From contig CAWCPV010000003.1 of assembly GCA_963797555.1 (NCBI GenBank), positions 352,001 through 416,000 on the forward strand: 64,000 nt of DNA, given 5' to 3'. Shown here piece by piece: positions 1-64,000 of the stretch (position 1 is the first letter of the stretch; every line of letters begins with the position of its first letter). The notes under the pieces are model-generated. The model searched no databases. It saw only the letters and a program-made list of their open reading frames with translations, and had not been told where the DNA came from. The position numbers and the translations under genes are program-made. Source of the stretch: an uncultured Gammaproteobacteria bacterium (GTDB taxonomy: Bacteria > Pseudomonadota > Gammaproteobacteria > CAWCPV01).

Positions 1-135
1 GCCGATCCTGGCCTTCGGGATGCCATGTTCCGACTTCGCGACGCCACGATATCTACGAGATACTGAAAAATCATCCGCGAACGATTGCAGCTCCGGGCGT
101 GGTCCAATAGCGCATCGAGATAGAGGAGCAGACCG

Positions 136-357
136 ATGCCAGAACCACGATTGACGAGACCGTTGCCGTTTTCCAGAGCCGATATTACGAGCGCGCTGGC
201 TGATCTCCTTCTCCTTCGAGCCGGGCATGCGCTGCCGGACATCAACCCTGTCGCGGAGGCGCTGGCTGACGGATCGTGTACGCTGCTGGACGTTGCGGCT
301 GCATCTGAGCGGGCGTTGGCTCCGGGCGCACCGTCACCGAGTCTGCCCGCCAGCTAA
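136..357 (+). CDS. Small hypothetical protein
   Basis: ATG preceded by strong RBS (AGAGGAG); 73 aa; no recognisable motif. Confidence 0.5.
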   Translation: MPEPRLTRPLPFSRADITSALADLLLLRAGHALPDINPVAEALADGSCTLLDVAAASERALAPGAPSPSLPAS

Positions 358-1189
358 CCACCTCCGACTTCGGCGAGGCGCTTGGCTGTCGCGTTGTCGC
401 GGGTTTCCGCGATCAGTTACGGCAAACAGTCATCAGAGCATGGCGTGATTTGCCGGGACATTACAGCTCGGAACCTTCAGCCGATCAGTTTTCCCGAATT
501 GGATCTGGGCGAGCTGACGTTCGTTCCGAAGAGCGGAGGGCCGATTGATATTTGCTCCAATTCTCGCCAGCGCGGGAGTTACCGGGGAGCCGCAGGTATT
601 CGGAGCGCGTTTTCTGGTCTTCGCGCCAACTGTTGATCAACGATGATGCCGGTCTGATGACTTCGGCGACCGAGCAGTTGTCTGGACATGCGGCGCAGAA
701 TGGAAGCGGCGCATGATTTCCGCTGTCATCGCAAGCGAATGCGAATTTGGCCGATGGCGCACCGCTGATCGGCGCGGGCAATACGGTATCGGGTGGAGTC
801 GCCACGGTAACGGGTTTGGGTAATGCGGCTGCGAAGCTGCGGACGAACTGACGGGCGTCGGGAACGTCGGCAACGTATCAAGCCCTGCGTTTTGGATGGT
901 CCCGGAGATTCCGAGATCGCAGCGGAGGCCACCGTGGCGAGTTTGTATGCTGGCGTTCCGGGCATTCAAGTTATTTGTAACCCGTGGCTGCCCAGCGGTG
1001 CATCCTACGTATTTGGAAGATCCGGCTGTGGCTCCGGTCATCGCTAGAATGGCGCTTGAACTTCCCGAATACTCCGAGCGTTTCCAGAGTTCGGACGCCA
1101 TTGGCATTATGATGGGCAGGCATTCCGATTCGAGTTCATTGTCGGGATTCAGGCCATTGGCCGAAGCTGGTATTTGCAAGGCGACTGGC

Positions 1190-1471
1190 ATGAGCCGTGA
1201 AACCATTGACCCGCACCCAAACCCGAGCCGCCGCGCGTTCATTCCAGCGCCAGTTCTGGGATTTGCCGCAAATGCGCCATTGCGGTTGCGGCCGAGCTTC
1301 GCGACTGCAGAGGCCGGTACTCCAGCTGATTGCCGTTTGCGGCTCTGGCGCGAGCCCACGGGACTTCTCGCGATGATGACCGGCGATGGGCTGCTGTTTG
1401 TGCAGCCGCTGGACGTGACCGAGTTACCCGTGGACGCGACGTTCTGCCCAGCACCGCAGGCCCTGCAGTGA
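1190..1471 (+). CDS. Hypothetical protein (3' part of ORF 896-1471; start uncertain)
   Basis: Stop overlaps the next GTG start (GTGA coupling at 1468-1471); no motif recognised. Confidence 0.3.
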   Translation: MSRETIDPHPNPSRRAFIPAPVLGFAANAPLRLRPSFATAEAGTPADCRLRLWREPTGLLAMMTGDGLLFVQPLDVTELPVDATFCPAPQALQ

Positions 1472-1860
1472 GCCGCTACGTTGTCATGTGCCGCCTGGGT
1501 GGAGACCGCCTCCAATTCGTACGCGCGTGCCTCACCGAGGTCGAGGCCCGCACGTGGGCGTCGGAGTCGCCGGACCTGTTCGCTCTGCCGCGCGAGCGCG
1601 CACTGGCGCTCTGGCTGTCCGCGACGCAGAGGCACGACACCGGGGACCATCGGCCGCCGCTACTCGAAGCTTGCGCCGCCGCGCGCGGGCTCGACGTCAC
1701 CCGAGCGCGGATGCTCCTCTGCCCTTTCGCCCGGCCCTACCCTTGGCCGGGCTTTTTTCGGGCCGCCACTGCCATCCTTGCGGCACACCATTTTCCACAC
1801 AGTCTGGCCCGCGCGCGCGGGGAGCCACCGGCTGAATGGGACAACTTCACGCCGGCGTGA
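1468..1860 (+). CDS. Hypothetical protein (VSRYVVMCRLGGDRLQFVRACLTEVEARTWA...); true end may be before the hairpin at 1729
   Basis: Coupled start and GC-rich coding-like N-terminal part; ORF runs on into the terminator and repeat array. Confidence 0.4.
   Translation: MSRYVVMCRLGGDRLQFVRACLTEVEARTWASESPDLFALPRERALALWLSATQRHDTGDHRPPLLEACAAARGLDVTRARMLLCPFARPYPWPGFFRAATAILAAHHFPHSLARARGEPPAEWDNFTPA
1729..1758 (+). terminator. Rho-independent terminator-like hairpin
   Basis: GCCCGGCC-8 nt loop-GGCCGGGC followed by TTTTTT. Confidence 0.6.
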
Positions 1861-2005
1861 AGATCTCGGCCCGCGCGCGCGGGGAGCCACCATTGTCGGG
1901 ATGGCGCCGTCTGCGAATCCAACCCCGCGCGCGCGGCAGCCACCACTCCTCAGCCTGTGGAAAACGTTCCACAGGCTGGTCTGGCCCGCGCGCGCGGGGT
2001 TTTTT
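1802..2005. CRISPR. Degenerate CRISPR-like mini-array: 4 repeats of ~29 bp, 3 spacers, no cas genes in window
   Basis: Repeats at 1802, 1864, ~1918 and 1979 share CCCGCGCGCGCGG(GGAGCCACC); periods 62/54/61 bp; R1 GTCTGGCCCGCGCGCGCGGGGAGCCACCG aligns ungapped to the type I-E repeat GTGTTCCCCGCGCCAGCGGGGATAAACCG. Confidence 0.45.
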
Positions 2006-2128
2006 GTGGGTGCCGGAGCATCGTAACAGCATCGTAATGAGCGTTACGGGCACAAACGGCCCGGTCCCTAGCACCGGCCTAGCACCCACCCCCACCGCAG
2101 ATTCCCGCACTCGCCGCAAACCCTTGTG

Positions 2129-2210
2129 TGCCCGGGGCCGGATTCGAACCGGCACGGCCGAAGCCAGAGGATTTTAAGTCCCCTGCGTCTACCCGTTCCG
2201 CCACCCGGGC
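2129..2210 (-). tRNA. tRNA-Leu (TAA); CCA not encoded
   Basis: Reverse complement GCCCGGGTGGCGGAACGGGTAGACGCAGGGGACTTAAAATCCTC...GGTTCGAATCCGGCCCCGGGCA; long variable arm. Confidence 0.95.
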
Positions 2211-2218
2211 CAGTGGCG

Positions 2219-2248
2219 ATTTTAGGGGCGGAGAATAGCCTAACGCAA
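2219..2248 (-). promoter_or_regulatory. Putative sigma70 promoter for tRNA-Leu
   Basis: TTGCGT-18 bp-TAAAAT on minus strand just upstream of the tRNA. Confidence 0.5.
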
Positions 2249-2254
2249 AAAAAA

Positions 2255-3728
2255 GCTCTTTCCGGAATCGTGTGGGTAGCAATGCCTATGGCGCGGGGGC
2301 ATCTGCCTGATCTCTGACACCAGGGGGTGTGTTGAACGGCGAGGCGGGCAGGTGGGCGAGATTGCCGGCGATGAGGTAGGCGATGGTGATGAGCGAGTGC
2401 GTGGTGCGGTAGCCCCGGGCGCGAGCCTTGGCGGCCTGGATGAGGGAGTTGATGCCCTCGGCGCGGCCGTTGGTGAGGCCCGAGTGGAATGCGGCGAGGA
2501 TGCCGTTCCAGTGCTCTTTCAGGGTAGTGGCGAGGCGCTTCATGGGCTGCAGGCGGCTAAAACGCCGTGCCCAGCTATACCAGCGCCCGAGGGCGCTCTC
2601 GGCCTGCTCGAGGGTGCTGGCCGTGGCGTAGATATCGCGCAGCGCCTCCTTGAGGCGCCAGGCACGGGCGGTCTTGAGGCGGGCGCGGGAGAGCCAGTGG
2701 AAGTCGGTGAGCTGGTCCAAGGTCCAGTCGTGGGCGTCTTTGAGCCAGGTCCAGCGGGTGCCCCTGAGGGCGGGCTCGGTCTTGATCTCCTCGCGGCGCA
2801 CCGCGTCGACCGCCTCGTTGGCGAGCTTGATGACATGGAAGGCATCGAAGCTCACCGTGGCTTTAGGCAGATGCTTGGTCACCCCGGCGAGATAAGCGGC
2901 GGACAGGTCGATGCACACCTGCTCGATGGCCTGCGGGTCGCCGCCGTGCGCCTGGAGGTCGGCGGCGAAGGCCGCCACGGTGCTCTGGTCGCGGCCCTCG
3001 CAGGCGAACAGCAGGCGTTTTCCCGTGAGGTCATGGAACAGGCTGATGTAGTGCTGTCCACGCCGGGCGGCGGTCTCGTCCAGGCCCACAGCGCTCACCT
3101 GCGAGTGGTCCTCCTGAGCGCGGGCCCTGCCTACGTAGTGATCGAGCACCCCCCACAGGCGCTCATCGCCCACACCCAGGTGCCGAGCCACGGTCGCCAC
3201 CGGCATGGCCTGGCACAGCGTGACCACCAGCGCCTCCATCAGCGCCGTGAAGCCACTGTGGGCGCGCGCCCACGGCGCTTCGACCTGGGTCGTCTTGCCG
3301 CAGGCCTCGCAGCGCACTCGCGGCAGATGCGCGTGCAGGTACGCCCGTGACTTAAAGAAGCTCAGGTGCTGCCAACTGCGCTCCCAGGTGTCGTGCACCG
3401 GCTGGCCTTGCACTCCGCAGGCCGGGCAGGCAAAGCGGCTGCCCTTGGCAAACGCCACATCGAGGTCGATGCGCCCAGCCTCGGGGTCGAACCGCACGTC
3501 GGTGACCTCCCAAGGCGCCGTCAGGCCCAGTGCCGTGGTAAACAGATGCGTGGGCTGCACGGTGCTCCCCCCTTGGATGACGGCCTGTGGATTTGTGGAC
3601 GAGTCCTGCGGAGCGGCCCCACGCGAGGGCCTCTCGCCCACCACCCCAACCACAAGATGCTGTGATAAGCGACCGGTCAGAACAGATGGTACTTGACTAC
3701 CACCACCCACACAATTGCCGAAAGAGCC
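2255..3728 (-). mobile_element. ISL3-family insertion sequence
   Basis: Imperfect terminal IRs (G)GCTCTTTC..AAT.GTGTGGGT; A8 run on both flanks (2247-2254, 3729-3736) consistent with an 8-bp target duplication. Confidence 0.9.
2286..3560 (-). CDS. ISL3 family transposase
   Basis: zf-ISL3 CPACG...CEACG, GLDET, CIDLS, FDAFHVIK, TNGRAEGINS motifs; GTG start with GGGGAG RBS. Confidence 0.95.
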   Translation of the reverse strand: MQPTHLFTTALGLTAPWEVTDVRFDPEAGRIDLDVAFAKGSRFACPACGVQGQPVHDTWERSWQHLSFFKSRAYLHAHLPRVRCEACGKTTQVEAPWARAHSGFTALMEALVVTLCQAMPVATVARHLGVGDERLWGVLDHYVGRARAQEDHSQVSAVGLDETAARRGQHYISLFHDLTGKRLLFACEGRDQSTVAAFAADLQAHGGDPQAIEQVCIDLSAAYLAGVTKHLPKATVSFDAFHVIKLANEAVDAVRREEIKTEPALRGTRWTWLKDAHDWTLDQLTDFHWLSRARLKTARAWRLKEALRDIYATASTLEQAESALGRWYSWARRFSRLQPMKRLATTLKEHWNGILAAFHSGLTNGRAEGINSLIQAAKARARGYRTTHSLITIAYLIAGNLAHLPASPFNTPPGVRDQADAPAP

Positions 3729-3781
3729 AAAAAAAACCGGCGAGGCTCGCTAAGCGAGCGCCACTGAGGAGACGTATGATA

Positions 3782-3855
3782 TGGAGGCTGGGGCCGGAAT
3801 CGAACCGACGTCCACGGCTTTGCAGGCCGCTGCATAACCACTCTGCCACCCAGCC
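3782..3855 (-). tRNA. tRNA-Cys (GCA)
   Basis: Reverse complement GGCTGGGTGGCAGAGTGGTTATGCAGCGGCCTGCAAAGCCG...GGTTCGATTCCGGCCCCAGCCTCCA. Confidence 0.97.
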
Positions 3856-3918
3856 GGATTGACCCCGTTGGGAGTCTAGAGTCTAGAGGTCGTCGCCTCG
3901 CAGCCTGACGATGGTGTT

Positions 3919-3994
<76 letters not shown>

Positions 3995-4006
3995 GGTAGA
4001 CGCCCT

Positions 4007-4034
4007 ATTTTAGGGGGGTGTCGCGACCTGTCAA
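4007..4034 (-). promoter_or_regulatory. Stable-RNA sigma70 promoter for the tRNA-Gly/Cys cluster
   Basis: TTGACA-16 bp-TAAAAT followed by a GC-rich discriminator. Confidence 0.8.
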
Positions 4035-4039
4035 GAGGG

Positions 4040-4687
4040 TTACCAGTATTTCCCCTCCGGACGCGGGCCTCCCGCCTTCGCCCCCTGCGAGCCGGCTGCC
4101 GAGGCGTGCATCTCTGCAGCCACGGCACTCACACTGACGGACTGCCACGCGGTACGCATATACATGTACATGGACCACAGGGTCAGGGCCACCGCCAGGT
4201 ACAGCAGAAGGAAACCAGCAGCGCGGGTCGGCAATTGGCCTACGGGCTCTCGATACAGAAGCAGCGAGATAGCGATCATCTGCATCATCGTTTTCACCTT
4301 TGCCACGACGGACACCGCGACGTGCGCGCGTTTACCGATCTCCGCCATCCACTCTCGCAGCGCGGAGACGACAATCTCGCGCCCGACGATGACCGCCGCT
4401 GGAACCGCCAGGAGAGGCGTGGGATCCGCCTGGACGAGGAGGACCAGGGCGATGGCCACGATCAGCTTGTCCGCCACCGGGTCGAGGAACGCCCCGAAGG
4501 CCGATGCCTGCCCCATGCGCCGCGCCAGCAGCCCGTCGAGCCAATCCGTGACCGCGGCCAGCACGAACACCACGACGGTCGCCTCGTTGGACCAGCCGAA
4601 AGGGAGGTAGAACAGGAGCACGAAGACCGGGACGAGGCCGATGCGCAGGAACGTCAGGACGTTGGGCAGATTGAGCCTAATGTCCAT
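4040..4687 (-). CDS. pgsA: CDP-diacylglycerol--glycerol-3-phosphate 3-phosphatidyltransferase
   Basis: NLPNVLT..R and TDWLDGLLARR...GAFLDPVADK motifs; conserved uvrC-pgsA-tRNA synteny. Confidence 0.97.
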   Translation of the reverse strand: MDIRLNLPNVLTFLRIGLVPVFVLLFYLPFGWSNEATVVVFVLAAVTDWLDGLLARRMGQASAFGAFLDPVADKLIVAIALVLLVQADPTPLLAVPAAVIVGREIVVSALREWMAEIGKRAHVAVSVVAKVKTMMQMIAISLLLYREPVGQLPTRAAGFLLLYLAVALTLWSMYMYMRTAWQSVSVSAVAAEMHASAAGSQGAKAGGPRPEGKYW

Positions 4688-6500
4688 GAAATGAATCGTA
4701 GATGCGACGGGCCAGATGCTCGCTGATGCCGGGCACGTTCGCCAAGTCCTCGATACCGGCGCGCGCGATCTCTTGGAGGCCTCCGAACTGCCGCAGCAAC
4801 CGCTGACGACGTTTCGGACCCAGGCCCGAAATGTCCTCCAAGGCGGAGGTGCGGCGCCCCTTGGCCCTGCGCTGCCGGTGCCCCGTAATGGCGAAACGGT
4901 GCGCCTCGTCCCTGATCTGCTGGATCAGGTGTAGGGCTGGGGAGTGACCGCCCAGACGCATCCCCGGCCCGCCTTCCGCCACGAACAGAGTCTCCAGTCC
5001 GGGCTTGCGCCCAGCTCCCTTAGCCACCGCCACCAGCGTTACGCCCGCGACCTGTAACTCTTCCAACACCTTCGCCGCCTGGCTCAGCTGGCCTTTGCCG
5101 CCGTCGATAAAAAGCACATCGGGCAGCTTTCCCTCGCCCCTCTTGAGTCGCGTGTAACGGCGCGTCAGGGCTTGGTACAGCGCGGCGTAGTCGTCGCCGG
5201 CCCCGACTCCCTCGATGTTGAACCGGCGGTAATCCGACTTCACCGGACCGTTGGCATCGAACACCACACAGGATGCCACCGTAGCTTCGCCTTGGATGTG
5301 GCTGACATCGAAGCATTCCAGACGCGTCGGGACCTGGTCGAGCCGAAGCGCCTCCTGCAGTCCGGTGAGGCGTTCGCGCAGGTTCGCCTTGCTGGTGAGG
5401 TGCTGCGTGAGCGCATGCTCCGTATTGGCCGTCGCCATCTGGAGCCACTGTCGGCGTTCACCGCGCGCTTTGTGGCGGATGCTGACACGGTGGCCGGTCT
5501 GCTCCGACAGGGCAGCTTCCAGCAGATCCAGCTCCTCGAGCGGCTGGCTGATGATGATCTCCGGGGGAACCTCCTTGCCGAGATAGTATTGAGGAAGGAA
5601 AGCGCTCAGCACGGACACCGCATCCGCGCCCTCCGGGCAGCGCGGAAAGAACATCCTGTCGCCCAGGTTGCGTCCGCCCCGGATATAGAAGACCTGGACG
5701 CAGGCCACACCCGCACCAACGGCGCTGGCGATGACATCTACCTCTCCACGCTCCGCGGCCACGTGCTGAGCATCCTGTATACGCCGCAGGCTGGAGATCT
5801 GATCGCGGTAGCGCGCCGCCCGCTCGAACCTCAACGCGGTGGAGGCGCCATCCATCCGGGCCGCCAATTCGTCCAGCACTTGCTGATTGCGTCCCTCGAG
5901 GAACCAGATCGCGTGGCGTACATCCTCTTGGTAAGTTGCCGCCTCCGCGTACCCGACGCAGGGCGCGGTACAACGGCCGATTTGATACTGCAGGCAAGGA
6001 CGGGTGCGATTGCGGAAGAAGCTGTCTTGGCACTGCCGAACCTGAAATAGCTTCTGCAGCAAGCCTAGCGTTTCACGCACCGCCCCCGCGTTGGGATAAG
6101 GCCCGAAGAAACGTCCCGGCAGGTTCTTGGCACCCCGATGGAAGCTGAGGCGGGGGAATTCGTGCTCGGACACATAGATATACGGATAGCTCTTATCGTC
6201 TCTGAGCAAAACATTATAACGCGGCCGCAACTCCTTGATCAGATTGTTCTCTAAGATCAGTGCCTCCTTCTCATTGGCGGTCACCGTGACCTGAAGATCG
6301 CGGATCTGGGTCAACAGCGCCGTGGTCTTAATCGCCAGGCCGCTGTTCCGGAAGTAGCTGGCGAGACGTTTCTTCAAGTCTCGGGCCTTGCCGACGTAGA
6401 GCACTTCCCCGCGTGCGCCGATCATCCGGTACACGCCGGGCCGGCCGGTTACGGTGCGGAGAAACGCCTTGGAATCGAACGCGGGCTTGTCGTACGGCAT
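4677..6500 (-). CDS. uvrC: Excinuclease ABC subunit C
   Basis: GIY-YIG (PGVY...YVGKA), DDKSYPY, ECFDVSH, IDGGKGQL, RDEAHRFA, HhH. Confidence 0.98.
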   Translation of the reverse strand: MPYDKPAFDSKAFLRTVTGRPGVYRMIGARGEVLYVGKARDLKKRLASYFRNSGLAIKTTALLTQIRDLQVTVTANEKEALILENNLIKELRPRYNVLLRDDKSYPYIYVSEHEFPRLSFHRGAKNLPGRFFGPYPNAGAVRETLGLLQKLFQVRQCQDSFFRNRTRPCLQYQIGRCTAPCVGYAEAATYQEDVRHAIWFLEGRNQQVLDELAARMDGASTALRFERAARYRDQISSLRRIQDAQHVAAERGEVDVIASAVGAGVACVQVFYIRGGRNLGDRMFFPRCPEGADAVSVLSAFLPQYYLGKEVPPEIIISQPLEELDLLEAALSEQTGHRVSIRHKARGERRQWLQMATANTEHALTQHLTSKANLRERLTGLQEALRLDQVPTRLECFDVSHIQGEATVASCVVFDANGPVKSDYRRFNIEGVGAGDDYAALYQALTRRYTRLKRGEGKLPDVLFIDGGKGQLSQAAKVLEELQVAGVTLVAVAKGAGRKPGLETLFVAEGGPGMRLGGHSPALHLIQQIRDEAHRFAITGHRQRRAKGRRTSALEDISGLGPKRRQRLLRQFGGLQEIARAGIEDLANVPGISEHLARRIYDSFHGH

Positions 6501-6584
6501 CGCCAGGCAATGATACCCGTTCCGTCACACCGCCGCACGCCGCCCTGAGCGCCACGGGTGCGGGAGTGAAGTGTAGGTCGGGCA

Positions 6585-8096
6585 CTACGCGCGAATATCC
6601 AGCGGGTGCCCGGCACCGTCTTTCAGGTCTATGCGCGTGATACGGTGGCCGTTGGTGTCGGCCACCCAGAGGATATCGTTCTGCACGCTCAAGCCGCCGG
6701 GCTCCCGGAACCTCAGCTCCGTTCGCAGGGTAGAGACCTCCAGGGTGTCCAGAGAAAGGGCGCGCAATTTGTCGTTATAGGAGTCGGCGATCCAAAGGCA
6801 GCGGCGCGCGGCGTCGAACGCCACTCCTAGTGGGTGTTGCAGACGGGCCGCCCTCCCGATTCCATCGGCATCGCCGAACTCGAACAGCCCCCGCCCCACC
6901 AAAGTCGCGACCTCTTCGGTGACCAGACTCAGGGCACGGATCGCCGAGGTTTCCGAGTCCGCGATGTAGAGTGTGTCCCCTCCGATGGTTAGGCCCGAGG
7001 GTTGCGCCAGGGCCGCCGTTTGGCAGGGCCCGTCCAAGATATCCTCGATTCCAGATCCGGCGTAGGCACTCAGCAGGTGGCCCACCAGATCCAGCCTCCA
7101 TACTTGGTGCTGCCCGGCCATGGCGATGTACACAGCACCGTCGCGGTAAGCCACGTCCCAAGGGGAATTGAGGGCGGTGCGCAGCGGATCCCGCAACTCG
7201 GTCGTGCGCTGTCGTCCCTGCGCCCCGGTTCCCGCGCGCGTGGAGACCCGGCCGTTACGCAAGTCGATGCGCCGCACGGCGTGATTCCCCGTATCCGCCA
7301 CAAACAGGGCATCCTGCACCTGCACCAAGCCCTGCGGGTCGCGGAACGCAGACTGCTCAGCCATGCCGTCCTTCAATCCCGCCGCCCCCGACCCGAAACT
7401 GCGCCGAACCACGCCGGACACATCCAACTCCAGCACGCGATGGTGCCCGGTGTCGCTGACGTAGAGACACTCTTCCGTCGCCAGGATTTTTCCCGGGAAA
7501 CTGAGCAGCCCTGCATCGGCTTCGGGCCTGCCACCGACAGCGAGGGAATGGGGTCTCCTCAGGCCCTTGCGTTCGGCGACCAGCAGATTTCCCAGATGAG
7601 GTCGTCGAGCTTGGGCGCGCCGGGCCTCCCCGGAAGCACGCCGACCACGTATCCTTCCGGATCGATGAAGACGACCGACGGCCAAGCCCGTATCGCATAC
7701 TGCTGCCACAGCCGGAAGGCCGGGTCGTTGGCGACGGGATGCCGGATCCCGTACCGATTGATGGCCTTTTGCAGGTGGTCGGCGATTCGTTCGTGAGGAT
7801 ACTTTTGGGGAGTGGATCCCGATAACCGTGAGGTCAGCGGAATACTTCTCTTCTAGGTAACGCAGGTCCGGCAGGACGTGCAAGCAATTGATACACGAAT
7901 AGGTCCAGAAGTCGAGGAGCACCACTTTCCCGCGCTGGCCAGAGACGGTCAGCGGTTGAATGGTGTTGAACCACTCCAGATCGCCAGGCAACTCCGGCGC
8001 CCGCACACGCGCATCTCCCACCACCCTGCACCTCTCCCGCAGGACGCGCCCCCTGCTCTGCAGGCCGTCCTCACGTATCCAGGACCGGCCGGGCAT
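6585..8096 (-). CDS. Thioredoxin-like + NHL-repeat protein (compensating frameshifts ~7570-7800)
   Basis: LDFWTYSCINC, GIHSPK, repeated ADTGNH/ADSE NHL motifs; alternative frame restores QYAIRAWPSVVFIDPEG. Confidence 0.85.
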   Translation of the reverse strand: MPGRSWIREDGLQSRGRVLRERCRVVGDARVRAPELPGDLEWFNTIQPLTVSGQRGKVVLLDFWTYSCINCLHVLPDLRYLEEKYSADLTVIGIHSPKVSSRTNRRPPAKGHQSVRDPASRRQRPGLPAVAAVCDTGLAVGRLHRSGRIRGRRASGEARRAQARRPHLGNLLVAERKGLRRPHSLAVGGRPEADAGLLSFPGKILATEECLYVSDTGHHRVLELDVSGVVRRSFGSGAAGLKDGMAEQSAFRDPQGLVQVQDALFVADTGNHAVRRIDLRNGRVSTRAGTGAQGRQRTTELRDPLRTALNSPWDVAYRDGAVYIAMAGQHQVWRLDLVGHLLSAYAGSGIEDILDGPCQTAALAQPSGLTIGGDTLYIADSETSAIRALSLVTEEVATLVGRGLFEFGDADGIGRAARLQHPLGVAFDAARRCLWIADSYNDKLRALSLDTLEVSTLRTELRFREPGGLSVQNDILWVADTNGHRITRIDLKDGAGHPLDIRA

Positions 8097-8234
8097 GACG
8101 GCCCGTCCCGGCCAGATCCAAGACGCAAGTCATTTCGCCTTGCGGTTGTGATGCGTGCCTACGTCATCGCGTCGCTGCGGCGAAAAGGCGTCCCGGAGAG
8201 CGCTCGGAAACGGTCCAATGGGACGCCTCCGCCA

Positions 8235-8612
8235 TTATCGCGATGCCTGCTTCGCCTGCTGCGTCGCCAGCTCTTTGTGCACCTGCGCCATGTCGAGCGC
8301 CTGCGCCTGAGCGATCAATTGCGCCAGCGCGGACGCCGGGAGAGCGCCTGGCTGGGCGTAGATGATGACCTGCTCGCGGAAAATCATCAGCGTTGGGATG
8401 GAACGGATTCCAAAGGTCGCGGCAAGCTCGGGCTCGTCTTCGGTATTCACCTTGGCGAAAACGATGTCGGTGTGTTTTTCCGATGCCTCGTGAAAGATCG
8501 GCGCAAAGGACCGGCAGGGACCGCACCACGGAGCCCAGAAGTCCACGATGACAAGGTCATTCTTGGTAACCACGTCCTGGAAGTGGTCCTTGGACAGGTT
8601 CGTTACACTCAT
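8235..8612 (-). CDS. trxA: Thioredoxin
   Basis: DFWAPWCGPC active site, GIRSIPTL; AGAGGAG RBS. Confidence 0.9.
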   Translation of the reverse strand: MSVTNLSKDHFQDVVTKNDLVIVDFWAPWCGPCRSFAPIFHEASEKHTDIVFAKVNTEDEPELAATFGIRSIPTLMIFREQVIIYAQPGALPASALAQLIAQAQALDMAQVHKELATQQAKQASR

Positions 8613-9255
8613 GCCATTGTCTCCTCTGCTGGACGTGGTGTCGGCAGTGCACATTGACCCGCCGCGGTCGGTCGAGCCGACGCCTCCTCACGGGAGTCGC
8701 ATGCCCAGCACCGTTCGACTCGAGACCGTCCTCGGCCTCCAGCCCCGGAGGCGGCGCTAAACCGACAAGACGGCGGATCGTCGCAACCCGCTTCGCCGCG
8801 GGCCGCTTCGTGGCCCCATCGAGCGATGGGGACGGTCACTCACGCACCTTCGGGCCCCGGGCGGGAATCTCCGGCACCGTCCGGAGGTCGGGGACCTCCA
8901 CATACCGCGGAGCGTCATCATCCCGAGGTCGCTTACCGCGAGTACTAGGCCACCAGTGGTTGGTCTGGGCGCGATGCGCCGTAGAGCGCTGTCCGACCAT
9001 ATCCGCCTTGTCGTTGCTAGCTCCGTGCCCTTTCTCTCGGGCCGCTCGAACGACGACTCGTTCACAGGCTCCGAGTGGTGAACTGCGTCGTGCGTTGCCG
9101 CACCGGCTCCCCAACAGGTACCGGCCGAGAATTAACGCAACATTATGCCCCATCGCGCCCTCACCCCGCCAGCTCACCGGTTGGACGCAGGCCGTGCTGA
9201 TGGCCCGCGGTGGGGGTTACAATGCTCCGACCCCGCTGTCCGGCCGGAGTCCTCG

Positions 9256-10011
9256 ATGCTCTCGAAGGCCACGTTTGGTGCCCTGGCATTTGCCGTTCTC
9301 GAGGTGGTAAGCATGGCCGCCCGCGCCAAGTGCGGCGATCCAGCCGCGCCGGGTGTCATTTGGAGTGCGTGCGACCTCAAAGGTGTCAATCTGCAGGGGG
9401 CGGACCTGCGCGCCTCCGTGCTGCGCAGCAGCAACCTCAAAGGAGCCAACCTCCAGGGCGCCCGCCTGGATGACGCGGACCTCAGCTTCGCCGATCTCTC
9501 CGGGGCACGTCTGGAGCGGGCAAACCTGAGACGCGCGCATCTGCTGGCTGCACAGCTCATGAGCGCGGACTTGGTCCGGGCCGACCTGCTCAGCGCGCGA
9601 CTGGAGCGGGCGCAGCTCCAACGCGCGAACCTCACCTCGGCGCGGCTGAATCAGGCGAACCTGTATGAGGCGAACCTCCGGGGAGCGACGCTGACTTCGG
9701 CGACGCTGCGCGGCTCGCTGCTGGAGCAGGCCGATCTGACCGCGGCGAACTTGGCGGGAGCCGACCTGCAAGAGGCGAAGCTGGGACGCGCCACCCTGGA
9801 CGACGCGGTGTTACGGCGGGCAAACCTGGAAAAGGCGAACCTTCAGGCAGCCGATCTGACGGGTGCCGACCTCACGGAGGCCAACCTAAGCAAAGCGGAC
9901 CTGGGCGGAGCCGACCTGTCCAACGCCGTGCTGGATGGGGCTCGCTTGGCTAACACCATCTGGACCGACCGCAGGCGCTGCAGACCGGACTCGGTAGGCG
10001 TTTGCGGCTAG
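9256..10011 (+). CDS. Exported pentapeptide-repeat protein
   Basis: Signal-peptide-like N-terminus, long A(D/N)Lxx repeat run, Cys-containing caps. Confidence 0.9.
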   Translation: MLSKATFGALAFAVLEVVSMAARAKCGDPAAPGVIWSACDLKGVNLQGADLRASVLRSSNLKGANLQGARLDDADLSFADLSGARLERANLRRAHLLAAQLMSADLVRADLLSARLERAQLQRANLTSARLNQANLYEANLRGATLTSATLRGSLLEQADLTAANLAGADLQEAKLGRATLDDAVLRRANLEKANLQAADLTGADLTEANLSKADLGGADLSNAVLDGARLANTIWTDRRRCRPDSVGVCG

Positions 10012-10811
10012 ACGTCCGGCGGTGCCGGCTCCTCCAGGCTCACGGCTCCGACCATGCCTTCCGTCGTCCACCCTCGCAGCAGCATGGCGGCGTGAGCCGC
10101 GACGCCGTCTTCCGCGAGCCACGCACACAACCCCTCACAGATCTCCGCAAAACAGTGACCCGCAAGGACCGCGTCGAGCGCCCAACACTCGGGCGTCGGG
10201 AGCGACCTGAAGTAAGTCCGCAAGTCTTGCCGCCAGATCACCCACCCCCCCGCCTGCGCGTAGGGTTGCAGCGCCGGCGCAGCCGCCTGCTGGTCCGCGG
10301 CCTGCCGTATGCTCGGGACGTTCCAATGGACGGTCGTACGCCGAACGGAAGGGTGCATCTGAAAGCGCATCCGGGGCCAGGACATCGCCGGAATGGCGGC
10401 GATGGTCCCGATGTCCAGCGTCGGGCCGTCGGCCGCGTCGAATGCCTCCCCGAGCGTCCAGTCGAACCGGGCCATCTCTGCCAGGAACGGCCTGTGTTGG
10501 AAGGATGCGTGCGTCCCCAGGAAGGCAGCGAGGCGTTCTCCATAGTAGCGGACAGAGAAGTGCGTAGGCGGGCACGCCTCGGCGTAACCCAATGCCATCG
10601 ACCGGAACTCCTCGTCGCCGAGCCAAGCCCGCAGCGTCGGGAAGTCGAGCTTGAGAACCTCCAGCAGGCGCAGCCGGTAAGCCTCCGCGTAGATCCGGAG
10701 CCGCGTCTCGGCAGTCGCCCTGCGGGTGCCGACGACCTCCGCCTCCATGGACGACGAAGGGCAGAGCACGAATGACTGGAGCTCACGCTGCAGGCTGCGC
10801 AGGGCGTTCAC
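10008..10811 (-). CDS. DUF2063-type RiPP maturation partner (BufC/HvfC-like)
   Basis: RLRIYAEAYRLRL..L..DFP, FLAEMARFDW; coupled to the DUF692 gene. Confidence 0.85.
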   Translation of the reverse strand: MNALRSLQRELQSFVLCPSSSMEAEVVGTRRATAETRLRIYAEAYRLRLLEVLKLDFPTLRAWLGDEEFRSMALGYAEACPPTHFSVRYYGERLAAFLGTHASFQHRPFLAEMARFDWTLGEAFDAADGPTLDIGTIAAIPAMSWPRMRFQMHPSVRRTTVHWNVPSIRQAADQQAAAPALQPYAQAGGWVIWRQDLRTYFRSLPTPECWALDAVLAGHCFAEICEGLCAWLAEDGVAAHAAMLLRGWTTEGMVGAVSLEEPAPPDV

Positions 10812-11660
10812 GCAACGGCCTCGCTGAGCATGCGCTCGGCGATGCGGCGGGCCAGGCTCAGCTCGCCCAACAGCATATCCAGGGGAGGAATGTTGTCGTC
10901 GCGCTCGATCATGGCGGAGACGCGGCCGAAGCGTCGGACCGCCTCAGCGTAGAGATCCCAAACCGGGTCGATCACCGGCTCGTCATGCGTGTCCACGATG
11001 TAGTCGGATAGATTGCGGTGTCCGGCCAGATGGAACTGCTGCACCCGCTGCACCGGCACCCCATCCAGGTAGACCAGCGGGTCGAAGTCGTGGTTGAAGG
11101 CGCTGACGTAAACATTGTTGATATCTAGCAGGATCAGGCAATCTGCCAGCTCGGCGACGGCCGTCAGAAACTCCCACTCCATCATCTGCGATTGGCGATA
11201 CGTCAGGTAGCTCGACACGTTTTCGAGCAGGATGCGCCGCCCGAGAAACTCCTGGACTGCGGACACGCGCCGCACCACGTGGTCCACGGCTTCCTCCGTA
11301 TACGGCAGAGGCAGCAGGTCGTGCATGTTCAGACCATCCAAGCCGGTCCAACAGAGATGATCGGAGATCCAGGCCGGCTCAATAGCGTCCGCTAAGGCCC
11401 TGACTTTCCGAAGGTAACCCCAGTCCAGCGGATCCGTGCCACCGATGGAAAGCGACACGCCGTGCATGACCATCGGATAGTGCTCTCGTACCCGACGGAG
11501 GTGGTAGAGCGGTTTCCCGCCGGCGACCAAGTAGTTCTCTGTGATGACCTCAAACCAGTCGACCTCAGGCCGTTCGGTCATCACAGTCTGGTAGTGCTCT
11601 TTGCGCAGCCCCAACCCGAAGCCGAGGCAGGGGAGCCGCACGATCGGTGAGGGTGCCGCC
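10808..11660 (-). CDS. DUF692 multinuclear non-heme iron enzyme (BufB/HvfB-like); start uncertain
   Basis: GFGLGLR, WFEVITENY, HGVSLSIG, SDHLCW, HDLLPLP, ENVSSY, LLDINNVYV, HLAGH, DTH, IERD. Confidence 0.95.
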
Positions 11661-11803
11661 AAGGTGATATCAGCTCCTCCCCGGATTGGCCGGGAGCCAT
11701 GTCCCGTCAACCTGACTCCATCGGGAGGCTTGCCACCACCGTTCATGGCGCACCCGGTGTCGGACGGCGCCGGCACCAGGTGCGGAATCTAAGCGCTCAG
11801 GGC

Positions 11804-12070
11804 TCACTCCGACAGGACAGTACCGCCCTCGGCCTTGCATTCCGCCTCGGTCTTGTTGAGCCAGCCCTCGCCCTTACAGGAGTTCTGTCCCTTGCAGCCG
11901 TTGTGGGCACTCTTGCACTCCGAGGTCCCCTTACAGGAATTGACGCCGGCACAGTGAACCTTGGCTTCGGCGGCACCTTGCTCGGCGGCGCTAGCCACGT
12001 TGACTGTGGCGAACAGCGCGGCGGCAGCCGTGGCCAGGACCATCCCGGACACCTTCTTGGTGGTCATCAT
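11804..12070 (-). CDS. Cys-rich exported precursor peptide (bufferin BufA2-like)
   Basis: Signal peptide then CAGVNSCKGTSECKSAHNGCKGQNSCKGEGW...C; AAGGAG RBS; upstream of DUF692. Confidence 0.85.
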   Translation of the reverse strand: MMTTKKVSGMVLATAAAALFATVNVASAAEQGAAEAKVHCAGVNSCKGTSECKSAHNGCKGQNSCKGEGWLNKTEAECKAEGGTVLSE

Positions 12071-12379
12071 AAGCTTCTCCTTGGGGGTAGTGACGGTTCG
12101 GTGCTGCGGGTCGCACTCCGCGGTCTTCACGGTACCGGTGAACGACAACCCGCCGCTCGGGTTCGATCGGCCTCGCAGGAGACGATCGCGACCTATACTA
12201 CCGAGAACCGGCCAAGATGAAAAGCGCCGTCGCTGCTTCCCGACGAGCTTACAGTTTGCTCATGGTTTCCGTTGCTTACGCTACATGGCTGAGGATTGAC
12301 CTCGGGTTCCGAGCGGGCGCAACGCCTTCTCGCATGGGGTCGCCCCTTGGCGGATTGCCGTCCGCCAGCGACGCTAGCG

Positions 12380-12563
12380 CTAGGTCATCTCAATGATCGT
12401 GCCTTCGCCGGCCGGACCCGAAACGACGACGATCCGACCGAGCGTCTTGTGGTAGCCCACGTAGACGACGTAGCTCCCACGGTCCATGGACTCCGAGACC
12501 TCCATCTCCTCTACGATGTCGGCGACCAACTGCGGTTCCGCCTCGATGATCCTCATGGCCATC
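12380..12563 (-). CDS. Small hypothetical protein
   Basis: GAGGAGG RBS; coding-like codon usage; beta-rich ~60 aa. Confidence 0.6.
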
Positions 12564-13380
12564 ACCTCCTCGGTGCCCCTGCCCGTTTCATGTACCAGCG
12601 CCAGGCGAACCTGCCTGAAGGACGCCATAAGACTGATTCTATACCGTGGGCGTGAAAAAGCGCGTCGTCACTGCCGAGCCCGCGTCCGCTGGTGACCCCA
12701 TGGGCGCAGGCCGCGGTGCGTCGGGAGGCACGATTCCGCCAGGCTTCCAGCGCCTGACACTACGCCTTTGGCTTTGTCACCGTTCGCTCGCCGGCGGCCG
12801 CAATCGCTCGTGGACTCAGGCAATAGGTTCTGCCGGTCATCTGCAGGGCGACGGTGGTATGATGCCGGTCGAAAGGGCGAACAAGCGCGACGATGAATGC
12901 GGCACGCGCCATGAGAGTCGGCCGGGCAGTTGCGCAGCTCCCGGCTTGCGACACGGCCGGTGCTAACGCCCGTACTGGCGGCGGAGGTCCATCGCCGGGT
13001 CTGCGGAGACAGCGCTGTGGCGATTTCTCCGATCCCCCGCCGGTCGCCGCATCGACACAGATCCTCAAAACGGACGCCCGCGACACGCCGGCATGCGCGA
13101 CAGCGCAGGCGGAACACGGCAAAACGTCTGTAGGATCCGCAGCGGGAGACCCAGGCAAGGCGGAGGAATAACCGCAGGATCCCACCGGTCGGCCTCTGCG
13201 GAAGAGAAGCCTCAGAACGAAATCCCGTTCTACGAAGCCCGTGCTTGGCCACAGATCTCGATAGGCGCTTCCTGGCAAGGTCGGCGAGAAGTGATACGAA
13301 TTGTCCCGCCTCGCAAGGGACGGCTGACGAGTCATTCCACGGGGGCGGCGGCCAACCGGTACGTTTCCAGGGTGTGACGT

Positions 13381-15069
13381 TTGATGCATCCTTGTTCCGG
13401 CAACAGCCGCCCTGGGCATCCGGAGGGCCACCCCGGCCTCCAGCCTTGGTACGTGTCGGGCCATCCGCTCGCGCCGCCGCTGGCCTCGCCCGCCGCAGAC
13501 CGGTTGCCGGGAATCGGCCTCAGCCGGCGGCAGACGGGGCTGCTGCTCGGTCTGTTCGCAACCCTTTTCTGTGCAAATCTGCTCGTGCCGCGGGATCTTT
13601 GGGTTCAGGATGAGGCGCGTTATGGCGAGGTTGTCCGGGAAATGCTGGAGAGCGGACAGTGGTTGGTCCCCCATCTCAACGGTCACCCCTATCCCGACAA
13701 GCCGCCCCTTTACTTCTGGATCGTGGCCGCGGTCGGATCGGTGGTCGGTCAGGGCGAGTTGGCCTTCCGGCTGACCACCGCACTGTCCACCCTCATCGCT
13801 CTCGCCGGGGTCGGCGCCATCGGGCGGATGTTCGGCGGCAGCGAGGTCGGGCTCTGGAGCGCGGTACTGTTCGCCACCACCTTCGTCACGCTCGTCGTCG
13901 GCCACATCGCGCGCATGGACATGCTCCTGACGATGACAGCGGTGTTTGCCTGGCTGGCGCTCGAGCACCTGCGCAGAACCCACCGGGCTCGGACGCTGGC
14001 CATATTCTGGGCGCTGGCGGCTCTGGGCGTCGCCATCAAGGGCCCCATCGCCCTCCTCTTCACCGTCTTGCCGGGGGTCGCAGCGATCACCGTCGAGCGC
14101 GGCTGGCGCGGCTTCCGGGCACTCCGCCCGGTCGCCGGCCTACTCATGCTCACCGCCATGATCCTGACATGGGCCGGACTCGTGGTCACTCAGGGAAACG
14201 GTGACTACCTGTACGATATCTGGAATCGTCAGCTCGTGGGGCGAGCGGTAGACGCCTGGAGTCACAGGGAGCCTTTCTATTTCTACGCGCTGTTGCTGCC
14301 ATTGCTGGTCATGCCGTGGGCCGGTCTTGTGGCACACGGCTTCCGGGTGCTATTCCGCGACCGCGCGCCGGCCCGAGCGTCAATCCTGTCCTACAGTCTA
14401 TTGCCGCTGGTCGCTATCTCCCTAGTCTCCGGAAAGCTGTTCATCTATGTCGAGCCCGTGGTGCCGGCGCTCGCGATCGCGGCAGCGCTTGGCGCTGCGG
14501 AGATTCAACGCCGCCCGAAAATCCCGCGTTGGGTCGCCTGGCCGCCGGTGTTGCTGCTGACCGTCTGCGCCGCAGCCGTCATACACGTGGCCCACGCTTA
14601 TCTGTCCGATGCGCGGCAAGCGTACGGCGTCGCCGTCGGTCTTTTCGCGTTGACGCTGCTCGCCGCGGCGCTGGCCCGCAGCCATCCCGCTAAATGGGTC
14701 CGGGGTTGGGTCGGCGTCACCGTTGGCGTCTCCTGGCTCGTGTTCGGGTGGCTGGCCCTGCTCATCAACCCGCTCTTTTCTCCGCGGACGCTCAGCCGGG
14801 CCGTCGCTCAACATGGCGCGCCCGCCCACGACGTCGGCGAGGTGCGCACCACTCGCGGAATCCTCAACTATTACGCGGGACGGCTATTTACCGAGGTGGA
14901 CCCCGAACACGCGGCTTCCTGGTGGGCAGAGCATCCGCGGGCGGTCCTCGTGATCAAGACCCCAGATCTCAAATACGTCTTCGAGGCCGGGAATACGCCA
15001 CGCTCCTGTCGGGTGGATGAGACGTATAACGTCGAGCTGAAGGAATACCATGTGTTGGCAGGGTGTTGA
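13381..15069 (+). CDS. ArnT/PMT family glycosyltransferase (start probably slightly downstream)
   Basis: DEARY...EM, PHLNG..YPDKPPLYFW, ARMDMLL, KGP; many TM helices. Confidence 0.9.
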   Translation: MMHPCSGNSRPGHPEGHPGLQPWYVSGHPLAPPLASPAADRLPGIGLSRRQTGLLLGLFATLFCANLLVPRDLWVQDEARYGEVVREMLESGQWLVPHLNGHPYPDKPPLYFWIVAAVGSVVGQGELAFRLTTALSTLIALAGVGAIGRMFGGSEVGLWSAVLFATTFVTLVVGHIARMDMLLTMTAVFAWLALEHLRRTHRARTLAIFWALAALGVAIKGPIALLFTVLPGVAAITVERGWRGFRALRPVAGLLMLTAMILTWAGLVVTQGNGDYLYDIWNRQLVGRAVDAWSHREPFYFYALLLPLLVMPWAGLVAHGFRVLFRDRAPARASILSYSLLPLVAISLVSGKLFIYVEPVVPALAIAAALGAAEIQRRPKIPRWVAWPPVLLLTVCAAAVIHVAHAYLSDARQAYGVAVGLFALTLLAAALARSHPAKWVRGWVGVTVGVSWLVFGWLALLINPLFSPRTLSRAVAQHGAPAHDVGEVRTTRGILNYYAGRLFTEVDPEHAASWWAEHPRAVLVIKTPDLKYVFEAGNTPRSCRVDETYNVELKEYHVLAGC

Positions 15070-15706
15070 TCCGAGGTCTCGCCTGCGTGCCGCCTCTGCC
15101 GCATGGCTGGCACTGCTGATGGTCGGAACGGCGTGGCTGCTCTCGGTCGGCGACATGGCGAGCGTGGAAGCGATGCGCGCCGTCGCGCGGAGCGTGGACG
15201 CCCATCGTTGGATCGAACGGTTCTCCAGTCTGGGCCCGTACCTTTTCTACGGCCTTTTCGTCATCGTCTTCTGTGTCGGCTGGGTCCGTGACGATGGATG
15301 CCCCAAGGTCATCAGCATCGGCTACCTCATTGCCCAGATCCTCGGACCGATTCTCACCGTGCGGATTCTCAAGTTCCTCACCGGACGCCCGCGTCCTCAT
15401 GCCGTCCTCGCCGGGAGAAGCGGGTCCGATTGGATCGGCCCCACCTGGGATTCCGCATTCCACTCTTTTCCCTCCGGCCACGCAGCGGACGTGGTGACTG
15501 GGGCCATCTTCGCGACGCTGCTGTGGCGCGGTGCCCGGGCGGCCGTTTGGTGGGCTCTCGCCGTGCTGGTGGCCATGAGCCGCATCGCGCTGGCACAGCA
15601 TTACCCGAGCGACGTGCTGGCGGGCACGCTGCTGGGCGGAATCGTGTCCCTATCCGTATTGAGGGCATGGGCACTGCCCCGCCTGCCTCCCCCTCCACCG
15701 CGCTGA
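15050..15706 (+). CDS. PAP2 family phosphatase
   Basis: K..TGRPRP, SFPSGH, SRIALAQHYPSDV motifs. Confidence 0.9.
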   Translation: MCWQGVDPRSRLRAASAAWLALLMVGTAWLLSVGDMASVEAMRAVARSVDAHRWIERFSSLGPYLFYGLFVIVFCVGWVRDDGCPKVISIGYLIAQILGPILTVRILKFLTGRPRPHAVLAGRSGSDWIGPTWDSAFHSFPSGHAADVVTGAIFATLLWRGARAAVWWALAVLVAMSRIALAQHYPSDVLAGTLLGGIVSLSVLRAWALPRLPPPPPR

Positions 15707-16165
15707 TGGCGCCCCATCGGGGATGGTAGCCTGCAGCGCAACGGAAAGCAGATGACCTGCGAGCGCGCCGATGAATCTCGTAGGTCTCTTTGAGCTGCCG
15801 GTCGACATCCAACGCACGCAGCAGCGGCACCCTGATCTTCCGCAGCTCATTCCCCGCATACAGACGTCATCGATAGGTTGTTGCGTTTGGATGCACTCGC
15901 TCGCGCCTTTGCCGTGGGTTGCCCCAAGACATAGACTACAAGAACGCAGAGCAGCGCCGCGGTTGGCATCCGGTCGGCGCTGCGCGGGCGACCGATTGAT
16001 CGGCGACACATTATCTGCCGAAATAGTGTATGGCGGCCCTCTGGGCCGAGTTCTCGATAGGGCCCGAGGCCGTGTCGGGGCACCAAGACGGGCAGGCGGG
16101 CGTCTTCCGACGCCGCACCCAGGGAAAATGGGCGGAATGCCGCGGACCGTGAGGAGGGCCGGCCC

Positions 16166-16519
16166 ATGCAGGTCTATCACTCCACCACGCTTGACACTGC
16201 GGAAACCATATTCGAAAAGGGGTTTCCAGGCGCCAGCGCAGGACCACTCACCCGAGGACCACGCTCCGGCGTCTGGGTTACGGAGCGCCCGATCATGTCG
16301 GGCGACGGGCTGGGCCGCATGGAGGCGTGGTTCGAGATCTCCATTGAAGAGTCCCTGCTGCGACCGTACGAGTGGATTGAGGAAAGCACGGCGTATCGGC
16401 AGTGGGTGGCGCCGGCAGAGTTACTGAACGAGCACGGTCTGGTGCGCGCCCTTGACGAAACGCAGGCGATCGTCCTGTATGACGCATGGCTGGAGCGGCG
16501 TCTGTCCGACGGCAGCTAG
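16166..16519 (+). CDS. Hypothetical protein with ADP-ribosyltransferase-like N-terminal motif
   Basis: GAGGAGG RBS; YHSTT...A..I...GF...GVWVT. Confidence 0.65.
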   Translation: MQVYHSTTLDTAETIFEKGFPGASAGPLTRGPRSGVWVTERPIMSGDGLGRMEAWFEISIEESLLRPYEWIEESTAYRQWVAPAELLNEHGLVRALDETQAIVLYDAWLERRLSDGS

Positions 16520-16626
16520 ACGAAGGGACGCCCTCTGCGACGCGGAGGCGCAAAGGCCACTCGGGCTTCGGGGTGGAGCTGGAGAGTACGTGCGGCAACC
16601 GGCACTCGCCGGCCGCACGGGAGACG

Positions 16627-16896
16627 TTAACGCGAATCGTCGCGTCGGACGACCGTGTACTCGCCCTCGATAACCCGAAGGGACGGTGCCTGCTTGGCGC
16701 GGCGGCGGCTCCAGCGCCAGCGCGCCCAGCCAATCAGGGCGAGTATCGAAAACAGTGCCAGGAAGACGGTGAAGAACAGCAACCCCACAACCAGGACCGC
16801 CAACGCGAAGCCGCCGAGCAACAATGCGTCCACCCAGCCGATTCGAGCCTGAACGAGATCTGTCAACCGACGCGCGTGGGCCCGCGATTGTGCCAT
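16627..16896 (-). CDS. Small membrane protein
   Basis: Hydrophobic hairpin then ...VIEGEYTVV; GAGG RBS. Confidence 0.6.
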   Translation of the reverse strand: MAQSRAHARRLTDLVQARIGWVDALLLGGFALAVLVVGLLFFTVFLALFSILALIGWARWRWSRRRAKQAPSLRVIEGEYTVVRRDDSR

Positions 16897-17118
16897 CGAA
16901 TCCTCTTGTCCTTCGCCCCGGCGTTCGGAACGGTTCGTTTGCAACGATGCGATCCGCCAATCTAGCGCGGTGAGACGACGACTCCCCGGCGGCGCAGCGA
17001 CTCCGAGCTATTAGACTCGCCCGAGTACCCGAGTTCAACGGCAGGTGTCCAGAGGCGCAAACAGGCGCGCTCCGAGTTGGGGAGAGGGCCTGACGAGACT
17101 CTGGATGGGAAGGACTGA

Positions 17119-17250
17119 GAGCTTGTGAATAAATCTGCTGCGCGTCCCGATAGCGGCGTTGCGCGGTGCTCGCTCCTCGCCTATCTACTTGATATGTCTC
17201 GTCGCTGCGCCTTGCTCTCGGGCCGCTCGCGACGATTTCTTCACAAGCTC
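17119..17250. repeat. MITE/REP-like dispersed repeat, copy 1
   Basis: Terminal IRs GAGCTTGTGAA...TTCACAAGCTC, TGA on both flanks; near-identical to 43208-43348. Confidence 0.85.
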
Positions 17251-17395
17251 TGAGGTACAAGTCTGCAGCGGGACCGCCTCATCGCCGACTTGGGGCAGGA
17301 GTGGCCGGTGTTTTCTTTCGGCTGGCTGAGGCAGCACGCTCCCAGCGAAACCGACAGCGGGCTCTTGCCAGACGCGGCCGATCGCAGCACCCGTG

Positions 17396-17911
17396 CTAAG
17401 GGCGATCCCCTGGACGCGACGCTTCCTCGGCGGGGCCGGCCTGCGGCCCGGGCCCGCGCCGAGAATCTCGGGCGTGCGAGGCGGATGCCGTTGCAGCCGT
17501 CTTGGCAGGGGGAGGATGGGGAGCCAGAGGGGATCCCGGAGGCAGGGCCAGCGGTTGCACCATCTGCTGGGCGGATGGGCTGTTCGCCTGCCGTTTCTGC
17601 GCCTCGGCGAGCTGTTTATCGATGATCTTGGCGGTGATCTTGTCACCGTCGCGCTGCCAGCGTACCTGCTCCCGCTCGACTTTTTTGCGTTGGTGACTCA
17701 CCTCGCCTTGGCCACCGCTTTCCAGCTTATCCAAATCGTGCCGAGTCGCCCGCTGCTGCCGTTCGACCATACGCTGCACCGCCTCCTGGGTCGGCGGAGT
17801 GTCGTCATAAAGCTCGAATCCGCGCGCGTCAATACGATGCCGCCCGCAGCCCGACTCGAACCACGGCAAGAGGAGCAGGAGCAGCACGAAGGCCGCATTT
17901 AAACGAGTCAT
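17396..17911 (-). CDS. Hypothetical exported/lipoprotein
   Basis: MTRLNAAFVLLLLLLPWFESGC signal/lipobox-like start, coiled-coil body, Pro-rich tail. Confidence 0.5.
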   Translation of the reverse strand: MTRLNAAFVLLLLLLPWFESGCGRHRIDARGFELYDDTPPTQEAVQRMVERQQRATRHDLDKLESGGQGEVSHQRKKVEREQVRWQRDGDKITAKIIDKQLAEAQKRQANSPSAQQMVQPLALPPGSPLAPHPPPAKTAATASASHARDSRRGPGPQAGPAEEASRPGDRP

Positions 17912-17936
17912 CGGGTCCGCATAACAGCGTTCCATC

Positions 17937-18082
17937 CGGTGAATGGATCTGCTGCGCGTTCCGATAGCGGCGTTACCCGGCCTTCGCTTCTCGCTTATCG
18001 ACTCGATAGGCCTCGTCGCTGCGCTCCATGCACCATGCTTTCGGGCTGCTCGCCGCTCGCAACGATTTCTTCACCAACTCTG
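17937..18082. repeat. Diverged copy of the MITE-like repeat
   Basis: Shares TCTGCTGCGCG.(T/C)CCGATAGCGGCGTT and CGCTCGC.ACGATTTCTTCAC...CTCTGAG with copies 1 and 2. Confidence 0.75.
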
Positions 18083-18091
18083 AGAGTGCGT

Positions 18092-18427
18092 TCAGCCGGT
18101 CGACCGCCGCGCAGACCAGCATTCCCGGCCATACTTCCTGAGCGCACCCGCCAACTTCTCCGGCTCGCGCATTCCGAGCCGGCGCGCCCATGAAGCCCCG
18201 GTGGCTGCCGCCGTCTCCGCTGTCGGACACTCCGCAGCCCAGGTCCTTCTGCCGTCTGGCAGCAGGCTGCCGAAGGGGGGACCGTATGCCAGCACCCGGT
18301 AACGCCCGCTCCCCGGGTCCTGATACAGCGATATGTTGACCCCGTTGCCCGCGAGACTCGCGACTAGTTTCAGTTCGGCGAATGGGTGCCGGGTCGTCTT
18401 TCGTCTCGCTCGAATTCGCACCGCCAT
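18092..18427 (-). CDS. Hypothetical protein
   Basis: Globular-looking 111 aa ORF; no motif. Confidence 0.45.
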   Translation of the reverse strand: MAVRIRARRKTTRHPFAELKLVASLAGNGVNISLYQDPGSGRYRVLAYGPPFGSLLPDGRRTWAAECPTAETAAATGASWARRLGMREPEKLAGALRKYGRECWSARRSTG

Positions 18428-18944
18428 CCTCGACGCAACCGGCGGAGTGTTCGGCCTTCAGGTTTTCCTCCGCAGACCCGACGCAGGTTACGGCATGCGG
18501 GTACACAGACGACAGTCGGGCGATTACGCAAAGGATATAGGGTAAACCCTAGCACCTCGTCGGTCACTGGGCGGCCCTCTAGCCGCTCCGGGGTCGTGTC
18601 CGTATCCTAGAGGGTGTCGCGTAGGTGACTGGTGGAGGGGGGTATCTTAGCGTCTTCACGGAGCCAGTCGCGGAGGCGAGTGCCGCGAACCGATGCGCTT
18701 TCATCCACGGCCTTAAACAGTTCGACGATAGCGGTATGTCCGGGTGCTCTGGAAACGGCCGGGCGCTGGTGAGTCCTCCGGCCTTCTCACATTCCAGACA
18801 TCGGACACGGCGCGGGCATGGCGGATGGGAAGCCACAGTGGCACGCGTAGCCTATGTTGGCGCGGGCTGGTGCGGAATGATGGGTTCTCCTACCCGGCCA
18901 TGGCAGCCGCCTATCAGGACGGCGCGCTGCGCCGGATCTCTGTC

Positions 18945-19970
18945 ATGGGCAACCTGAGCCTCTGGGAGCTGGCACCGGGGCTGCTCATCGGACTGTGTTT
19001 CGGCGTGGTCGCACAGCGGTCGCGGTTCTGCATGCTGGCTGCCGTCAGCAACCTCGTGCTGATGCGCGACCGACGACAAATCCATGCGTACCTCGCGGCG
19101 CTGGGCGTCGCCGTGGTGAGCACCCAGATCCTCGAATGGGCGGGATGGGCGGCTATTGCCGATTCCGGTTACAGAACTGCGCCGCTCGATTGGGTGGGCG
19201 CGACGATGGGCGGTCTCACGTTTGGCTTCGGCACCGTGTTGGCCGGCGGATGCGCCGGGCGGACCGTCACGCTCACGGCGGAGGGGAATCTGTCCGCGGG
19301 CATGGCATTGCTCGCCTTCGCCGCCGGAGCAGCAGTAACTCAGTACGGCATCCTGGAACCCCTGCGGCTGGCGGTCATGGAGCGGACGGCCATCCCGTTC
19401 GCCTGCGGTGACCTGTCACTTCCCCATCTGCTACGTGCCCCAGGGTGGCTCATGGGGATCGGCGTAGCGCTGGCGTGCCTCGCGGCAATCTGGTGGTCCG
19501 CGCCCGGAGCCCGCCATGTCCCTCTGCTCCGGGCAGGTGGGTTGCTTGGTGCGTTGGTCGTCGCCGCATGGTGGGCAACCGGGAACCCGATGGATGAGTT
19601 CTCCCCTGTCCATCCGGAGTCTCTCACCTTCTCGGGCCCCTTGGCCCGTTTGGCCGCTTCGGTGTCTGCCGGCAGCAGGCCCGACTTGAACTTCGGGCTC
19701 GCGTTCCTCGCTGGAACGTGGTGCGGCGCCCTAGGCAGCGCATGGGCGGGCGGAACCTTCCGCTGGACGCTCCCGCGACGCGCCAGGATTCCCTACTACG
19801 CGGCCGGCGGAGTACTCATGGGCGTCGGTGCCACGCTTTCCGGCGGCTGCAACATCGGACAGGGGCTGAGCGGGATGTCCACCCTCTCTTCGAAGTCCGT
19901 GCTCGCCACGGCGGCGATCTTCTCGGGGATCTGGCTGGGCGTGAAGTGGCTCGAGCGCTCCGAAGACTAA
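18945..19970 (+). CDS. YeeE/YedE family (thiosulfate/sulfur transport) membrane protein
   Basis: QRSRFC, GTVLAGGC, ATLSGGCNIGQGLSG motifs. Confidence 0.92.
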   Translation: MGNLSLWELAPGLLIGLCFGVVAQRSRFCMLAAVSNLVLMRDRRQIHAYLAALGVAVVSTQILEWAGWAAIADSGYRTAPLDWVGATMGGLTFGFGTVLAGGCAGRTVTLTAEGNLSAGMALLAFAAGAAVTQYGILEPLRLAVMERTAIPFACGDLSLPHLLRAPGWLMGIGVALACLAAIWWSAPGARHVPLLRAGGLLGALVVAAWWATGNPMDEFSPVHPESLTFSGPLARLAASVSAGSRPDLNFGLAFLAGTWCGALGSAWAGGTFRWTLPRRARIPYYAAGGVLMGVGATLSGGCNIGQGLSGMSTLSSKSVLATAAIFSGIWLGVKWLERSED

Positions 19971-20542
19971 AGCCATGCACTGCAAAGGCAAACCCAGTTG
20001 GGGCGATGTACCGGCCCGCGTCGTCGTTTGACCGGCGACGTGGCGGAGCGACCACCGTCTGTATCGCCTCGCGCTTGGGCACGACGTGACGGACATAGAG
20101 CCAGCACCAAGCTCTCGCGGGCACCACGGTGAAAATCCCTTGGCGCGGCGGACCCGGTGCTGGACGGTAGCGATCCACCGCAGACGGGACCCGGCTCTCC
20201 GCAACCGCTCGCCACGAAAACGCGTCCGCGAGACCAGCGATGTGACAGATGCTGACGACGCCGTGCGGCCGCGTCGGAAGACCGACAGAATCGTAAAACG
20301 GCCCGGCGCCTTCCCCACTTCTTCTCTCACCGATCGATGTGTCGCCCGCGTTGAGGTCATCGCGGCGCTTGAGGGGCTCCACGCTTGATCCGCCGAGCGA
20401 GCCGACCGGCCGCGTGCGCCCGCGGATGCACGCACCCGACGCGCGCGGGAGCATTTTGCGAAGCCGCCCGCCTGTTGTAGTATGCCAGAGGCCGTTATCC
20501 GGCCCCTCAGCAGTCTCGACAACCCATCAGAGGAGAAATGTT

Positions 20543-20899
20543 ATGAACAGATATGGTCTGAGAGCGTTAGCACTCGCTGCCGTCTTCGCCGGCACCGCAT
20601 CCCTCGCCTTGTCCGCCATGGCCCAGCCCCCCGCTCCGATGGGGCCCGGCCCCCGCCCCACGCCTCCCATGACGCGCGGCTTCATGGCGATGGACACGAA
20701 CCACGACGGAAAAATCTCCAAGGAAGAGTTCATGCAGCGATGCGAGGAGCGCTTCAAGCGTTTGGATGCGAACGGGGATGGGTTCATCGAGCCCGATGAG
20801 ATGATGCCCGGCGTGCGCAGGAGAATGCCTGCTCCCGTGACGCCCCCGGCCGCCCCGGCGCAGCCGCCCGCCCCGGCACAGGCTGCGCCCCACGAATAG
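20543..20899 (+). CDS. Exported EF-hand protein
   Basis: Signal peptide; DTNHDGKISKEE and DANGDGFIEPDE; AGAGGAG RBS. Confidence 0.9.
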   Translation: MNRYGLRALALAAVFAGTASLALSAMAQPPAPMGPGPRPTPPMTRGFMAMDTNHDGKISKEEFMQRCEERFKRLDANGDGFIEPDEMMPGVRRRMPAPVTPPAAPAQPPAPAQAAPHE

Positions 20900-21121
20900 C
20901 CGGCGTTCTCACAAGCCCAGGCGGGGGTGGCCGGACGAGAAGCGTCCAGGCGCTCCCGCCATGCGTTCCGTCCAGGTCTCTGCGTCCCGTTGTTTGCGGG
21001 TACCGCCCCCTCGCGCCCGGTCAGCGAGCATACTGGGAAGCTCGCCTTACTATTGGTCCCGCCACCATGTGACGAGTCGCCGGTCCACTTTGTCCGCGTC
21101 TGCAGAAATCTAGGAGCACCG

Positions 21122-22066
21122 ATGGATGGCGAAAGACCGTTCCGAGTGTTTGTGAACCTGGCTATGCCGCTCGATCACGGAGCTGCGGCGGCCGACAAGG
21201 CACAATATCCGATTAGCCGAGAAAGCACCGCACATCTGGTCCGCTACGTGATACCGAACGGCGTTGACGGCGTGGTAATCGGGGACAGAGTCGAGCTGGG
21301 CAGGATGTCCTACGAAGAGCGAGAACTGTACTTTGCCCAGACCATTCAGGCGATAGACGGGGCGGCACCGACCTACCCGCTCGCCAGTTCCAGCTCGGAT
21401 GAAGGCGCAATCCGTCTGGTAAAGCTGGCGGGCCAGGCGGGCGCGACGGGAATCATCGCGTCCTTCCCGGGCACTCTTCCCAACAAAGGCAACCTCGCCG
21501 GGTACTTCCGCAGAATCATCGAGTCGGCAAGCCAGTTCGACCTGGAAGTGTTCCTCGCTGAGGAGCCTCGCGGGGAAAGTATCACTTCCGAGCTTATCGA
21601 TGAGCTGGGATACCGTGGCATTAACGGCATTGTATGGTCTCGTTATGACACCCTTGATCTCGACACGATACGTATCGAAAAGCCTGACCAGTGTCTGATC
21701 TTCGCCAGGAATGACTATGTCGGCCGGGAGCTGGGCAACGATATAGATGGCGTGATCTCGGATCTCGCAAACATCGATCCCATCGGGATCGGCTATTTCT
21801 TCAGGCTGTTGCGGGAAGAAAAACATCTGACGAAAAAGCTGGGGCAGGTGTGGGCGAGATACATGCCCTTGCTGCGGCTTATGAGAAACGACAGGATCAT
21901 GGTCAGAGCTTCTATCGACAACGCTCTCGCTCATACGTTTCCAGAGGGTTTTCCCGTCTTCTCACTGCGTCCCCAGGGCAAGCTGAACCCCGCTCAGGAG
22001 AGGCAGCTTCGATCAGCCCTGGAGCAGCTCAGGGCAATAGAGGACCGGCACCTGTCGGCACATTGA
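21122..22066 (+). CDS. Dihydrodipicolinate synthase-family (DapA-like) protein, catalytically degenerate
   Basis: NGVDGVV...E...MSYEER, AIRL.K.A..AGA.GI, GYFRRI, DGVIS..AN; TAGGAG RBS. Confidence 0.75.
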   Translation: MDGERPFRVFVNLAMPLDHGAAAADKAQYPISRESTAHLVRYVIPNGVDGVVIGDRVELGRMSYEERELYFAQTIQAIDGAAPTYPLASSSSDEGAIRLVKLAGQAGATGIIASFPGTLPNKGNLAGYFRRIIESASQFDLEVFLAEEPRGESITSELIDELGYRGINGIVWSRYDTLDLDTIRIEKPDQCLIFARNDYVGRELGNDIDGVISDLANIDPIGIGYFFRLLREEKHLTKKLGQVWARYMPLLRLMRNDRIMVRASIDNALAHTFPEGFPVFSLRPQGKLNPAQERQLRSALEQLRAIEDRHLSAH

Positions 22067-22273
22067 CCGTTCCCCTCCGCGAAGTCCATTCCCCTCCCGA
22101 CACCAAGTCGATGCATGCCGAGATCGACCGTTCATCGCGATCTGCCAGGCTTCGCACGTCCGCCAGAGGCGAGATGAGGACCTCGATAAGAAGCTCGGAG
22201 CTGACGTCCTCTGAACCCGGAGGGAGCTTGGTGACGGCATGGATCAGAGAGGGCGTCCTGGGGGACATCATCC

Positions 22274-23465
22274 CTAATCCGTTGGGGGCCGAGGCGCAGT
22301 CACGCCCGGTCCTTGCTCGATCAGCCGGCGGTAGAGGTCCAGCATGCGCCGCGCGCAGGCTCCAGCCGACCAGCGCTCGGCATAGCGCCTGCCCGCAGCC
22401 GACAGCTCGCGACGCAGGGCGCCGTCGCAGAGGACTCGCAGGACCTTGTCCGCGAAGTCACCGACGTCTTCCTGGGCGATGACGGCGCCTTCGCCTTCGC
22501 GCAAGACATCCCCGGTACCCATCACGGCCGTTGAGACGACAGGCACCCCCAAGGCCATCGCTTCCAGCAGAACGAGGCCCTGCGTTTCCGTTCGCGAGGC
22601 AAAGACAAAGGCATCGGCGGCACAGTAACAGTCCATGAGGGGACCATTGCGTGAGAGGTAGCCCACGAAGATCGTGTTTTCCTGCAGCCGCAGGTGGGCC
22701 GCTCGCTGCTCCAGAGCCCGCCGTGCGGGGCCTTCCCCCGCGATGATGAGGAGCACCTCCGGCAACGTCTGGCGCACGCGGGTTAGCACGTCCAGCAGAA
22801 AGCCGATGTTCTTCTCGAAGGCAACGCGGCCGATGACAGCGACAGTCGGGCGGTCGGTCCGGATATCGTGCCGACGTTCGAAACTCGGCGCCGTTGCGGG
22901 CACCGAACTGACTGAGATCAATGCCGGTCGGAATCACCTCCAAGTGCGCGGTCCTCACGCCGTAGCTCGCGAGCCGGTCGCGCATGGCTTGGGAGGGCAC
23001 CACAACCGCGTCCGCGCGACTGCACTGTCTTCGCGACAAGCTCCGCACAGCTCGCCGCAGTGCGAAGGCCGGCACGAACGGCGCATAGTGCTGCAGATAT
23101 TCTTCGAAAAGAGTGTGGTACGTCTCGACGACGGGAACCCCCAGCCGCCGCGCCAAGCGGATACCCGCATAATGCGCAATGAACGGCGTCTGTATGTGCA
23201 GGATATCGAAGCGCTGCCGCTCGAGCTGCAAAGCCAACGCTCCGACCGACCGAGCCTGCATCATGCGATCCTCGGGGTCTGCGAAGACGTGCCGGGAGCG
23301 GATGCGAATGACGCCGGCTTCCTTAGCCGGGGATTGTCCGTACTCTGGGGCAATCAGGATGACCTCGTGCCCCTCCTTCTGGAACTCCCGCCGGAACGTC
23401 TGTATCGACGTGGAGACCCCGTTGACGCGGGGAAAATACACATCGGACACCATGAGAATGCGCAC
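22274..23465 (-). CDS. Glycosyltransferase family 4 (frameshift ~22890)
   Basis: MVSDVYFPRVNGVSTSI, TYHTLFEEY, GRVAFEKN, SRTETQGLVLLEAMALG split over two frames. Confidence 0.9.
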
Positions 23466-23823
23466 GAGGGACTCCGTCCGGGGACGCCGGCAGGCTGCTC
23501 TCACCGCCATTCCGCCTGCCGTAGGCCGCTGCGCCGATGGCCAAGGGTTCGTGGCACAGCTCACGGGCGAAGTTGACCTCCGACGCGGCCACCATGGTCC
23601 TGCAGAAGTGTTACAAAATCGTGACGGGGACGATGGCCGCCCGGATATGCGCCCTGACGCCTCCGAACCATGCCCCTGGGTCCATTCGGCTCCCGTCTCG
23701 TCGACGAACGGCTTTGGTGCCGTCCTCGCGGACTCGATGACCCCGACGAGTACGGCTTGGAGCTGGCCGAGCGCACGCCGCCTGTCCTCGACCGCGAGTC
23801 GCGCTCAGCCTCCGCGGTCTGTC

Positions 23824-26112
23824 CTACGTCGCGGCTCTGGCCTCGGCGGCCATCTGCGCGTCGACTACTGCCAGCGCAGTCATATTGACCACGCCGCGCA
23901 CCGTCACCGAGGGCGTGAGCACGTGGGCCGGTAGCGCCACGCCCATGAGGATCGGCCCCACGGCGATGCCCTCGCCCAGCACCTTGACCAGATTGAAGGC
24001 GATGTTGGCGGCATCCAGGGTCGGGATGACCAGCAGGTTCGCCGCCCCCTTCAGGCGCGAATTGGGGAAGATGCGAGCGCGGATTTCCTCGGAGAGCGCG
24101 GCATCGGCGTGCATCTCGCCCTCCGCCTCCAGTTCCGGCGCCCGCTCGCGCAGCAGCGCTAATGCCTCGCGCATGCGCTGGGCCGAGTGCGTCACCCGGC
24201 TGCCGAAGTTGGAGTGGGAAAGCAGCGCCACCTTTGGCTCGATGCCGAAACGGCGCACCTCCTCGGCGGCGAGCAGCGTGGCCTCTGCCACCTGCTCGGC
24301 GCTGGGCTCGGGGCTGACGTAGGTGTCGCATAGGAAATAGGTGCCCTTGTCGAGGATGAGCATGTTCATCGCCGCCGGCACCCGGCAGCCAGGGCGCAGG
24401 CCAATGACATCGAGCACGTGCTGCAGGTGCTTCTCGTAACGCCCCGTCGTGCCGCAAATCATGGCATCGGCCTCGCCGCGACGTACCATCAGCGCGGCGA
24501 TGACCGTGTTGCGCGTATGCACCACCGTGCGGGCGTAGTCCGGGGACACGCCGTTGCGCTCCATGAGGCCGTGGTACAGGCGCCAGTACTCGGGGTAGCG
24601 AGGATCGTCCTGGGGGTCGACGAGATCGACGTCCTCGCCGAGGCGCAGCCGCAGTTCGAGCTCGACCAAGCGCTTGGCCACCACCTCGCGCCGGCCGACC
24701 AGGACGGGCCGCGCCAGAGCGTCGTCGAGGGCCACCTGCACCGCCTGCAGCACGCGCCGCTCCTCGCCCTCGGCGAACACAATGCGTTTCGGATCGCGGC
24801 GGGCGCGGTAGAACACCGGCTTCATGACGAGCCCGGAACGGAAGACGAACTGGTTGAGCCGTTCCCGATAGGCACCGAAATCGGCGATCGGGCGTGTCGC
24901 CACGCCGCTATCCATGGCTGCTTTGGCGACGGCAGGGGCGAGCTTGAGGATGAGGCGCGGGTCGAACGGCTTGGGGATAATGTAGTCCGGGCCGAAATGC
25001 AGGCTCTGCTCTCCGTAGGCCGCCTGCACCCGCTCGTCGGGCTCTGCCAATGCCAGCTCGGCGAGGGCGCGCACGGCAGCGAGCTTCATCTGCTCGTTGA
25101 TTGTCGTGGCGCCCACATCGAGGGCGCCCCGGAACATGTAGGGAAAGCACAGGACATTGTTGACCTGGTTGGGGTAATCCGAGCGCCCGCTGGCGATGAT
25201 GGCGTCGGGGCGCGCGGCGCGCGCCTGCTCGGGCAGGATCTCCGGCACCGGGTTAGCGAGCGCCAGGATCAGCGGCCGCCCGGCCATCGCCGTCACCATC
25301 GGCGGCTCGAGCACGCGCGGCCCCGAAAGACCGAGAAACACATCGGCGCCGACCATTGCCTCGGCCAGCGTGCGCGCCCGCGTGTCTTGGGCGTACCGCT
25401 CCTTGTAGCGGTCCATGCGCTCGGTGCGGCCCAGGTAGATGACGCCGGCGAGGTCGGTGGCGGTGATGTTTTCCTTACGCACGCCCAGGTTCACCAGCAG
25501 GTCGAGGCAGGCGAGCGCCGCCGCCCCTGCCCCGGCGGTAACCACTTTGACTTGGTCGATAGCCTTGCCGACCAGGCGCAGCCCATTGAGCACAGCAGCA
25601 CCGACGATGATGGCAGTGCCGTGCTGGTCGTCGTGAAACACCGGGATGCGCATGCGCTCGCGCAGGCAGCGCTCGACTTCGAAGCACTCAGGGGCCTTGA
25701 TGTCCTCGAGGTTGATGCCCCCGAAGGTTGGCTCCAGCGCCGCGACGATGTCGACCAGGCGCTGCGGGTCGGTCTCGGCGATCTCGATGTCGAACACGTC
25801 GATGCCGGCGAATTTCTTGAACAGGACAGCCTTGCCCTCCATCACCGGCTTCGCGGCGAGCGGACCGATGGCTCCGAGGCCCAGAACCGCGGTGCCGTTG
25901 GTCACCACCGCCACGAGGTTGCCGCGCGCTGTGAGGCCCGAAACCTCGGCGGGATCGGCCGCAATGACCTCGCAGGCGGCTGCAACGCCCGGGGAATAGG
26001 CGAGCGCCAAGTCCCGCTGGGTGGCCAGCGGTTTCGTCGCCACCACACCGATCTTGCCCGGCGTCGGGAAACGGTGGTACTCAAGCGCGCTGTCGCGCAA
26101 CTCGTCGGGCAT
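23824..26112 (-). CDS. maeB: NADP-dependent malic enzyme with PTA-like domain
   Basis: [63 protein letters not shown]. Confidence 0.97.
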
Positions 26113-26507
26113 TCGTTGCTCCCGGCCAATGCGTTCCGGCCGCCACGGGCGCGCCGCGGACGAATCCGTCATCCTGGGGATAAGGGATGACAGGGCCAAC
26201 CCCGCTACCAATGCTGAATCTTCGGGCTGAGGAGGCAGACCCGTCAAGCTCCCGCTCGGCGGGAGGATGCAGGACCGCAGCGTCGGCAACGACCGGTGGC
26301 CGCTTCCGCTGGCAGGCCGGTCCCCGCTTCTATCGGACGAAGATCCGGCGGAGACGTACAGACCACCGCCTGGAGCTGGTTGCGTCGCACACCCACTCAG
26401 CGGGCCTGTTGGCAGCAAGGCCGACAGGGCAACCGACGTGGACCGCACACGCCCGACCGTGCCGCCATAGAGCCTGAACTGCACTGCCCTGCTCTACAGG
26501 CGCGCGA

Positions 26508-26538
26508 GGGGGCGGAGTGTCGCTCTAGTCGCGCCGCA
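26508..26538 (+). repeat. 31-bp direct repeat, left boundary (att-like) of island
   Basis: GGGGGCGGAGTGTCGCTCTAGTCGCGCCGCA identical to 41884-41914. Confidence 0.9.
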
Positions 26539-26869
26539 CGTCGTGCTGCACTCCTTCGGCCATCTCTCTCAGAGTAAAGCGCGGCCAACTTTCGGCGCCG
26601 CCTTTCTGGAAGACCTCGCCGAAAGGGTACGGGCAAGCGGCTTCGCCGCCTGCCTGACCCCGTTCGGTTACACTTGCGAGTGGGAGCTGTGCGTGTTCGG
26701 AAAGTCCATAGCCAAAGTTTTCAAGGCGCTCTGAGCAACTCCCTCCTCGGCACATCGCGCTGACAGCGCTGGCACCGTTACGGTGCGCGCTGAGGCTTCA
26801 AGAAGCATGATGACGAAGGCTGTTACACAGCCCGTCTCTATGCATCGCAGGCAGTAGGGCGCGTGATAT

Positions 26870-27007
26870 GGGATACTGGCGCACGTGCTGCTGGTGAGCG
26901 GGCTGTGCGCGTGGGGGGCCCGCACGGGGCTGCTTTAGCGGCGGCGGACGCGGCGTCACTATAACCTGTACGTCATGAGCTTTGCGTTTCGGCTGGAGGC
27001 GCCGTGA
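26870..27007 (+). pseudogene. Remnant of 3' end of the membrane-protein gene (paralog of ~32660-32801)
   Basis: GCGTCACTATAACCTGTACGTCATGAGCTTTGCG..TCGGCTGGAGGCG.CGTGAGGCGCTA shared with 32745-32810. Confidence 0.8.
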
Positions 27008-28617
27008 GGCGCTACGCCTTGCTGGTGGGGGTCGATGCCTATGCAGATCGCACCATCCCGCCGCTGCGTTTTGCCGAGCGCGATGCGCAGGCGCTGGCGC
27101 GGGTGCTCGCCGAGCGGTACGGATTCGAGGTTCGGTGCCTGGTGGGGGAGCAGGCGCGGCGCGAGGTGATTATCAAGGTATTACGGACAGGGCGACTCTC
27201 GGAGAGTGTCGCTCCCATGGAGTCCAGCGATCAGTTTCTGTTCTTCTTCGCCGGGCACGGCGAGCTGGTGGGTAGCGACTATATTCTGCATCCATGGGAT
27301 GGCGATGCGGGGATCGACTTGCAGTCGATCACCATGAAGGCGATCCGCCGTCTACTGGGCCGCGACGTGCCGTGCGGGGAGTGCATGTGCATCCTGGATG
27401 CCTGCCGCAATCTGGCGCCGGCGGGGGCGCGGGGCGGACAGGCGCTCGACGCGCAGTCGGCGCGCGATATTGCGGCGGTGCCGCAGGCGGCGCCGGGCAA
27501 GCTCATCGAAGTGCTCTACGGCTGCCAGGAGGGGGGCCGCAGTTGGGAGGATGAGCGGCTCGGGCATGGGGTACTGAGCTACCATCTGCAGCAGGTGCTG
27601 GAGGGTTCCCCGCCGGGATCGTTCGAGGAACTGGCCGACCAGGTGAGCGATGCCATGAGCGGCTGGCGCCACGGGCAGTTCCAGCGGGTCGGGCAGGTGC
27701 CGCATCTCTACCCCCGACCCGGCCCTGGATTTCCCACAGCGCCTCACCCGTGCCCATATCGAACAGCGCCACCGACCCCCCCGACAATCACGCGGTCCTC
27801 CGCGGTCAGGATTACCTGCCGGATGACGCCCCGTCCAAACTGCCGCACCATACCTTGTTCGACAAGGCCCGGCGAGACCCACACCCGCGGCCGGATCACC
27901 ACCTCCAGGCGGATACGCCGCCGTGTGGGCCGACGGGCTGCGCGGTGAGCCCCGACGGTACGCTGGTGGCGGTGGGTGAAGGTACGGAGGTGCAGCTTTG
28001 GCATCCGGCCCGCGGCGAGCTGACGGCGCGCCTTCGGGGGCACCACGGCGGGGTGGAGAGTGTCGCCTTCAGCCCCGACGGACGGCTCGTGGCATCGGGC
28101 AGTTATGATCACACGGTGCGGCTGTGGGAGGTGGCAAGCGGCAAGGAGCCGAAGTGCCTTCACGGGCACGATGACTCAGTGGGGAGCATCGCCTTCAGCC
28201 CGGGTAAAGAGTGTGGCCGTCAGCCCCGACGGGCGGTGGCTCGCCTGGGCCGGGTACAGGACCGTGCGGCTGTGGGACTTGGCCAACGGCAGGGAGCTGA
28301 AGCGCCTTCAGGGGTATGACGGCTTGGTGGATAGTGTCGCCTTCAGCCCCGATGGGCGGCTGCTGGCCTTGGGCGGGCCTGACTGGACGGTGCGGCTGTA
28401 CGAGATAGCCAGCGGGAAGGAGCTGAAGCGCCTGCAGGGGCACGGTGGCGCGATCAGGAGGATAGCCATGAGCCTGGACGGGCGGCTGATGGCTTCGGGT
28501 AGCTACGACGGCACCATTCGGCTCTGGAAGACGGAGATCGCCAGCAGCGTGACGAAAGGGACCGCGGCTGAAGCGCAAGACGCTGCCGCGGCAGGGTTAG
28601 GCCAGAGTCCGCGCTAA
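27004..28617 (+). pseudogene. Caspase (peptidase C14)-WD40 protein, copy 1; interrupted by internal inversion and a frameshift
   Basis: FFAGHG and ILDACR dyad; WD40 repeats 27940-28530; 27712-27935 matches copy 2 on the opposite strand. Confidence 0.85.
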
Positions 28618-28618
28618 C

Positions 28619-28822
28619 ATGGATTGGCTGAAGTGGCTGGAGCTTCTTATCTGGACGATCCTTGTCCTCGGTATCCTGCGATGGGTATGCGACCGGCTGA
28701 TAGGCAGCGAAGCCTGCGACCAGACGGTCGGGCAGCTCGCTGCCGACTTCATCAAGTTCGTTCTGTTGGTCCCTTTCCGGCTGCTGCGCTGGATATTGCG
28801 TCAAGCAAGAAACGACAGGTGA
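28619..28822 (+). CDS. Small two-helix membrane protein
   Basis: ATG directly after copy-1 stop; hydrophobic; GTGA-coupled to next gene. Confidence 0.6.
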   Translation: MDWLKWLELLIWTILVLGILRWVCDRLIGSEACDQTVGQLAADFIKFVLLVPFRLLRWILRQARNDR

Positions 28823-30150
28823 GTTCGGTGCCCGACGAGTTCGAATCCAGGTACGTACGGCTGCTTGCCGAAAGAGGCCGCGACGTCGAGGGGAGACCGA
28901 TCGGTGCCGGCACGCCGGTAGTGGCACATCCTGTGGCTCCCGATGAATTCATGCAGGACACCCCGGAGACCCGCGCGACATTCGTGGAGAAGGGTTACGC
29001 CTGGACGTCGGCGACGCTCGAGCGCGTGATCGCGCAGGCCATCAGCCAAGACCACGAACTCGAGGACGTCTTGGATAACGCACAGGGAGCCAAGCAAGAG
29101 TTCGTCGGCAACATCGACGCCAATCTCGCGGGCGCCAAGGGGCAGCCGTTTCCGGAGTCGCACGTTTCTCTGTGGTCCTACGTGCTGCCATGGCAGCCGG
29201 AGATTACCTCTGTGGTCTCGCTGGGCACCCTGACGGAAACCGTGCTGCACGGGACGTGCAAAGAGCTGTGCGTCCCGGTCCAGGTGGAGCGCGCGGGCGT
29301 TTTCGCCGCAAGCATCACAAAGACGAACGAGGTGAGAATCTACGGGGTTCGGGGGGGGCGGGGCCTGTGGGTGCATGTCGTTTCGGGATTTGTGACACCG
29401 CTAACCTACCTGAGCGGGGGCAGAATCGGCGTGAAAGCGCCGGACGCGGCGGTCGTCGAAGTGTTGCGTGACAGCTATCTCGCGTGGGCGAAGGCTCGCC
29501 CGCCTCGTGGAAGGCACCCGCAGTACACTTACTTCACTCTCGGGAGCCTGCTGCACGGGGATTCGCAGACGATGGGAAGCCGAAGCGGGCGGGACTGCGT
29601 ACTCTATTCTTACTATCATAGGGGAGGCGAGTGGGCACCCGGTAACCCGCCGTCGACTTCCGAACCCCCTTCGGTGCAGGATTTCATCGACCGTCTCCTG
29701 CCAGAGACCGCGGACCGTCGAACGTCCAAGATCAAGGCGCTCATCGACACGCAAATCGGAGAGCAGTGGGGCAGCGTCACCGTGAACAAGGTGGCACGGG
29801 CGACCGGGTACCTCCCCAGAGCCGTCCGTAATGCGCTGCTGCGTCTGCAGCGGGAGGGGCCCTATCACCTGTACATGGCCGGAAGGGAACTGGCGGTCCG
29901 CGCGGCGGTGCCGGGCGAACGGGCTGACATCACAGAGAACACGTTCGAGCGTGGGTGGCTGCGTAGTCATGCCTGGTCCATGCTAAGCATGGCGCTAGGC
30001 GTCGGTGCTTGGGCCCTCAAGGGCATCTTCATGGGCGTCGGGATTCACGCCTATGACCTAGTGCTCGTGGGGGCCGTTGTTTACGTTGCGAACCTTATCG
30101 GTTTGGCGGTCAAGCAACGGGCATTGGATGACCGGGAGCGTGCGTCATGA
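28819..30150 (+). CDS. Hypothetical protein with possible winged-helix region and two C-terminal TM helices
   Basis: Long ORF coupled at both ends (GTGA/ATGA); VTVNKVARATGYLPRAVRNALLRL; hydrophobic C-terminus. Confidence 0.75.
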   Translation: MSSVPDEFESRYVRLLAERGRDVEGRPIGAGTPVVAHPVAPDEFMQDTPETRATFVEKGYAWTSATLERVIAQAISQDHELEDVLDNAQGAKQEFVGNIDANLAGAKGQPFPESHVSLWSYVLPWQPEITSVVSLGTLTETVLHGTCKELCVPVQVERAGVFAASITKTNEVRIYGVRGGRGLWVHVVSGFVTPLTYLSGGRIGVKAPDAAVVEVLRDSYLAWAKARPPRGRHPQYTYFTLGSLLHGDSQTMGSRSGRDCVLYSYYHRGGEWAPGNPPSTSEPPSVQDFIDRLLPETADRRTSKIKALIDTQIGEQWGSVTVNKVARATGYLPRAVRNALLRLQREGPYHLYMAGRELAVRAAVPGERADITENTFERGWLRSHAWSMLSMALGVGAWALKGIFMGVGIHAYDLVLVGAVVYVANLIGLAVKQRALDDRERAS

Positions 30151-30765
30151 GCAGACATGGGCTCGGCGAGCAACTGTACGTGCTGATCGGGAAGCTGGGT
30201 CAATGGCTCAGGCTCCGGCCTGCGGAGATGGATCGGCTCATGCGTCTCCGTGCTCGGGTGACGGAATCGCTGGCCGCAAATCAGGATCGGCTCGACGTGC
30301 TCAAAGAGGAGATAAGCAGCATCGAGAAGCGGCTGTTACGTCTAAAGGGTGATCTGAGATCGCGCCCGCGGTGAGACCAAGGAAATCATCGGGCGCGAGG
30401 TCGCGCTGTCGTTCCAGTCCCTTGATGGTACGCGCCCTCGACAGGACATCATTATCCAGAATATTGCGGCGCTCACGGCGACCCTGCGCAAGATCGACGA
30501 AGCCATCGATGCGCAGCACCGTGGGGTGAGCGAGTTGGACCTGGACGACCTGAGTTTCGAGGTCGAAGACCGCTTCGTCGAGGTCCAGCGCCGCGACGTT
30601 GCGCTGCGCGATCTCATCAAGGTTCGGTATTCCCCGCCTGCCGCAGAGGCTCTCAACGTCGCCGGTCGGCTTGCCGAACTGGAGGGCGCCGAGACGAACA
30701 GTGTTCCCGAAGGATTGTCCGCCGCCACGCAGAAGAGGCTTCGCGAACTGGATGCGGAGGATTAG
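30147..30765 (+). CDS. Coiled-coil protein, PspA/Snf7 (ESCRT-III)-like (frameshift ~30355)
   Basis: Joined frames give ~205 aa all-helical protein: helical hairpin, acidic ELDLDDLSFEVEDRF, terminal ..QKRLRELDAED. Confidence 0.55.
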
Positions 30766-30908
30766 GGTGATCGTGGTGCAGCTACCCAATGAATCGTGGG
30801 GGGCCGGACCCCGGTACTCGACTCCGTGTCGCGCGAGGGGTCCAAGCGCAGACAGCGTGATTCAGTTCCGGGGCCGCGTCGTGCGCGGGCTATGCGAGGA
30901 GATCGAGA

Positions 30909-31938
30909 ATGACCTTCTTTGACCTTTTCAAGTCTCAAAAAGATCGGGACCGGGACAGGGAGAAGCGTGGAACGTTATCTCGAAGATGCGTACGGACTCA
31001 TCGAGATAGCCGAAGAGCTCCGGGTCAAGGCTCGCGCCAAGCCGGCGCTGGTCCACGAAACCCATTACGCGGACGACGAGTCGTCCTCGCGCTGGGTGAT
31101 CGAGCAAAGACCCGAAACGAGGCTGGATGACGTCGCCGGATTGGAAGAAGTCAAAGAGGTCGTGCGCGATACGATCATCCTTCCCCTGCGCAAACCGGAT
31201 GTCTACGAGCGTTTTCGCGTGAGACCGGGCGGCGGTGTTCTCATGTATGGACCGCCGGGGAACGGAAAGACCTATATTGCCCGGGCTATCGCCGGTGAGC
31301 TGGACGCAGCCTTCATTGCCGTCGACCTTGCCGCCGTGAAGAGCAAATACGTCGGGGACACGGCCAAGAACCTGAGGAGCATTTTCGACGAAGCTCTCCG
31401 GCACGACAGCGCGGTCATCTTCCTCGACGAGGTGGACGCCCTGTTGTCTCGCCGGGGTAACCGTCGGGTCGATTCTGTACCCCAGTTCCTCATGCTGACC
31501 GACGGGCTGGTCAAGACCGAGCGGTGTTTGTTGCTGCTCGGAGCGACCAACCAGCCATGGACCCTGGACGATGCCGTCCTCCGTCCGGGGCGCCTGGGTA
31601 TCCATCTCTATGTCGGGCCGCCTGACGCCGAGGCGAGAGAGGGAATCCTTGCCATTCACATGAGGGGGGCTCCGATGGCGGAGGACGTGTCCTTTCCCGA
31701 TATTGCCTCCAAGACCGAAGGGTACAGTGGCGCCGACGTTGCTGCGGTGTGTCACTCCGCCAAGATGATGGCAATCAAGCGGCAGATCGCTACCGGCAAC
31801 GACGAGCAGGTCACTCAGACCGATCTCCTCAAAGCTCTGGAAGTCATTGCCCCAAGCACGTCTCCCGCCTTGCTCGAGGATTTCGAGCGCTGGCGGAAAC
31901 TGCGTGCCCGGCCCAGTGAGGACGACGAGCAGGACTGA
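30909..31938 (+). CDS. Vps4/CDC48-type classical AAA+ ATPase (N-terminus frameshifted or partly deleted)
   Basis: LDDVAGLEEVK, YGPPGNGKT, SKYVG, IFLDEVD, GATNQPW.LD.AVLRPGR, TEGYSGADV. Confidence 0.9.
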
Positions 31939-31951
31939 CGGTTCGGGGCAC

Positions 31952-32801
31952 GTGGGATCGCGCGGATCTGGACTGGTAGGCCCGATCGGGACGATCGCCC
32001 TGATCCTGTTCCTGGCGCTGCAGGCGTGGGAATACTTCGGTCCGCAAAAGCCGGACATCAGCCCCGCCAGAAAACGGGTGGCCGACCGGGTGGTCGGCAT
32101 GATCGTCGAGGATCTGCGCGACGCGCACGTCACTATCCGCCATGCGGCCCTGCTGCACCTCGCCAACGACCCGTCCGATTATTTCACCGACCGGCTACGG
32201 AGTGTCCTCGCTGAGTCCGGGGTGGCAGGTCTGCAGGATCGGACCTTTGGCGAGAAGCTGCGCGGCGTTTCTGCGAATGCAGGAGCCGGCCTATGGAAGT
32301 TTGGCCAAGGTGCTCAAGGCGGGACGGCGGCGCGGCGCGGACTATGTCATTTTTGGAGTTATCGACACATTCGAGTCGTCCCGGGAGGGCGCTCGCATCG
32401 ATGTGGAGGTGAGCGCGGCGGACGTCGCGAAGGGGGCGGTGGTCTTTGCGCATCGTTATCACGAGAAGCTTTCCCCGGGACTTCTCGCCAGTGTAGCGGT
32501 TCAAGATCAGGTGCAGGCGGTCGGCGCGCTGAAGCGGTTTCTGGCCTGGTCGCTGATCGTGCTGCTGCTGCCGGTATTCACCATCGGTTTTATCCGCGGC
32601 ATGGTGCGGCGGGAATCGAATGCCGCCAATGCGGTAACCTTGGCGATATACACCGGTGTGGATGCGATACTCGCCTACCTGCTGCTGGTGCGCGGGTTAT
32701 CCGCGTGGGGGCCGGTGCTGGCGTGGTTGGGGGCGGTGGGGGCGGCGTCACTATATAACCTGTACGTCATGAGCTTTGCGGTTCGGCTGGAGGCGTCGTG
32801 A
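31952..32801 (+). CDS. Membrane protein with periplasmic CsgG/FlgO-like alpha/beta domain and C-terminal TMs (frameshift ~32265)
   Basis: N-terminal TM, GRRRGADYVIFGVI...IDVEVSAADVAKGAVV, three C-terminal hydrophobic helices. Confidence 0.65.
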
Positions 32802-34972
32802 GGCGCTATGCCTTGCTGGTGGGGGTCGATGCCTATGCCGATCGGGCCATCCCGCCGCTGCGTTTTGCCGAGCGCGATGCGCAGGCACTGGGAAGGGTGC
32901 TCGCCGAGCGGTACGGATTCGAGGTTCGGTGTTTGGTGGGGGAGGAAGCGCGGCGCGAGGCGATCCTGAATGTATTAGGGAGCGGGCGGCTCTCGGAGCA
33001 GGCCGTGCCCATGCAGGCGGGCGATCAGTTTCTGTTCTTCTTCGCCGGGCACGGCGAGCTGGTGGGTAGCAACTATGTCTTGCACCCGTGGAATGCCAAG
33101 GCGGGGGCCCATTATATGTCGATCACCAGGATCGACATCAGCTCTCTGCTGGGCAGCAACGTGCCGTGCGGGGAGTGCATGTGCATTCTAGATGCCTGCC
33201 GCAACCTGGCGCCAGCGGGGGCGCGGGGCGGACAGGCGCTCGATGAACGGTCGGCCCGAGATATCCAGGCCGTGCACCGGGAGGCGCCGCACAAGCTCAT
33301 CAAGGTGCTATACGGTTGCAGCGAGGGCGAGCGGAGCTGGGAGGACGAGCGGCTGGGCCAGGGGGTGCTCAGCTACTATCTGAAGCGGGTGCTGGAGAGT
33401 GCAGAGGTGGCGTCCTTCGAGGAGCTGGCCGAGCGGGCGGCCGATGAGATGCGAAAAAGTTGGCGCCATTGGGAGTTCGAGGGAGCAACCCAGGTGCCGC
33501 ACATATACGGGCCGACCACGGGTCGGCGAATTCGCCTGGAGGTGGCCCGGCGGCGGGTGTGGGTCTCGCCGGGCCTTGCCGAGCAGGGCATGGTGCGGCA
33601 ATTCGGCCGCGGTGTCATCCGGCACGTGCTTCTGCCCACGGAGGACCGCGTGATCGTGGCGGCTGGGGGGTCGGTGGCGCTGTTCGATATGGACACAGGC
33701 GAGGCGCCGTGGGAGATCCAGGGCCGGGTCGGGGGGTGCGCGGTGAGCCCCGACGGTGCGCTGGTGGCGGTGGCCGAGGGTACAGAGGTGCAGCTTTGGC
33801 ATCCGGCCAGTGGCGAGCTGAGGGCACGCCTTCGGGGGCATCCACGCCCCGTGACCAGTGTCACGTTCAGCCCGGACGGGCGGTGGCTCGCCTCGGGCAG
33901 TGACGACGAGACGGTGCGGTTGTGGGAGGTGGCGAGCGGCAAGGAGCTGAAGCGCTTTGAGGGGCACGGTGGCGGGGTGGAGAGTGTCGCCTTCAGCCCC
34001 GACGGCCGGTGGCTCGCCTCGGGCAGTGACGACCGGGCGGTGCGGTTGTGGGAGGTGGCGAGCGGCAAGGAGCTGGAGCGCTTTGAGGGGCACGATGATG
34101 TGGAGCGGAGCGTCGTTCTCAGCCCCGACGGACGGTGGCTCGCCTCGGGCAGTGAGATCGAATACGACGACCGCTACGACGATTGGGCGTCGGTGCCGTT
34201 GTGGGAGGTGGCGAGCGGCGAGGAGCTGAAGCGCTTTGAGGGGTACGGTGGCCGGGTGGAGAGTGTCGCCTTCAGCCCCGACGGCCGGTGGCTCGCCTCG
34301 GGCAGTTGGGACAAGACGGTGCGGCTGTGGGAGGTGGCGAGCGGCGAGGAGCTGAACGGCTTTGTGCACGGTGGCGGGGTGGAGAGTGTCGCCTTCAGTC
34401 CCGACGGCCGGTGGCTCGCCTCGGGCGGTTGGGACGAGACGGTGCGGCTGTGGGAGGTGGCGAGCGGCAAGGAGCTGAAGCGACTTGAGGGGCACGGTGG
34501 CGGGGTGGAGAGTGTCGCCTTCAGCCCCAACGGCCGGTGGCTCGCCTCGGGCAGTGACGACGAGACGGTGCGGTTGTGGGAGGTGGCGAGCGGCAAGGAG
34601 CTGAAGCGCTTTGAGGGGCACGGTGCCGGGGTGCGGAGTGTCGCCTTCAGCCCCGACGGCCGGTGGCTCGCCTCGGGCGGTTGGTTCGGCACGGTGCAGT
34701 TGTGGGAGGTGGCGAGCGGCAAGGACCTGAAGTGGCTTGACGGGCGCGGTGGCCGGGTGGAGAGTGTCGCTTTCAGCCTCGACGGCCGGTGGCTCGCCTC
34801 GGGCAGTTGGGACAAGACGGTGCGGTTGTGGGAGGTGGCGAGCGGCGAGATGCTGAAGCGCTTTGAGGGGCACGGTGCCGGGGTGCGGAGTGTCGCCTTC
34901 AGCCCCGACGGCCGGTGGCTCGCCTCGGGCAGTTTTGACGGCACGGTGCGGCTGTGGGAAGTCAGGGGATAA
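32798..34972 (+). CDS. Caspase (peptidase C14)-WD40 repeat protein, copy 2 (intact)
   Basis: ALLVGVDAY, FFAGHG, ILDACR; nine near-identical ~42-aa WD40 repeats (SVAFSPDGRWLASG..D.TVRLWE). Confidence 0.93.
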   Translation: MRRYALLVGVDAYADRAIPPLRFAERDAQALGRVLAERYGFEVRCLVGEEARREAILNVLGSGRLSEQAVPMQAGDQFLFFFAGHGELVGSNYVLHPWNAKAGAHYMSITRIDISSLLGSNVPCGECMCILDACRNLAPAGARGGQALDERSARDIQAVHREAPHKLIKVLYGCSEGERSWEDERLGQGVLSYYLKRVLESAEVASFEELAERAADEMRKSWRHWEFEGATQVPHIYGPTTGRRIRLEVARRRVWVSPGLAEQGMVRQFGRGVIRHVLLPTEDRVIVAAGGSVALFDMDTGEAPWEIQGRVGGCAVSPDGALVAVAEGTEVQLWHPASGELRARLRGHPRPVTSVTFSPDGRWLASGSDDETVRLWEVASGKELKRFEGHGGGVESVAFSPDGRWLASGSDDRAVRLWEVASGKELERFEGHDDVERSVVLSPDGRWLASGSEIEYDDRYDDWASVPLWEVASGEELKRFEGYGGRVESVAFSPDGRWLASGSWDKTVRLWEVASGEELNGFVHGGGVESVAFSPDGRWLASGGWDETVRLWEVASGKELKRLEGHGGGVESVAFSPNGRWLASGSDDETVRLWEVASGKELKRFEGHGAGVRSVAFSPDGRWLASGGWFGTVQLWEVASGKDLKWLDGRGGRVESVAFSLDGRWLASGSWDKTVRLWEVASGEMLKRFEGHGAGVRSVAFSPDGRWLASGSFDGTVRLWEVRG
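33836..34960 (+). repeat. High-identity ~126-bp tandem repeats encoding WD40 units
   Basis: Repeated GGTGGCTCGCCTCGGGC and TGTGGGAGGTGGCGAGCGGC blocks. Confidence 0.95.
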
Positions 34973-36495
34973 CGGTTCTACCGGTGGGCTTGGGGGTCGC
35001 GCCGAGCCGGGCACACCCGCCGGTTAGATGCTTTCTGGTGTCGTCCCTGCCATGGCCGCTTCGGCTCGCATTTCCGAAACTCACTCGGGACCAACACGGG
35101 CACGCCTGGGATCTGGTACTCGAAGGCGCGTGGGAGATCGTCGAGGGGCAGGTCTTCCTCGAAAATTTCGCTGTTCACCATGTCTTCGCCGAGCAGCCGC
35201 TGCGTAACTCTCTGGTCGAATCCTGGCTGACGGATAGGTTGGGCTACCGGGTGACCGACTTCGTGTCGGACAGCGAACCTCGCCCGACCGTGAGCGACCT
35301 CCAGGACTTGCCGGCAAGGTGGTGGCAAGCCCAGATCAGCAGGTGGCTCGCCGAGTACGGCATATCCGTCGATCTCACGGCCGCGCGCCTCGACAGCGCC
35401 GATGCCGCGCGAGCCGAAGAACAGCGCAGGCACCGTGCGCGCCTCGAGCAGGTGGAGATCGAGCACAAAGTCGAACGGGAAATGGAGCTGCGTCAGCTCG
35501 CCGCCGAGGCGGATTACGAGAACGAAAGAGCGCGTATCGAGCAGAGCGAGCGGGCGAGCGAGAGCGAGCGGGCGAGCGAGAGCGAGCGGCAGCACCAGCT
35601 CAAGTGTCTGGGGTTGCGGCACCAGAAGGAGGCGAAGGAGCTGGAAGTCGAGTTGGAGAAGCTGCGCTTCCAGAGCGAGCGGTCGCAGCTCGAGCACGAG
35701 GTGGCCGTAGCGGAGCTGCGCGCCGACCTGGAAGGCGCTCAACGGGCCGGCCGCAGACAGGAACGGCTGGAAGTGGACCACGCAGCCCTGCTGCACCGGT
35801 TACACCAGGTCCTGAACACGCTCGGCCGTTTCGATGCGCTCTCTCAGCAGCTCGCCAGCGCTAACGTCCGGGAGGCACACCTGGCGGCGGAGTGGCTCAC
35901 CTCTCCTGCATTCGGGTTCAGGCCGGAAGAGCTTCTCGTGTCGGGCGCTCCTTCGGCGGCTCAGAGACTGAAGCAGTGCCTGCGCGATAAGGCGGCGGAG
36001 CAGGAGCACCAAGTCGCGCTGAGCATGGCACAGCTCACCACCCGCGATATCGGGACGGCGGAGGTCAGGGCTCTGCGTATCAACAGCCCCCTCCGCTTCG
36101 AGATCAATTCGGCACGGGCCGGATACGTCACCGTCATCGACATCGGAACGAGCGGAACCGTTTACCTGCAGGTCCCCAACGCATATGTCGGTACAGCACG
36201 GGCGCGGGTATCGGCCGAACGCAGCTACCATATTCCGGGTCCAGAGCTGCTCCCAGGCGATGACCTGCTGGCGCACAGACTCGCTTACCTGGAGATCGGC
36301 CCGCCCGGATGGGAACACCTCGCCGTGGTGGTCAGCGAGCAGCCGCTCGTGCCCGACAGGATTGTCCGGCGCTCCCAGCCGACGAATCCATTCGTCAGCT
36401 TGTCCGCGTCCGAGGTCGACGAAATCCTGAATCGACTGATGGGATGGCCTGCAAGTGGCTGGTCGGCTGGCCTGCTCTCCTTCCTCGTAGAGTAG
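34954..36495 (+). CDS. Coiled-coil protein with SPFH-like N-terminal part and DUF4384-like C-terminal domain
   Basis: Long Glu/Arg-rich coiled coil; LRFEINSARAGYVTVIDIGTSG.VYLQVPN...PPGWEHLAVVVSEQPL. Confidence 0.7.
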   Translation: MGSQGITVLPVGLGVAPSRAHPPVRCFLVSSLPWPLRLAFPKLTRDQHGHAWDLVLEGAWEIVEGQVFLENFAVHHVFAEQPLRNSLVESWLTDRLGYRVTDFVSDSEPRPTVSDLQDLPARWWQAQISRWLAEYGISVDLTAARLDSADAARAEEQRRHRARLEQVEIEHKVEREMELRQLAAEADYENERARIEQSERASESERASESERQHQLKCLGLRHQKEAKELEVELEKLRFQSERSQLEHEVAVAELRADLEGAQRAGRRQERLEVDHAALLHRLHQVLNTLGRFDALSQQLASANVREAHLAAEWLTSPAFGFRPEELLVSGAPSAAQRLKQCLRDKAAEQEHQVALSMAQLTTRDIGTAEVRALRINSPLRFEINSARAGYVTVIDIGTSGTVYLQVPNAYVGTARARVSAERSYHIPGPELLPGDDLLAHRLAYLEIGPPGWEHLAVVVSEQPLVPDRIVRRSQPTNPFVSLSASEVDEILNRLMGWPASGWSAGLLSFLVE

Positions 36496-36496
36496 C

Positions 36497-37743
36497 ATGA
36501 CTCCCGGTCCGCGCGACTATCAGGAATCGCCCCGGTGAGTGCCCCGGAAGTCGTTCACGGACCGACAATGGCGCCAGAGACGCTTACGTTGGCCCAATAT
36601 CAGAGTCTTCGCCGAGTGCACCGACCGCACCCCGGAGCAGAGCCGGCGGAGCCTCGACTTTCCCCTGCTCGGGTTGTTCGGGGAGGTGGGCAGCTTGCTG
36701 AGTGCGCTGAAGAAGAAGCAGCGCGATGCCGACTCTTACATCGGGTATGCCCCGTCGGTGGTCGAGGAGCTCGGTGACGTTCTGTGGTATTTTGCGAGCC
36801 TCGCCACACGCGCTGACATCGCCCTGCCCGAGCTTGCGCGCAATGCAGTGCGGAACTGGAGTATACAGGACGATAAGCCAAGCGCGGTGGTCGTCACGTT
36901 CGACGCCCTCCAACCAGACTTGGCCAACGACGGTCCGAAGCCGCCGGAAGCTTTCAGCGGAGCCTAATGCGGCTCGCCGGCGAGGTGGGCATTCTGATGG
37001 CGGATGTCGCCGCGGGCCGTCTGGCGGACGATCGGGCCGCCTTGTTCGTGCACATGAGCGCGGTCTTCACGTCGCTGGTAGCCGCCGCCAACGACGCGGG
37101 AGTATCCCTGGCGGATGCGGCTCATCGCAATCTGTGCAAGACATTCGATCGCTGGCCGCCCGATAAAACCTATCCGAGTCTTTTTGACGACGGGTTCGAC
37201 CGAGACGAGCAGATCCCGCGCAGGATCGAGGTGCACATTTTCGAAAAGACCGTTGCGGGGGCAACCTACGTCTTCCAAAGATGCAACAACATCAACATCG
37301 GCGAGCGCCTGACGGACAATAAGATCGAACAGGACGACTACCGATTCCACGATGTCTTCCACCTCGCCTATGCGGCGGTGCTGGGCTGGTCCCCGGTCAT
37401 CCGATGCCTGTTCAAATCAAACGCAAGAGCAAGCCAGAGGTCGACGAGGCCGAGGACGGGGCGCGCGCGGCGCTTATCGAAGAGGGTATCTCGACCTGGG
37501 TCTTCAATCACGCCGCCCGGCTGAACTTCTTCGAGAATCTGACGTCGCTGGATTACGGCCTGCTCAAGGCGGTGCACGAATTGGTTGTCGGCTACGAGGC
37601 CGAACGCTGTCCGTTGTGGCTGTGGGAGGAGGCAATCCTGCAAGGCTATGCGGCGTTCAGGGAGCTTCAGAAGTATCGCTGCGGCTTGGTAGTCGCCGAC
37701 CTCCATGGAGAGAACCATTATCTTTGAGAAAGCACCGGAATGA
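36497..37743 (+). CDS. MazG-like NTP pyrophosphohydrolase with MazG_C-like domain (several frameshifts)
   Basis: LLGLFGEVGSLL..LKK..RD, EELGDVLWY, IGERLTDN....DDYRFHDVFHLAYAAVLGWSPVIR, DEAEDGARAALIEEG. Confidence 0.85.
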
Positions 37744-38384
37744 GAGCTACCGCCTTCATCGACGCGCTGAGCGCGATATCGTTGAAGGCGGTTTTCAATC
37801 CCTACGCCGATCGCTGCGGTGTTCATGACCGCGAGGATGCTCCGGTTCTGCGCCGCTCCAATCTCCGAGTTACCCTCGAAGCCGTCCAGCACATAGATGT
37901 CCGTGCCATGTGGATCGCGCGGGATCTCGGTTACCGTGGCGGTCGCCGCACCGGGCTTCCCTTGACCGACGAGGTACACTTGCCTGCGTTCAGTCAGGCG
38001 TTGGGCGGGGTGCCGTTATCGCGGGCGACGATCGGGCCCCCCGTCGCCGAGCGCACCGCGGGCGTTATTTGGGATACGTCCTCGCTCGGATCCAGCAGCC
38101 GGTTTTTCTGTGGAACGTCTTTCCCTTTCATCCCTTCGAGCCGGGCGACCCCTTATCCAACCGCTGCCACAGCCGTAAAGAGCGGCTCGCCTGCGACCGG
38201 CTGCTGGTCGAATTGCTCAGCATGCTGGCGCCCGAGAACGATCGTCGCAATCGGTAGAGATGCCCGGCTTGCCCTCACCGAACTCGGCGTACCGTGCCGC
38301 TCTGTGCGTCACCCGAGCTATGGCGGGCAAACAGCCTTCGCCAGAGAGATTGGCGAGCTGTACGGACTCAACGCGGCGGCATGA
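37740..38384 (+). CDS. Uracil-DNA glycosylase-like protein (compensating frameshifts)
   Basis: VFNPY, DLGYRGGRRTGLPLTDE, AERTA, LWNVFPFHP...SNR (alternative frame), VAIG, VRHPSYGG. Confidence 0.8.
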   Translation: MRATAFIDALSAISLKAVFNPYADRCGVHDREDAPVLRRSNLRVTLEAVQHIDVRAMWIARDLGYRGGRRTGLPLTDEVHLPAFSQALGGVPLSRATIGPPVAERTAGVIWDTSSLGSSSRFFCGTSFPFIPSSRATPYPTAATAVKSGSPATGCWSNCSACWRPRTIVAIGRDARLALTELGVPCRSVRHPSYGGQTAFAREIGELYGLNAAA

Positions 38385-39213
38385 ACCGAAGCCGGCTCTG
38401 GCTTTTGATTAGCCACCGTCGTCTGCTGCCGTGTGCGCTCGCAGGTCCGCAACAGATCCTCGACCTCTGACCGGCGCCACTTTTGCGCCTCAACCTCCGC
38501 ATGTGTCGAGATGATCGTTAGAGCTCCGACCTCGACTCCCGCCTCCAAGCCGACAAAGGCCATGAGGTTGCCCAAGCCGACCAGGTTCCCGAGCAGCCGC
38601 TGGATATAGTAGTGATTGCGGTACAGCGCGGTCAGCGTCAGCCGGTTCTGCGGATCGAGCTTGAAACTGAGAAAACTGAGACACTGCCGATTCATGACGG
38701 GCGACGGAATCCCGCTCCGGGTCGTAGATGCCGATGTCGAGCGCAGGGTCCGAAATCGTCAGTTCATAGACATTGCGAAAGGTCCTTCCCTTCCCTTGGA
38801 CGTGTGCTCGAAGCTTGGCCACTAGGTCGGCCAAGGGATTGATGACTCGACCGTCGGCCGTCCGACGCCGGATCATGCGCTCGAAGTACCGCCCCCAGTC
38901 ACGCAGTCGCCCGCCTGACACGCGGGTAAACCGTCTCCAGATACACGTCGTAAAAGCTCGGGGCTCCATGCCGCTGGTAGAGCTGGTTCGGGAAGATGGT
39001 GTTGGCTACCGAGGCCAGCGGGTAAGCGCCGTGATGCCGCAAGAAATCGTCGAGCTGGTCAGCGAGCTGGTTGTCGGTCGCGGACCAATCCAGCGGGCTC
39101 TCCACGTCGACGATAACGTTATGAGCCTCGTGTCCCGGATTGGCGTCCACCGCCCGAACGGCAGCCAACCACGCCGAGGCGGCACTGTTATGAGGTTCGA
39201 CGGCCAGGTACAT
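38318..39213 (-). CDS. Thymidylate synthase-like protein (two frameshifts)
   Basis: Joined frames: VANTIFP, GRYFERM, QCLSFLSFK, LTALYRNHY...LLGNL.GL, ISTHAE, matching the TS Cys/RS.D/N/H layout. Confidence 0.7.
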
Positions 39214-39865
39214 GTGTCAGGTCCTCGGTCAGCTCGATGGCCTCCAGTAAACGGGGTTCAAGATAGCACTCGTTAATCCAGGCATGTCCCTCGATACCCC
39301 AGCCCGTACCCCAGCTATTGCGGGCAAGGACAAGGCGATCTCCTCCGCGCATACCGTAGCCGACACCCACCAGCGCGTGCCGTCGAGTCGGGTCCACGGG
39401 CTCGTCGGCAGCAACGACACCATCTCCGTCCGGCAGGTAGAAGGCACCCGACAGATTCATCGCGACGACCACTGGGGTCCCTCGGTCCAAGCACTGAAGG
39501 ATGTCCTCCACGCGAAGGGACGCGCGCTGGCCCGCACGGCGGAAAAGCGGCCCAACCTTGTCCGGGGGATGCCAGTCGCCCAGATTGACCGGCAGCACCG
39601 CCAGGTATGGCCACGCGGCTTCATGCGGCTGACCATCATGGCGCAGGGTCGCAACCATTCCCTCCACCGTGGAGCCCGCATGCGGATTCCCACCACACCG
39701 GCGTACTGCGTGGTAGTACGCATACTCGCAGCAGAGCGGTTCCCAGCCCGGGCGCAACGCGGCATGCGCATCGCTCGCGGCAAAGGCGAGACAAGTCGGG
39801 CGGAGACCCTGGTCGCGGACCGGACCGAACAGAGGCCGCAGGTCGCACACGACCTCGAGGAGCAT
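39188..39865 (-). CDS. Papain-like (C1 family) cysteine peptidase
   Basis: DLR..FGPVRDQGLRPTCLAFA, HALVGVGYG, RNSWGTGWG..GH; reads in frame with the upstream gene here. Confidence 0.9.
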   Translation of the reverse strand: MLLEVVCDLRPLFGPVRDQGLRPTCLAFAASDAHAALRPGWEPLCCEYAYYHAVRRCGGNPHAGSTVEGMVATLRHDGQPHEAAWPYLAVLPVNLGDWHPPDKVGPLFRRAGQRASLRVEDILQCLDRGTPVVVAMNLSGAFYLPDGDGVVAADEPVDPTRRHALVGVGYGMRGGDRLVLARNSWGTGWGIEGHAWINECYLEPRLLEAIELTEDLTHVPGRRTS

Positions 39866-40876
39866 CAGGCTGCCTCGCGCGGTAAGCCGCCGCTCTGCTT
39901 GCGACAAGCCTTCCTCCTCCGGCCCGGTAAGATCGTAATCCACGTTGAAGGCCATCAGCGCCTTGTCGCGGGGGAGCCACGGCCGCCGCTCGGCCAGAAC
40001 CAAGTGCCCGCTCTGGCGCATCCTCGAGCGCGCGGTAATCCGCCGTGTCACATGAGCACCCACCGTGCTCTCGCCTGGCCCCTCGCGCTCGTCGCGAACT
40101 ATAGCGAAGCCCGTCTCGTCCAGCTCTTCAAAGCTCCAAAGATAGCCAGAGCCGCTATGCTCACTGAGCTGGAGCACGAACAGGTCAGAGCGGCTGCCTT
40201 GTAGAAGCGCGCCTTCATCGCGCTCGGTAAGCAGCCACACGTCTACCCACCAGCTCGGCGGAACGTATCCGCGAAGCAGATCCTTCTTGATCTCCCGAGG
40301 CTGCACGTCCAGAAGTGGCCGGAGAGTCTGTCGCCTGATGATGCCGTGCCGCAGTAGCGTCCAACAGGTTGCCTCGTAGCTCGCGCCAACGCGCAGCGCG
40401 AGCTGATAAACATTGCGGGGGTTCTCCATAGACCGGGGCGTCCAGCCCTGGCGTCTGAAGTGCGCCGCGAAGAGCCACTTGGGTAGCAAAAACTCGGCCG
40501 CGAAGGCATCCGCCTCCAGCTCCTGCTGCTCGTAATCCGGCCGTGCCGAAAAAAGCGATCTGCGCAAGATCGTGTCGTCATCGAGGCTAGGGCGGTGACC
40601 CAGTCGAGCATGGCCCAGTTCGTGCGCCCCCGTGAAGCGCTGTACGCTCAGCGGCCGTTGCGTCGTGACGAGAATCCCCGGGATAGGCTCCGAGAGATAC
40701 ACGCCGAGCAGCCCATCCATGGGCTTGAAGAGCAAGGGGATGCCCATGTGCACGATGGCGTCGAAGACATCGATCCGGCCCCCTTCCGCCTCGATGCGCA
40801 CCCGCATGTCGAACTGGCGATGTAGCCGCGCCGCCTCACGTGTGCCGCGCAGAATGCCAGTGCGTGCGTCAGCCAT
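39865..40876 (-). CDS. ImmA/IrrE metallopeptidase fused to chagasin (I42)-like cysteine-protease inhibitor domain
   Basis: QRFTGAHELGH, ELEADAFAAEFLLP; C-terminal LSEHSGSGYLW...VGA...ERRPW. Confidence 0.85.
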
Positions 40877-41264
40877 CTCCTGCTTGCTCCGCCTGTGCCC
40901 GGGCCCGCAGGTAGTCGGCAAAGCGGCTTAGCTCCTGGCGGTCCCGATCCGACAAGCCGGCTGCGGCTCTCGCCAGATGCGCAATGTCCTCTGGGAGGCC
41001 CGATTCAACCGGCGCCTCGCCCGTGAAGTAACCCACGGGCCGCTTATACAGCTCTGCAAGCCGCTTCAGCTCCAGAGCATCCACGCGCCGCTGGCCGGTC
41101 TCGATATTCGAGAGAGCTGAACGTGGGATCCCGAGACAGCGTGCAACTTCTTCCTGGGATAGACCAAGATAGTCCCGGGCATCGCGCAGGCGCGCCCCAA
41201 GCTGCTCCCGAGTCTGGATCTCAACGTTCGCAAAACCGACAGATTGGTCACTGTTTGCGCTCAT
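40869..41264 (-). CDS. XRE-family HTH regulator
   Basis: LRDARDYLGLSQEEVA..LGIPRSALSNIETGQR. Confidence 0.93.
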   Translation of the reverse strand: MSANSDQSVGFANVEIQTREQLGARLRDARDYLGLSQEEVARCLGIPRSALSNIETGQRRVDALELKRLAELYKRPVGYFTGEAPVESGLPEDIAHLARAAAGLSDRDRQELSRFADYLRARAQAEQAGDG

Positions 41265-41589
41265 AGGCTGACTCCCCGTGGTGTACGCTCCACTCGCGCT
41301 CTAACTTTGGCGCCAAATCGCTCACGAGCTCGTCCACGCTCCCGTAACCTCCGGGCTGTACGAGGCTCAAAGGCAGCTCAAACGACAGCTTGGACTCCAA
41401 CTGCACCAAGAGCTCTACTATCACTAAAGAGTCGATGCTCGGCTCAAAGCCCATACGGGCCGACCCGCCGCCACCGAGAGCCATCTCGGCACTCGCCATG
41501 TCCGCCAGGAAAGTTCGGATGCACGCATCGACCTCCTCCGCCGGAAAGGCGGGGGCGGTCGCGGGCGTCTGTAGTGCAGTGGTTACCAT
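41248..41589 (-). CDS. Acyl-carrier-protein-like protein
   Basis: IDSLVIVELLVQLESKLSFELP...SVDELV phosphopantetheine-site-like motif. Confidence 0.65.
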   Translation of the reverse strand: MVTTALQTPATAPAFPAEEVDACIRTFLADMASAEMALGGGGSARMGFEPSIDSLVIVELLVQLESKLSFELPLSLVQPGGYGSVDELVSDLAPKLEREWSVHHGESAYERKQ

Positions 41590-41604
41590 AGAAGCACCAC
41601 GTTA

Positions 41605-41651
41605 GTTCGAATATCAGACAAATGATAGCCGATTATGTCTGAAAAACAAAC
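41605..41651. promoter_or_regulatory. Imperfect inverted repeat, putative XRE operator
   Basis: GTTCGAATATCAGACA-15 bp-TGTCTGAAAAACAAAC in the AT-rich region upstream of the ACP-XRE-IrrE operon. Confidence 0.55.
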
Positions 41652-41883
41652 TCTCCATGGACAGAACGCGAGCTTGATGCTGGACGAAAGGCAGCGGAAG
41701 CCAGGGAGCGCGCAGGGATCGGTGCAGTGCGTGAACGATGTGGAATCTCGGGCTTCCGGTGCGGCACGATGCCCTCGGATCCCTGGACAGCACTGTGTTG
41801 CATCCGGGCTACGATGTGGGGGTCACCCGCTGAGTCCCGGATTGAGAGCTGGACACGGACGCGCTCGGTGGCATACAGCGCGG

Positions 41884-41914
41884 GGGGGCGGAGTGTCGCT
41901 CTAGTCGCGCCGCA
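41884..41914 (+). repeat. 31-bp direct repeat, right boundary (att-like), overlapping antiporter stop codon
   Basis: Identical to 26508-26538. Confidence 0.9.
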
Positions 41915-43070
41915 GCCGGTCGGACACCGCTATGGGCGTGGGATATTTCAGAACGATCCAATAAGCGGACGCAATGAAAGTGAGGAGCGTGGCGAGCTGG
42001 ATGAGGTGTGCCACCGGCTTGTCGATGACGCCGCTGTCGGCTGCCATGTATCCGATGAGGAGGGAAAACTCGCTCGCCTGCCCCAGGCGCACCCCGATCT
42101 CCCAGGGTAGACCGGGTGCCTCTTCGAACCGGCGCAGCAGGGCGCTGAACGTCACCGGCTTGACCACCAACAGAACCGAGGCCAGCGCAGCGCCGGGCAG
42201 AATCACCTCGCGGACCGCGGCGACCTCGAAGCTTCCACCGAGGGATACGAAGAACAGCACAAGAAAAAAATCGCGCAGCGGCTTGAGACTCTCGGCAATG
42301 AACAGCGAGAGCGGCGTGGTGGCGATGGCAACGCCGGCGATGAACGAGCCGATTTCGGGGGAGAGCCCAACGGCGCTCGCCAGCTCCGCCATTCCCAGGC
42401 ACCAGCCGATGGACAGGAGAAACAGGTACTCGTGGAACCGGTCGAAGCGCGCGAACAATCGCACGAGGACATAGCGCTGAGCGACAAAGGCAAATACGAC
42501 CAAGAGTGGAAGCAGCAGGAAACGGGCCACGGCCGGCGCCGCCTCGATGGGCGGGCGACCGAGACCCTGCAGGACCAGCAAGACCACAATGGCCAGCAAG
42601 TCCTGTAGCAGCAGGATGCTGATGATCACTCCACCCGCACGCCGATGGTGCAGCACGGTGGTGGGCAGGAGTTTGACCCCCAGGATAGTGCTCGAGAACA
42701 TCATCGCCGTGCCGACCACGAGCGAGTCACGCAGGCCGAACCCGAAGGAGATGGTGAAGAGTGCGGCCACGCCCCCGAAGATGAAGGCGCTGCAGAGTGT
42801 CGTGACGGTGGCCTCGCGCAGCATCTCCGCGAGGCGCTGGGGGTGCAGGTTCAGACCCAGCAGGAAGAGCAGAAAGATGATGCCCACGTGGGCAAGCTGG
42901 TCGATCAGTTCAGGGCTGCTCAGTACCCCCGCTCCGGACGGACCGAGCAGCATGCCGACGAGGATATAGGCGACCAGCAGTGCCTGGCGCGCATACAGCG
43001 CCGCTGTGGCGAGGGTTGCAGCGCCTGCAAAGACCACAAACAGGTTGAATATCAGTGGATCGCCAGTCAC
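41901..43070 (-). CDS. Cation:proton antiporter (CPA2/Kef-type)
   Basis: GIIFLLFLLGL, FSST, LLLQDL, GSFIAGV, PLRDFF..LFF, GQASEFS. Confidence 0.92.
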   Translation of the reverse strand: MTGDPLIFNLFVVFAGAATLATAALYARQALLVAYILVGMLLGPSGAGVLSSPELIDQLAHVGIIFLLFLLGLNLHPQRLAEMLREATVTTLCSAFIFGGVAALFTISFGFGLRDSLVVGTAMMFSSTILGVKLLPTTVLHHRRAGGVIISILLLQDLLAIVVLLVLQGLGRPPIEAAPAVARFLLLPLLVVFAFVAQRYVLVRLFARFDRFHEYLFLLSIGWCLGMAELASAVGLSPEIGSFIAGVAIATTPLSLFIAESLKPLRDFFLVLFFVSLGGSFEVAAVREVILPGAALASVLLVVKPVTFSALLRRFEEAPGLPWEIGVRLGQASEFSLLIGYMAADSGVIDKPVAHLIQLATLLTFIASAYWIVLKYPTPIAVSDRLRRD

Positions 43071-43207
43071 GGTCCCGGTGTGCCGCCGCCCTCGAAGGCC
43101 ATCGCCCAGCCCTATCGTGGCATCGTTCGACCCGTCGCGCACCTCAGCACGCCGGCTGGGGCCCGGGAGCCGTCGTTTAGGCGGTCTTGGTCACGGACAC
43201 AGACGGA

Positions 43208-43348
43208 GAGCTTGTGAATAAATCTGCTGCGCGTCCCGATAGCGGCGTTGCGCGGTGCTCGCTCCTCGCCTATCTACTGGATATGTCTCGTCACTGCGCT
43301 CCGTGCGCCTTGCTCTCGGGCCGCTCGCGACGATTTCTTCACAAGCTC
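43208..43348. repeat. MITE/REP-like dispersed repeat, copy 2
   Basis: Same IRs and body as 17119-17250 with a 9-bp indel. Confidence 0.85.
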
Positions 43349-43408
43349 TGAGAGGCACCCGCGGAGGTTGCACAGTCGCGCGAACGTCAGCCGGCGTCGA
43401 CGCCAGCC

Positions 43409-44209
43409 TCAGCGGGGGACAAAACCCTGCCCCGCAGCCCGCTGGGCCTCTTCGGGCGTCATCTTGCGGTAGCCCGCGGGGATCTGAAACAGGCTGGCGG
43501 GCTGAGGGCTCTCCCTGATATTGGTCAACGCCATCACTTCACCGTCGGTCTCCTGACGAACGACGGCACGCAGCCGCGGATCGACGTAGACGACGCTCTT
43601 CTCGGTGTGCTCGCCTTGCCGAACGACAACTTCCCACTTCTCAACCTTGCGCTCGCCAAGCTTGGTCTCACCGCCGTACTTACGCTCGGTCAATGCGTTA
43701 CCCGACGCACGCAGCCGTACCACCATCTTGCGCTTGGGATCGATCCATTCGATGGAGCGCAGCGTTGCGAGATCGTCACGCTCGTCGATGATCTCCCACT
43801 TCTCCGTCGTGACGCCACTCACGTCCTCTTGGCCGAGCAGCTTGCAGGTAATCTTGCGCTGCCGGCAGGGGCTGCCGGCCTCCCCGGGCATGGGCTGGGT
43901 CGCTAGCAGCGGTATCCCGGTATTTTCCGGAATCGGCAGCTCCACGTAGGCCCGCTGCACTGGGTTCAGGGAGTAAATCTTCCCATCGGCCAGATCGAAG
44001 AGATTGATGATCTGCTGAGCACCCTGGCCGGAGTCCATGCGCATCTTGTTGTCGCCGACGTAGAGCTTTCCCGCCGCTTGCCACTGCCGCCACTGCGGGC
44101 TGTAGCTCACCATGTCGGCGGAAAACTCGGCACCGAACCACGCGCCAAACGCGCTGAGCGGAAACAACAAGGCTCCGATAAGCAAAGTCGGTTTCCTCAC
44201 GTTCTGCAC
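43409..44209 (-). CDS. Exported DUF4412-like protein with duplicated module
   Basis: Signal peptide, AEFSADM, KMRMD, two G.E..KWE modules, ASLFQIPAGY. Confidence 0.75.
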   Translation of the reverse strand: MQNVRKPTLLIGALLFPLSAFGAWFGAEFSADMVSYSPQWRQWQAAGKLYVGDNKMRMDSGQGAQQIINLFDLADGKIYSLNPVQRAYVELPIPENTGIPLLATQPMPGEAGSPCRQRKITCKLLGQEDVSGVTTEKWEIIDERDDLATLRSIEWIDPKRKMVVRLRASGNALTERKYGGETKLGERKVEKWEVVVRQGEHTEKSVVYVDPRLRAVVRQETDGEVMALTNIRESPQPASLFQIPAGYRKMTPEEAQRAAGQGFVPR

Positions 44210-44411
44210 CCCTCCTCATCGATCTCAGCGGGCAGGGTCCGCCGCGGCCATTCCCACGCCATCGGACCGGGCGAAGCCAGCAAAGTTTCCCCGCAACCGC
44301 CAGCCCGGCCGCCCGGGGGCGGTCCAGTATGCGGGCTCGGGAGTGAGGGCGCAGCCGTGTCGAGTGTTACCATCAGCGACCTTCCCAGCTCGCCCCCAGG
44401 AGCACTGAGCG

Positions 44412-45408
44412 ATGAGCCCAGACCAAGACCTTGCACCTTACCGCAATTTGGGGCCGGACAACATCCTGGACGCTGTGGAAGCCACCGGCCTGCGCTGGAA
44501 TGGCCGGCTGCTCCCACTGAACAGCTATGAGAACCGCGTCTACCAGGTCGGCATCGAAGGAAGCCAACCCATCGTGGTGAAATTCTACCGGCCGGAGCGA
44601 TGGTCCGACGAGGCCATTCTGGAGGAGCATCGCTTCACCCTCGAGCTGGCCGAGCAGGAAATCCCGGCCGTGCCGCCCCTACCGGATGACCAGGGAAACA
44701 CGCTGCGGCGACACGGACCATTTCGGTTCGCGGTGTACCCGCGGCGCGGAGGACACCCGCCCGAGCTGGACAATCCCGACCACTTGGAGCAGCTCGGCCG
44801 CTTCCTGGCCCGCATCCACAACGTGGGCGCGGTGCACCCATTCCTCCACAGGCCCACCCTGGAGATCCAGCACTTCGGAGTGGAATCGTATCGTTACCTG
44901 CTGCAGGAGCGGATCATCCCGGATGATCTCAGCCCCGGCCTACAGCAGTCTGGCCGAGCATCTCATCGAGCGCGTCCGGGACTGCTACGCCCGGGCGGGC
45001 AACGTCCAGTATCTGCGGCTGCACGGTGACTGCCACCCGGGCAACATCCTGTGGACCGAGCAAGGCCCCCATGTCGTGGACTTCGATGACGCCCGTATGG
45101 GGCCCGCAGTCCAGGACCTGTGGATGTTGCTGTCGGGCGAGCGTCCATACATGACCGCACGGCTCGCCGATCTGCTGGAGGGATACACGATGTTCCGTGC
45201 GTTCGACGCGCGCGAGCTAAATCTGATCGAGGCCTTGCGGACCCTGCGCATGATGCACTACGCGGCCTGGATCGCCAGGCGCTGGGAGGACCCCGCGTTT
45301 CCTCGCGCCTTCCCATGGTTCGGCAGTTCCCGATACTGGGAGGACCACATCCTCTCCCTGCGGGAGCAGGCAGCGCTCATGGACGAGCCGCCTCTTTACT
45401 GGGACTGA
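44412..45408 (+). CDS. srkA: Stress response Ser/Thr kinase SrkA/RdoA (frameshift ~44935)
   Basis: LNSYENRVY, VKFYRPERW, HGDCHPGN, DFDD, QDLWM, WEDPAFPRAFPWF. Confidence 0.93.
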
Positions 45409-45749
45409 GGAACTTGTCAATCGATGTGCTGCGCGTCCCGATAGCAGCGCCGCGTGAGGCTGATGATGGTCCGCCCGAGAGGCTCTCGGCTCCGACCGCG
45501 AGCCACGGCTAGCGGTCGATGACGAACCGCTCCACGCGGTGGCTGCTACAGACCTGCGATTCGGAGACGGAATGCCCGACCTCGCGGTGTCCCATCGCCT
45601 CCGTTGCGGTCACGAACGCCCGGGCAGCGAAGCGCCCTACCCTCGCGGAATAATGTAGCATGCTGCAAGGGCCACACGGACGGCTCGTGGACCGCTCCGG
45701 TCTGCACAGGACCGCGCGTCCCCCGGGCAACGATCGCACACGGCTCTCA

Positions 45750-46772
45750 ATGGAGGAGGCGACGATGGAATTCGCACGTATCCATGCAACTGACTTGACC
45801 GCGTCCAGAATCGGGCTGGGAACCTGGGCCATCGGGGGATGGATGTGGGGCGGCACCGACGAGCGGATTTCCGTGCGCACCATCCACACGGCATTGGACA
45901 GCGGCATCAACTTGATCGACACCGCACCGGTCTATGGCTTCGGCCGGTCCGAGGAGATAGTGGGGAAGGCTTTGGCCCAATATGGCCGCCGGCAAGAGAT
46001 CCTGGTCGCCACCAAGGTGGGTCTGGAATGGCGGGAGGACGGTGTGGTGCGCAACGCCAGCCGGCAACGTATCCTGCGCGAGGTGGATGACTCGCTGCGC
46101 CGGCTTCGTACCGACCATATCGACCTCTACCAGGTCCACTGGCCGGATGAGGCAGTATCCATCGAAGAGACCGCGCGGGCCATGGATCAACTTCTGCGCG
46201 ATGGGAAGATCCGCGCTATCGGCGTCAGCAACTACTCGACCGGGCAGATGGACGATTTTCGCCGCAGCGCGCCGCTGCACACGGTCCAACCCCCGTACAA
46301 CTTGTTCGAGCGGGGGATCGAGCGTGACGTCCTACCCTATTGCGAGGAGCACGCCATCGCCGCCATCACCTATGGGGCACTGTGCCGCGGCCTGCTCTCC
46401 GGGAGGATGCGTCCGGAAACCCGTTTCCATGCCGACGATCTGCGGCAGATGGACCCCAAGTTCCAGGAGCCCCATTACGCACAGTACCTCAAGACCGTCG
46501 AGTCCCTGGCGGGGCTCGCCCGCGACAAGTATGGCAAGACGGTCCTGCAGCTCGCCGTGCGCTGGCTGCTGGACCGGCCAGGCGTTACGGCGGCACTGTG
46601 GGGCGCCCGGTCCCCCGAACAGTTGGAGCCGATAAGCAACGTCGTGGGCTGGCGACTGGACCCGGAAGACGCGGAGGCCATCGACGGAATCCTCGAGCAG
46701 AACATCCCGAATCCGATCGGACCCGAGTTCATGGCGCCGCCGAGTCGAAGGCCGCCAGAGGCGCCATCCTAG
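45750..46772 (+). CDS. Aldo/keto reductase
   Basis: IGLGTWAIGG, DTAPVYGFG.SE, ATKVG, IDLYQVHWPD, IGVSN, QPPYNLFER. Confidence 0.95.
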   Translation: MEEATMEFARIHATDLTASRIGLGTWAIGGWMWGGTDERISVRTIHTALDSGINLIDTAPVYGFGRSEEIVGKALAQYGRRQEILVATKVGLEWREDGVVRNASRQRILREVDDSLRRLRTDHIDLYQVHWPDEAVSIEETARAMDQLLRDGKIRAIGVSNYSTGQMDDFRRSAPLHTVQPPYNLFERGIERDVLPYCEEHAIAAITYGALCRGLLSGRMRPETRFHADDLRQMDPKFQEPHYAQYLKTVESLAGLARDKYGKTVLQLAVRWLLDRPGVTAALWGARSPEQLEPISNVVGWRLDPEDAEAIDGILEQNIPNPIGPEFMAPPSRRPPEAPS

Positions 46773-46827
46773 CGTTGGGAGACAGACGTGCGCAGCCGGG
46801 TGCAGGGGGCGGAGCCCCGGTCGACGC

Positions 46828-47604
46828 CTAGGAACGGTCAGCCCCTGGTGACGCGCCGGGACTCTTTCCGGAGCCGTCGCGGCAGCGCACCGAGATGCCA
46901 AGCCCGCCGAGCGCGTGCTCCATCTGCGCCTCCCAGCCTCGATTGGCGGCTGGGCTGGCGGGACTCGGATGGGGTACGAGGCCGACGCGGACCGAGGCGG
47001 GATTCAGGGCCGCTGCGACCCGCTGCGCCGCGAACCGCCCGACCCCGACCACGTAACGCGGTGTCAGACAGGCGACACTGTGCCCGAGGGCGGCGTCGCA
47101 AAGGCCGAACAGCTCTTCGCGGTCCTTTGCCGGCAGCCGGTCCGGGGTGAGATTGCGGCCGCTCGCCTCCAGGAAGCACAGAGGACAGTAGTTGAGCACG
47201 AAAAACTGCGCGAAGAAGTGCTCCGGCGCACCGCAGGCCGCTCGCGCCCAGCCCCACAGCCGCCGCCCGCTGACCTCCTGCCGAGCGCAGGCGAATCCCT
47301 GAACGGGACGTCGCGGATGCTGGGATGCCGGCTTGCGCACAGGCGCCCGGATGCCCAGCCAGTCGCGCACCATGTGCACGTCTCCGAAGGGGACGCCGGT
47401 CTGGACCATACCCCAAGGCCCCGGATTCATACCGACCAAGACCACCTCGCGGCGTCCCTGTCCGAACCTCCTGATGTAGTCCCCGTGGGCGGCCCAAGCA
47501 TAGTCGAGAGGGTTGTATACATGAGCCACCGGAGCACCGAAGCGCAGCCGTCCGGCGGCCGCCCCCAGACGCCGGGCGATCTCCAGCAAGTCCGCATGCG
47601 CCAT
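46828..47604 (-). CDS. SMUG1-like (family 3) uracil-DNA glycosylase
   Basis: YNPLDYA, GMNPGPWGMVQTGVPFG, EVSGRRLW, NYCPL, HPSPASP. Confidence 0.92.
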   Translation of the reverse strand: MAHADLLEIARRLGAAAGRLRFGAPVAHVYNPLDYAWAAHGDYIRRFGQGRREVVLVGMNPGPWGMVQTGVPFGDVHMVRDWLGIRAPVRKPASQHPRRPVQGFACARQEVSGRRLWGWARAACGAPEHFFAQFFVLNYCPLCFLEASGRNLTPDRLPAKDREELFGLCDAALGHSVACLTPRYVVGVGRFAAQRVAAALNPASVRVGLVPHPSPASPAANRGWEAQMEHALGGLGISVRCRDGSGKSPGASPGADRS

Positions 47605-47960
47605 GGACCATCCCCCGAGTTAGCCGCGCCAGCGTGGCCTTGGCGGCTTAGCGTTCCGTAATCGCGCGCTCGGCCCCGGGCCGCGCGACGCCTTCAGCAC
47701 CGAGCACCGATCCTGACACAGGGCTCGCCTGACCACTGTGCACGCGTGCCGTGGACAGAAGCCGAGCGTTCGCATAGGATAATCGAGTACGTCAACACTC
47801 ACGCCCGGGCCGGCGCCTTTCTCCCTCCTCAGCCACGATCCGCAGCCGGAGCCCGGCCAGCGGTCCGTTCGACTTTCATAGCGAGACCAGAGGAATCCTC
47901 GGATCGGCTGACGACGGGCCCTACTGAGCGCCGCGGCCGCAGCGTCGAGGGAAGTATACG

Positions 47961-48623
47961 ATGGTCACGCACAGCGTCACGTTCAACCGCGATCGCAGCG
48001 CGTTGCTGGTGGTGGACATGCAGCCCGATTTCATGCCGGGCGGCGCACTCCCTGTAGCGGAGGGAGATCTCTTGGTCGAGCCGGTGCGCGCCCTGATTCG
48101 GTCCGGCAGGTTCCAGCACTTCGCTGCGACCCAAGACTGGCATCCGCCGGCCCACATCTCCTTCGCGAGCAGCCATCCCGGCCGCCGGCCCCTGGACACT
48201 ATCGAGCTGTACGGTCATCCTCAGATCCTATGGCCGGACCATTGCGTGCAGGGCACCCCTGGCGCGGAGCTTCACCGCGGGATCCCGTCCGAGAAATTCG
48301 ATGTCATCGTACGCAAGGCAACCGACCCGCGGGTCGACTCGTACAGCGCTTTTCGCAACAACTGGGGGCCCGCCGGGGAGCGGCCGCCTACCGGGCTGGC
48401 CGGCTATCTGCGCGACCGAGGGATCGCAGAGACCTTCATATGCGGCCTGGCCCGCGACTTCTGCGTCAAGTGGACCGCCGAAGACGGTATCGACGCCGGC
48501 TTCATGGTCTGGGTCATCTGGGACCTCACCCGCTCCGTGCACCCTTCCTCGGACGACCTGATCCGCCATGAGCTCGAGCGGCGCGGCGTTCGCATCGTCA
48601 CCTCGGCCCAGCTCACGCCCTGA
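47961..48623 (+). CDS. pncA: Nicotinamidase/pyrazinamidase
   Basis: VDMQPDFMPGG.L, TQDWHP, WPDHCVQGT, DSYSAF, GLARDFCV. Confidence 0.93.
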   Translation: MVTHSVTFNRDRSALLVVDMQPDFMPGGALPVAEGDLLVEPVRALIRSGRFQHFAATQDWHPPAHISFASSHPGRRPLDTIELYGHPQILWPDHCVQGTPGAELHRGIPSEKFDVIVRKATDPRVDSYSAFRNNWGPAGERPPTGLAGYLRDRGIAETFICGLARDFCVKWTAEDGIDAGFMVWVIWDLTRSVHPSSDDLIRHELERRGVRIVTSAQLTP

Positions 48624-48737
48624 CCGTCACGGCCGCGTCGACCCCCCGGCACATGAAAGCGGTTGCGCCACAACGTCTCGCAGCTCTTTATCGGAACAAG
48701 CTCATAACGATTTAATCTTGATAAACCTTGCAGGGAC

Positions 48738-51700
48738 ATGTCCGACGAGCTGAAGCTGCCAGGGCTGCGCTTCTCCGATCTGTTCGACCCCGGGGGGCTT
48801 GCCCGCCTGGACCGCCAGTTCCAGGACGAGCTCGCCGCCCGTGACAGAGAGGCCCAGCATCGGCTCCGTGCCTATAGGGAAACGGGGCATTCCTGGTCTG
48901 GACTCGACACCAGCGAGTTCTTGCTAGGCCTGGCCGCTCACGTCGAGGCATTCATCGCGCGGCTGTTCGGCATCGAAGCCGAGCTGGAGGCCGCCAAAGC
49001 CGCGACGCTGAGCCATGACCCGGTCATGGTGTTCAAGAAGGAGTTCGTTCAACGCCGTGCGCGCCGTTACCGCGGGGACATCCCCGATCCGTTCAGCGTA
49101 CTGGATGCGTGGCTGAGCCGGCAGCTCACGGGCGCGGTCGGGGACGTCCCCGAGGATCGGGAGCTCGCCGCAGCGCAGTTCGCCGCGGAGCTGTTGAGAG
49201 ACGAGATAAAGAATGCCGAAGCCCTTGAAAGACTGACTCAATGGTGCGTTCTGGCGCTGACCGACCCGGCCGGCCGCACCGCGGTGCAGGGCTGGCCCAG
49301 CTTCCAGTTGCCGCAGAAGGTGGACCACGCCCGCCTGGTTCCTTTGGAAGCGGTGGAGGATGACGCGCTGCAGCGGCTCCAGGCTAATCCGGCGCGCTTC
49401 CGCCGCCGGGACGGCTTCCAGCTCACGGACCGGCGGATGTCCGCGCGCGCCGTCCAAGGCCAGGTGCATTACTGCATCTATTGCCACGACCACGACGGCG
49501 ATTTCTGCTCGAAGGGCTTTCCCGAGAAGAAGGGGCAGCCGGAGCTGGGCCTCAAGGTCGACCCCCTGGGCGTCAGTCTCACGGGCTGTCCCCTGGAGGA
49601 GAAGGTCTCCGAGATGCACCTGCTCAAGCGCCAGGGGCATACCGTCGCCGCGCTCGCCATGGCCATGGCGGACAATCCCATGGTGCCGGCTACGGGCCAC
49701 CGGATCTGCAACGACTGCATGAAGGCATGCATCTATCAGAAGCAGGACCCGGTAAACATTCCCCAGATCGAGACGCGGGTTCTAACCGACGTTCTCGATC
49801 TCCCCTGGGGGGTGGAGGTCTACGACCTGCTCACGCGCTGGAATCCGTTGCGGCGCCGCCAGTACGTGATGAAGCCCTACAACGGGCGCAAAGTGCTGGT
49901 CGCCGGGATGGGGCCCGCCGGCTTTACCATGGCCCATCACCTGAGCATGGAGGGGTGCGCCGTAGTGGGCATCGACGGCCTCAAGATCGAGCCGCTGCCG
50001 GCGCAGCTGGTGACGCGCCCGGTGCGCCGCTGGCGCGACCTGGAGGAGTCCCTCGACGAGCGCATCCTGTCGGGCTTCGGCGGCGTCGCGGAGTACGGCA
50101 TCACGGTTCGCTGGGACAAGAACTTCCTCAAGCTGATCTATCTCAGCCTGCTGCGGCGCCCGACCTTCCAGGCGTTCGGCGGGGTGCGCCTGGGCGGCAC
50201 GGTAACGCTGGAGGACGCATGGCGCAACGGCTTCGATCACGTGTGCGTCGCCACCGGGGCCGGGCTGCCGCGGGTGATTCCGATGGGCCACAGCCTGGCG
50301 CGCGGCATGCGCCAGGCGAGCGACTTCCTGATGGCTCTGCAGTTGACCGGAGCCGCCAAGGAGAGCAGCCTCGCCACCCTCCAGGTGCGGCTGCCGGCGG
50401 TGGTTATCGGCGGCGGACTCACGGCCGTCGACACTGCCACGGAGGTCCAGGCCTACTATGTGAAGCAGGTGGAGAAGGTGCTGGCGCGCACCGAGGCGGT
50501 GGGGGTCGGGCGCGTACAGGCCGGCCTCGGCGACGAGGATCGCGCGATCCTGGACGAGCTGCTGGCGCACGGCCGGGCGGTGCGGGCGGAGCGGGAGCGT
50601 GCAGCCGAGGCGGGCGAGGCGCCGGACTTTCTTCCCCTCATCCGCGCCTGGGGCGGTGTGACACTGGCGTACCGCAAGGGCATGAACGCATCCCCCGCCT
50701 ATCTCCGCAACCACGAAGAGATCATCAAGGCCGCCGAAGAGGGGATCTACTACGCCGAGGGCTTGGATCCCCTGCGCGCGGAGCTGGACGAGCATCGCCA
50801 CATCCGCGCGGTGGTGTTCCGCCGCATGGAATGCCAGCAGGGCCGCTGGCTGGCCACCCGCCAGGAAGTGACGCTGCCCGCCCGGTCGGTGTTCGTCGCC
50901 GCGGGCGCCGTCCCCAACACCATTTACGAGCAGGAGCATGCCGGCACCTTCGAGCTGGAGGGCGACCACTTTCTGCCTCACATCGAGCACCCCGACGGTC
51001 TGCAGCCGGTGCAGGTCGCCCAGCACTGCAAGGCAGCCGAGTTCGGCCCCTTCACCTCGTACCGGAAGGAGGGTCACTGCGTCACCTTCATCGGCGACAC
51101 CCATCCGGTGTTCCACGGCAGCGTGGTCAAGGCGATCGCCTCGGCGAGCCGGAGCTATCCGCAGGTCCTGGCGGCGCTCGGCCAACTCCCCCCCGGGGAT
51201 CCGTCCCCGGACGCGTACCGAGCGTTCCGCGCAACCATGGCCGACCTGCTCAGTCCCCGCGTCGCGGAGCTGCACCTGGACAACCCGGCGGTCGCCGAGC
51301 TGTGGGTCCGGGCACCCTTGGCGGCACGCAATTTTCGCCCGGGCCAGTTCTACCGCTTGCAAACCTTCGAGTCGGCGAGCCCCATGGTGAAAGGTACGCG
51401 GCTACAAATCCCCGTCATGACGGTGAGCGGCGCGGGCGTCAAGAACGACAGCGTGCGGCTGATGATCCTGCAGTGGGGGGTTGCACCGCGGCTGGCTGCA
51501 CGCCTCAAGCCCGGCGAACCGCTGATCCTGATGGGCCCGACCGGCTCGCCGACGGAGATACCGCAAGGCTCCAGCATCCTGGTCGTGGCCGGACGCTGGG
51601 GCGCCGCGGTAATGCTGGACATCGGCCCGGCACTGCGGGCGGCGGGTAATCGGGTGCTCTACGTCGCGGCCTTGGCCGCCGCCGAGGAGCTGGACAGGAG

Positions 51701-52220
51701 GGAGGAGCTGGAGGCCGCCGCCGACCAGATCGTCTGGTGTACGGGCACGGAGCCTGCCATCCGCCCCCACAGGCCCCAGGACCTCGGCGTGGTCGCCACC
51801 GACATCGTAGACGTCGTGCGCCGCTACGGAGACGGCGAGCTAGGGCCTCCTTCGGCCAATGCCATCCCGCTCCATCGGATAGACCGCATCCTGGTCATGG
51901 GTTCCACCGGCCTGCTCCGGGGCTTCCAGTCCGCCCTGGCAGGCAAGCTGCGCGCCCACTTTCCCCTCGACGTCCAGGCCATCGGCACGGTCGGCAGCCC
52001 CATGCAGTGTATGTTGAAAGGCGTGTGCGCCCAGTGCCTGCAGTGGCAAGTGGACCCGGAGACCGGCAGCCGGACGCGCGCGGTGTTCTCCTGCGCCCAG
52101 CAAGACCAGCCGCTGGCCTGGATCGATCTCGATAACCTAAAGGCGCGGCAGAACCAGAACCGCCTGCTGGACCGGCTGACCAGCCTGTGGCTGAGCCATG
52201 TGCTCGCGGGACCCGGCTGA
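48738..52220 (+). CDS. Large FAD-dependent Fe-S oxidoreductase (GltD-like + PyrK-like domains)
   Basis: YCIYCH, GCPLEE, TGHRICNDCMKAC, GMGPAG, IGGGLTAVD, GPTG, SPMQCMLKGVCAQC. Confidence 0.9.
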   Translation: MSDELKLPGLRFSDLFDPGGLARLDRQFQDELAARDREAQHRLRAYRETGHSWSGLDTSEFLLGLAAHVEAFIARLFGIEAELEAAKAATLSHDPVMVFKKEFVQRRARRYRGDIPDPFSVLDAWLSRQLTGAVGDVPEDRELAAAQFAAELLRDEIKNAEALERLTQWCVLALTDPAGRTAVQGWPSFQLPQKVDHARLVPLEAVEDDALQRLQANPARFRRRDGFQLTDRRMSARAVQGQVHYCIYCHDHDGDFCSKGFPEKKGQPELGLKVDPLGVSLTGCPLEEKVSEMHLLKRQGHTVAALAMAMADNPMVPATGHRICNDCMKACIYQKQDPVNIPQIETRVLTDVLDLPWGVEVYDLLTRWNPLRRRQYVMKPYNGRKVLVAGMGPAGFTMAHHLSMEGCAVVGIDGLKIEPLPAQLVTRPVRRWRDLEESLDERILSGFGGVAEYGITVRWDKNFLKLIYLSLLRRPTFQAFGGVRLGGTVTLEDAWRNGFDHVCVATGAGLPRVIPMGHSLARGMRQASDFLMALQLTGAAKESSLATLQVRLPAVVIGGGLTAVDTATEVQAYYVKQVEKVLARTEAVGVGRVQAGLGDEDRAILDELLAHGRAVRAERERAAEAGEAPDFLPLIRAWGGVTLAYRKGMNASPAYLRNHEEIIKAAEEGIYYAEGLDPLRAELDEHRHIRAVVFRRMECQQGRWLATRQEVTLPARSVFVAAGAVPNTIYEQEHAGTFELEGDHFLPHIEHPDGLQPVQVAQHCKAAEFGPFTSYRKEGHCVTFIGDTHPVFHGSVVKAIASASRSYPQVLAALGQLPPGDPSPDAYRAFRATMADLLSPRVAELHLDNPAVAELWVRAPLAARNFRPGQFYRLQTFESASPMVKGTRLQIPVMTVSGAGVKNDSVRLMILQWGVAPRLAARLKPGEPLILMGPTGSPTEIPQGSSILVVAGRWGAAVMLDIGPALRAAGNRVLYVAALAAAEELDRREELEAAADQIVWCTGTEPAIRPHRPQDLGVVATDIVDVVRRYGDGELGPPSANAIPLHRIDRILVMGSTGLLRGFQSALAGKLRAHFPLDVQAIGTVGSPMQCMLKGVCAQCLQWQVDPETGSRTRAVFSCAQQDQPLAWIDLDNLKARQNQNRLLDRLTSLWLSHVLAGPG

Positions 52221-52744
52221 CTTCATGCGCGAAGGACACTCTCGACGGTAGCCCGGCCGAGCTTGGCGCTCGGTCTCGCTGGGCCGGCCTCCCCGAGAGC
52301 GGATCGCCAGGCGGCATGCGTCAATCGCCGCGCCTGGAACATGAGTCGCTTCATCGGTGCATCGCCCCTTCCCGGGGCAGCGGAGGCATCGCGGACGTTG
52401 CCGCCGGCCAGCGGAGATGAAGCCATGCGGCGGAACGCCCGCAAGGGGCTTCCGCCTACGCGGGCTGCCAAAACAAATCACGATGGGCCTCGCAACGCGC
52501 CTCAACGTCTGCGCCCACAGCCCCATCGAGCTCATGCGGTGCGAGAAGCCTATGGCTGCCGCCCAACGGCCCACACGATATCACGTCCTCCGCAAAGGCT
52601 ACACGGCGAGACCTGACCCCGTAGGTTCCGCTCCGTGCCGTCACCTGGCGACGCGACTTCATGAGCCTGCCAAGCCAGTAACGCCGTGTTGGCGCGCGCC
52701 GGTCGCCGCCTCTACAATACGGTAAACAAGCGAGCCCCCAATCG

Positions 52745-54068
52745 ATGATGCCCGACACCAGCGACCTTCCTGCCATCGCACGCCTCTACCAGATCTGCGA
52801 GCCTTTGGAATCCCTGCACCCGACCGACCCGCGGTGGGTGAATTTCGACAACGTCCGCGGTGACGAGAACGTGGTCCAGCTCTATGCCCGCAGTTTGCGG
52901 CGGGCAACGCCTGAACGACCTGACTTCAAGCTGTTCACCGGTCACCGCGGCGTAGGGAAGACCAGCGAACTCTTCCGCCTCAAAGCGTTGCTGGAGCAGC
53001 CCGGCGACGGCAAGCTAGGCTTTCTCGTGGTGTTCTGCGATGTCAGCGACCGGCTCGATGTCAACGACCTGGATTTCCCCGACCTGCTGGTCTTCGTCGC
53101 GGCCACAACTGCAGACGCAACTCGACGCGCTTCGACTGCCGGGTTTCAGCCCCGTCACCACCCATCTCAAACGCGTTTGGGAAGACATCCGCGAAATGCT
53201 GGGTAGTCAGGTGGAGCTGAAGGGAGTCGAGGTGGACGTCGGTTTCGGCAACCTGACGTTGGAACTCCGCAACCGTCCCAACTCTCGCGGACTGCTGCGG
53301 AATGCTGTGGAAAAGCACAGCACGTCGCTGCTCAATGCGGTGAATGATCTGCTGTCTTCGGCGGAAACCTCCGCCCGCACCGCCGGCCATGCCGGCTTGG
53401 TGCTGATCATCGACGGCCTGGACAAGCTGGTTCGGCGCAACCTCGGCAACGGCAACAACACCCACGACCGTCTGTTTATCGATCGCAGCGAGCAGCTCGC
53501 CTCGTTGCGCGTCCATACCGTCTACACGGTGCCTATCTCGCTGAATCTACTCGCCGCGCTTTGGCCAGCTTGAGCAGTCCGTGGGTGAGCACAACGCCCC
53601 GGTCTCCATGATCCGCCTCAGACCGAGGCGCGAAGCGCCGGTGAGCCCAGATTCGCCCGGCATGGCCAAGATGCGGGAGATGGTCGAGAGGCGTTGCACC
53701 TGTGCCGGCACGTCGCTGCGGGACGCCTTCGACAATACCGAAACATTGGACCATCTCTGCGAGATGAGCGGCGGTCACCCTCGCCACCTGATGATGTTCC
53801 TGCGGCCTGCAACGAGCTGGACGATCTCCCGATCACGCGCAAGGCGGCCGATAAGGCCGTTCGCAAGTACGGCAACGCGCTGCTGCGCGAGGTGCCGGAT
53901 CCGGCCTGGGATGCTCTGCCGAAGTTCAACGAGCCCCAGCGGGACATCCCGAAGGACGACCTCCACCAGCAGATGCTGTTCCTGCTGTTCGTGTTCGAGT
54001 ACATGAATGGTGAGATGTGGTATGAGGTCAACCCGGTGCTGCGGACCCTTGAGCGCTTCCGTCGCTGA
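52745..54068 (+). CDS. P-loop ATP-binding protein (several frameshifts)
   Basis: FTGHRGVGKTSEL, LIIDGLDK, SGGHPRHLM, FEYMNGEMWYEVNP across four ORF pieces. Confidence 0.85.
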
Positions 54069-55092
54069 GTCCGCTGTCGAGCAGGCTGGCGAAGCGTTCC
54101 GCGCGTTGCGCCGCGGCATCGTGCGCAGCCGCGGCTTCTCGCTACATATCTGCGCCTGCGACGCGCCGGCCAGCCGCGACCAGTTCATCGCCAACCTCGC
54201 TGCGTCCATGCCGGCGGTCACCCTTCATCGCGTCGAGCTGGCCGGCACTGACGACGATGCGCTGGATGCGGTGGTCAAGGTCCTAGAAAACGGTTCACCC
54301 GGGCCCGTGATGGTGGTGGGCACCGAGCGCGCACTTGCCGACGATGCCCATGCGCAACGCTTGCTGAGCGGCCTCAATCTTCGCCGCGCGGAATGGCCAG
54401 CGCGCGTCCCGCATCCCGTCATCTTCTGGCTGCCACGCCGGTTCTTGGGCCTCTTGACGATCGGCGCGCCCGATTTCTTCGACTGGCGCAGCGACACCAT
54501 CGAGTTCCCGGAACTCAGTAGCGACGACGTACGTCCCCTCGCCCACCGAGACTGGAAGTTCGGCGTAGATCCGCGCTTCTCGGCGCAGGAACGGGAGGAA
54601 CGCTTGCGAGAGCTGAAAGCTCGCATCGCGGCCTCCCGGGGCTCAGATGACGAAAATGTCGTCAGGAACTGCTTGGAATGGTGGGATGAGGTCGCTGAAC
54701 TAGAGTTGGTGCGGGGCGGTATCGACGAGGCCCTGCGCATCCGCACCGAGGAGCAGCTGCCGGTCTTCGAGCGCCTCGGCGACGTGCGCGAGAAAGCCAT
54801 CACCCAGGGCCAGATCGCCGACATCCTCCAGGCCCGCGGCCAGCTCGACGAGGCCCTGCGCATCCGCACCGAGGAGCAGCTGCCGGTCTTCGAGCGCCTC
54901 GGCGACGTGCGCTCGCTGCTGGTCTGCCGCGCGAATATCGCGCTGACGCTGCTGGCACTTCGAAAGGCCGACCAGCGCGCGCATGCGAACAAGCTGCTCT
55001 GCCTGGCCTTAGCCGATGCGCGCCGCCTGCGCCTCACAGAGGAGGATGAAATCAATCAGATCCTGCGCCAGAACGGGATGGAATGCGCGTGA
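54049..55092 (+). CDS. TPR-repeat protein with degenerate NTPase-like N-domain
   Basis: LNLRR..W....HPVIFW, APDFFDWRS; two identical EALRIRTEEQLPVFERLGDVR units 123 bp apart. Confidence 0.8.
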   Translation: MSASVAESAVEQAGEAFRALRRGIVRSRGFSLHICACDAPASRDQFIANLAASMPAVTLHRVELAGTDDDALDAVVKVLENGSPGPVMVVGTERALADDAHAQRLLSGLNLRRAEWPARVPHPVIFWLPRRFLGLLTIGAPDFFDWRSDTIEFPELSSDDVRPLAHRDWKFGVDPRFSAQEREERLRELKARIAASRGSDDENVVRNCLEWWDEVAELELVRGGIDEALRIRTEEQLPVFERLGDVREKAITQGQIADILQARGQLDEALRIRTEEQLPVFERLGDVRSLLVCRANIALTLLALRKADQRAHANKLLCLALADARRLRLTEEDEINQILRQNGMECA

Positions 55093-55107
55093 AATGGGGT
55101 CAAATAC

Positions 55108-55389
55108 GAATGGCACTTACTTAAGCGTAACTGACTGAATTTTCGATCAGAAAGGCTGGCGGAGGTGATAAGGCTGTCAGTCGCCAAACCCAACCCATCA
55201 CCCAGGGAGCCAGCCCACATGCATCCTAGCCACTGCGCCTGCGCTCAGCAACACCGACGGATCCGTCATCAGGCCGCCAACACGGATTCCTACGCGTTTT
55301 TCAACCTGCTCACCGGCCCACGGTTGTTCGAACAAGTCGAGTTGCTGCTGCCTGAGCACCGTGAGCGGCTGTTTCCACCCACCGAGACT
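55108..55389 (+). mobile_element. IS4-family remnant (left IR + truncated transposase N-terminus)
   Basis: GAATGGCACTTACTTAAG end; FFNLLTGP.L...VE.LLPEHRERLFPPTET then similarity stops. Confidence 0.75.
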
Positions 55390-55413
55390 TTCCGGAAGCT
55401 CTTTGGTCGCCAT

Positions 55414-55606
55414 CTCCGGAGCCAGCTTGCGGCGGGTGCCTTTCTAGTGTCCAATGACTGTGCGCTGACGTGAAGAATCTCGGGGCGGCGGACCACGGCC
55501 GCCACAGGGAGGGACACAATCCATGGCCGAAGTGCCCACCAAGCGCCTGAAGCTCGAGGACACGCGCTACCTGTCGCCGCCGCTCGTCGGCGAACCGCTC
55601 TATCAG
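55414..55606 (+). repeat. Partial duplication of upstream region and first ~28 codons of the hydrolase gene (other copy 55782-55975)
   Basis: Both copies encode MAEVPTKRLKLEDTRYLSPPLVGEPLYQ with a shared upstream region. Confidence 0.9.
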
Positions 55607-55891
55607 CAATGCAATGGGGTCAGACACCGTTACCTCGTATTCCGGCGCCGTGAGACTGGCTTCGTTCGAACGGAGAGCAAAGCCAGAAGCTTCTGCCGTG
55701 CCGTCTCCCTCGGTTGCGTCCTCGGCCGCCCCTGCCAGCCTTTCCAGGTACCGGCGGCAAAGGGAGTAATCACCATTGTGCCTCCGGAAAGCCGCTTGCA
55801 GCGGGTGCCTTTCTAGTGTCCAATGGCCGGGCGCTGACGTGAAGGATCTCGGGGCGGCGGATCACGGCCGCCATAGGGAGGGAGACAATCC

Positions 55892-58448
55892 ATGGCCGAA
55901 GTGCCCACCAAGCGCCTCAAGCTCGAGGACACGCGCTACCTGTCGCCGCCGCTCGTCGGCGAACCGCTCTACCAGTGCGCGCAAGCCGTCGTGGTCTACG
56001 GCTTCGACGTCGGCGCAACCCTAGACCTCGAGCGCAACGGCGCCATCGTGCTGGCCGGCGTTCCGGGCGGATTTCCGCAGCCGCAGGGCGCCCTCCTGAC
56101 GTTGCCGGCGCCGCTCGTGGCCGGCGATGTCATCCGGGCGCGCCAGAAAGCCAACGGCATGACTAGCGGCTGGTCGCCAGCAGTGACCGTCCGCGATCAC
56201 AGCCAGGAGTATCCCGATGGACCGCCGCGGCCGCAGATCGACCCAGCGCCGGTCTACCAGTGCGGCTCGCGCACCGGCGTGGACAACCTGCTGACGGGCT
56301 GCGACGTGTGGGTCACGGCGGACGCGGTCGAGGTCGGCAAGGTCAAGGGTGCCGCGCCGCACCAGGGCGTCAACGTCGACGCCGGACTATGGGCTGGGCC
56401 AGGAGGTCCGCGCCTGGGCGAGCATGTGCGACGACGCCAGCCCGCCATCGATCGCCTACGACACCATCGCCCCGCCCAATCCTCTGCCGACGCCGGGGAT
56501 CGACCCCGCCTACGAGGGCACCCAGCAGATCCGCATCACCAATCTCGTGAACGGCGCACGCTTCGAGCTGTCGCTGAACGGCAGCTCGCTCGGCGTCTGG
56601 CGAACCTGGGGTTATGCCCATCTGGTCGGTCTTTCGTCGCCGCTCAACACCGGCGACACGCTATCGGTCGTGCAGCGGATGTGCCCCGGCAATCCGTCCA
56701 GCAATCCGGGCGGTACCACGGTCCTGCCGTGCTCGGCGCTGCCGGCCCCGCAAGTTGCGCCGATCCAGTGCGGCGACACGGCAGTCACCATCACTCAAAT
56801 GGCGAGCGGCGCCACGATCAAGGTCTACGTCAACCACGTGAAGGCCGGCGAAGGCGGCGGTCCCGGCGTGCTGCTCAATCACGCGATTCAGCACGGCGAC
56901 GTCGTCAGACGTCGTTCAAACGCTCGGCAAGTGCGTCAGCCAGTTCGCACAAGAACTCACCTGCCTGTGCGTCGCGCCTCACGTGACCTTCGACCCGTCG
57001 GCCCTCGACCTCTTTCCGGTGGGCTTCGCCGATTACGACGGCGGGTCGGTCAGCGTCGGCGGGCAGACGCTGGACGTCCGCGGCACCGTTTACTATCCGG
57101 CGGAAGACGACGGCGCGAGCCAGCCATTCAACGAGCGGCGCGGCAAGCGCGGCCCCGTCCCGCTGATCTTCATGGCGCACGGCAATCATTGCCCCGCAAC
57201 GGTCCCGAGCCACCTTGGCTACGACTACTTCCAGCAAGCGCTTGCGAAAATGGGGTTCGTCGCGGTGTCCGTCGATTGCAACGAGTTGAACTGCTCGGCC
57301 TCGGGTCCGGGCAACATCGTCGACCGCGCCGACCTCATCAACGCGTCGATCGCGCACTTCCAGTCACTCAACGCGGGCGACCCGATATTCAAGGGCCACC
57401 TGGATTTCCTGAAGGTCGGGCTCATGGGACACTCGCGCGGCGGCGAGGCCGTGGTGATTGCGCCCATTCGCGCGAGCAAGCCGGCCGGCGTGGCGATTCT
57501 CTGCGTGCTGTCGCTCGCTCCGACCGACTGGGGCGCGACCAGCGGTCCGCCCACGGACTACGAATTCCTCACGCTGTTGCCCGCCGCGGACGGCGACGTG
57601 TGGAGCAACGACGGCGCGAAGTATTACGACCGCTGCCTGCCGCCCTCGTTCAAGTCGCAGCTCTATGTCCACAATGCATGCCACAACTATTTCAACCGGC
57701 AGTGGCTGAACAACGACAACGGAGGAACGTTGCCGACCATGGCGCGCTCCGACCACGAGCGGGTGCTGCTCGCTTACGGTTGCGCGTTCTTCCGCCGCGT
57801 GCTGGCAGGCCACGACACGGCCGGGATTCCTGGTCGGCAGCGAGTTGCCGCCCGCGACGCCGACCTCGCTCGTCCACCTGGCCTTCAAGTGGACGAAGGC
57901 GACGACGGTGGACGATCATCAGCAGAACAACACGATCGCCAAGAATTCACTCAACGAACCGACGGCCCAGACCGGCCTCACGGCCGACGAGTTCGGGATG
58001 AGCCAGACCGCGGCCAACCAGTTCAACGGCTCCTTCTTCGGCGACTCGATCGGCATGGTCGCGGTGCCCAAGAAGGCCAACGGCACATTTCGCTCGCAAC
58101 TCAAGCCCAAGACGAATCTCGCCGCCAAGGAGATCTGGATTCGTGTTGCGGATGTGTTCACGGGAGCTTTTCCGTCGGCTGCCACAGGATTCGAACTTGG
58201 GCTGGAATTGGCCAATGGATCGGTCAAGTGGGTGGACTCGGAGGACATTGGCGGTGTGCCGTTGCCGTTTGACTACGGCAGTACGACCAAGAGCATGTTG
58301 TCGACGCTGCGCTTTCCGGTCCGATGTTTCCATCTCGTCGAAAAGCGATAGCGCAATCCGCGCCATTCTGTTGCGCCTCAATCGTACGAAGGCGAGAGCG
58401 CTGGCGTTCGACGACCTGCAAATCGTCTGGGCGCGGAGATCGACATGA
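55892..58448 (+). CDS. Multidomain protein: repeated Ig-like/Cys-Pro modules + alpha/beta hydrolase + C-terminal beta domain (several frameshifts)
   Basis: Repeated L..GD.I...Q modules; PLIFMAHGNH, GYDY, GHSRGG nucleophile elbow, DGDV, HNYFN. Confidence 0.75.
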
Positions 58449-58847
58449 CAATGCAAGACGACGGAACCGGGCGCGAAAGGCCCCGCGAACGATAAGCCGA
58501 TGACGTGCCTGCGGTCAAGTCGGCGGTCGCACGCCGTGTCCGTTACGAGAAACCGCGTCGTTTCTTCGAGCACGGAAAGGAATACACGAGAGTCCGACGT
58601 GATCGAAATCGACGTGGAAACCGACGCCGAGTTCCCGTTAGCCGGGACCGGACCCGCGCTGTTCGTTGGCAAGGTTCCCATCATCGACAGCGTGCGTGTC
58701 GCCGAGCGCCAGTATCGCTTCTTCGCGCCTGCGTCTTTGTCGCTGCGAAAAGGCGCGCCCATTGCGCTCGGACGGGCGGGCTCGGGCGTTCCCGTTCCGG
58801 AAAAGAAGACCAAGCTGAAGCTCGAGTGGAGCGGTGAGGTGATATGA
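58445..58847 (+). CDS. Hypothetical partner protein (frameshifted)
   Basis: ATGA-coupled to hydrolase stop; GPALFVGKVPI...YRFFAP...IALG. Confidence 0.55.
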
Positions 58848-59939
58848 ACGGCGCGGCGCATGCCTGGTGCCTGCCGTCCCGTCGCCCTCGGTCCACATAA
58901 AGGGCTCTGACCCGACGGTTGAGGGTTCAGGGGCCCGGACAACCCGCCCAGTCGCCCAGCCGGCGCGCCGGGCTTGACAACCCGGCTCGCGCTCGTCCAG
59001 ACTTCGCCGGTGTGCAAGGCGCTCTGTCCGGGGGCCTGCACGGGGCAAGTCAGTCCATCTGGGGCGGCGGATAGATCACCCGGATGCATCCTCAGCCTGC
59101 CGAAGGGCGCGTCCTGAGCGGGGCCACGTTCCCCCGCCTCAAACACACTTCTGCCGAAGGAGCTACGAAATATGGAAGCCTCAACAACCATTAGAAAAAT
59201 GATGGCCGGCAACAGAATTGTGGTGCCCGCTTATCAGCGCGCGTACTCGTCGGATACCCCCACAAAGAACTCCGACATAACCACCCAAACGGATGTATTC
59301 TTACTAGATTTAGAGGAATACGGCAGAAGCAACACACAAAGCCCGCATTACTTTGGCCACTTTATTTTTGAAGAACACAACGACGCGTTTAGTGTAATTG
59401 ACGGCCAACAACGGCTAACGACCCTTGTTATCTTTTTATCTGCTCTTTTTGCCAAGCTAAAAGCCAGGGCTTTGACGGAAGAAGAAGAAGAGTGCTATGA
59501 AGACATGGTGAAGCGACGGAACAAAATACGCTTTTTGACTGTTGACTACGATGAGCAGCTATTCCTCGACTACGTAATAAATCAGACCAAGTCCGACCAT
59601 AACGGCCTTGATACGGAATCTTCGCGGAGAATCGTCAGAGCATTTGACTTTTTCAAAGAGCAACTCACCGAAAAGTCCGAAGACTATTTGATTAAAATGC
59701 TTTCTATTATTAGCGAGGCAACTTGCACAACGCACCCGGTCACGAATGAATCCGAAGCAATACAGATGTTCATATTTCAAAACAACCGAGGGAAGCGGCC
59801 GTCAAACCTCGAAATTATCAAAGCGCAATTCATGTACCATGTCCACTTGTATGGGAACGACGACAAAGACGGATTAGTGAAGGAAATTAAAAACCGTTTT
59901 GAAAAAATCTACAAATCAATCTCATCGGTCGAATATAGA

Positions 59940-61604
59940 CCTGGATCCATGACTTGAATCTCCGAGCGCCCGGGGCGCGAGAGAATGGGAGCTATTCTCA
60001 GTTGAGTTGGTTAGTTTTTAGCCAACCGGTGACGCCGGCTATGTACAGCGGGCGTAGACCCTCGTCGGCGCAGGAGTGACGGCGGGGCTTTGAGGCTTGG
60101 ACGCTGAATTTCGGGCGTAGGTTTACACCGGGGTCTGGTGAGGCCCGGGTCGAGTTTCTATGGAGGTCGTCCTAGCTACCCGAAGGCGAGTTGGTAATAC
60201 AGCTGCTCGAAGGCGCGGAAGCCGGGACAGAGCCGGCTGAAGCGCAGCTTCAGTCTGCGGGCGGTGGCGACCAACCGGGCGGCGAGGTACATCAGTTCCT
60301 GGAGGACGGTCTTGATCCGCCGGCGCTTGGCCGGATGGCGCAGGGGAGCCGACTCGCCGGTCAGCCCGATGAGCCCGATGAAGCGCAGGATGTTGTAGGC
60401 GAACACGGCAAAGGCGAGCACCAGGTCATTGGTGTCGAATTTCCCGGAGGGCAGCCGTTCGATATCGAGGTCGGTCTTGAACTCGCTGTGGAACTGCTCG
60501 GAGGTGCCGTGGTCACGGTACAGGGCGACAATCTCCGCGTCCGGATAGGCGAGCAAGGTCCACCAGCCCTCGAGCTCCAGCTCCGGTACCAACAGCGCCT
60601 GGCCCTTCTTGTCGATGGTGCGCTCGGTCACCCGCATCACCCGGCGAACGTGGTAGGTGTGCTCCCGATGGGGGTGCTCCTCGACGACGCTGAACAGCGC
60701 CACGCGCTTGCCGGGTCGGGGTGTCTCCCATGCCCCTTGGCGCTCGGCGCGCTCCAGCCAATGGGCAGGGTCCTCGCCCCGAGGGTTCCACTGGATAATG
60801 AAGTCCACCTCCTCTTCGAGGTAGCGCAGCCGGTTCTCCAAGGCGTTGTGGGCGCTGTCCTGGCGCACCAGCAGCGGCAGTTTGGTCAGGCGCCTGGCCC
60901 GCGGCAGGATGCGCTCCCAGACCTAGCCGAATTCCTTCTGACTGTGCTGCTTGCCTTCTCGCAGCTCACAGCCGACGCACCACCCTTCGGTTCCCACATA
61001 GGTCGCGATCGGCGCATAACCGTCATAGCCGTGGTAGGTGCGCGAGACTCCTTCTTGCTTGGTCCCGGAGTTGTCCATGGGAAAGACATCGATGTCCACC
61101 GGCACATGACCGGTCTTGAGCGCACTGACCGGTGCCTTGGCGTTGACCATGAACTCGATATCGGCCTCGTCAATGACCTCCCGCAGGACCGCTGCGTGCT
61201 CGTCAAGACGCTGCCTCAGCGTTTCTGGCGAGGGTACCCGCTCCAGCCCCAACGCCTGGCGGAAGAAATCGTCCTCTCGGACGTTGGAGACCGCTTCGAA
61301 GTCACTCTTGCCCAAACACATCAACCCCAGATAGCTCTTGGCTACGTCTTCATGGGAGATGCCGTGGCGTAGCGGGATCGCCTGCTTCAGCGCCTTGCCC
61401 AGGCCGCTGAAGCGGTTGACGCAAAGACCGACCAAGGCCAGACCAGAATGGGAGGTGTAAAATTCCTCATCGGACTGCTCCAAGATGAACCGCTTCATCG
61501 TTCACCTGCCGGGTGAGCTGGAGTGCGGCCCGATTTTAGCTGAACTGCAATGATAAATCAGCAGGTTGCGGCCATCCGCTGAGACGCGAAGTCACGGAAT
61601 CAGG
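59940..61604 (-). mobile_element. IS1380-family insertion sequence
   Basis: IRs CCTGGATCCATGACTT / (rc) CCTGATTCCGTGACTT; 5-bp TSD ATAGA at 59935-59939 and 61605-61609. Confidence 0.93.
60176..61498 (-). pseudogene. IS1380 transposase with in-frame TAG at 60923-60925
   Basis: PSPETLRQR, DIDVFPMDN, LREGKQHSQ, Y..HGTSEQFHSEFK..L..ERLPSGKF; both ORF pieces are in the same frame. Confidence 0.88.
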
Positions 61605-62550
61605 ATAGAATCAATGAAGACGATGTTTTGTTGTACACACTACACGTGAATTTCAATTCGCTGTGGGAAACGAATTCTTTAGATAGATGCAACAAGATTT
61701 TGGCTGACGGCAATCAAATCCCATTTATAAGAGCGTTTACAGACTCACTCTCGAAAAGTTTTGAGTGCCTTTCGGTGTTTTTCGGCAGTCATGAGCGGAA
61801 CAACTTTGAGATTCATTCATTGGTAACACTTGGCGGCATAGGCGTTGCGTTGCCGTTTATAATTAAAGCGTGTAGATATGGTTTGTCGCGTGATGAGATT
61901 GGTGGGCTGTGTTCATCGTTAGAAGCACTGGTGCTTCGGCATAGGATAATCGGTACGCGAGCAGACATTACCTCAAGAGTCAACGATGTGTTCGAGAAGT
62001 TTACGGAAAACGACAAGGACACGTCCCCGATAGTTTCGCGAATCGATTGGATGAAGACGACGACGGACTGGTGGTGTGCCCACTGGAACAATGAAAAATT
62101 TAGGGAGGCCCTTCAAGGGGGGCTCAATCATTCAGTTGCAAAATTCCTGCTCTGGAAATATGAAAATCACCTGATAGGAATTGGCAAGGGCGGCTCTATT
62201 TCGCGCTACGACCAAATTGAGCGACCGGAGCTCGAACACATTGCTCCGATTACGGAGCCTGAAAGTAGGCCGCACGGGTATGACACATATGACGAAGAGT
62301 TTTGTAATCAATTTATAGACTGCCTAGGCAATTACTTGCTTTTAACAAGAAGGCACAACCGTTCCATCCAGAACGATCCATTTCTGGTAAAACACGAGGA
62401 CTATACGTGGCTTGCACAGCAAAGGGAGGTGCGAAAGTTAGTTCCACACCCCGACACGGGCATCTGGAGCAGGCAGATAATACAAGAGAGGAAGGAAAGG
62501 ATCATTGCAGTAATCATGGCGATTTGCTGAAGGCCGATAGGAAGTCGTGC

Positions 62551-62670
62551 ACAGCTACAGCTACAGCTAATGGGGTCCAGCTACAGCTACAGCTACAGCT
62601 ACAGCTACAGCTACAGCTACAGCTAACAGCTAACAGCTAATGGGGTCAGACACGTAACAGCTAATCAGCT
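62551..62670. repeat. (ACAGCT)n hexamer tract interleaved with AATGGGGTC motifs
   Basis: Directly visible tandem ACAGCT units. Confidence 0.85.
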
Positions 62671-62693
62671 AATGGGGTCAGACACGATAATCT

Positions 62694-63407
62694 GTGCTAT
62701 CCTTCGTGCAGTCACTTCACGACCTGAACCGCCAGCCGCAGCATGTCATCCAGCGCGGCAACAACCGCCAGGTGATCTTCGCCGCGGATGCGGACTATCA
62801 GTTTTTTCGCGATGCCCTGGTGGAAGCGGCAAGTCAGCATGGTCTGTCGATCCACGCGTATGTCTGGATGACCAACCACATCCATCTCCTGGCCACACCT
62901 GAATGCGACCACAGCATCAGCAAAGTCCTCCAGTCAGTGGGTCGGCGTTATGTGCAGTACTTCAACTTCGCATACCGGCGCAGCGGCACCTTGTGGGAAG
63001 GCCGCTACCGGGCGACGGTCGTCGATAGCGAGCGGTATCTGCTGACGCTGATGCGCTACATCGAGCTCAACCCGGTGCGGGCGGCCCTGGTGGCGCACCC
63101 CAGGGATTACCCCTGGTCCAGCTACCGGCGCAATGCGCATGGCGAGTCGGGATTGAACGCAGACTGGATGAGGCCGCACGAGGAATATCTGCGCTTGGGC
63201 CTTACTCCGGCGGAGCGGCAAGGTGCCTACCGGCAATTGTTCCGGGCGGCCGTCTCCGGCAACGACCTGAGGGAGATCCGTGAGTGCACGCACAAGGGCT
63301 GGGCGCTCGGCGGCAACCGGTTCAGGGACCAGGTCGAGGCGCTGGGGCAGCGGCGTGCAGCGTCCAAGGGTGTGGGCAGGCCGAGAAAGGACGATCATCG
63401 CGTCTGA
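62694..63407 (+). CDS. REP-associated tyrosine transposase (RAYT, IS200/Y1 family); N-terminus uncertain
   Basis: HVIQRGNNRQ.IF, YVWMTNHIHLL (HuH), GTLWEGRY, YIELNPVRA, YPWSSY. Confidence 0.92.
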   Translation: MLSFVQSLHDLNRQPQHVIQRGNNRQVIFAADADYQFFRDALVEAASQHGLSIHAYVWMTNHIHLLATPECDHSISKVLQSVGRRYVQYFNFAYRRSGTLWEGRYRATVVDSERYLLTLMRYIELNPVRAALVAHPRDYPWSSYRRNAHGESGLNADWMRPHEEYLRLGLTPAERQGAYRQLFRAAVSGNDLREIRECTHKGWALGGNRFRDQVEALGQRRAASKGVGRPRKDDHRV

Positions 63408-63671
63408 CCCGTGTCTGGCCCCGTTCCTCTCGTTTCGTCGTCGTGTTCATCTTCGCCTCCTCGTTCGCCCCTCGGACCCGTCCCGGGGTTGAGCACATAT
63501 CAGGCGTCGGTGGCGACGAAGCTCAAGGTATTTCGACGGGTTACGACTCCCTGACAGCGGCGAACACCGCACATGAGGAGCTGGGGCGCCTTGGCCCACA
63601 TACGGCGTTGACGGGCGATGTCCTGATCACGTATACGTGAGCCCTCTTTGCACCCTGGACGTGAGGGAGAG

Positions 63672-63872
63672 GTGCCCGAGCACAACGACGAGAAGAAGCT
63701 CCGCATTCGCATGGACGAGGAGCTTCACCGACAGATTGGGATTCGTTGCGCCGAGATCGACACGACCATCGAGGACTCTGTCGTGGAGATGCTGGAACGG
63801 GACCTTTCGGCCAACGGAATCAGGAGTCGGTCCTCAGCAAGGTCTCCGGGGCGGAGGGAGAAGGGTCGATGA
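63672..63872 (+). CDS. Small ribbon-helix-helix-like DNA-binding protein
   Basis: KKLRIRMDEELHRQIGIRCAE..TTIEDSVVEML; GAGG RBS. Confidence 0.65.
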   Translation: MPEHNDEKKLRIRMDEELHRQIGIRCAEIDTTIEDSVVEMLERDLSANGIRSRSSARSPGRREKGR

Positions 63873-64000
63873 TCCGAAAGTCCCGCGCCAAGGCGGATCC
63901 GATGGAGCAAGAGATCGAGCGTGCGCTCAAGCCTGGAGCTTTCATCCCCGACCGCGCGTGCTTCTCGTTTGTGACCCGCCTCGCTGCGGTTGCCGCCAAG
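63869..64000 (+). CDS. Hypothetical protein, 5' part (runs off the window)
   Basis: ATGA-coupled to the RHH gene; MIRKSRAKADPMEQEIERALKPGAFIPDRACFSFV... Confidence 0.55.
   Translation, partial: MIRKSRAKADPMEQEIERALKPGAFIPDRACFSFVTRLAAVAAK

Follow-up and report, generated by a model that had tools for sequence, protein, structure and literature searches.

What does a short CRISPR-like array do for a mobile element when it has no cas genes of its own and when spacers within it are palindromic? Phages and plasmids are known to carry Cas-less mini-arrays as well as RNA anti-CRISPRs that consist of a single repeat. The locus considered here lies near the start of a 64,000-nucleotide stretch of gammaproteobacterial DNA, hereafter the window, in which a sequence-only reading had described four repeats beside a tRNA-Leu gene as a Cas-less, type I-E-like mini-array with a different palindrome in every spacer, and had proposed that it is a mini-array borne by a mobile genetic element or a CRISPR-mimic RNA, using the Cas6e/Cascade of the host, or else an array of decoy sites. 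All positions refer to the window unless a contig is named, and are collected in Table 1.

Table 1 Features of the array, its flanks and the adjoining end of the carrier element
Feature	Position	Strand	Description
Capsid gene remnant of E1 (pseudogene)	133..1173	+	tblastn with the C6 paralogue: three pieces in differing frames
Small ORF 3' of the capsid gene, family-conserved	1193..1471	+	homologous to an 88-aa ORF (C6 copy) and a 90-aa ORF (E2)
Last small ORF of the element	1468..1730	+	stop lost; similar ORFs precede the terminator in E2 and C6
Intrinsic-terminator-like hairpin with T-run	1729..1758 (hairpin 1729-1752)	+	8 G-C pairs, loop 8, then TTTTTT; closes the capsid operon
'Leader', 43 nt from terminator to first repeat	1759..1801	+	no sigma-70-like promoter predicted
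R1	1802..1830	+	20/28 identical to the host I-E repeat; fits host-repeat pattern CCCGCGCNCGCGGGGA
Spacer 1	1831..1863	+	perfect 18-nt palindrome at 1845-1862; stem 9, loop 0
R2	1864..1892	+	shares 24 identical nt with R1; 19/28 against the host repeat; fits host pattern CCCGCGCNCGCGGGGA
Spacer 2	1893..1917	+	25 nt (7 nt short); best perfect stem 3 bp; no significant palindrome
R3	1918..1946	+	degenerate; weak fold, -5.7 kcal/mol; 16 nt perfectly complementary to R4
Spacer 3	1947..1978	+	nearly all hairpin, 1951-1978; 12-bp perfect stem, 4-nt loop
R4	1979..2007	+	first 21 nt equal R1; truncated past the hairpin, then T-run; terminator-like, the element's terminal terminator
Conserved element end with CGTAA/GTTACG repeats	1991..2066	+	direct 10-mers at 2017-2026 and 2028-2037
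attR, 61-bp direct repeat bounding the element	2121..2181	.	100% identical to C3:344695-344755, 9.4 kb upstream, outside the window
tRNA-Leu(taa), integration target	2128..2210	-	ARAGORN; Rfam tRNA, 57.8 bits

The repeats form an array that resembles the host type I-E array

The four repeats, which share the core CCCGCGCGCGCGG and stand at anchor-to-anchor spacings of 62, 54 and 61 nt, form a real array, as the sequence-only reading had it. With at most one mismatch allowed, the core has 9 matches on both strands of the window against a mean of 2.25 in shuffles, and at least 9 matches were reached in 0 of 100 shuffles. Across the genome (5.35 Mb) the exact core is present at the four array sites and at one unrelated site on contig C13, and an nhmmer search with a profile of 10 repeats placed its best 8 matches all within two satellite arrays, the remainder being noise (E >= 9.7). 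A REP/BIME family of dispersed palindromes is ruled out by this distribution. A coding repeat is likewise ruled out, since the length of the unit, 61 nt, is not divisible by 3, the array lies 3' of a terminator, and the ORFs read the repeats in differing frames; these were the two alternatives that the sequence-only reading had itself named. Folded as a whole, the array reaches -142.6 kcal/mol (z=-6.3). Single repeats fold no better than shuffles.

The host carries a complete I-E system on contig C9 (Cas3, Cse1, Cse2, Cas7, Cas5, Cas6e, Cas1e and Cas2e, with the Cas6e gene at C9:245988-246737), together with an array at C9:241459-244771 whose period is 61 nt in 51 of 54 intervals. The repeats of our array are identical to the host repeat at 18-20 of 28 positions. 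A 16-nt pattern covering stem, loop and cut site of the host repeat (CCCGCGCNCGCGGGGA) has 57 matches in the genome, 55 of them in the host array, 2 at R1 and R2 and 0 elsewhere, and shortening the pattern brings in R4 and R3 alone. A comparison with any host I-E array had been proposed from the sequence, and it thus shows that such an array exists and that the hairpin pattern is common only to it and to R1 and R2. The array also resembles type I-E in length, spacing, hairpin and ACC end. The full I-E hairpin is present in both R1 and R2, with its G-C stem, its tetraloop and the Cas6e site GGGG|A; of R4 just the hairpin corresponds, and R3 does not qualify.

The same architecture, a 28-29-nt repeat at a 61-nt period with stem, tetraloop, GGGG|A and ACC followed by a variable base, is shared with the host array and with an array on Streptomyces plasmid NZ_CP038146.1. 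The latter came from a 7.3 Gb plasmid search with 4 matches, only 2 of which extend over two repeats; of these, H10 (E 0.08) was inspected and lies in a 61-nt-period array 1.2 kb from cas3-casA-casB. Compared with the host array, however, the present one has the ~61-nt period and the 28-29-nt repeats of an I-E array but neither an adjacent cas operon nor a recognisable A+T-rich leader with promoter, its 3' handle reads AGCCACC rather than ATAGACC (4/7 identical by eye), some of its spacers are hairpins, and its last repeat is fused to a T-run.

In Rfam, no CRISPR-DR family matched window 1400-2300 even at E <= 10, a test without power for these repeats because the cut-off is 35 bits and even the genuine I-E repeats of the host score no more than 19.8. 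The tRNA-Leu alone scored above threshold in the array region, where weak sRNA matches are terminator look-alikes. Type IV-A3 arrays may share the I-E ruler; no match to the type IV protein Csf2 (TIGR03115) was found in the assembly, which is 84.6% complete.

The array lies at the end of a decayed integrative element

The array is borne by a mobile element, as had been claimed: the element in which it lies is delimited by a perfect direct repeat, 61 bp long, of the 3' part of tRNA-Leu. This element, E1, is about 9.4 kb long and decayed, with the array at its tRNA-Leu (attR) end. It encodes an integrase, HTH_17, a primase, a Nu1-like TerS and a broken capsid gene; the capsid gene contains stops, and integrase and primase are fragmented. 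E1, with its integrase among other genes, extends to the left of the window, where integrase, ParB or cas genes had been suggested as things to look for. The three pieces of the capsid remnant are 50-63% identical to the paralogue on contig C6 and contain, respectively, 1 TAA, 3 TGA, and 1 TGA plus 1 TAG internally, with frame switches seen by tblastx; the C6 paralogue is intact (359 aa, Pfam PF25209 Phage_capsid_4, E 5.6e-20). Downstream of the capsid remnant, the small ORF at 1193..1471 shares a C-terminal ...QPLDVTE.P... motif with its homologues in C6 and E2, and matches no Pfam or PHROG family; the frame of the last small ORF continues to 1860 because its stop is lost, and its C6 copy has no family match.

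At least six related elements are present in this genome. Copies of the end segment, 79-93% identical, are found at C6:106212, C3:334524, C4:825920 and C14:478961, in each case at a distance of 60-90 bp from the 3' end of a tRNA, and its CGTAA/GTTACG repeats are candidate integrase or excisionase arm sites. Outside this genome, no close relatives of the element were found in the genome collection, where 40 genomes of the same class gave two short chance matches only. A search of 400 genomes of the class with the capsid protein gave 5 distant matches at 27-31% identity, the best of them in a genome (G367) with no hairpins of stem >=8 and a different gene order, and the same search of viral contigs gave no relatives. 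One of the 5 matches, G307, is marked as unpublished and supports none of the statements made here.

No cas genes stand beside the array, and the sole I-E cas operon is the one on contig C9, so that the label Cas-less is apt; nor were acr-like genes recognised nearby, where the neighbouring ORFs have no match to a Pfam or PHROG family. Taken together, the array is very probably Cas-less, type I-E-derived, CRISPR-like cargo on a mobile genetic element.

The placement of the array between a terminator and a last repeat ending in a T-run, next to tRNA-Leu, holds as described from the sequence, and its plus-strand orientation agrees with both terminators. The second of these, the R4 hairpin (1985-1998) with its T-run, is at the same time a family trait: a hairpin of the R4 type ends the tRNA-proximal side in 6/6 family members checked, the R4 hairpin with the junction TTTTTTGTG being found in four members besides E1 and a variant, GGGGTTCTTT, in a fifth. 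The stem of the R4 hairpin, CCCCGC/GCGGGG, is one that terminators often have. When 4 copies were aligned over the region upstream of the family terminator, no convincing conserved sRNA structure emerged beyond the terminator itself, promoter prediction at 5 element ends gave none, and no significant copy of the leader was found elsewhere (the best, 18/20 within an IS gene at E 7.6, amounts to chance times copy number). No RNA run is listed as containing the stretch, and the two DNA runs that are listed consist mostly of tRNA-like contigs from other organisms.

Two of the three spacers are palindromic

The statement that every spacer is palindromic does not survive, since it applies to two of the three. 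Spacers 1 and 3 are as they had been described, one holding a perfect palindrome and the other being almost entirely hairpin. In spacer 2, the sequence GATGGCGCCGTC makes, by eye, 5/6 Watson-Crick pairs and one G-T pair, and a longest perfect stem of 3 bp is ordinary when set against the 196 spacers of the host, in which it is mostly 3-4. Surprise at palindromic spacers was thus warranted for spacers 1 and 3 and not for spacer 2. Stems of >=9 are found in 2/3 spacers of this array and in 1/196 host spacers (Fisher p=4.6e-4). Against the background of hairpins with stem >=9 on contigs C3 and C4, 0.137 per kb, the Poisson probability of at least two in 206 bp is 3.9e-4. Over the three arrays that we found, the two described below included, 7 of 13 slots hold perfect hairpins of stem >=7, compared with 4/196 host spacers (p=1.6e-7).

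The palindrome of spacer 1 has a counterpart, CTTCACGGCGCCGTGAAG, in the first unit of the sister array, which differs at 2 of 18 positions, and these two form a symmetric, complementary pair. Because one palindrome has in this way been kept in a sister element with a compensatory change, we read the hairpin spacers as structures under selection and not as immune memories. Among the 15 distinct palindromes of E1, E2, the metagenome contig L117 and an intergenic region of E3, another family member, the loop is 0 or 1 in 11, wobble pairs are absent, and the ends are sharp. The E3 intergenic region combines long palindromes with a site, AACCTCCCGCCGGCGTGAGGTT, which is related to the spacer-1 palindrome and stands beside AGCCACC, outside any array.

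Two further arrays share the repeat tail

A sister element in the same genome, E2, which unlike E1 is intact, has a six-unit array with the same AGCCACC tail, spacings of 60/61/61/61/54, the same terminator arrangement upstream, and flanking DNA that is 74% identical. A third array, with spacings of 61/61/61, lies on metagenome contig L117. The AGCCACC tail is the portion conserved among all three, and the 5' part of R3 resembles the repeats of the other two. Those repeats have no stable hairpin: they fold poorly, at -3.7 (sister) and -6.2 kcal/mol (L117), no better than shuffles.

The sister array has unique spacers of 32-33 nt, and four of its units are guide-like; in 4/4 of these, ACC is followed by C or T, as it is in 51/54 host units. 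Protospacer matches were found for 1/6 sister spacers, S5, and the target is a multi-copy host gene of IS200-like (Y1_Tnp) type, matched over 31/33 positions at 2 sites, with two further sites at 26/27 and 26/28; judged by eye, the match runs from the last base of the upstream repeat to the next repeat, that is, from edge to edge. The first palindrome of the sister array is terminator-like on the minus strand. Upstream of its repeats, L117 has some 8-10 more perfect palindromes with no repeats between them, whose arms vary while an ATAAT-like centre is kept (by eye); Rfam found nothing on this contig. The weak points of the comparison are that the arrays number three, two of which are paralogues within one genome, and that the copy in the window is decayed.

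Searches for targets and homologues

The search for spacer targets that the sequence-only reading had called for gave no match for the three spacers of this array (0/3) in the genome, in 50,697 phage records or in 72,556 plasmids. The four hairpin spacers of the two genomic arrays likewise matched nothing in these three sets, and comparison of spacers with other family members gave nothing above chance. Spacer 3 contains a chance 15-mer found inside a PIN-toxin gene and not at a promoter.

Pattern scans for homologous arrays returned 33 stretches from metagenomes, with one true homologue, L117. Among genome contigs there were 86 stretches, all single chance matches in G+C-rich coding DNA except L059, which proved to be a perfect 63-bp tandem repeat and was rejected. 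In viral contigs the first two-repeat pattern gave 0 and the single-repeat patterns gave 25 and 9 stretches, of which a single one, L166, shows repetition, with units of 48 nt in 10/16 intervals and of 96 nt in 3 more; a period divisible by 3 and an unclear kinship led us to set it aside. Three-tail patterns gave 115 stretches, in which 252 of 257 matches recur at a 60-nt period of coding type. L248 and L278 were rejected as ordinary viral I-E-like arrays, with the tail motif flanking the hairpin at its opposite side and spacers that are not long hairpins. A literature search, which was not exhaustive, found no such array on a capsid-encoding, satellite-like element and no natural arrays with mostly perfect-hairpin spacers.

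Discussion

The array shares features with several known systems. Viral Cas-less mini-arrays, according to PMC11656645, have 1-2 spacers directed against related viruses and repeats identical to those of the host, and serve to attack rival mobile elements through the host effector. Those viral and proviral arrays are, like the present one, short, Cas-less, carried by mobile elements and matched to the CRISPR type of the host, and the guide-like spacers of the sister array add to the likeness; the carrier here, in contrast, is satellite-like, the repeats depart from the host's and have another 3' handle, and perfect hairpins fill about half of the slots for spacers, with one hairpin conserved between paralogues. 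Solitary repeat units and Racrs of phages, according to PMC10651486, inhibit I-E, I-F, I-C and V-A systems. As with these, RacrIE1 and RacrIE2 included, we find repeat-like units on a mobile element, away from cas genes, which mimic the host repeat by keeping the Cas6-binding hairpin while the remainder has diverged, and R4, like the terminal hairpin of each family member checked, resembles a solitary repeat hairpin ended by a terminator. Racrs are single units, often directly behind a promoter and near acr genes, whereas here four units stand at CRISPR spacing with no predicted promoter or acr.

Two further groups bear comparison. The array has a likeness to CreA and crlRNA mini-arrays, in which degenerate repeats on either side of a non-immune 'spacer' reprogram Cas effectors (bioRxiv 10.1101/2023.03.03.530964 and 10.1101/2024.10.29.618823). 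The spacers of those mini-arrays partly match promoters of cas, toxin or defence genes; no such match was found here, the best being the chance 15-mer noted above. VIPR solo vrRNAs, according to bioRxiv 10.64898/2026.10.15.759431, are orphan guide RNAs of satellites, without protein genes, that divert an RNA-guided machine to repetitive host DNA, and the only protospacer found among our arrays is likewise a multi-copy host gene. The vrRNAs are runs of GGYNN units with a 40-nt tail, and membership was rejected, as the seven elements contain no run of >=4 such units and the genome as a whole contains none of >=6.

The best explanation overall, which we hold tentatively, is that the array is CRISPR-derived satellite cargo acting as a crRNA mimic. 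Read on the plus strand, it starts just past the terminator of the last operon and ends at the R4 terminator. R1, R2 and the hairpin of R4 reproduce the host I-E repeat in stem, loop and cut site, so that a transcript would be expected to be bound and cut by host Cas6e, and the RNA could then tie up Cas6e or give dead-end Cascade complexes. For the satellite this would be a counter-defence of the Racr kind, placed on an array which the adaptation machinery of the host can, as the sister array suggests, also extend. The specificity of the host pattern for R1 and R2, the 61-nt geometry, the complete I-E system of the host, the mobile-element context, the protospacer and guide-like units of the sister array, the selected hairpins, the plus-strand orientation and fold of the array, and the precedent of the phage Racrs argue for a CRISPR-derived mimic, but the mimic or decoy mechanism itself is possible rather than probable. 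No promoter is predicted between the terminator and R1, no acr-like genes are recognised beside the array, and E1 is decayed; in this pseudogenised copy the array may no longer be in use. Moreover, because neither the sister repeats nor those of L117 fold better than shuffles, a Cas6e sponge cannot be the common function of the family; the sister array, with its four guide-like spacers and its protospacer, fits an ordinary guide array better, and palindromes with loops of mostly 0 or 1 and no wobble pairs point to DNA symmetry rather than to RNA hairpins. In a further reading, which we consider unlikely, selected palindromes have seized the spacer slots in a lineage of satellite-borne, I-E-derived arrays, and the array, with the Cas1-Cas2 ruler of the host that can still extend it, has been exapted as a scaffold for changing structured modules, these being decoys for Cas6e or Cascade, or else for regulators that bind DNA or RNA and belong to helper or rival phages. 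The array would then serve an end other than the storage of guides.

The guide-like features of the sister array, namely its unique spacers of 32-33 nt, its 61-nt spacing, the C or T at all four PAM-derived positions and its spacer-exact protospacer, could also mean that the satellite borrows the Cascade and Cas3 of the host against rival mobile elements, in the role described for viral mini-arrays (PMC11656645), the hairpin spacers guiding to palindromic regulatory sites of competitors, such as operators and terminators, that are hard to mutate; the site related to the spacer-1 palindrome, in the palindrome-rich intergenic region of E3, is in line with this. We regard this as rather unlikely, given that the repeats here differ from the host's where those of the viral mini-arrays equal them, that neither the spacers of this array nor the hairpin spacers of the two genomic arrays match anything, and that the sole protospacer is in a multi-copy host gene. 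Strongly self-paired spacers are poor guides, and the first-slot palindrome is inherited, with its symmetry kept, in both sisters at the leader-proximal position, where the newest spacers would be expected. If instead the palindromes work as DNA, as sites for dimeric regulators, for excision or packaging, as operator decoys or as cruciforms or insulators beside attP and the transcription coming in from the tRNA operon, with the repeats as a scaffold that Cas1-Cas2 could perhaps expand, then it would be understandable that they are perfectly Watson-Crick paired, usually through the centre, which a hairpin loop does not need, that L117 has more of them without repeats and E3 has them outside arrays, that the first sister palindrome is terminator-like on the minus strand, and that transcription from tRNA-Leu enters this end of the element. 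Yet this leaves the 61-nt ruler, the I-E hairpin identity of R1 and R2 and the spacer-exact protospacer of the sister unexplained; since all palindromes differ, it needs many binders or one structure-specific binder, the varying arms and kept centre in L117 are the pattern of a folded hairpin and not of a duplex site, and we can name no known system of this kind, so that we consider it quite unlikely. Very unlikely, in our view, is a relic without present function, either an array gone dead or a terminator duplicated in tandem, on an element that is itself dead; its likeness to I-E repeats would partly reflect the low complexity of G+C-rich hairpins. The pseudogenised element, the degenerate R3, the short spacer 2, the identity of R4 with the family terminator and its common stem, and the unremarkable folds of single repeats are in its favour, and the lack of an above-threshold Rfam match would be too, had that test any power here. 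Against it, R1, R2 and R4 retain 21-24 identical bases, the host pattern is found nowhere else in 5.35 Mb, hairpin spacers are seen again in the sister element, which is intact, and on an unrelated metagenome contig, and the palindrome shared by the sisters bears a compensatory change.

The hairpin-competent repeats of this array and the hairpin-poor repeats of the sister array and L117 provide a natural contrast. If the crRNA-mimic reading is true, RNA anti-CRISPR would no longer be limited to single repeats and to phages, but would take in array-shaped mimics and the satellites of phages. If the palindromes are the working parts, the family would illustrate how CRISPR architecture can be put to another use.

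The window array and its repeats

The sequence-only reading had described four ~29-nt repeats sharing a core, CCCGCGCGCGCGG, and all four (R1-R4, see table) were recovered at the anchor-to-anchor distances that it had proposed, 62, 54 and 61 nt. With up to one mismatch allowed, the core has nine matches on both strands of the window, against a mean of 2.25 in shuffled sequences, none of 100 of which reached nine. That reading was right except in its claim that every spacer (the interval between two repeats) carries a palindrome, which holds for two of the three: a perfect palindrome of 18 nt (1845-1862) lies in spacer 1, and spacer 3 is a hairpin with a 12-bp stem and a 4-nt loop (1951-1978); the supposed near-palindrome of spacer 2 has a best perfect stem of 3 bp, which is ordinary, and this spacer is only 25 nt long. 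The array has one shortened spacer, and one of its repeats is degenerate. Its surroundings are as first described, with a terminator-like hairpin (1729-1752) and T-run before it, R4 itself terminator-like (1985-1998 and a T-run), both on the + strand, and tRNA-Leu(taa) alongside at 2128-2210 on the - strand. It is in the + orientation that the array agrees with the host repeat (GGGGA...ACC) and with both terminators.

Throughout the host assembly (5.35 Mb, 20 contigs, 84.6% complete) the only exact copy of the core outside the four sites of this array is an unrelated one on contig C13, which rules out a genome-wide REP family. A coding repeat is likewise ruled out by a unit length not divisible by three and by the position of the array 3' of a terminator. 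When ten repeats were made into an nhmmer profile, only members of two arrays scored above noise.

Coordinates of the array repeats, related elements and protospacer, with longest perfect stems (window positions unless a contig is named)
Feature	Location	Strand	Description
R1	1802-1830	+	~29-nt repeat with core CCCGCGCGCGCGG
R2	1864-1892	+	~29-nt repeat with core CCCGCGCGCGCGG
R3	1918-1946	+	~29-nt repeat with core CCCGCGCGCGCGG
R4	1979-2007	+	~29-nt repeat with core CCCGCGCGCGCGG
E1 array			Longest perfect stem per slot (bp): 9, 3, 12
E2 array	C3:332797-333157 (L010 10791-11157)		Longest perfect stem per slot (bp): 9, 9, 3, 3, 4, 3
L117 array			Longest perfect stem per slot (bp): 7, 4, 12, 12
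Y1_Tnp gene	62694-63407	+	IS200-like/RAYT-type
S5 protospacer	62973-63000		Within the Y1_Tnp gene
E2	C3:324843-334712		Sister element
E3	C3:~313000-316800		Family locus
Family locus	C6:~106100-116400
Family locus	C4:~825800-832500
Family locus	C14:~478900-479100
Family locus	C3:~812700-812850

Likeness to the host type I-E system

Contig C9 of the host carries cas3, cse1, cse2, cas7, cas5, cas6e, cas1e and cas2e together with a 55-repeat array, whose intervals keep a 61-nt period in 51 of 54 cases and in which C or T follows the 28-nt repeat in 51 of 54 units. Measured against this array, the suggested I-E likeness was borne out, with ungapped identities of 20/28 for R1 and 19/28 for R2; by eye, they depart from the host repeat in the 5' flank, at one loop base and at three bases of the handle. 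Of the 57 genomic matches to the pattern CCCGCGCNCGCGGGGA, which spans stem, loop and cut site, 55 lie in the I-E array and the other two are R1 and R2; shortened by one base at a time, the pattern adds R4 alone and then R3. Among 7.3 Gb of plasmid sequence, only the matches H10 and H11 cover two repeats; H10, which is weak (E 0.08) and due in part to the palindromic core, falls in an unannotated stretch of a Streptomyces plasmid, 1.2 kb from cas3-casA-casB, that is by its sequence a 61-nt-period I-E array. At the level of sequence, we thereby show that the window array specifically resembles the host I-E repeats.

Spacer 37 of the host I-E array (C9:241459-244771) matches the chromosome itself in a repetitive region, at 33/33 positions at C3:928511-928543 and at 32/33 at C3:928370; such a self-target leads one to ask whether the host system is active. 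The genome has at least six arrays (up to 73 repeats; contigs C2, C4, C7, C9, C17 and C20) and several cas1 loci (nine Cas1 matches, including fragments), which makes for a high density of CRISPR loci in a single genome.

The carrier element and its family

That the array is borne by a mobile element was confirmed. A perfect copy of window 2121-2181, 61 bp that form the 3' part of tRNA-Leu, stands at C3:344695-344755, which sets the bounds of a ~9.4-kb element, E1, with the array inside. Within E1 are pieces of a tyrosine integrase and of a primase/helicase, an excisionase-like gene of the HTH_17 type, a small terminase resembling Nu1, and a capsid gene (PF25209) that is broken by stops and frame changes; its paralogues are intact. 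The host genome contains at least seven related elements of this satellite-like, capsid-encoding type, ~10 kb in size; six were seen at different tRNA genes. E2 is flanked by a 54-bp att repeat, E3 was recognised solely through homology of internal genes, and C3:~812,800 is the site of another member. The 76 bp right of R4 (window 1991-2066) have copies at four other loci, each 60-90 bp from a different tRNA 3' end.

In this family, the interval that separates the last conserved ORF from the tRNA serves for cargo. In E2 the cargo is a RelE/HigB-like pair and a secreted protein; in E7 it consists of large genes, which may constitute a defence island (ORFs of 1316, 326 and 460 aa and others, at 966-7349 of C3:803001-813100). 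At the tRNA-proximal end, a G+C hairpin (CCCCGC..GCGGGG) with a T-run is present in all six members read (E1, E2, E4-E7), followed in five of them by CGTAAC/GTTACG repeats and in E7 by the variant CTGTAAC, GTTACA. R4, whose first 21 nt are R1 sequence, is this terminal hairpin, and joins the family sequence at GGGG/TTTTTTGTG. Taken together, the sequences show the window array to be a CRISPR-derived array on a mobile element.

Four element ends carry the motif GACGCCCCAGGCGCCGCGATCTC...CATAGGGG...AGYACC before the terminal hairpin, and its four copies gave no convincing RNA structure. E2 contains a 75-bp tandem duplication (C3:330680-330829) that recurs inverted in E3 (C3:316718-316816), at 96% identity. 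An ISL3-family transposase (DDE_Tnp_ISL3, HTH, zinc ribbon) lies between tRNA-Leu and tRNA-Cys (window 2286-3710, - strand), and long ORFs follow the tRNA-Gly, tRNA-Cys and tRNA-Leu genes, the second being UvrC-like by eye. No close relatives of the host were present in the genome collections.

Sister arrays and hairpin spacers

E2 carries a Cas-less array of six units, 1.4 kb inward from the element end and 21 kb upstream, outside the window. Its repeat, GCAGACCCCTCGCGCGCGCGGAGCCACC, with the tail AGCCACC, is identical to the host repeat at 18/28 positions and to R1 at 21/28, with tail-to-tail distances of 60/61/61/61/54; the three middle repeats are identical, as in a normal array, and the last two are damaged. 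The first two slots are hairpins and the other four guide-like. Spacer S5 matches an IS200-like (Y1_Tnp) gene at 31/33 positions in two copies and at 26/27 and 26/28 in two more, its sense being that of the non-coding strand; besides the window gene, near-identical copies lie at C3:779169, C3:781486 and C4:653849, four in all. By eye, the matching stretch begins at the final base of the upstream repeat and extends to where the following repeat starts, and C or T follows ACC in all four guide-like units. Such features would be expected from spacer uptake by a type I-E Cas1-Cas2 ruler. A third array, on the 2.1-kb metagenome contig L117, has the repeat GACCCCGCCCACACGCGCGCGGAGCCACC and spacings of 61/61/61. 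The patterns used found no others in species-representative genomes or viral contigs; three arrays of the kind are known, two of them paralogues within one genome.

An IMG/VR viral contig (L166, ~2060-3110, - strand) contains ~17 tandem units, most of them exactly 48 nt long, in which the boxes AGGTCAACCCA and (G)AGCAACGCGCGCGGAGCCA recur unit by unit; 15 nt are common to this contig and the L117 repeat. A Burkholderiales MAG (L059) has a perfect 63-bp tandem repeat with the same box.

Perfect stems of at least 7 bp occur in 7 of the 13 slots of the three arrays, compared with 4 of the 196 spacers in the host's six arrays (Fisher p=1.6e-7), and stems of at least 9 bp in 6/13 against 1/196; hairpin spacers are a trait of the array family. 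Eleven of 15 distinct palindromes have a loop of 0-1, being perfect through the centre, and most have sharp ends and no wobble pairs. The first slots of E1 and E2 are homologous units (24/32 positions agree by eye) whose 18-nt palindromes differ at two positions; these are symmetric partners and still complementary (GCCGGC vs GGCGCC), for which the chance, given two changes, is about 1 in 50 (1/17 x 1/3). Since nearby coding DNA is 74% identical, these paired changes argue for selection on the palindrome and against its being a random spacer, and we take the hairpin units of the array to be demonstrably selected.

Another ~8-10 palindromes, different and perfect, lie upstream of the L117 array within 450 bp (70-520) at 30-60-nt intervals, many with a common ATAAT-like centre and varying arms (a 'hairpin farm'); downstream are small ORFs, one a DUF7659. 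The palindrome-rich intergenic region of E3 (C3:313880-314165; L156 ~2880-3165) has a spacer-1-like palindrome adjoining AGCCACC outside any array, and a pair of direct repeats of ~30 nt; a long palindrome stands after each of them, one with a stem of 15 bp.

Possible function of the array

The window array is similar to viral Cas-less mini-arrays and to RNA anti-CRISPRs (Racrs) or solitary repeat units, without being a full member of either group; identity with a VIPR vrRNA was rejected. Among the titles and abstract openings retrieved for palindromic, self-complementary or hairpin spacers and for satellite CRISPR arrays, none describes such an array. Phage Racrs tie up Cas6e or form dead-end complexes (PMC10651486). 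We infer that the window array would be transcribed on the + strand up to R4, that host Cas6e would bind and cut this RNA at R1 and R2, and that host Cas1-Cas2 would extend the array, as the sister array in E2 suggests. Its RNA could be a crRNA mimic that sequesters Cas6e or gives dead-end complexes, a reading that we favour tentatively on three grounds: the retention of hairpin and cut site, a handle that is foreign to the host but shared by the three arrays, and spacers that, being self-paired and conserved, are unfit as guides.

This last property sits poorly with an ordinary offensive mini-array, which we consider somewhat unlikely, the guide-like units of E2 notwithstanding. Against a crRNA mimic, the E2 and L117 repeats fold poorly, so that Cas6e binding cannot be the common function, no promoter was predicted for the array, and the centre-perfect palindromes look like DNA symmetry. 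An array of palindromes acting at the DNA level on a CRISPR scaffold is unlikely, and a relic, to which the broken capsid gene would be suited and the selected hairpins less so, is improbable. Satellite-borne solo vrRNAs, reported to redirect the RNA-guided machine of a phage onto repetitive DNA of the host (10.64898/2026.10.15.759431), offer a conceptual parallel, because the only protospacer found here, that of S5, is a multi-copy host gene. Whatever the function of the family, the pseudogenised element, degenerate repeat and short spacer suggest that the window copy may be decaying.

Follow-up and report, generated by a model that had tools for sequence, protein, structure and literature searches.

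We report a seven-gene cassette at positions 36497-41651 of the window, the whole 64,000-nucleotide stretch of DNA analyzed here, in which two plus-strand genes encoding MazG-like and UDG-like proteins converge on a minus-strand operon:

36568..37727, plus strand: MazG-like protein (tandem all-alpha NTP pyrophosphohydrolase, dimeric-dUTPase-like) fused to MazG_C, in four frame segments
37740..38384, plus strand: UDG-superfamily glycosylase-like protein, with two compensating frame changes (~38070 and ~38240)
38411..39213, minus strand: TS-like protein with a thymidylate-synthase fold, its sequence split over three frames by shifts near 38905 and 38700; the open frame extends to 38318
39188..39871, minus strand: papain-family (C1) cysteine peptidase, no prodomain or signal peptide seen, in frame with the upstream gene in the window
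39872..40876, minus strand: ImmA/IrrE (M78) metallopeptidase with a C-terminal chagasin-type I42 domain and a 1-nt change ~6-10 codons before the usual stop
40869..41264, minus strand: XRE-family HTH repressor (CapH-like), intact, overlapping both neighboring genes
41248..41589, minus strand: small acidic ACP-like protein, intact, first gene of the operon, with an invariant serine in an Asp-Ser-Leu motif
41604..41652, unstranded: imperfect inverted repeat with half-sites TCAGACA / TGTCTGA, a candidate XRE operator 15-63 nt upstream of the ACP start

ORF analysis and Pfam searches agree with the genes, order, coordinates and orientation proposed in an initial annotation of this DNA. That annotation also listed an IrrE protein and an inhibitor: both domains are present (M78 and I42), carried by one protein with a chagasin-type I42 domain rather than by separate genes. 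A caspase-like and an IetA-like gene adjoin the cassette in the window.

In the window, ImmA-I42 and the C1 peptidase form a single 577-aa minus-strand ORF (40921-39188) matching Pfam Peptidase_M78 (E 2e-12), Inhibitor_I42 (28.9 bits, cut-off 27.2) and Peptidase_C1 (E 2e-8); nearly all of 80 loci in other genomes encode them as separate ORFs of ~336-338 and 226-233 aa. The fusion arises because a 1-nt frame change removes the ImmA stop, placing ImmA-I42 in frame with the papain-like protease; family alignments show the usual C terminus to be LLEAA, with H85, E86 and H89 invariant. About eight single-nucleotide frame changes affect the cassette (three in MazG, two in the UDG-like gene, two in the TS-like gene and one at the end of ImmA), and the MazG, UDG-like and TS-like genes each lie over two or three reading frames. 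Comparison with intact homologues by tblastn places the MazG shifts near 36612, 36950 and 37410 (frames 2, 1, then 3), the N-terminal shift being deduced from the window ORFs against the family consensus, and follows the TS-like gene through frames -2, -3 and -1. The conserved WNVFP..HP core of the UDG-like protein lies in another frame (ORF 37910-38257). The UDG-like and TS-like ORFs of the window have no Pfam match because the genes are scattered across frames.

The window cassette is thus a broken or mis-assembled copy and, with about eight frame changes, may be without function in its organism. One account, which concerns this copy only and to which we give somewhat less than even odds, is a dead relic with true frameshifts: roughly eight frame changes in 5 kb compare with a single one (in an APH kinase, 44412-45408) among 20 neighboring Pfam-scanned ORFs. 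Consensus errors in a long-read metagenome, the genes being really whole, would instead fit the observations that every change is a single base, that the homologous frames contain no in-frame stop, that sequence identity with intact homologues matches that among intact copies, that a 98%-identical protein from a different assembly is in a different frame again at that position, and that the source genome consists of 20 contigs at 84.6% completeness. Public short-read contigs covering stretches of the cassette span 151-315 bases each, with none across a frame junction, and favor neither account.

Using protein queries from an intact locus (L036), a neighborhood conservation search found 80 loci in other genomes encoding XRE (80), ImmA-I42 (80), C1 (80), TS-like (79), ACP-like (76), MazG-MazG_C (73) and UDG-like (63) proteins; the genes flanking the cassette in the window occur in none of the 80. 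The grouping that had been proposed from a single copy thus recurs elsewhere. Among 53 distinct cassettes, all seven genes are present in 34 and the UDG-like gene alone is missing in nine; gene set and order are the same in 33 of the 53 distinct cassettes from other genomes, a recurrence far above chance. A 5-hmdU DNA kinase (5-HMUDK) is found in 13 of the 80 loci, as against 63 with the UDG-like gene. No locus has both, and the four with neither lie on contigs of only 2-10 kb: the two genes are strictly alternative.

The cassette is self-contained and horizontally mobile, occurring in Bacteria and Archaea on plasmids and chromosomes. At least 430 relatives lie in species-representative genomes, the TS-like family comprises 1590 clusters at 50% identity, and of 8000 scored candidates 1516 match the ImmA family at E<=0.001. 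A 17.7-kb segment is shared at 99.6-99.99% identity by nine sphingomonad records besides L005. We examined variants on plasmids of Streptomyces, Nostoc, Mycobacterium, Burkholderia and Haloarcula. Those of Streptomyces, Nostoc, Mycobacterium and a haloarchaeon retain ACP-XRE-ImmA-TS together with MazG/MazG_C, some with a phosphopantetheinyl transferase, and the "nucleotide kinase" of the plasmid variants is Pfam HMUDK_hel (E 2.5e-112), so that the TS-like protein accompanies 5-HMUDK on Nostoc, Streptomyces and Haloarcula plasmids as well as in the 13 loci above. The core comprises ACP-like, XRE, ImmA/IrrE and TS-like, in that order, plus MazG-MazG_C. The accessories are the C1 protease, paired with I42 on ImmA, and either the UDG-like glycosylase or the 5-hmdU DNA kinase.

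Of 25 plasmids with a TS-like match, 15 are conjugative, and in Tardibacter pHSL4 the cassette has relaxase on one side and type IV secretion genes on the other. Such locations would suit a plasmid or ICE module that modifies DNA, marking that of the element and the cell against restriction and switched on at SOS or transfer. ImmA/ImmR pairs are described as controlling mobile elements in the available text of bioRxiv 10.64898/2026.05.16.725639, and TS plus 5-HMUDK make up the first half of the phage thymidine hypermodification pathway according to the accessible parts of PMC8989533 and PMC5889632. We nevertheless consider this quite improbable. In the annotated variants no aGPT-Pplase, nor any other gene for later hypermodification steps, was noticed; the glycosylase that alternates with the kinase removes a base instead of building on it; 50,697 phage records yielded no match to the TS-like family; and a modification introduced through the nucleotide (dNTP) pool could not be restricted to the DNA of the element.

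Profile or fold searches uphold the TS-like, UDG-like and ACP-like assignments. The AF2 model of the L036 TS-like homologue (pLDDT 88.4) matches ThyA, MilA and phage dCMP hydroxylase in a Foldseek search of the PDB (E 1e-9 to 1e-7, prob 1.0); neither the window protein nor the intact homologue matches Pfam Thymidylat_synt (PF00303), and the sequence profile has no match in the PDB. C176 and N208 are invariant, even among distant variants of 24-33% identity. Asn marks a uracil-type substrate in TS enzymes; in an hhalign comparison the Cys aligned with the catalytic Cys of ThyA at 0.4% probability, with the Arg/Asn register off by one. The host genome encodes a separate, normal ThyA. We propose that the product is a 5-substituted dUMP, probably 5-hydroxymethyl-dUMP, processed once in DNA by the glycosylase or the kinase; the product may also differ from hmdUMP, or the protein could merely bind nucleotides.

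Pfam MazG_C was detected on two pieces of the window gene (E 5e-33 and 1e-39), the MazG domain itself scoring 21.3 bits, below the cut-off of 22. The modeled L036 homologue matches dimeric dUTPases (Z 13.5, for the C. jejuni enzyme, and 10.2) and MazG (Z 7.7). For the MazG_C fold, Foldseek gave no match at E<=0.001, and the indirect (VIA) matches cover mainly residues 2-171; the available text of PMC13092281 terms MazG-C a "predicted nucleotide kinase". The intact UDG-like homologue (L036:10528-11178) scores 29.7 bits against Pfam UDG (cut-off 24.3), and the family profile matches the family-4 UDG TM0511 weakly (E 0.09). The family retains the UDG fold and the HPS and Asn motifs.

The XRE protein matches Pfam HTH_31 (9e-14), HTH_3 (1e-12) and PADLOC capH (1.5e-12), and ImmA matches PADLOC capP (3.8e-14) over profile positions 32-148 of 242. 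Since the CapP model extends past the peptidase domain into a part that this ImmA does not have, the ssDNA trigger of CapP and IrrE may not apply. The ACP-like protein (pI 4.4) has an invariant S64 in the family alignment, and its profile matches 83 ACP sequences in the PDB (best E 3e-4). Phosphopantetheinyl transferase genes occur in the Haloarcula and Mycobacterium variants and at loci L034, L035 and L038. In a predicted complex with ImmA-I42 and the TS-like protein, the ACP-like protein is placed on the M78 domain with an ipSAE of 0.75, against 0.19 for the best control, a score that expresses model confidence, as distinct from binding. Of 80 solved complexes 58 attain the ipSAE mark used, as do 2 of 110 mismatched pairs; these counts apply only approximately here because we used our own alignments and three chains. 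Contact agreement between runs was at least 33% and partner pLDDT at least 76; modeled contacts involve ImmA residues 5-20, 133-147 and 177-181 and ACP residues 38-44, 63-75 (including the DSL serine) and 84-89. As it is modeled on the ImmA/M78 domain, the ACP-like protein looks like part of the switch. Of the earlier suggestion of a carrier or protease substrate, the ACP-like identity holds by profile; a role as metabolic carrier is not favored, and the modeled position does not necessarily make it a substrate.

A related palindrome, defined by a pattern chosen after the data had been seen, precedes the ACP-like gene at 45 of 62 distinct loci and occurs in 9 of 783 control windows; the window itself does not match the pattern and has only two everted half-sites. 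The palindrome was found upstream of MazG at none of 60 loci. The palindrome is thus confined to the TS-bearing operon, as expected if the TS-like enzyme is the dangerous step, and the idea that two-tier protease control governs the whole locus is not borne out.

The catalytic tetrad of the C1 peptidase family (Q19, C25, H163 and N183) and W185 are invariant in 34/34 sequences, the window's included. Among the C1-bearing loci whose copies were scanned, I42 was detected together with C1 in Haloarcula, Mycobacterium, the window and L036; a Pfam scan did not detect I42 in the C1-less Streptomyces and Nostoc variants. A peptidase with an intact active site and no prodomain, an inhibitor domain fused to the regulator and co-occurring with C1, and natural ImmA-I42-C1 fusions (3/120 among the matches listed) would all be in keeping with a protease-based addiction or toxin-antitoxin system in which C1 is the toxin, I42 the antitoxin and XRE/ImmA the regulator, with the nucleotide enzymes as unrelated passengers or regulators. 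The Streptomyces and Nostoc variants, which dispense with C1 and I42 yet keep ACP, XRE, ImmA, TS, MazG and HMUDK, make the protease pair accessory rather than core and such a system very doubtful.

Taken together, the findings are most economically read as an inducible system directed at pyrimidines and switched by a protease, as the initial annotation had in part proposed. It had further suggested a system that alters or senses pyrimidines against phages with uracil or 5-hmU DNA. In that version the cell makes no unusual base itself: MazG would break down dUTP or hmdUTP, dTMP would be replenished by the TS-like enzyme, and the unusual phage DNA would be the target of the glycosylase or 5-hmdU kinase. 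The dUTPase-like MazG part, the retained UDG fold and motifs, and the invariant Asn, which suits a uracil-type substrate, are compatible with this, as is the action of 5-HMUDK, which phosphorylates 5-hmdU within hmU-containing DNA (available text of PMC8989533 and PMC5889632). Against it, a harmless sanitizing TS need not sit in a repressor- and protease-controlled operon in every variant, the host already has ThyA, and MazG, UDG and HMUDK, unlike TS, lie outside the operator-bearing unit; a weak further argument is that, in the accessible text of PMC13092281, a validated E. coli system with TS and 5-hmdU kinase was scored on a panel of E. coli phages. The interchange of the UDG-like gene with 5-hmdU DNA kinase points to 5-hydroxymethyl-uracil made by the system rather than exclusively to uracil or hmU of phage origin, and we regard a base supplied solely by the phage as unlikely.

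We therefore favor, at a probability of about 45%, an inducible system under a repressor/protease switch that makes and then attacks an altered thymine-like DNA base, a function inferred here and likely directed against phages. In this system XRE would repress the ACP operon at the palindromic operator, which is conserved and presumably bound, and the ImmA-type protease would be restrained while the holo-ACP-like protein is bound to it, as the modeled complex suggests. Upon phage infection or DNA damage, ImmA would cleave XRE, as in CapP/CapH, ImmA/ImmR and IrrE/DdrO, and derepression would yield more TS-like enzyme. The dUTPase-like MazG domain may supply dUMP, the TS-like enzyme would convert it to a 5-substituted dUMP (most likely 5-hydroxymethyl-dUMP), and MazG_C may re-phosphorylate this product, leading to incorporation of the altered base into replicating DNA, mainly that of the phage. 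Excision by the glycosylase, or phosphorylation by the DNA kinase in the other subtype, would then block replication in the manner of abortive infection. The prodomain-less C1 protease, latent under the I42 domain, may act as a second effector or amplifier.

The cassette is absent from the models of PADLOC 2.0, in which only CapH/CapP-like and RmrA-like matches to XRE and M78 were obtained, in line with the earlier view that it is not a characterized system, and a partial survey of the literature found no experimental study of it. DeWeirdt et al. 2026 (PMC13092281) describe, in the available text, a validated E. coli defense system with TS, dNMP kinase, 5-hmdU kinase and NMAD domains, and place MazG, MazG-C, UDG and HTH domains in predicted, unvalidated ones. 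These DefensePredictor systems (DeWeirdt, Mahoney, Laub 2026) share with the cassette TS, 5-hmdU kinase, MazG, MazG-C, UDG and HTH domains; the same text contains no ACP-like, ImmA, chagasin or C1 protein, with "carrier" appearing 0 times and "peptidase" once, for M15. One of the predicted systems may coincide with the cassette.

The TS-like protein has the fold of ThyA and the dCMP and CMP hydroxymethylases, with an invariant Cys in QC(L/M)SF where ThyA has PCH. It differs in its 9-15% identity to the PDB matches, the lack of PF00303, a divergent N-terminal half and unrecognizable folate-binding residues, and forms a distinct family. Phage thymidine hypermodification (dUMP hydroxymethylase, then 5-hmdU DNA kinase, then aGPT-Pplase) likewise combines a TS-superfamily enzyme with 5-HMUDK, and the Pfam families MazG_C and HMUDK_hel are adjacent in numbering. 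The cassette, by contrast, is not phage-borne, has no aGPT-Pplase noticed, replaces the kinase with a glycosylase in the window subtype, and is controlled as a whole by an XRE/ImmA switch accompanied by an ACP-like protein.

Most known chagasin-type inhibitors are stand-alone proteins that act on proteases of other organisms. The cassette resembles known chagasin/papain pairs in its above-cut-off I42, its invariant C1 Q/C/H/N residues and the co-occurrence of the two in scanned copies. Here, however, the pair is cytoplasmic, bacterial or archaeal, and encoded in one operon, the inhibitor being a domain of a regulatory metalloprotease, the peptidase lacking a prodomain, and inhibition being predicted. 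As in CapH/CapP, ImmR/ImmA and DdrO/IrrE, an XRE-type HTH repressor lies beside an M78 zinc peptidase with an invariant HExxH, and the pair heads a conflict-type operon preceded by an operator-like palindrome. Whereas CapP has a GAF sensor and, in the source text available, a cysteine-switch loop, the cassette peptidase carries a chagasin I42 domain and has no conserved Cys between HExxH and E119. Compared with CapH/CapP-type pairs, the cassette adds a third, ACP-like gene before XRE (76/80 loci), whose product is modeled on the peptidase.

Open reading frames (ORFs) and Pfam recover every gene that the initial annotation had named at 36497-41651. The IrrE and inhibitor domains it listed are both present, as parts of one single protein, and several of the genes run out of frame in the window copy. 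The cassette spans 36568-41652, where plus-strand MazG + MazG_C and UDG-like genes converge with a minus-strand operon of four ORFs:

41589-41248, minus strand: ACP-like protein, first ORF of the operon
41264-40869, minus strand: XRE protein (Pfam HTH_3, HTH_31)
40921-39188, minus strand: 577-aa ORF with Peptidase_M78/IrrE, chagasin-type Inhibitor_I42 and Peptidase_C1 domains
39213 to about 38411, minus strand: thymidylate synthase (TS)-like protein, end of the operon

When aligned by tblastn with intact homologues, the MazG gene of the window passes through frames 2>1>3 and the TS-like gene through frames -2>-3>-1, while ImmA-I42 (the M78/IrrE metallopeptidase with its C-terminal I42 domain) and C1 (the papain-family cysteine peptidase), two separate genes in other genomes, share one frame. 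Comparing the window ORFs with the MazG family consensus reveals an extra shift near 36612 and places the true start at ATG 36568. The UDG-like ORF is open throughout, with its conserved core in another frame at ~38070-38240. In total there are about eight frame changes in 5 kb, all junctions being single-base changes and none lying within a long homopolymer: the cassette copy in the window is either broken or badly assembled. Of 20 ORFs scanned in its neighbourhood, most appear whole and an APH-type kinase gene at 44412-45408 is split, so frame changes are not limited to the cassette. This plus-strand APH-family phosphotransferase gene occupies two overlapping frames that match Pfam APH positions 4-134 and 149-231.

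We lean, with modest confidence, towards assembly error rather than real decay: each change is one base, the window cassette genes contain no in-frame stops, they differ from homologues to an ordinary degree, another assembly has a 98%-identical protein in a third frame at the same spot, and the source genome is in 20 contigs and 84.6% complete. On the other side, the changes cluster in the cassette, as real decay would have it. Public reads covered none of the junctions (two soil-metagenome runs with 9% of words; contigs of 151-315 bases).

To follow the cassette elsewhere, we scanned species-representative genomes and found at least 430 relatives among 600 pattern matches. The expectation that the genes co-occur in other genomes was borne out: in the best 80 of these relatives, searched with the proteins of L036, an intact reference copy, XRE, ImmA-I42 and C1 are present in 80/80 loci and TS-like in 79/80, followed by ACP-like (76), MazG-MazG_C (73) and UDG-like (63), and the XRE and M78 genes are adjacent in all 80. 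None of the 80 loci carries the genes flanking the window copy (caspase-WD40, DUF4384 protein, antiporter). A prophage lysogeny switch was rejected, the flanks being unconserved. Collapsing the loci at 95% ImmA-I42 identity leaves 53 distinct cassettes, of which 34 are complete with seven genes, nine have all but UDG, and 10 have other contents, more than half of these on short contigs; the exact order and orientation of the window recurs in 33 of the 53. Judged from record titles, the hosts include Alphaproteobacteria, Acidobacteria, Planctomycetota, Nitrospirota, Gemmatimonas, Binataceae and Betaproteobacteria. ImmA-I42 proteins, about 336-338 aa long, make up a tight family: of 8000 candidates scored, 1516 match at E<=0.001, and three natural ImmA-I42-C1 fusions appear among the 120 matches listed.

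The family is also found on mobile elements. TS-like is encoded on 25 plasmids, 15 of them conjugative, and plasmid copies adjoin AbiE, relaxase, integrase and IS elements. In sphingomonads, the cassette and its surroundings, up to 17.7 kb, are shared by L005 and nine more records (labelled Sphingopyxis, Sphingomonas or Sphingosinicella, among L005-L013, L016 and L021) at 99.6-99.99% identity, and by three further records at 96.7%; this segment is a mobile element that has spread recently. In 40 genomes of the same class as the window, we found no cassette and a single weak C1-like match (E 3.8e-4). A module by which a mobile element modifies its own DNA would suit carriage on plasmids, and we regard this reading as unlikely. 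Three IMG/VR contigs carry the cassette, the TS-like gene is absent from 50,697 isolated phage records, and phage MazG proteins align only to the first quarter-to-half of the MazG-MazG_C protein. A phage hypermodification cluster was rejected on the absence of the TS-like gene from phage records.

The TS-like assignment holds under structure prediction. The AF2 model (pLDDT 88.4) is placed in the TS fold by Foldseek, with 396 PDB matches at E<=0.001, among which thymidylate synthases (best, L. casei ThyA, 9e-10), the CMP hydroxymethylase MilA (TM 0.58) and a phage dCMP hydroxylase have E values from 1e-9 to 1e-7; its BFVD structure matches are phage TS and dCMP hydroxymethylases. At the sequence level, Pfam Thymidylat_synt (PF00303) matched neither the window pieces at E<=0.1 nor the L036 protein at E<=1, NCBIfam TIGR03283 matched weakly (33.5 bits vs a cut-off of 174.55), and a TS-like sequence profile retrieved nothing meaningful from the PDB (best E 0.7). 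Conserved residues include C176 in QC[L/M]SF, invariant in 40 sequences and 14 distant ones, and G207-N208, all of them invariant also among TS-like variants of 24-33% identity; hhalign pairs C176 with the PC(H) Cys of host ThyA at 0.4% probability, with the Arg/Asn register one off. At 50% identity, the TS-like family comprises 1590, 1074 and 384 clusters at E 1e-3, 1e-10 and 1e-30, respectively.

The MazG-MazG_C protein carries a clear MazG_C domain (PF18722, E 1.3e-80 in L036) and a MazG domain scoring 21.3-21.9 bits in the window and L036, slightly under the Pfam cut-off of 22. Its model (pLDDT 86.8) matched dimeric dUTPase in VIA at Z 13.5 (rmsd 4.1, 181 aligned) and 10.2, a Z of ~13 being only moderately telling for helical bundles, and MazG 1vmg at Z 7.7 (rmsd 1.7, 80 aligned); the wide VIA rows cover mainly residues 2-171. 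Foldseek gave no PDB match at E<=0.001, and an ESM Atlas search returned MazG_C clusters only. A literature search for 'MazG_C' found no paper; a passage in DeWeirdt et al. (PMC13092281) terms MazG_C a 'predicted nucleotide kinase'.

The UDG-like call also stands: the L036 homologue exceeds the Pfam UDG (PF03167) cut-off (29.7 vs 24.3 bits), and the window ORF has no match to Pfam UDG because of its frame excursion. N124, H129, P130, R188 and S191 are invariant, within the blocks RDLGYRGGRRTG, WN.FP.HP and R(HP)S, which align with the Asn and HPS motifs of the second UDG gene in the window and whose Asn and HPS blocks we take to be UDG family motifs. That second, unrelated gene (46828-47604, minus strand; Pfam UDG 7e-9) probably encodes a repair glycosylase of the organism itself.

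Annotated plasmid variants show which genes the cassette cannot do without:

Two Streptomyces plasmids: MazG; ACP > HTH > ImmA (298 aa, no I42) > TS-like; 'nucleotide kinase domain' protein
Nostoc plasmid: small ORF > HTH > ImmA (289 aa, no I42) > 'thymidylate synthase' > HMUDK_hel kinase > MazG-MazG_C
Haloarcula plasmid: dTMP kinase, HMUDK_hel kinase; 4'-phosphopantetheinyl transferase > small ORF > HTH > ImmA-I42 > C1 > TS-like
Mycobacterium plasmid: TS-like > holo-ACP synthase (Pfam ACPS, 1.5e-12) > HTH > ImmA-I42 > C1 > MazG

From this gene content we derive a core of ACP-like, XRE, ImmA and TS-like proteins together with MazG-MazG_C. Either a glycosylase or a 5-hmdU DNA kinase (5-HMUDK) serves as the partner that acts on DNA, and C1 accompanies I42. 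By Pfam, the 'nucleotide kinase' of the plasmid variants is a 5-hmdU DNA kinase (HMUDK_hel, E 2.5e-112 and 2.2e-66). Across the 80 loci, 63 have UDG-like, 13 the kinase, none both and four neither; all 13 kinase-bearing loci thus lack a UDG-like gene, and the four with neither lie on contigs of 2-10 kb. Wherever the glycosylase or 5-HMUDK occurs, it is accompanied by the TS-fold enzyme and the dUTPase-like pyrophosphohydrolase. As described in passages of two papers, 5-HMUDK phosphorylates 5-hmdU in DNA (PMC8989533, PMC5889632). The strict alternation of glycosylase and DNA kinase offers a direct, testable handle on the product of the system. The same enzymes could serve a sanitising defence against phages with uracil or hmU in their DNA, the target suggested by the initial annotation; we hold this reading to be doubtful.

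The Haloarcula and Mycobacterium variants include phosphopantetheinyl transferase (PPTase) genes (Pfam ACPS), and three kinase-type loci (L034, L035, L038) have AcpS-like matches. Counting AcpS- and Sfp-type genes, PPTases are embedded in L034, L035, L038, L086 and L087, the archaeal variant included, which indirectly suggests that the ACP-like protein needs a prosthetic group. Two Streptomyces members of the ACP-like family are annotated 'acyl carrier protein' in RefSeq. Possible extra small components are a DUF4031 gene after MazG_C on a Burkholderia glumae plasmid (L084, 7737-8051, minus strand) and a 65-aa ORF after MazG on Tardibacter pHSL4.

The ACP-like protein scores below the Pfam PP-binding cut-off (17.9 and 13 bits vs 20.8), and its profile matches 83 PDB ACP sequences (best E 3e-4) with the DSL attachment site aligned. 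S64 of this Asp-Ser-Leu motif is invariant in 43 ACP-like sequences, and the pI is below 6 in 34 of the 43. Its gene precedes a regulatory pair that PADLOC profiles relate to CapH (XRE, capH 1.5e-12) and CapP (M78, capP 3.8e-14). H85, E86 and H89 of ImmA are invariant in 31 sequences, and the window protein reads AHELGH. The likeness to CapP is limited to the peptidase part (positions 32-148 of 242). A passage in one preprint describes in CapP a C-terminal GAF sensor domain that forms a ssDNA groove, and a cysteine-switch loop that keeps the protease off until displaced by ssDNA (bioRxiv 10.64898/2026.05.16.725639). In ImmA-I42, by contrast, the I42 domain takes the GAF position, as judged by sequence, and the loop from HExxH to E119 has no conserved Cys.

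Complex prediction points to the ACP-like protein as a putative subunit of this switch. A three-chain model of ImmA-I42, TS-like and the ACP-like partner reached an ipSAE of 0.75 vs 0.19 for the best control, in which ImmA-I42 was replaced and the ACP-like protein left with TS-like, a value that gives no support for that contact and is not evidence against it. The mark used is reached by 58/80 solved complexes and 2/110 mismatched pairs, counts that apply only roughly here. Across runs, at least 33% of contacts agreed and partner pLDDT was at least 76. In the modelled interface, helix II of the ACP-like protein, which carries the serine of the DSL motif, meets ImmA residues 5-20, 133-147 and 177-181. 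The model thus supports a role for the ACP-like protein within the switch.

Upstream of the ACP gene, a palindrome, TGTYNRA-N1-5-TYNRACA, occurs in 45 of 62 distinct loci vs 9 of 783 control windows, the pattern having been picked after inspection of the data; the window has two half-sites at 41604-41652. Since the palindrome is absent upstream of MazG (0/60), we propose a putative operator solely at the operon that ends in TS-like. Searches at both cassette ends gave no sigma-70 promoter or terminator.

The papain-like protein has Q19, C25, H163, N183 and W185 invariant in 34/34 sequences, the first four of which we take to be the papain catalytic Gln, Cys, His and Asn. Its N-terminus begins a few residues ahead of the Gln, so it has no prodomain. 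The I42 domain exceeds its Pfam cut-off of 27.2 bits in the window (28.9), L036 (30.3), Haloarcula (43.5) and Mycobacterium (27.9); Pfam detected none in the ImmA of Burkholderia glumae, although C1 is present. A protease addiction module seems very improbable to us.

TS-like lies inside the repressed operon and the other enzymes outside it, an arrangement that fits TS-like being the committed, dangerous step of an inducible defence of the abortive-infection type. We infer every step beyond gene content, folds and conserved residues. On the simplest reading, TS-like would make 5-hydroxymethyl-dUMP or a near relative, MazG + MazG_C would supply and re-phosphorylate its nucleotide, and the glycosylase or kinase partner would process the altered base after its entry into DNA. 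In a tentative 'base-poisoning' scheme of abortive infection with a novel trigger, to which we assign a probability of roughly 15%, the phosphopantetheinylated ACP-like protein would act as an in-trans thiol 'cysteine switch' of the ImmA/CapP-type protease or as a prosthetic-group gate; release would derepress the dUMP hydroxymethylase, 5-hmdU would flood replicating DNA, the glycosylase or kinase would make lethal lesions, and the prodomain-less papain-like protease, held by the chagasin domain of that regulator, would be a second effector.

A further set of genes lies directly upstream of the cassette:

27004-27948: caspase-domain protein (PADLOC caspase, 1e-12)
30919-31938: IetA-like AAA ATPase (2e-34)
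32798-34972: caspase-WD40 protein (3e-11, nine WD40 stretches)
34954-36495: DUF4384 protein

This stretch, 27004-36495, looks like a second conflict-type cluster, and with its caspase and IetA-like genes beside the cassette the region resembles a defence island. According to a recent paper, a system that combines domains of TS, dNMP kinase and 5-hmdU kinase type has been validated as a defence of E. coli, and MazG, MazG-C and UDG are named among predicted defence domains (PMC13092281). The caspase-like and IetA-like neighbours, the neighbours of plasmid copies and this E. coli precedent all agree with a defence reading. Farther along the window, G+C falls to 0.48-0.53 at 59001-63000 vs about 0.65 elsewhere, and this part may be foreign DNA; Rfam gave no match at 57000-64000.

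If the defence reading is right, chemistry that phages use to disguise DNA (TS-type hydroxymethylase, dUTPase-like enzyme, 5-hmdU DNA kinase) would have been turned into a cellular weapon or alarm under a repressor/protease switch. To our knowledge, neither a carrier protein nor a chagasin-papain pair has a known role in prokaryotic immunity, and both would gain one. The family is large and mobile, with 1590 clusters, at least 430 loci, conjugative plasmids and hosts across Bacteria plus one haloarchaeon, so any result bears on many organisms; the practical weight for the window itself is smaller, its copy being broken or badly assembled.

The initial annotation had not recognised a characterised system here, and the cassette has no entry in PADLOC-DB 2.0.0, whose profiles gave no family for TS-like, UDG-like, MazG-MazG_C or ACP-like (window pieces and intact L036 proteins). 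Our literature search returned no experimental work on the cassette and no description of it. Iyer et al. 2013 and Burroughs et al. 2015 are said to have defined 5-HMUDK and related nucleotide-centred systems, and one or the other may already sketch it. Since these two computational papers may outline the cassette and a recent paper counts some of its domains as predicted defence, we place it among CapH/CapP-regulated immunity and nucleotide-modifying defence, within which its unusual parts are the modelled ACP-like protease partner, the cytoplasmic chagasin-papain pair and the glycosylase/kinase alternative.
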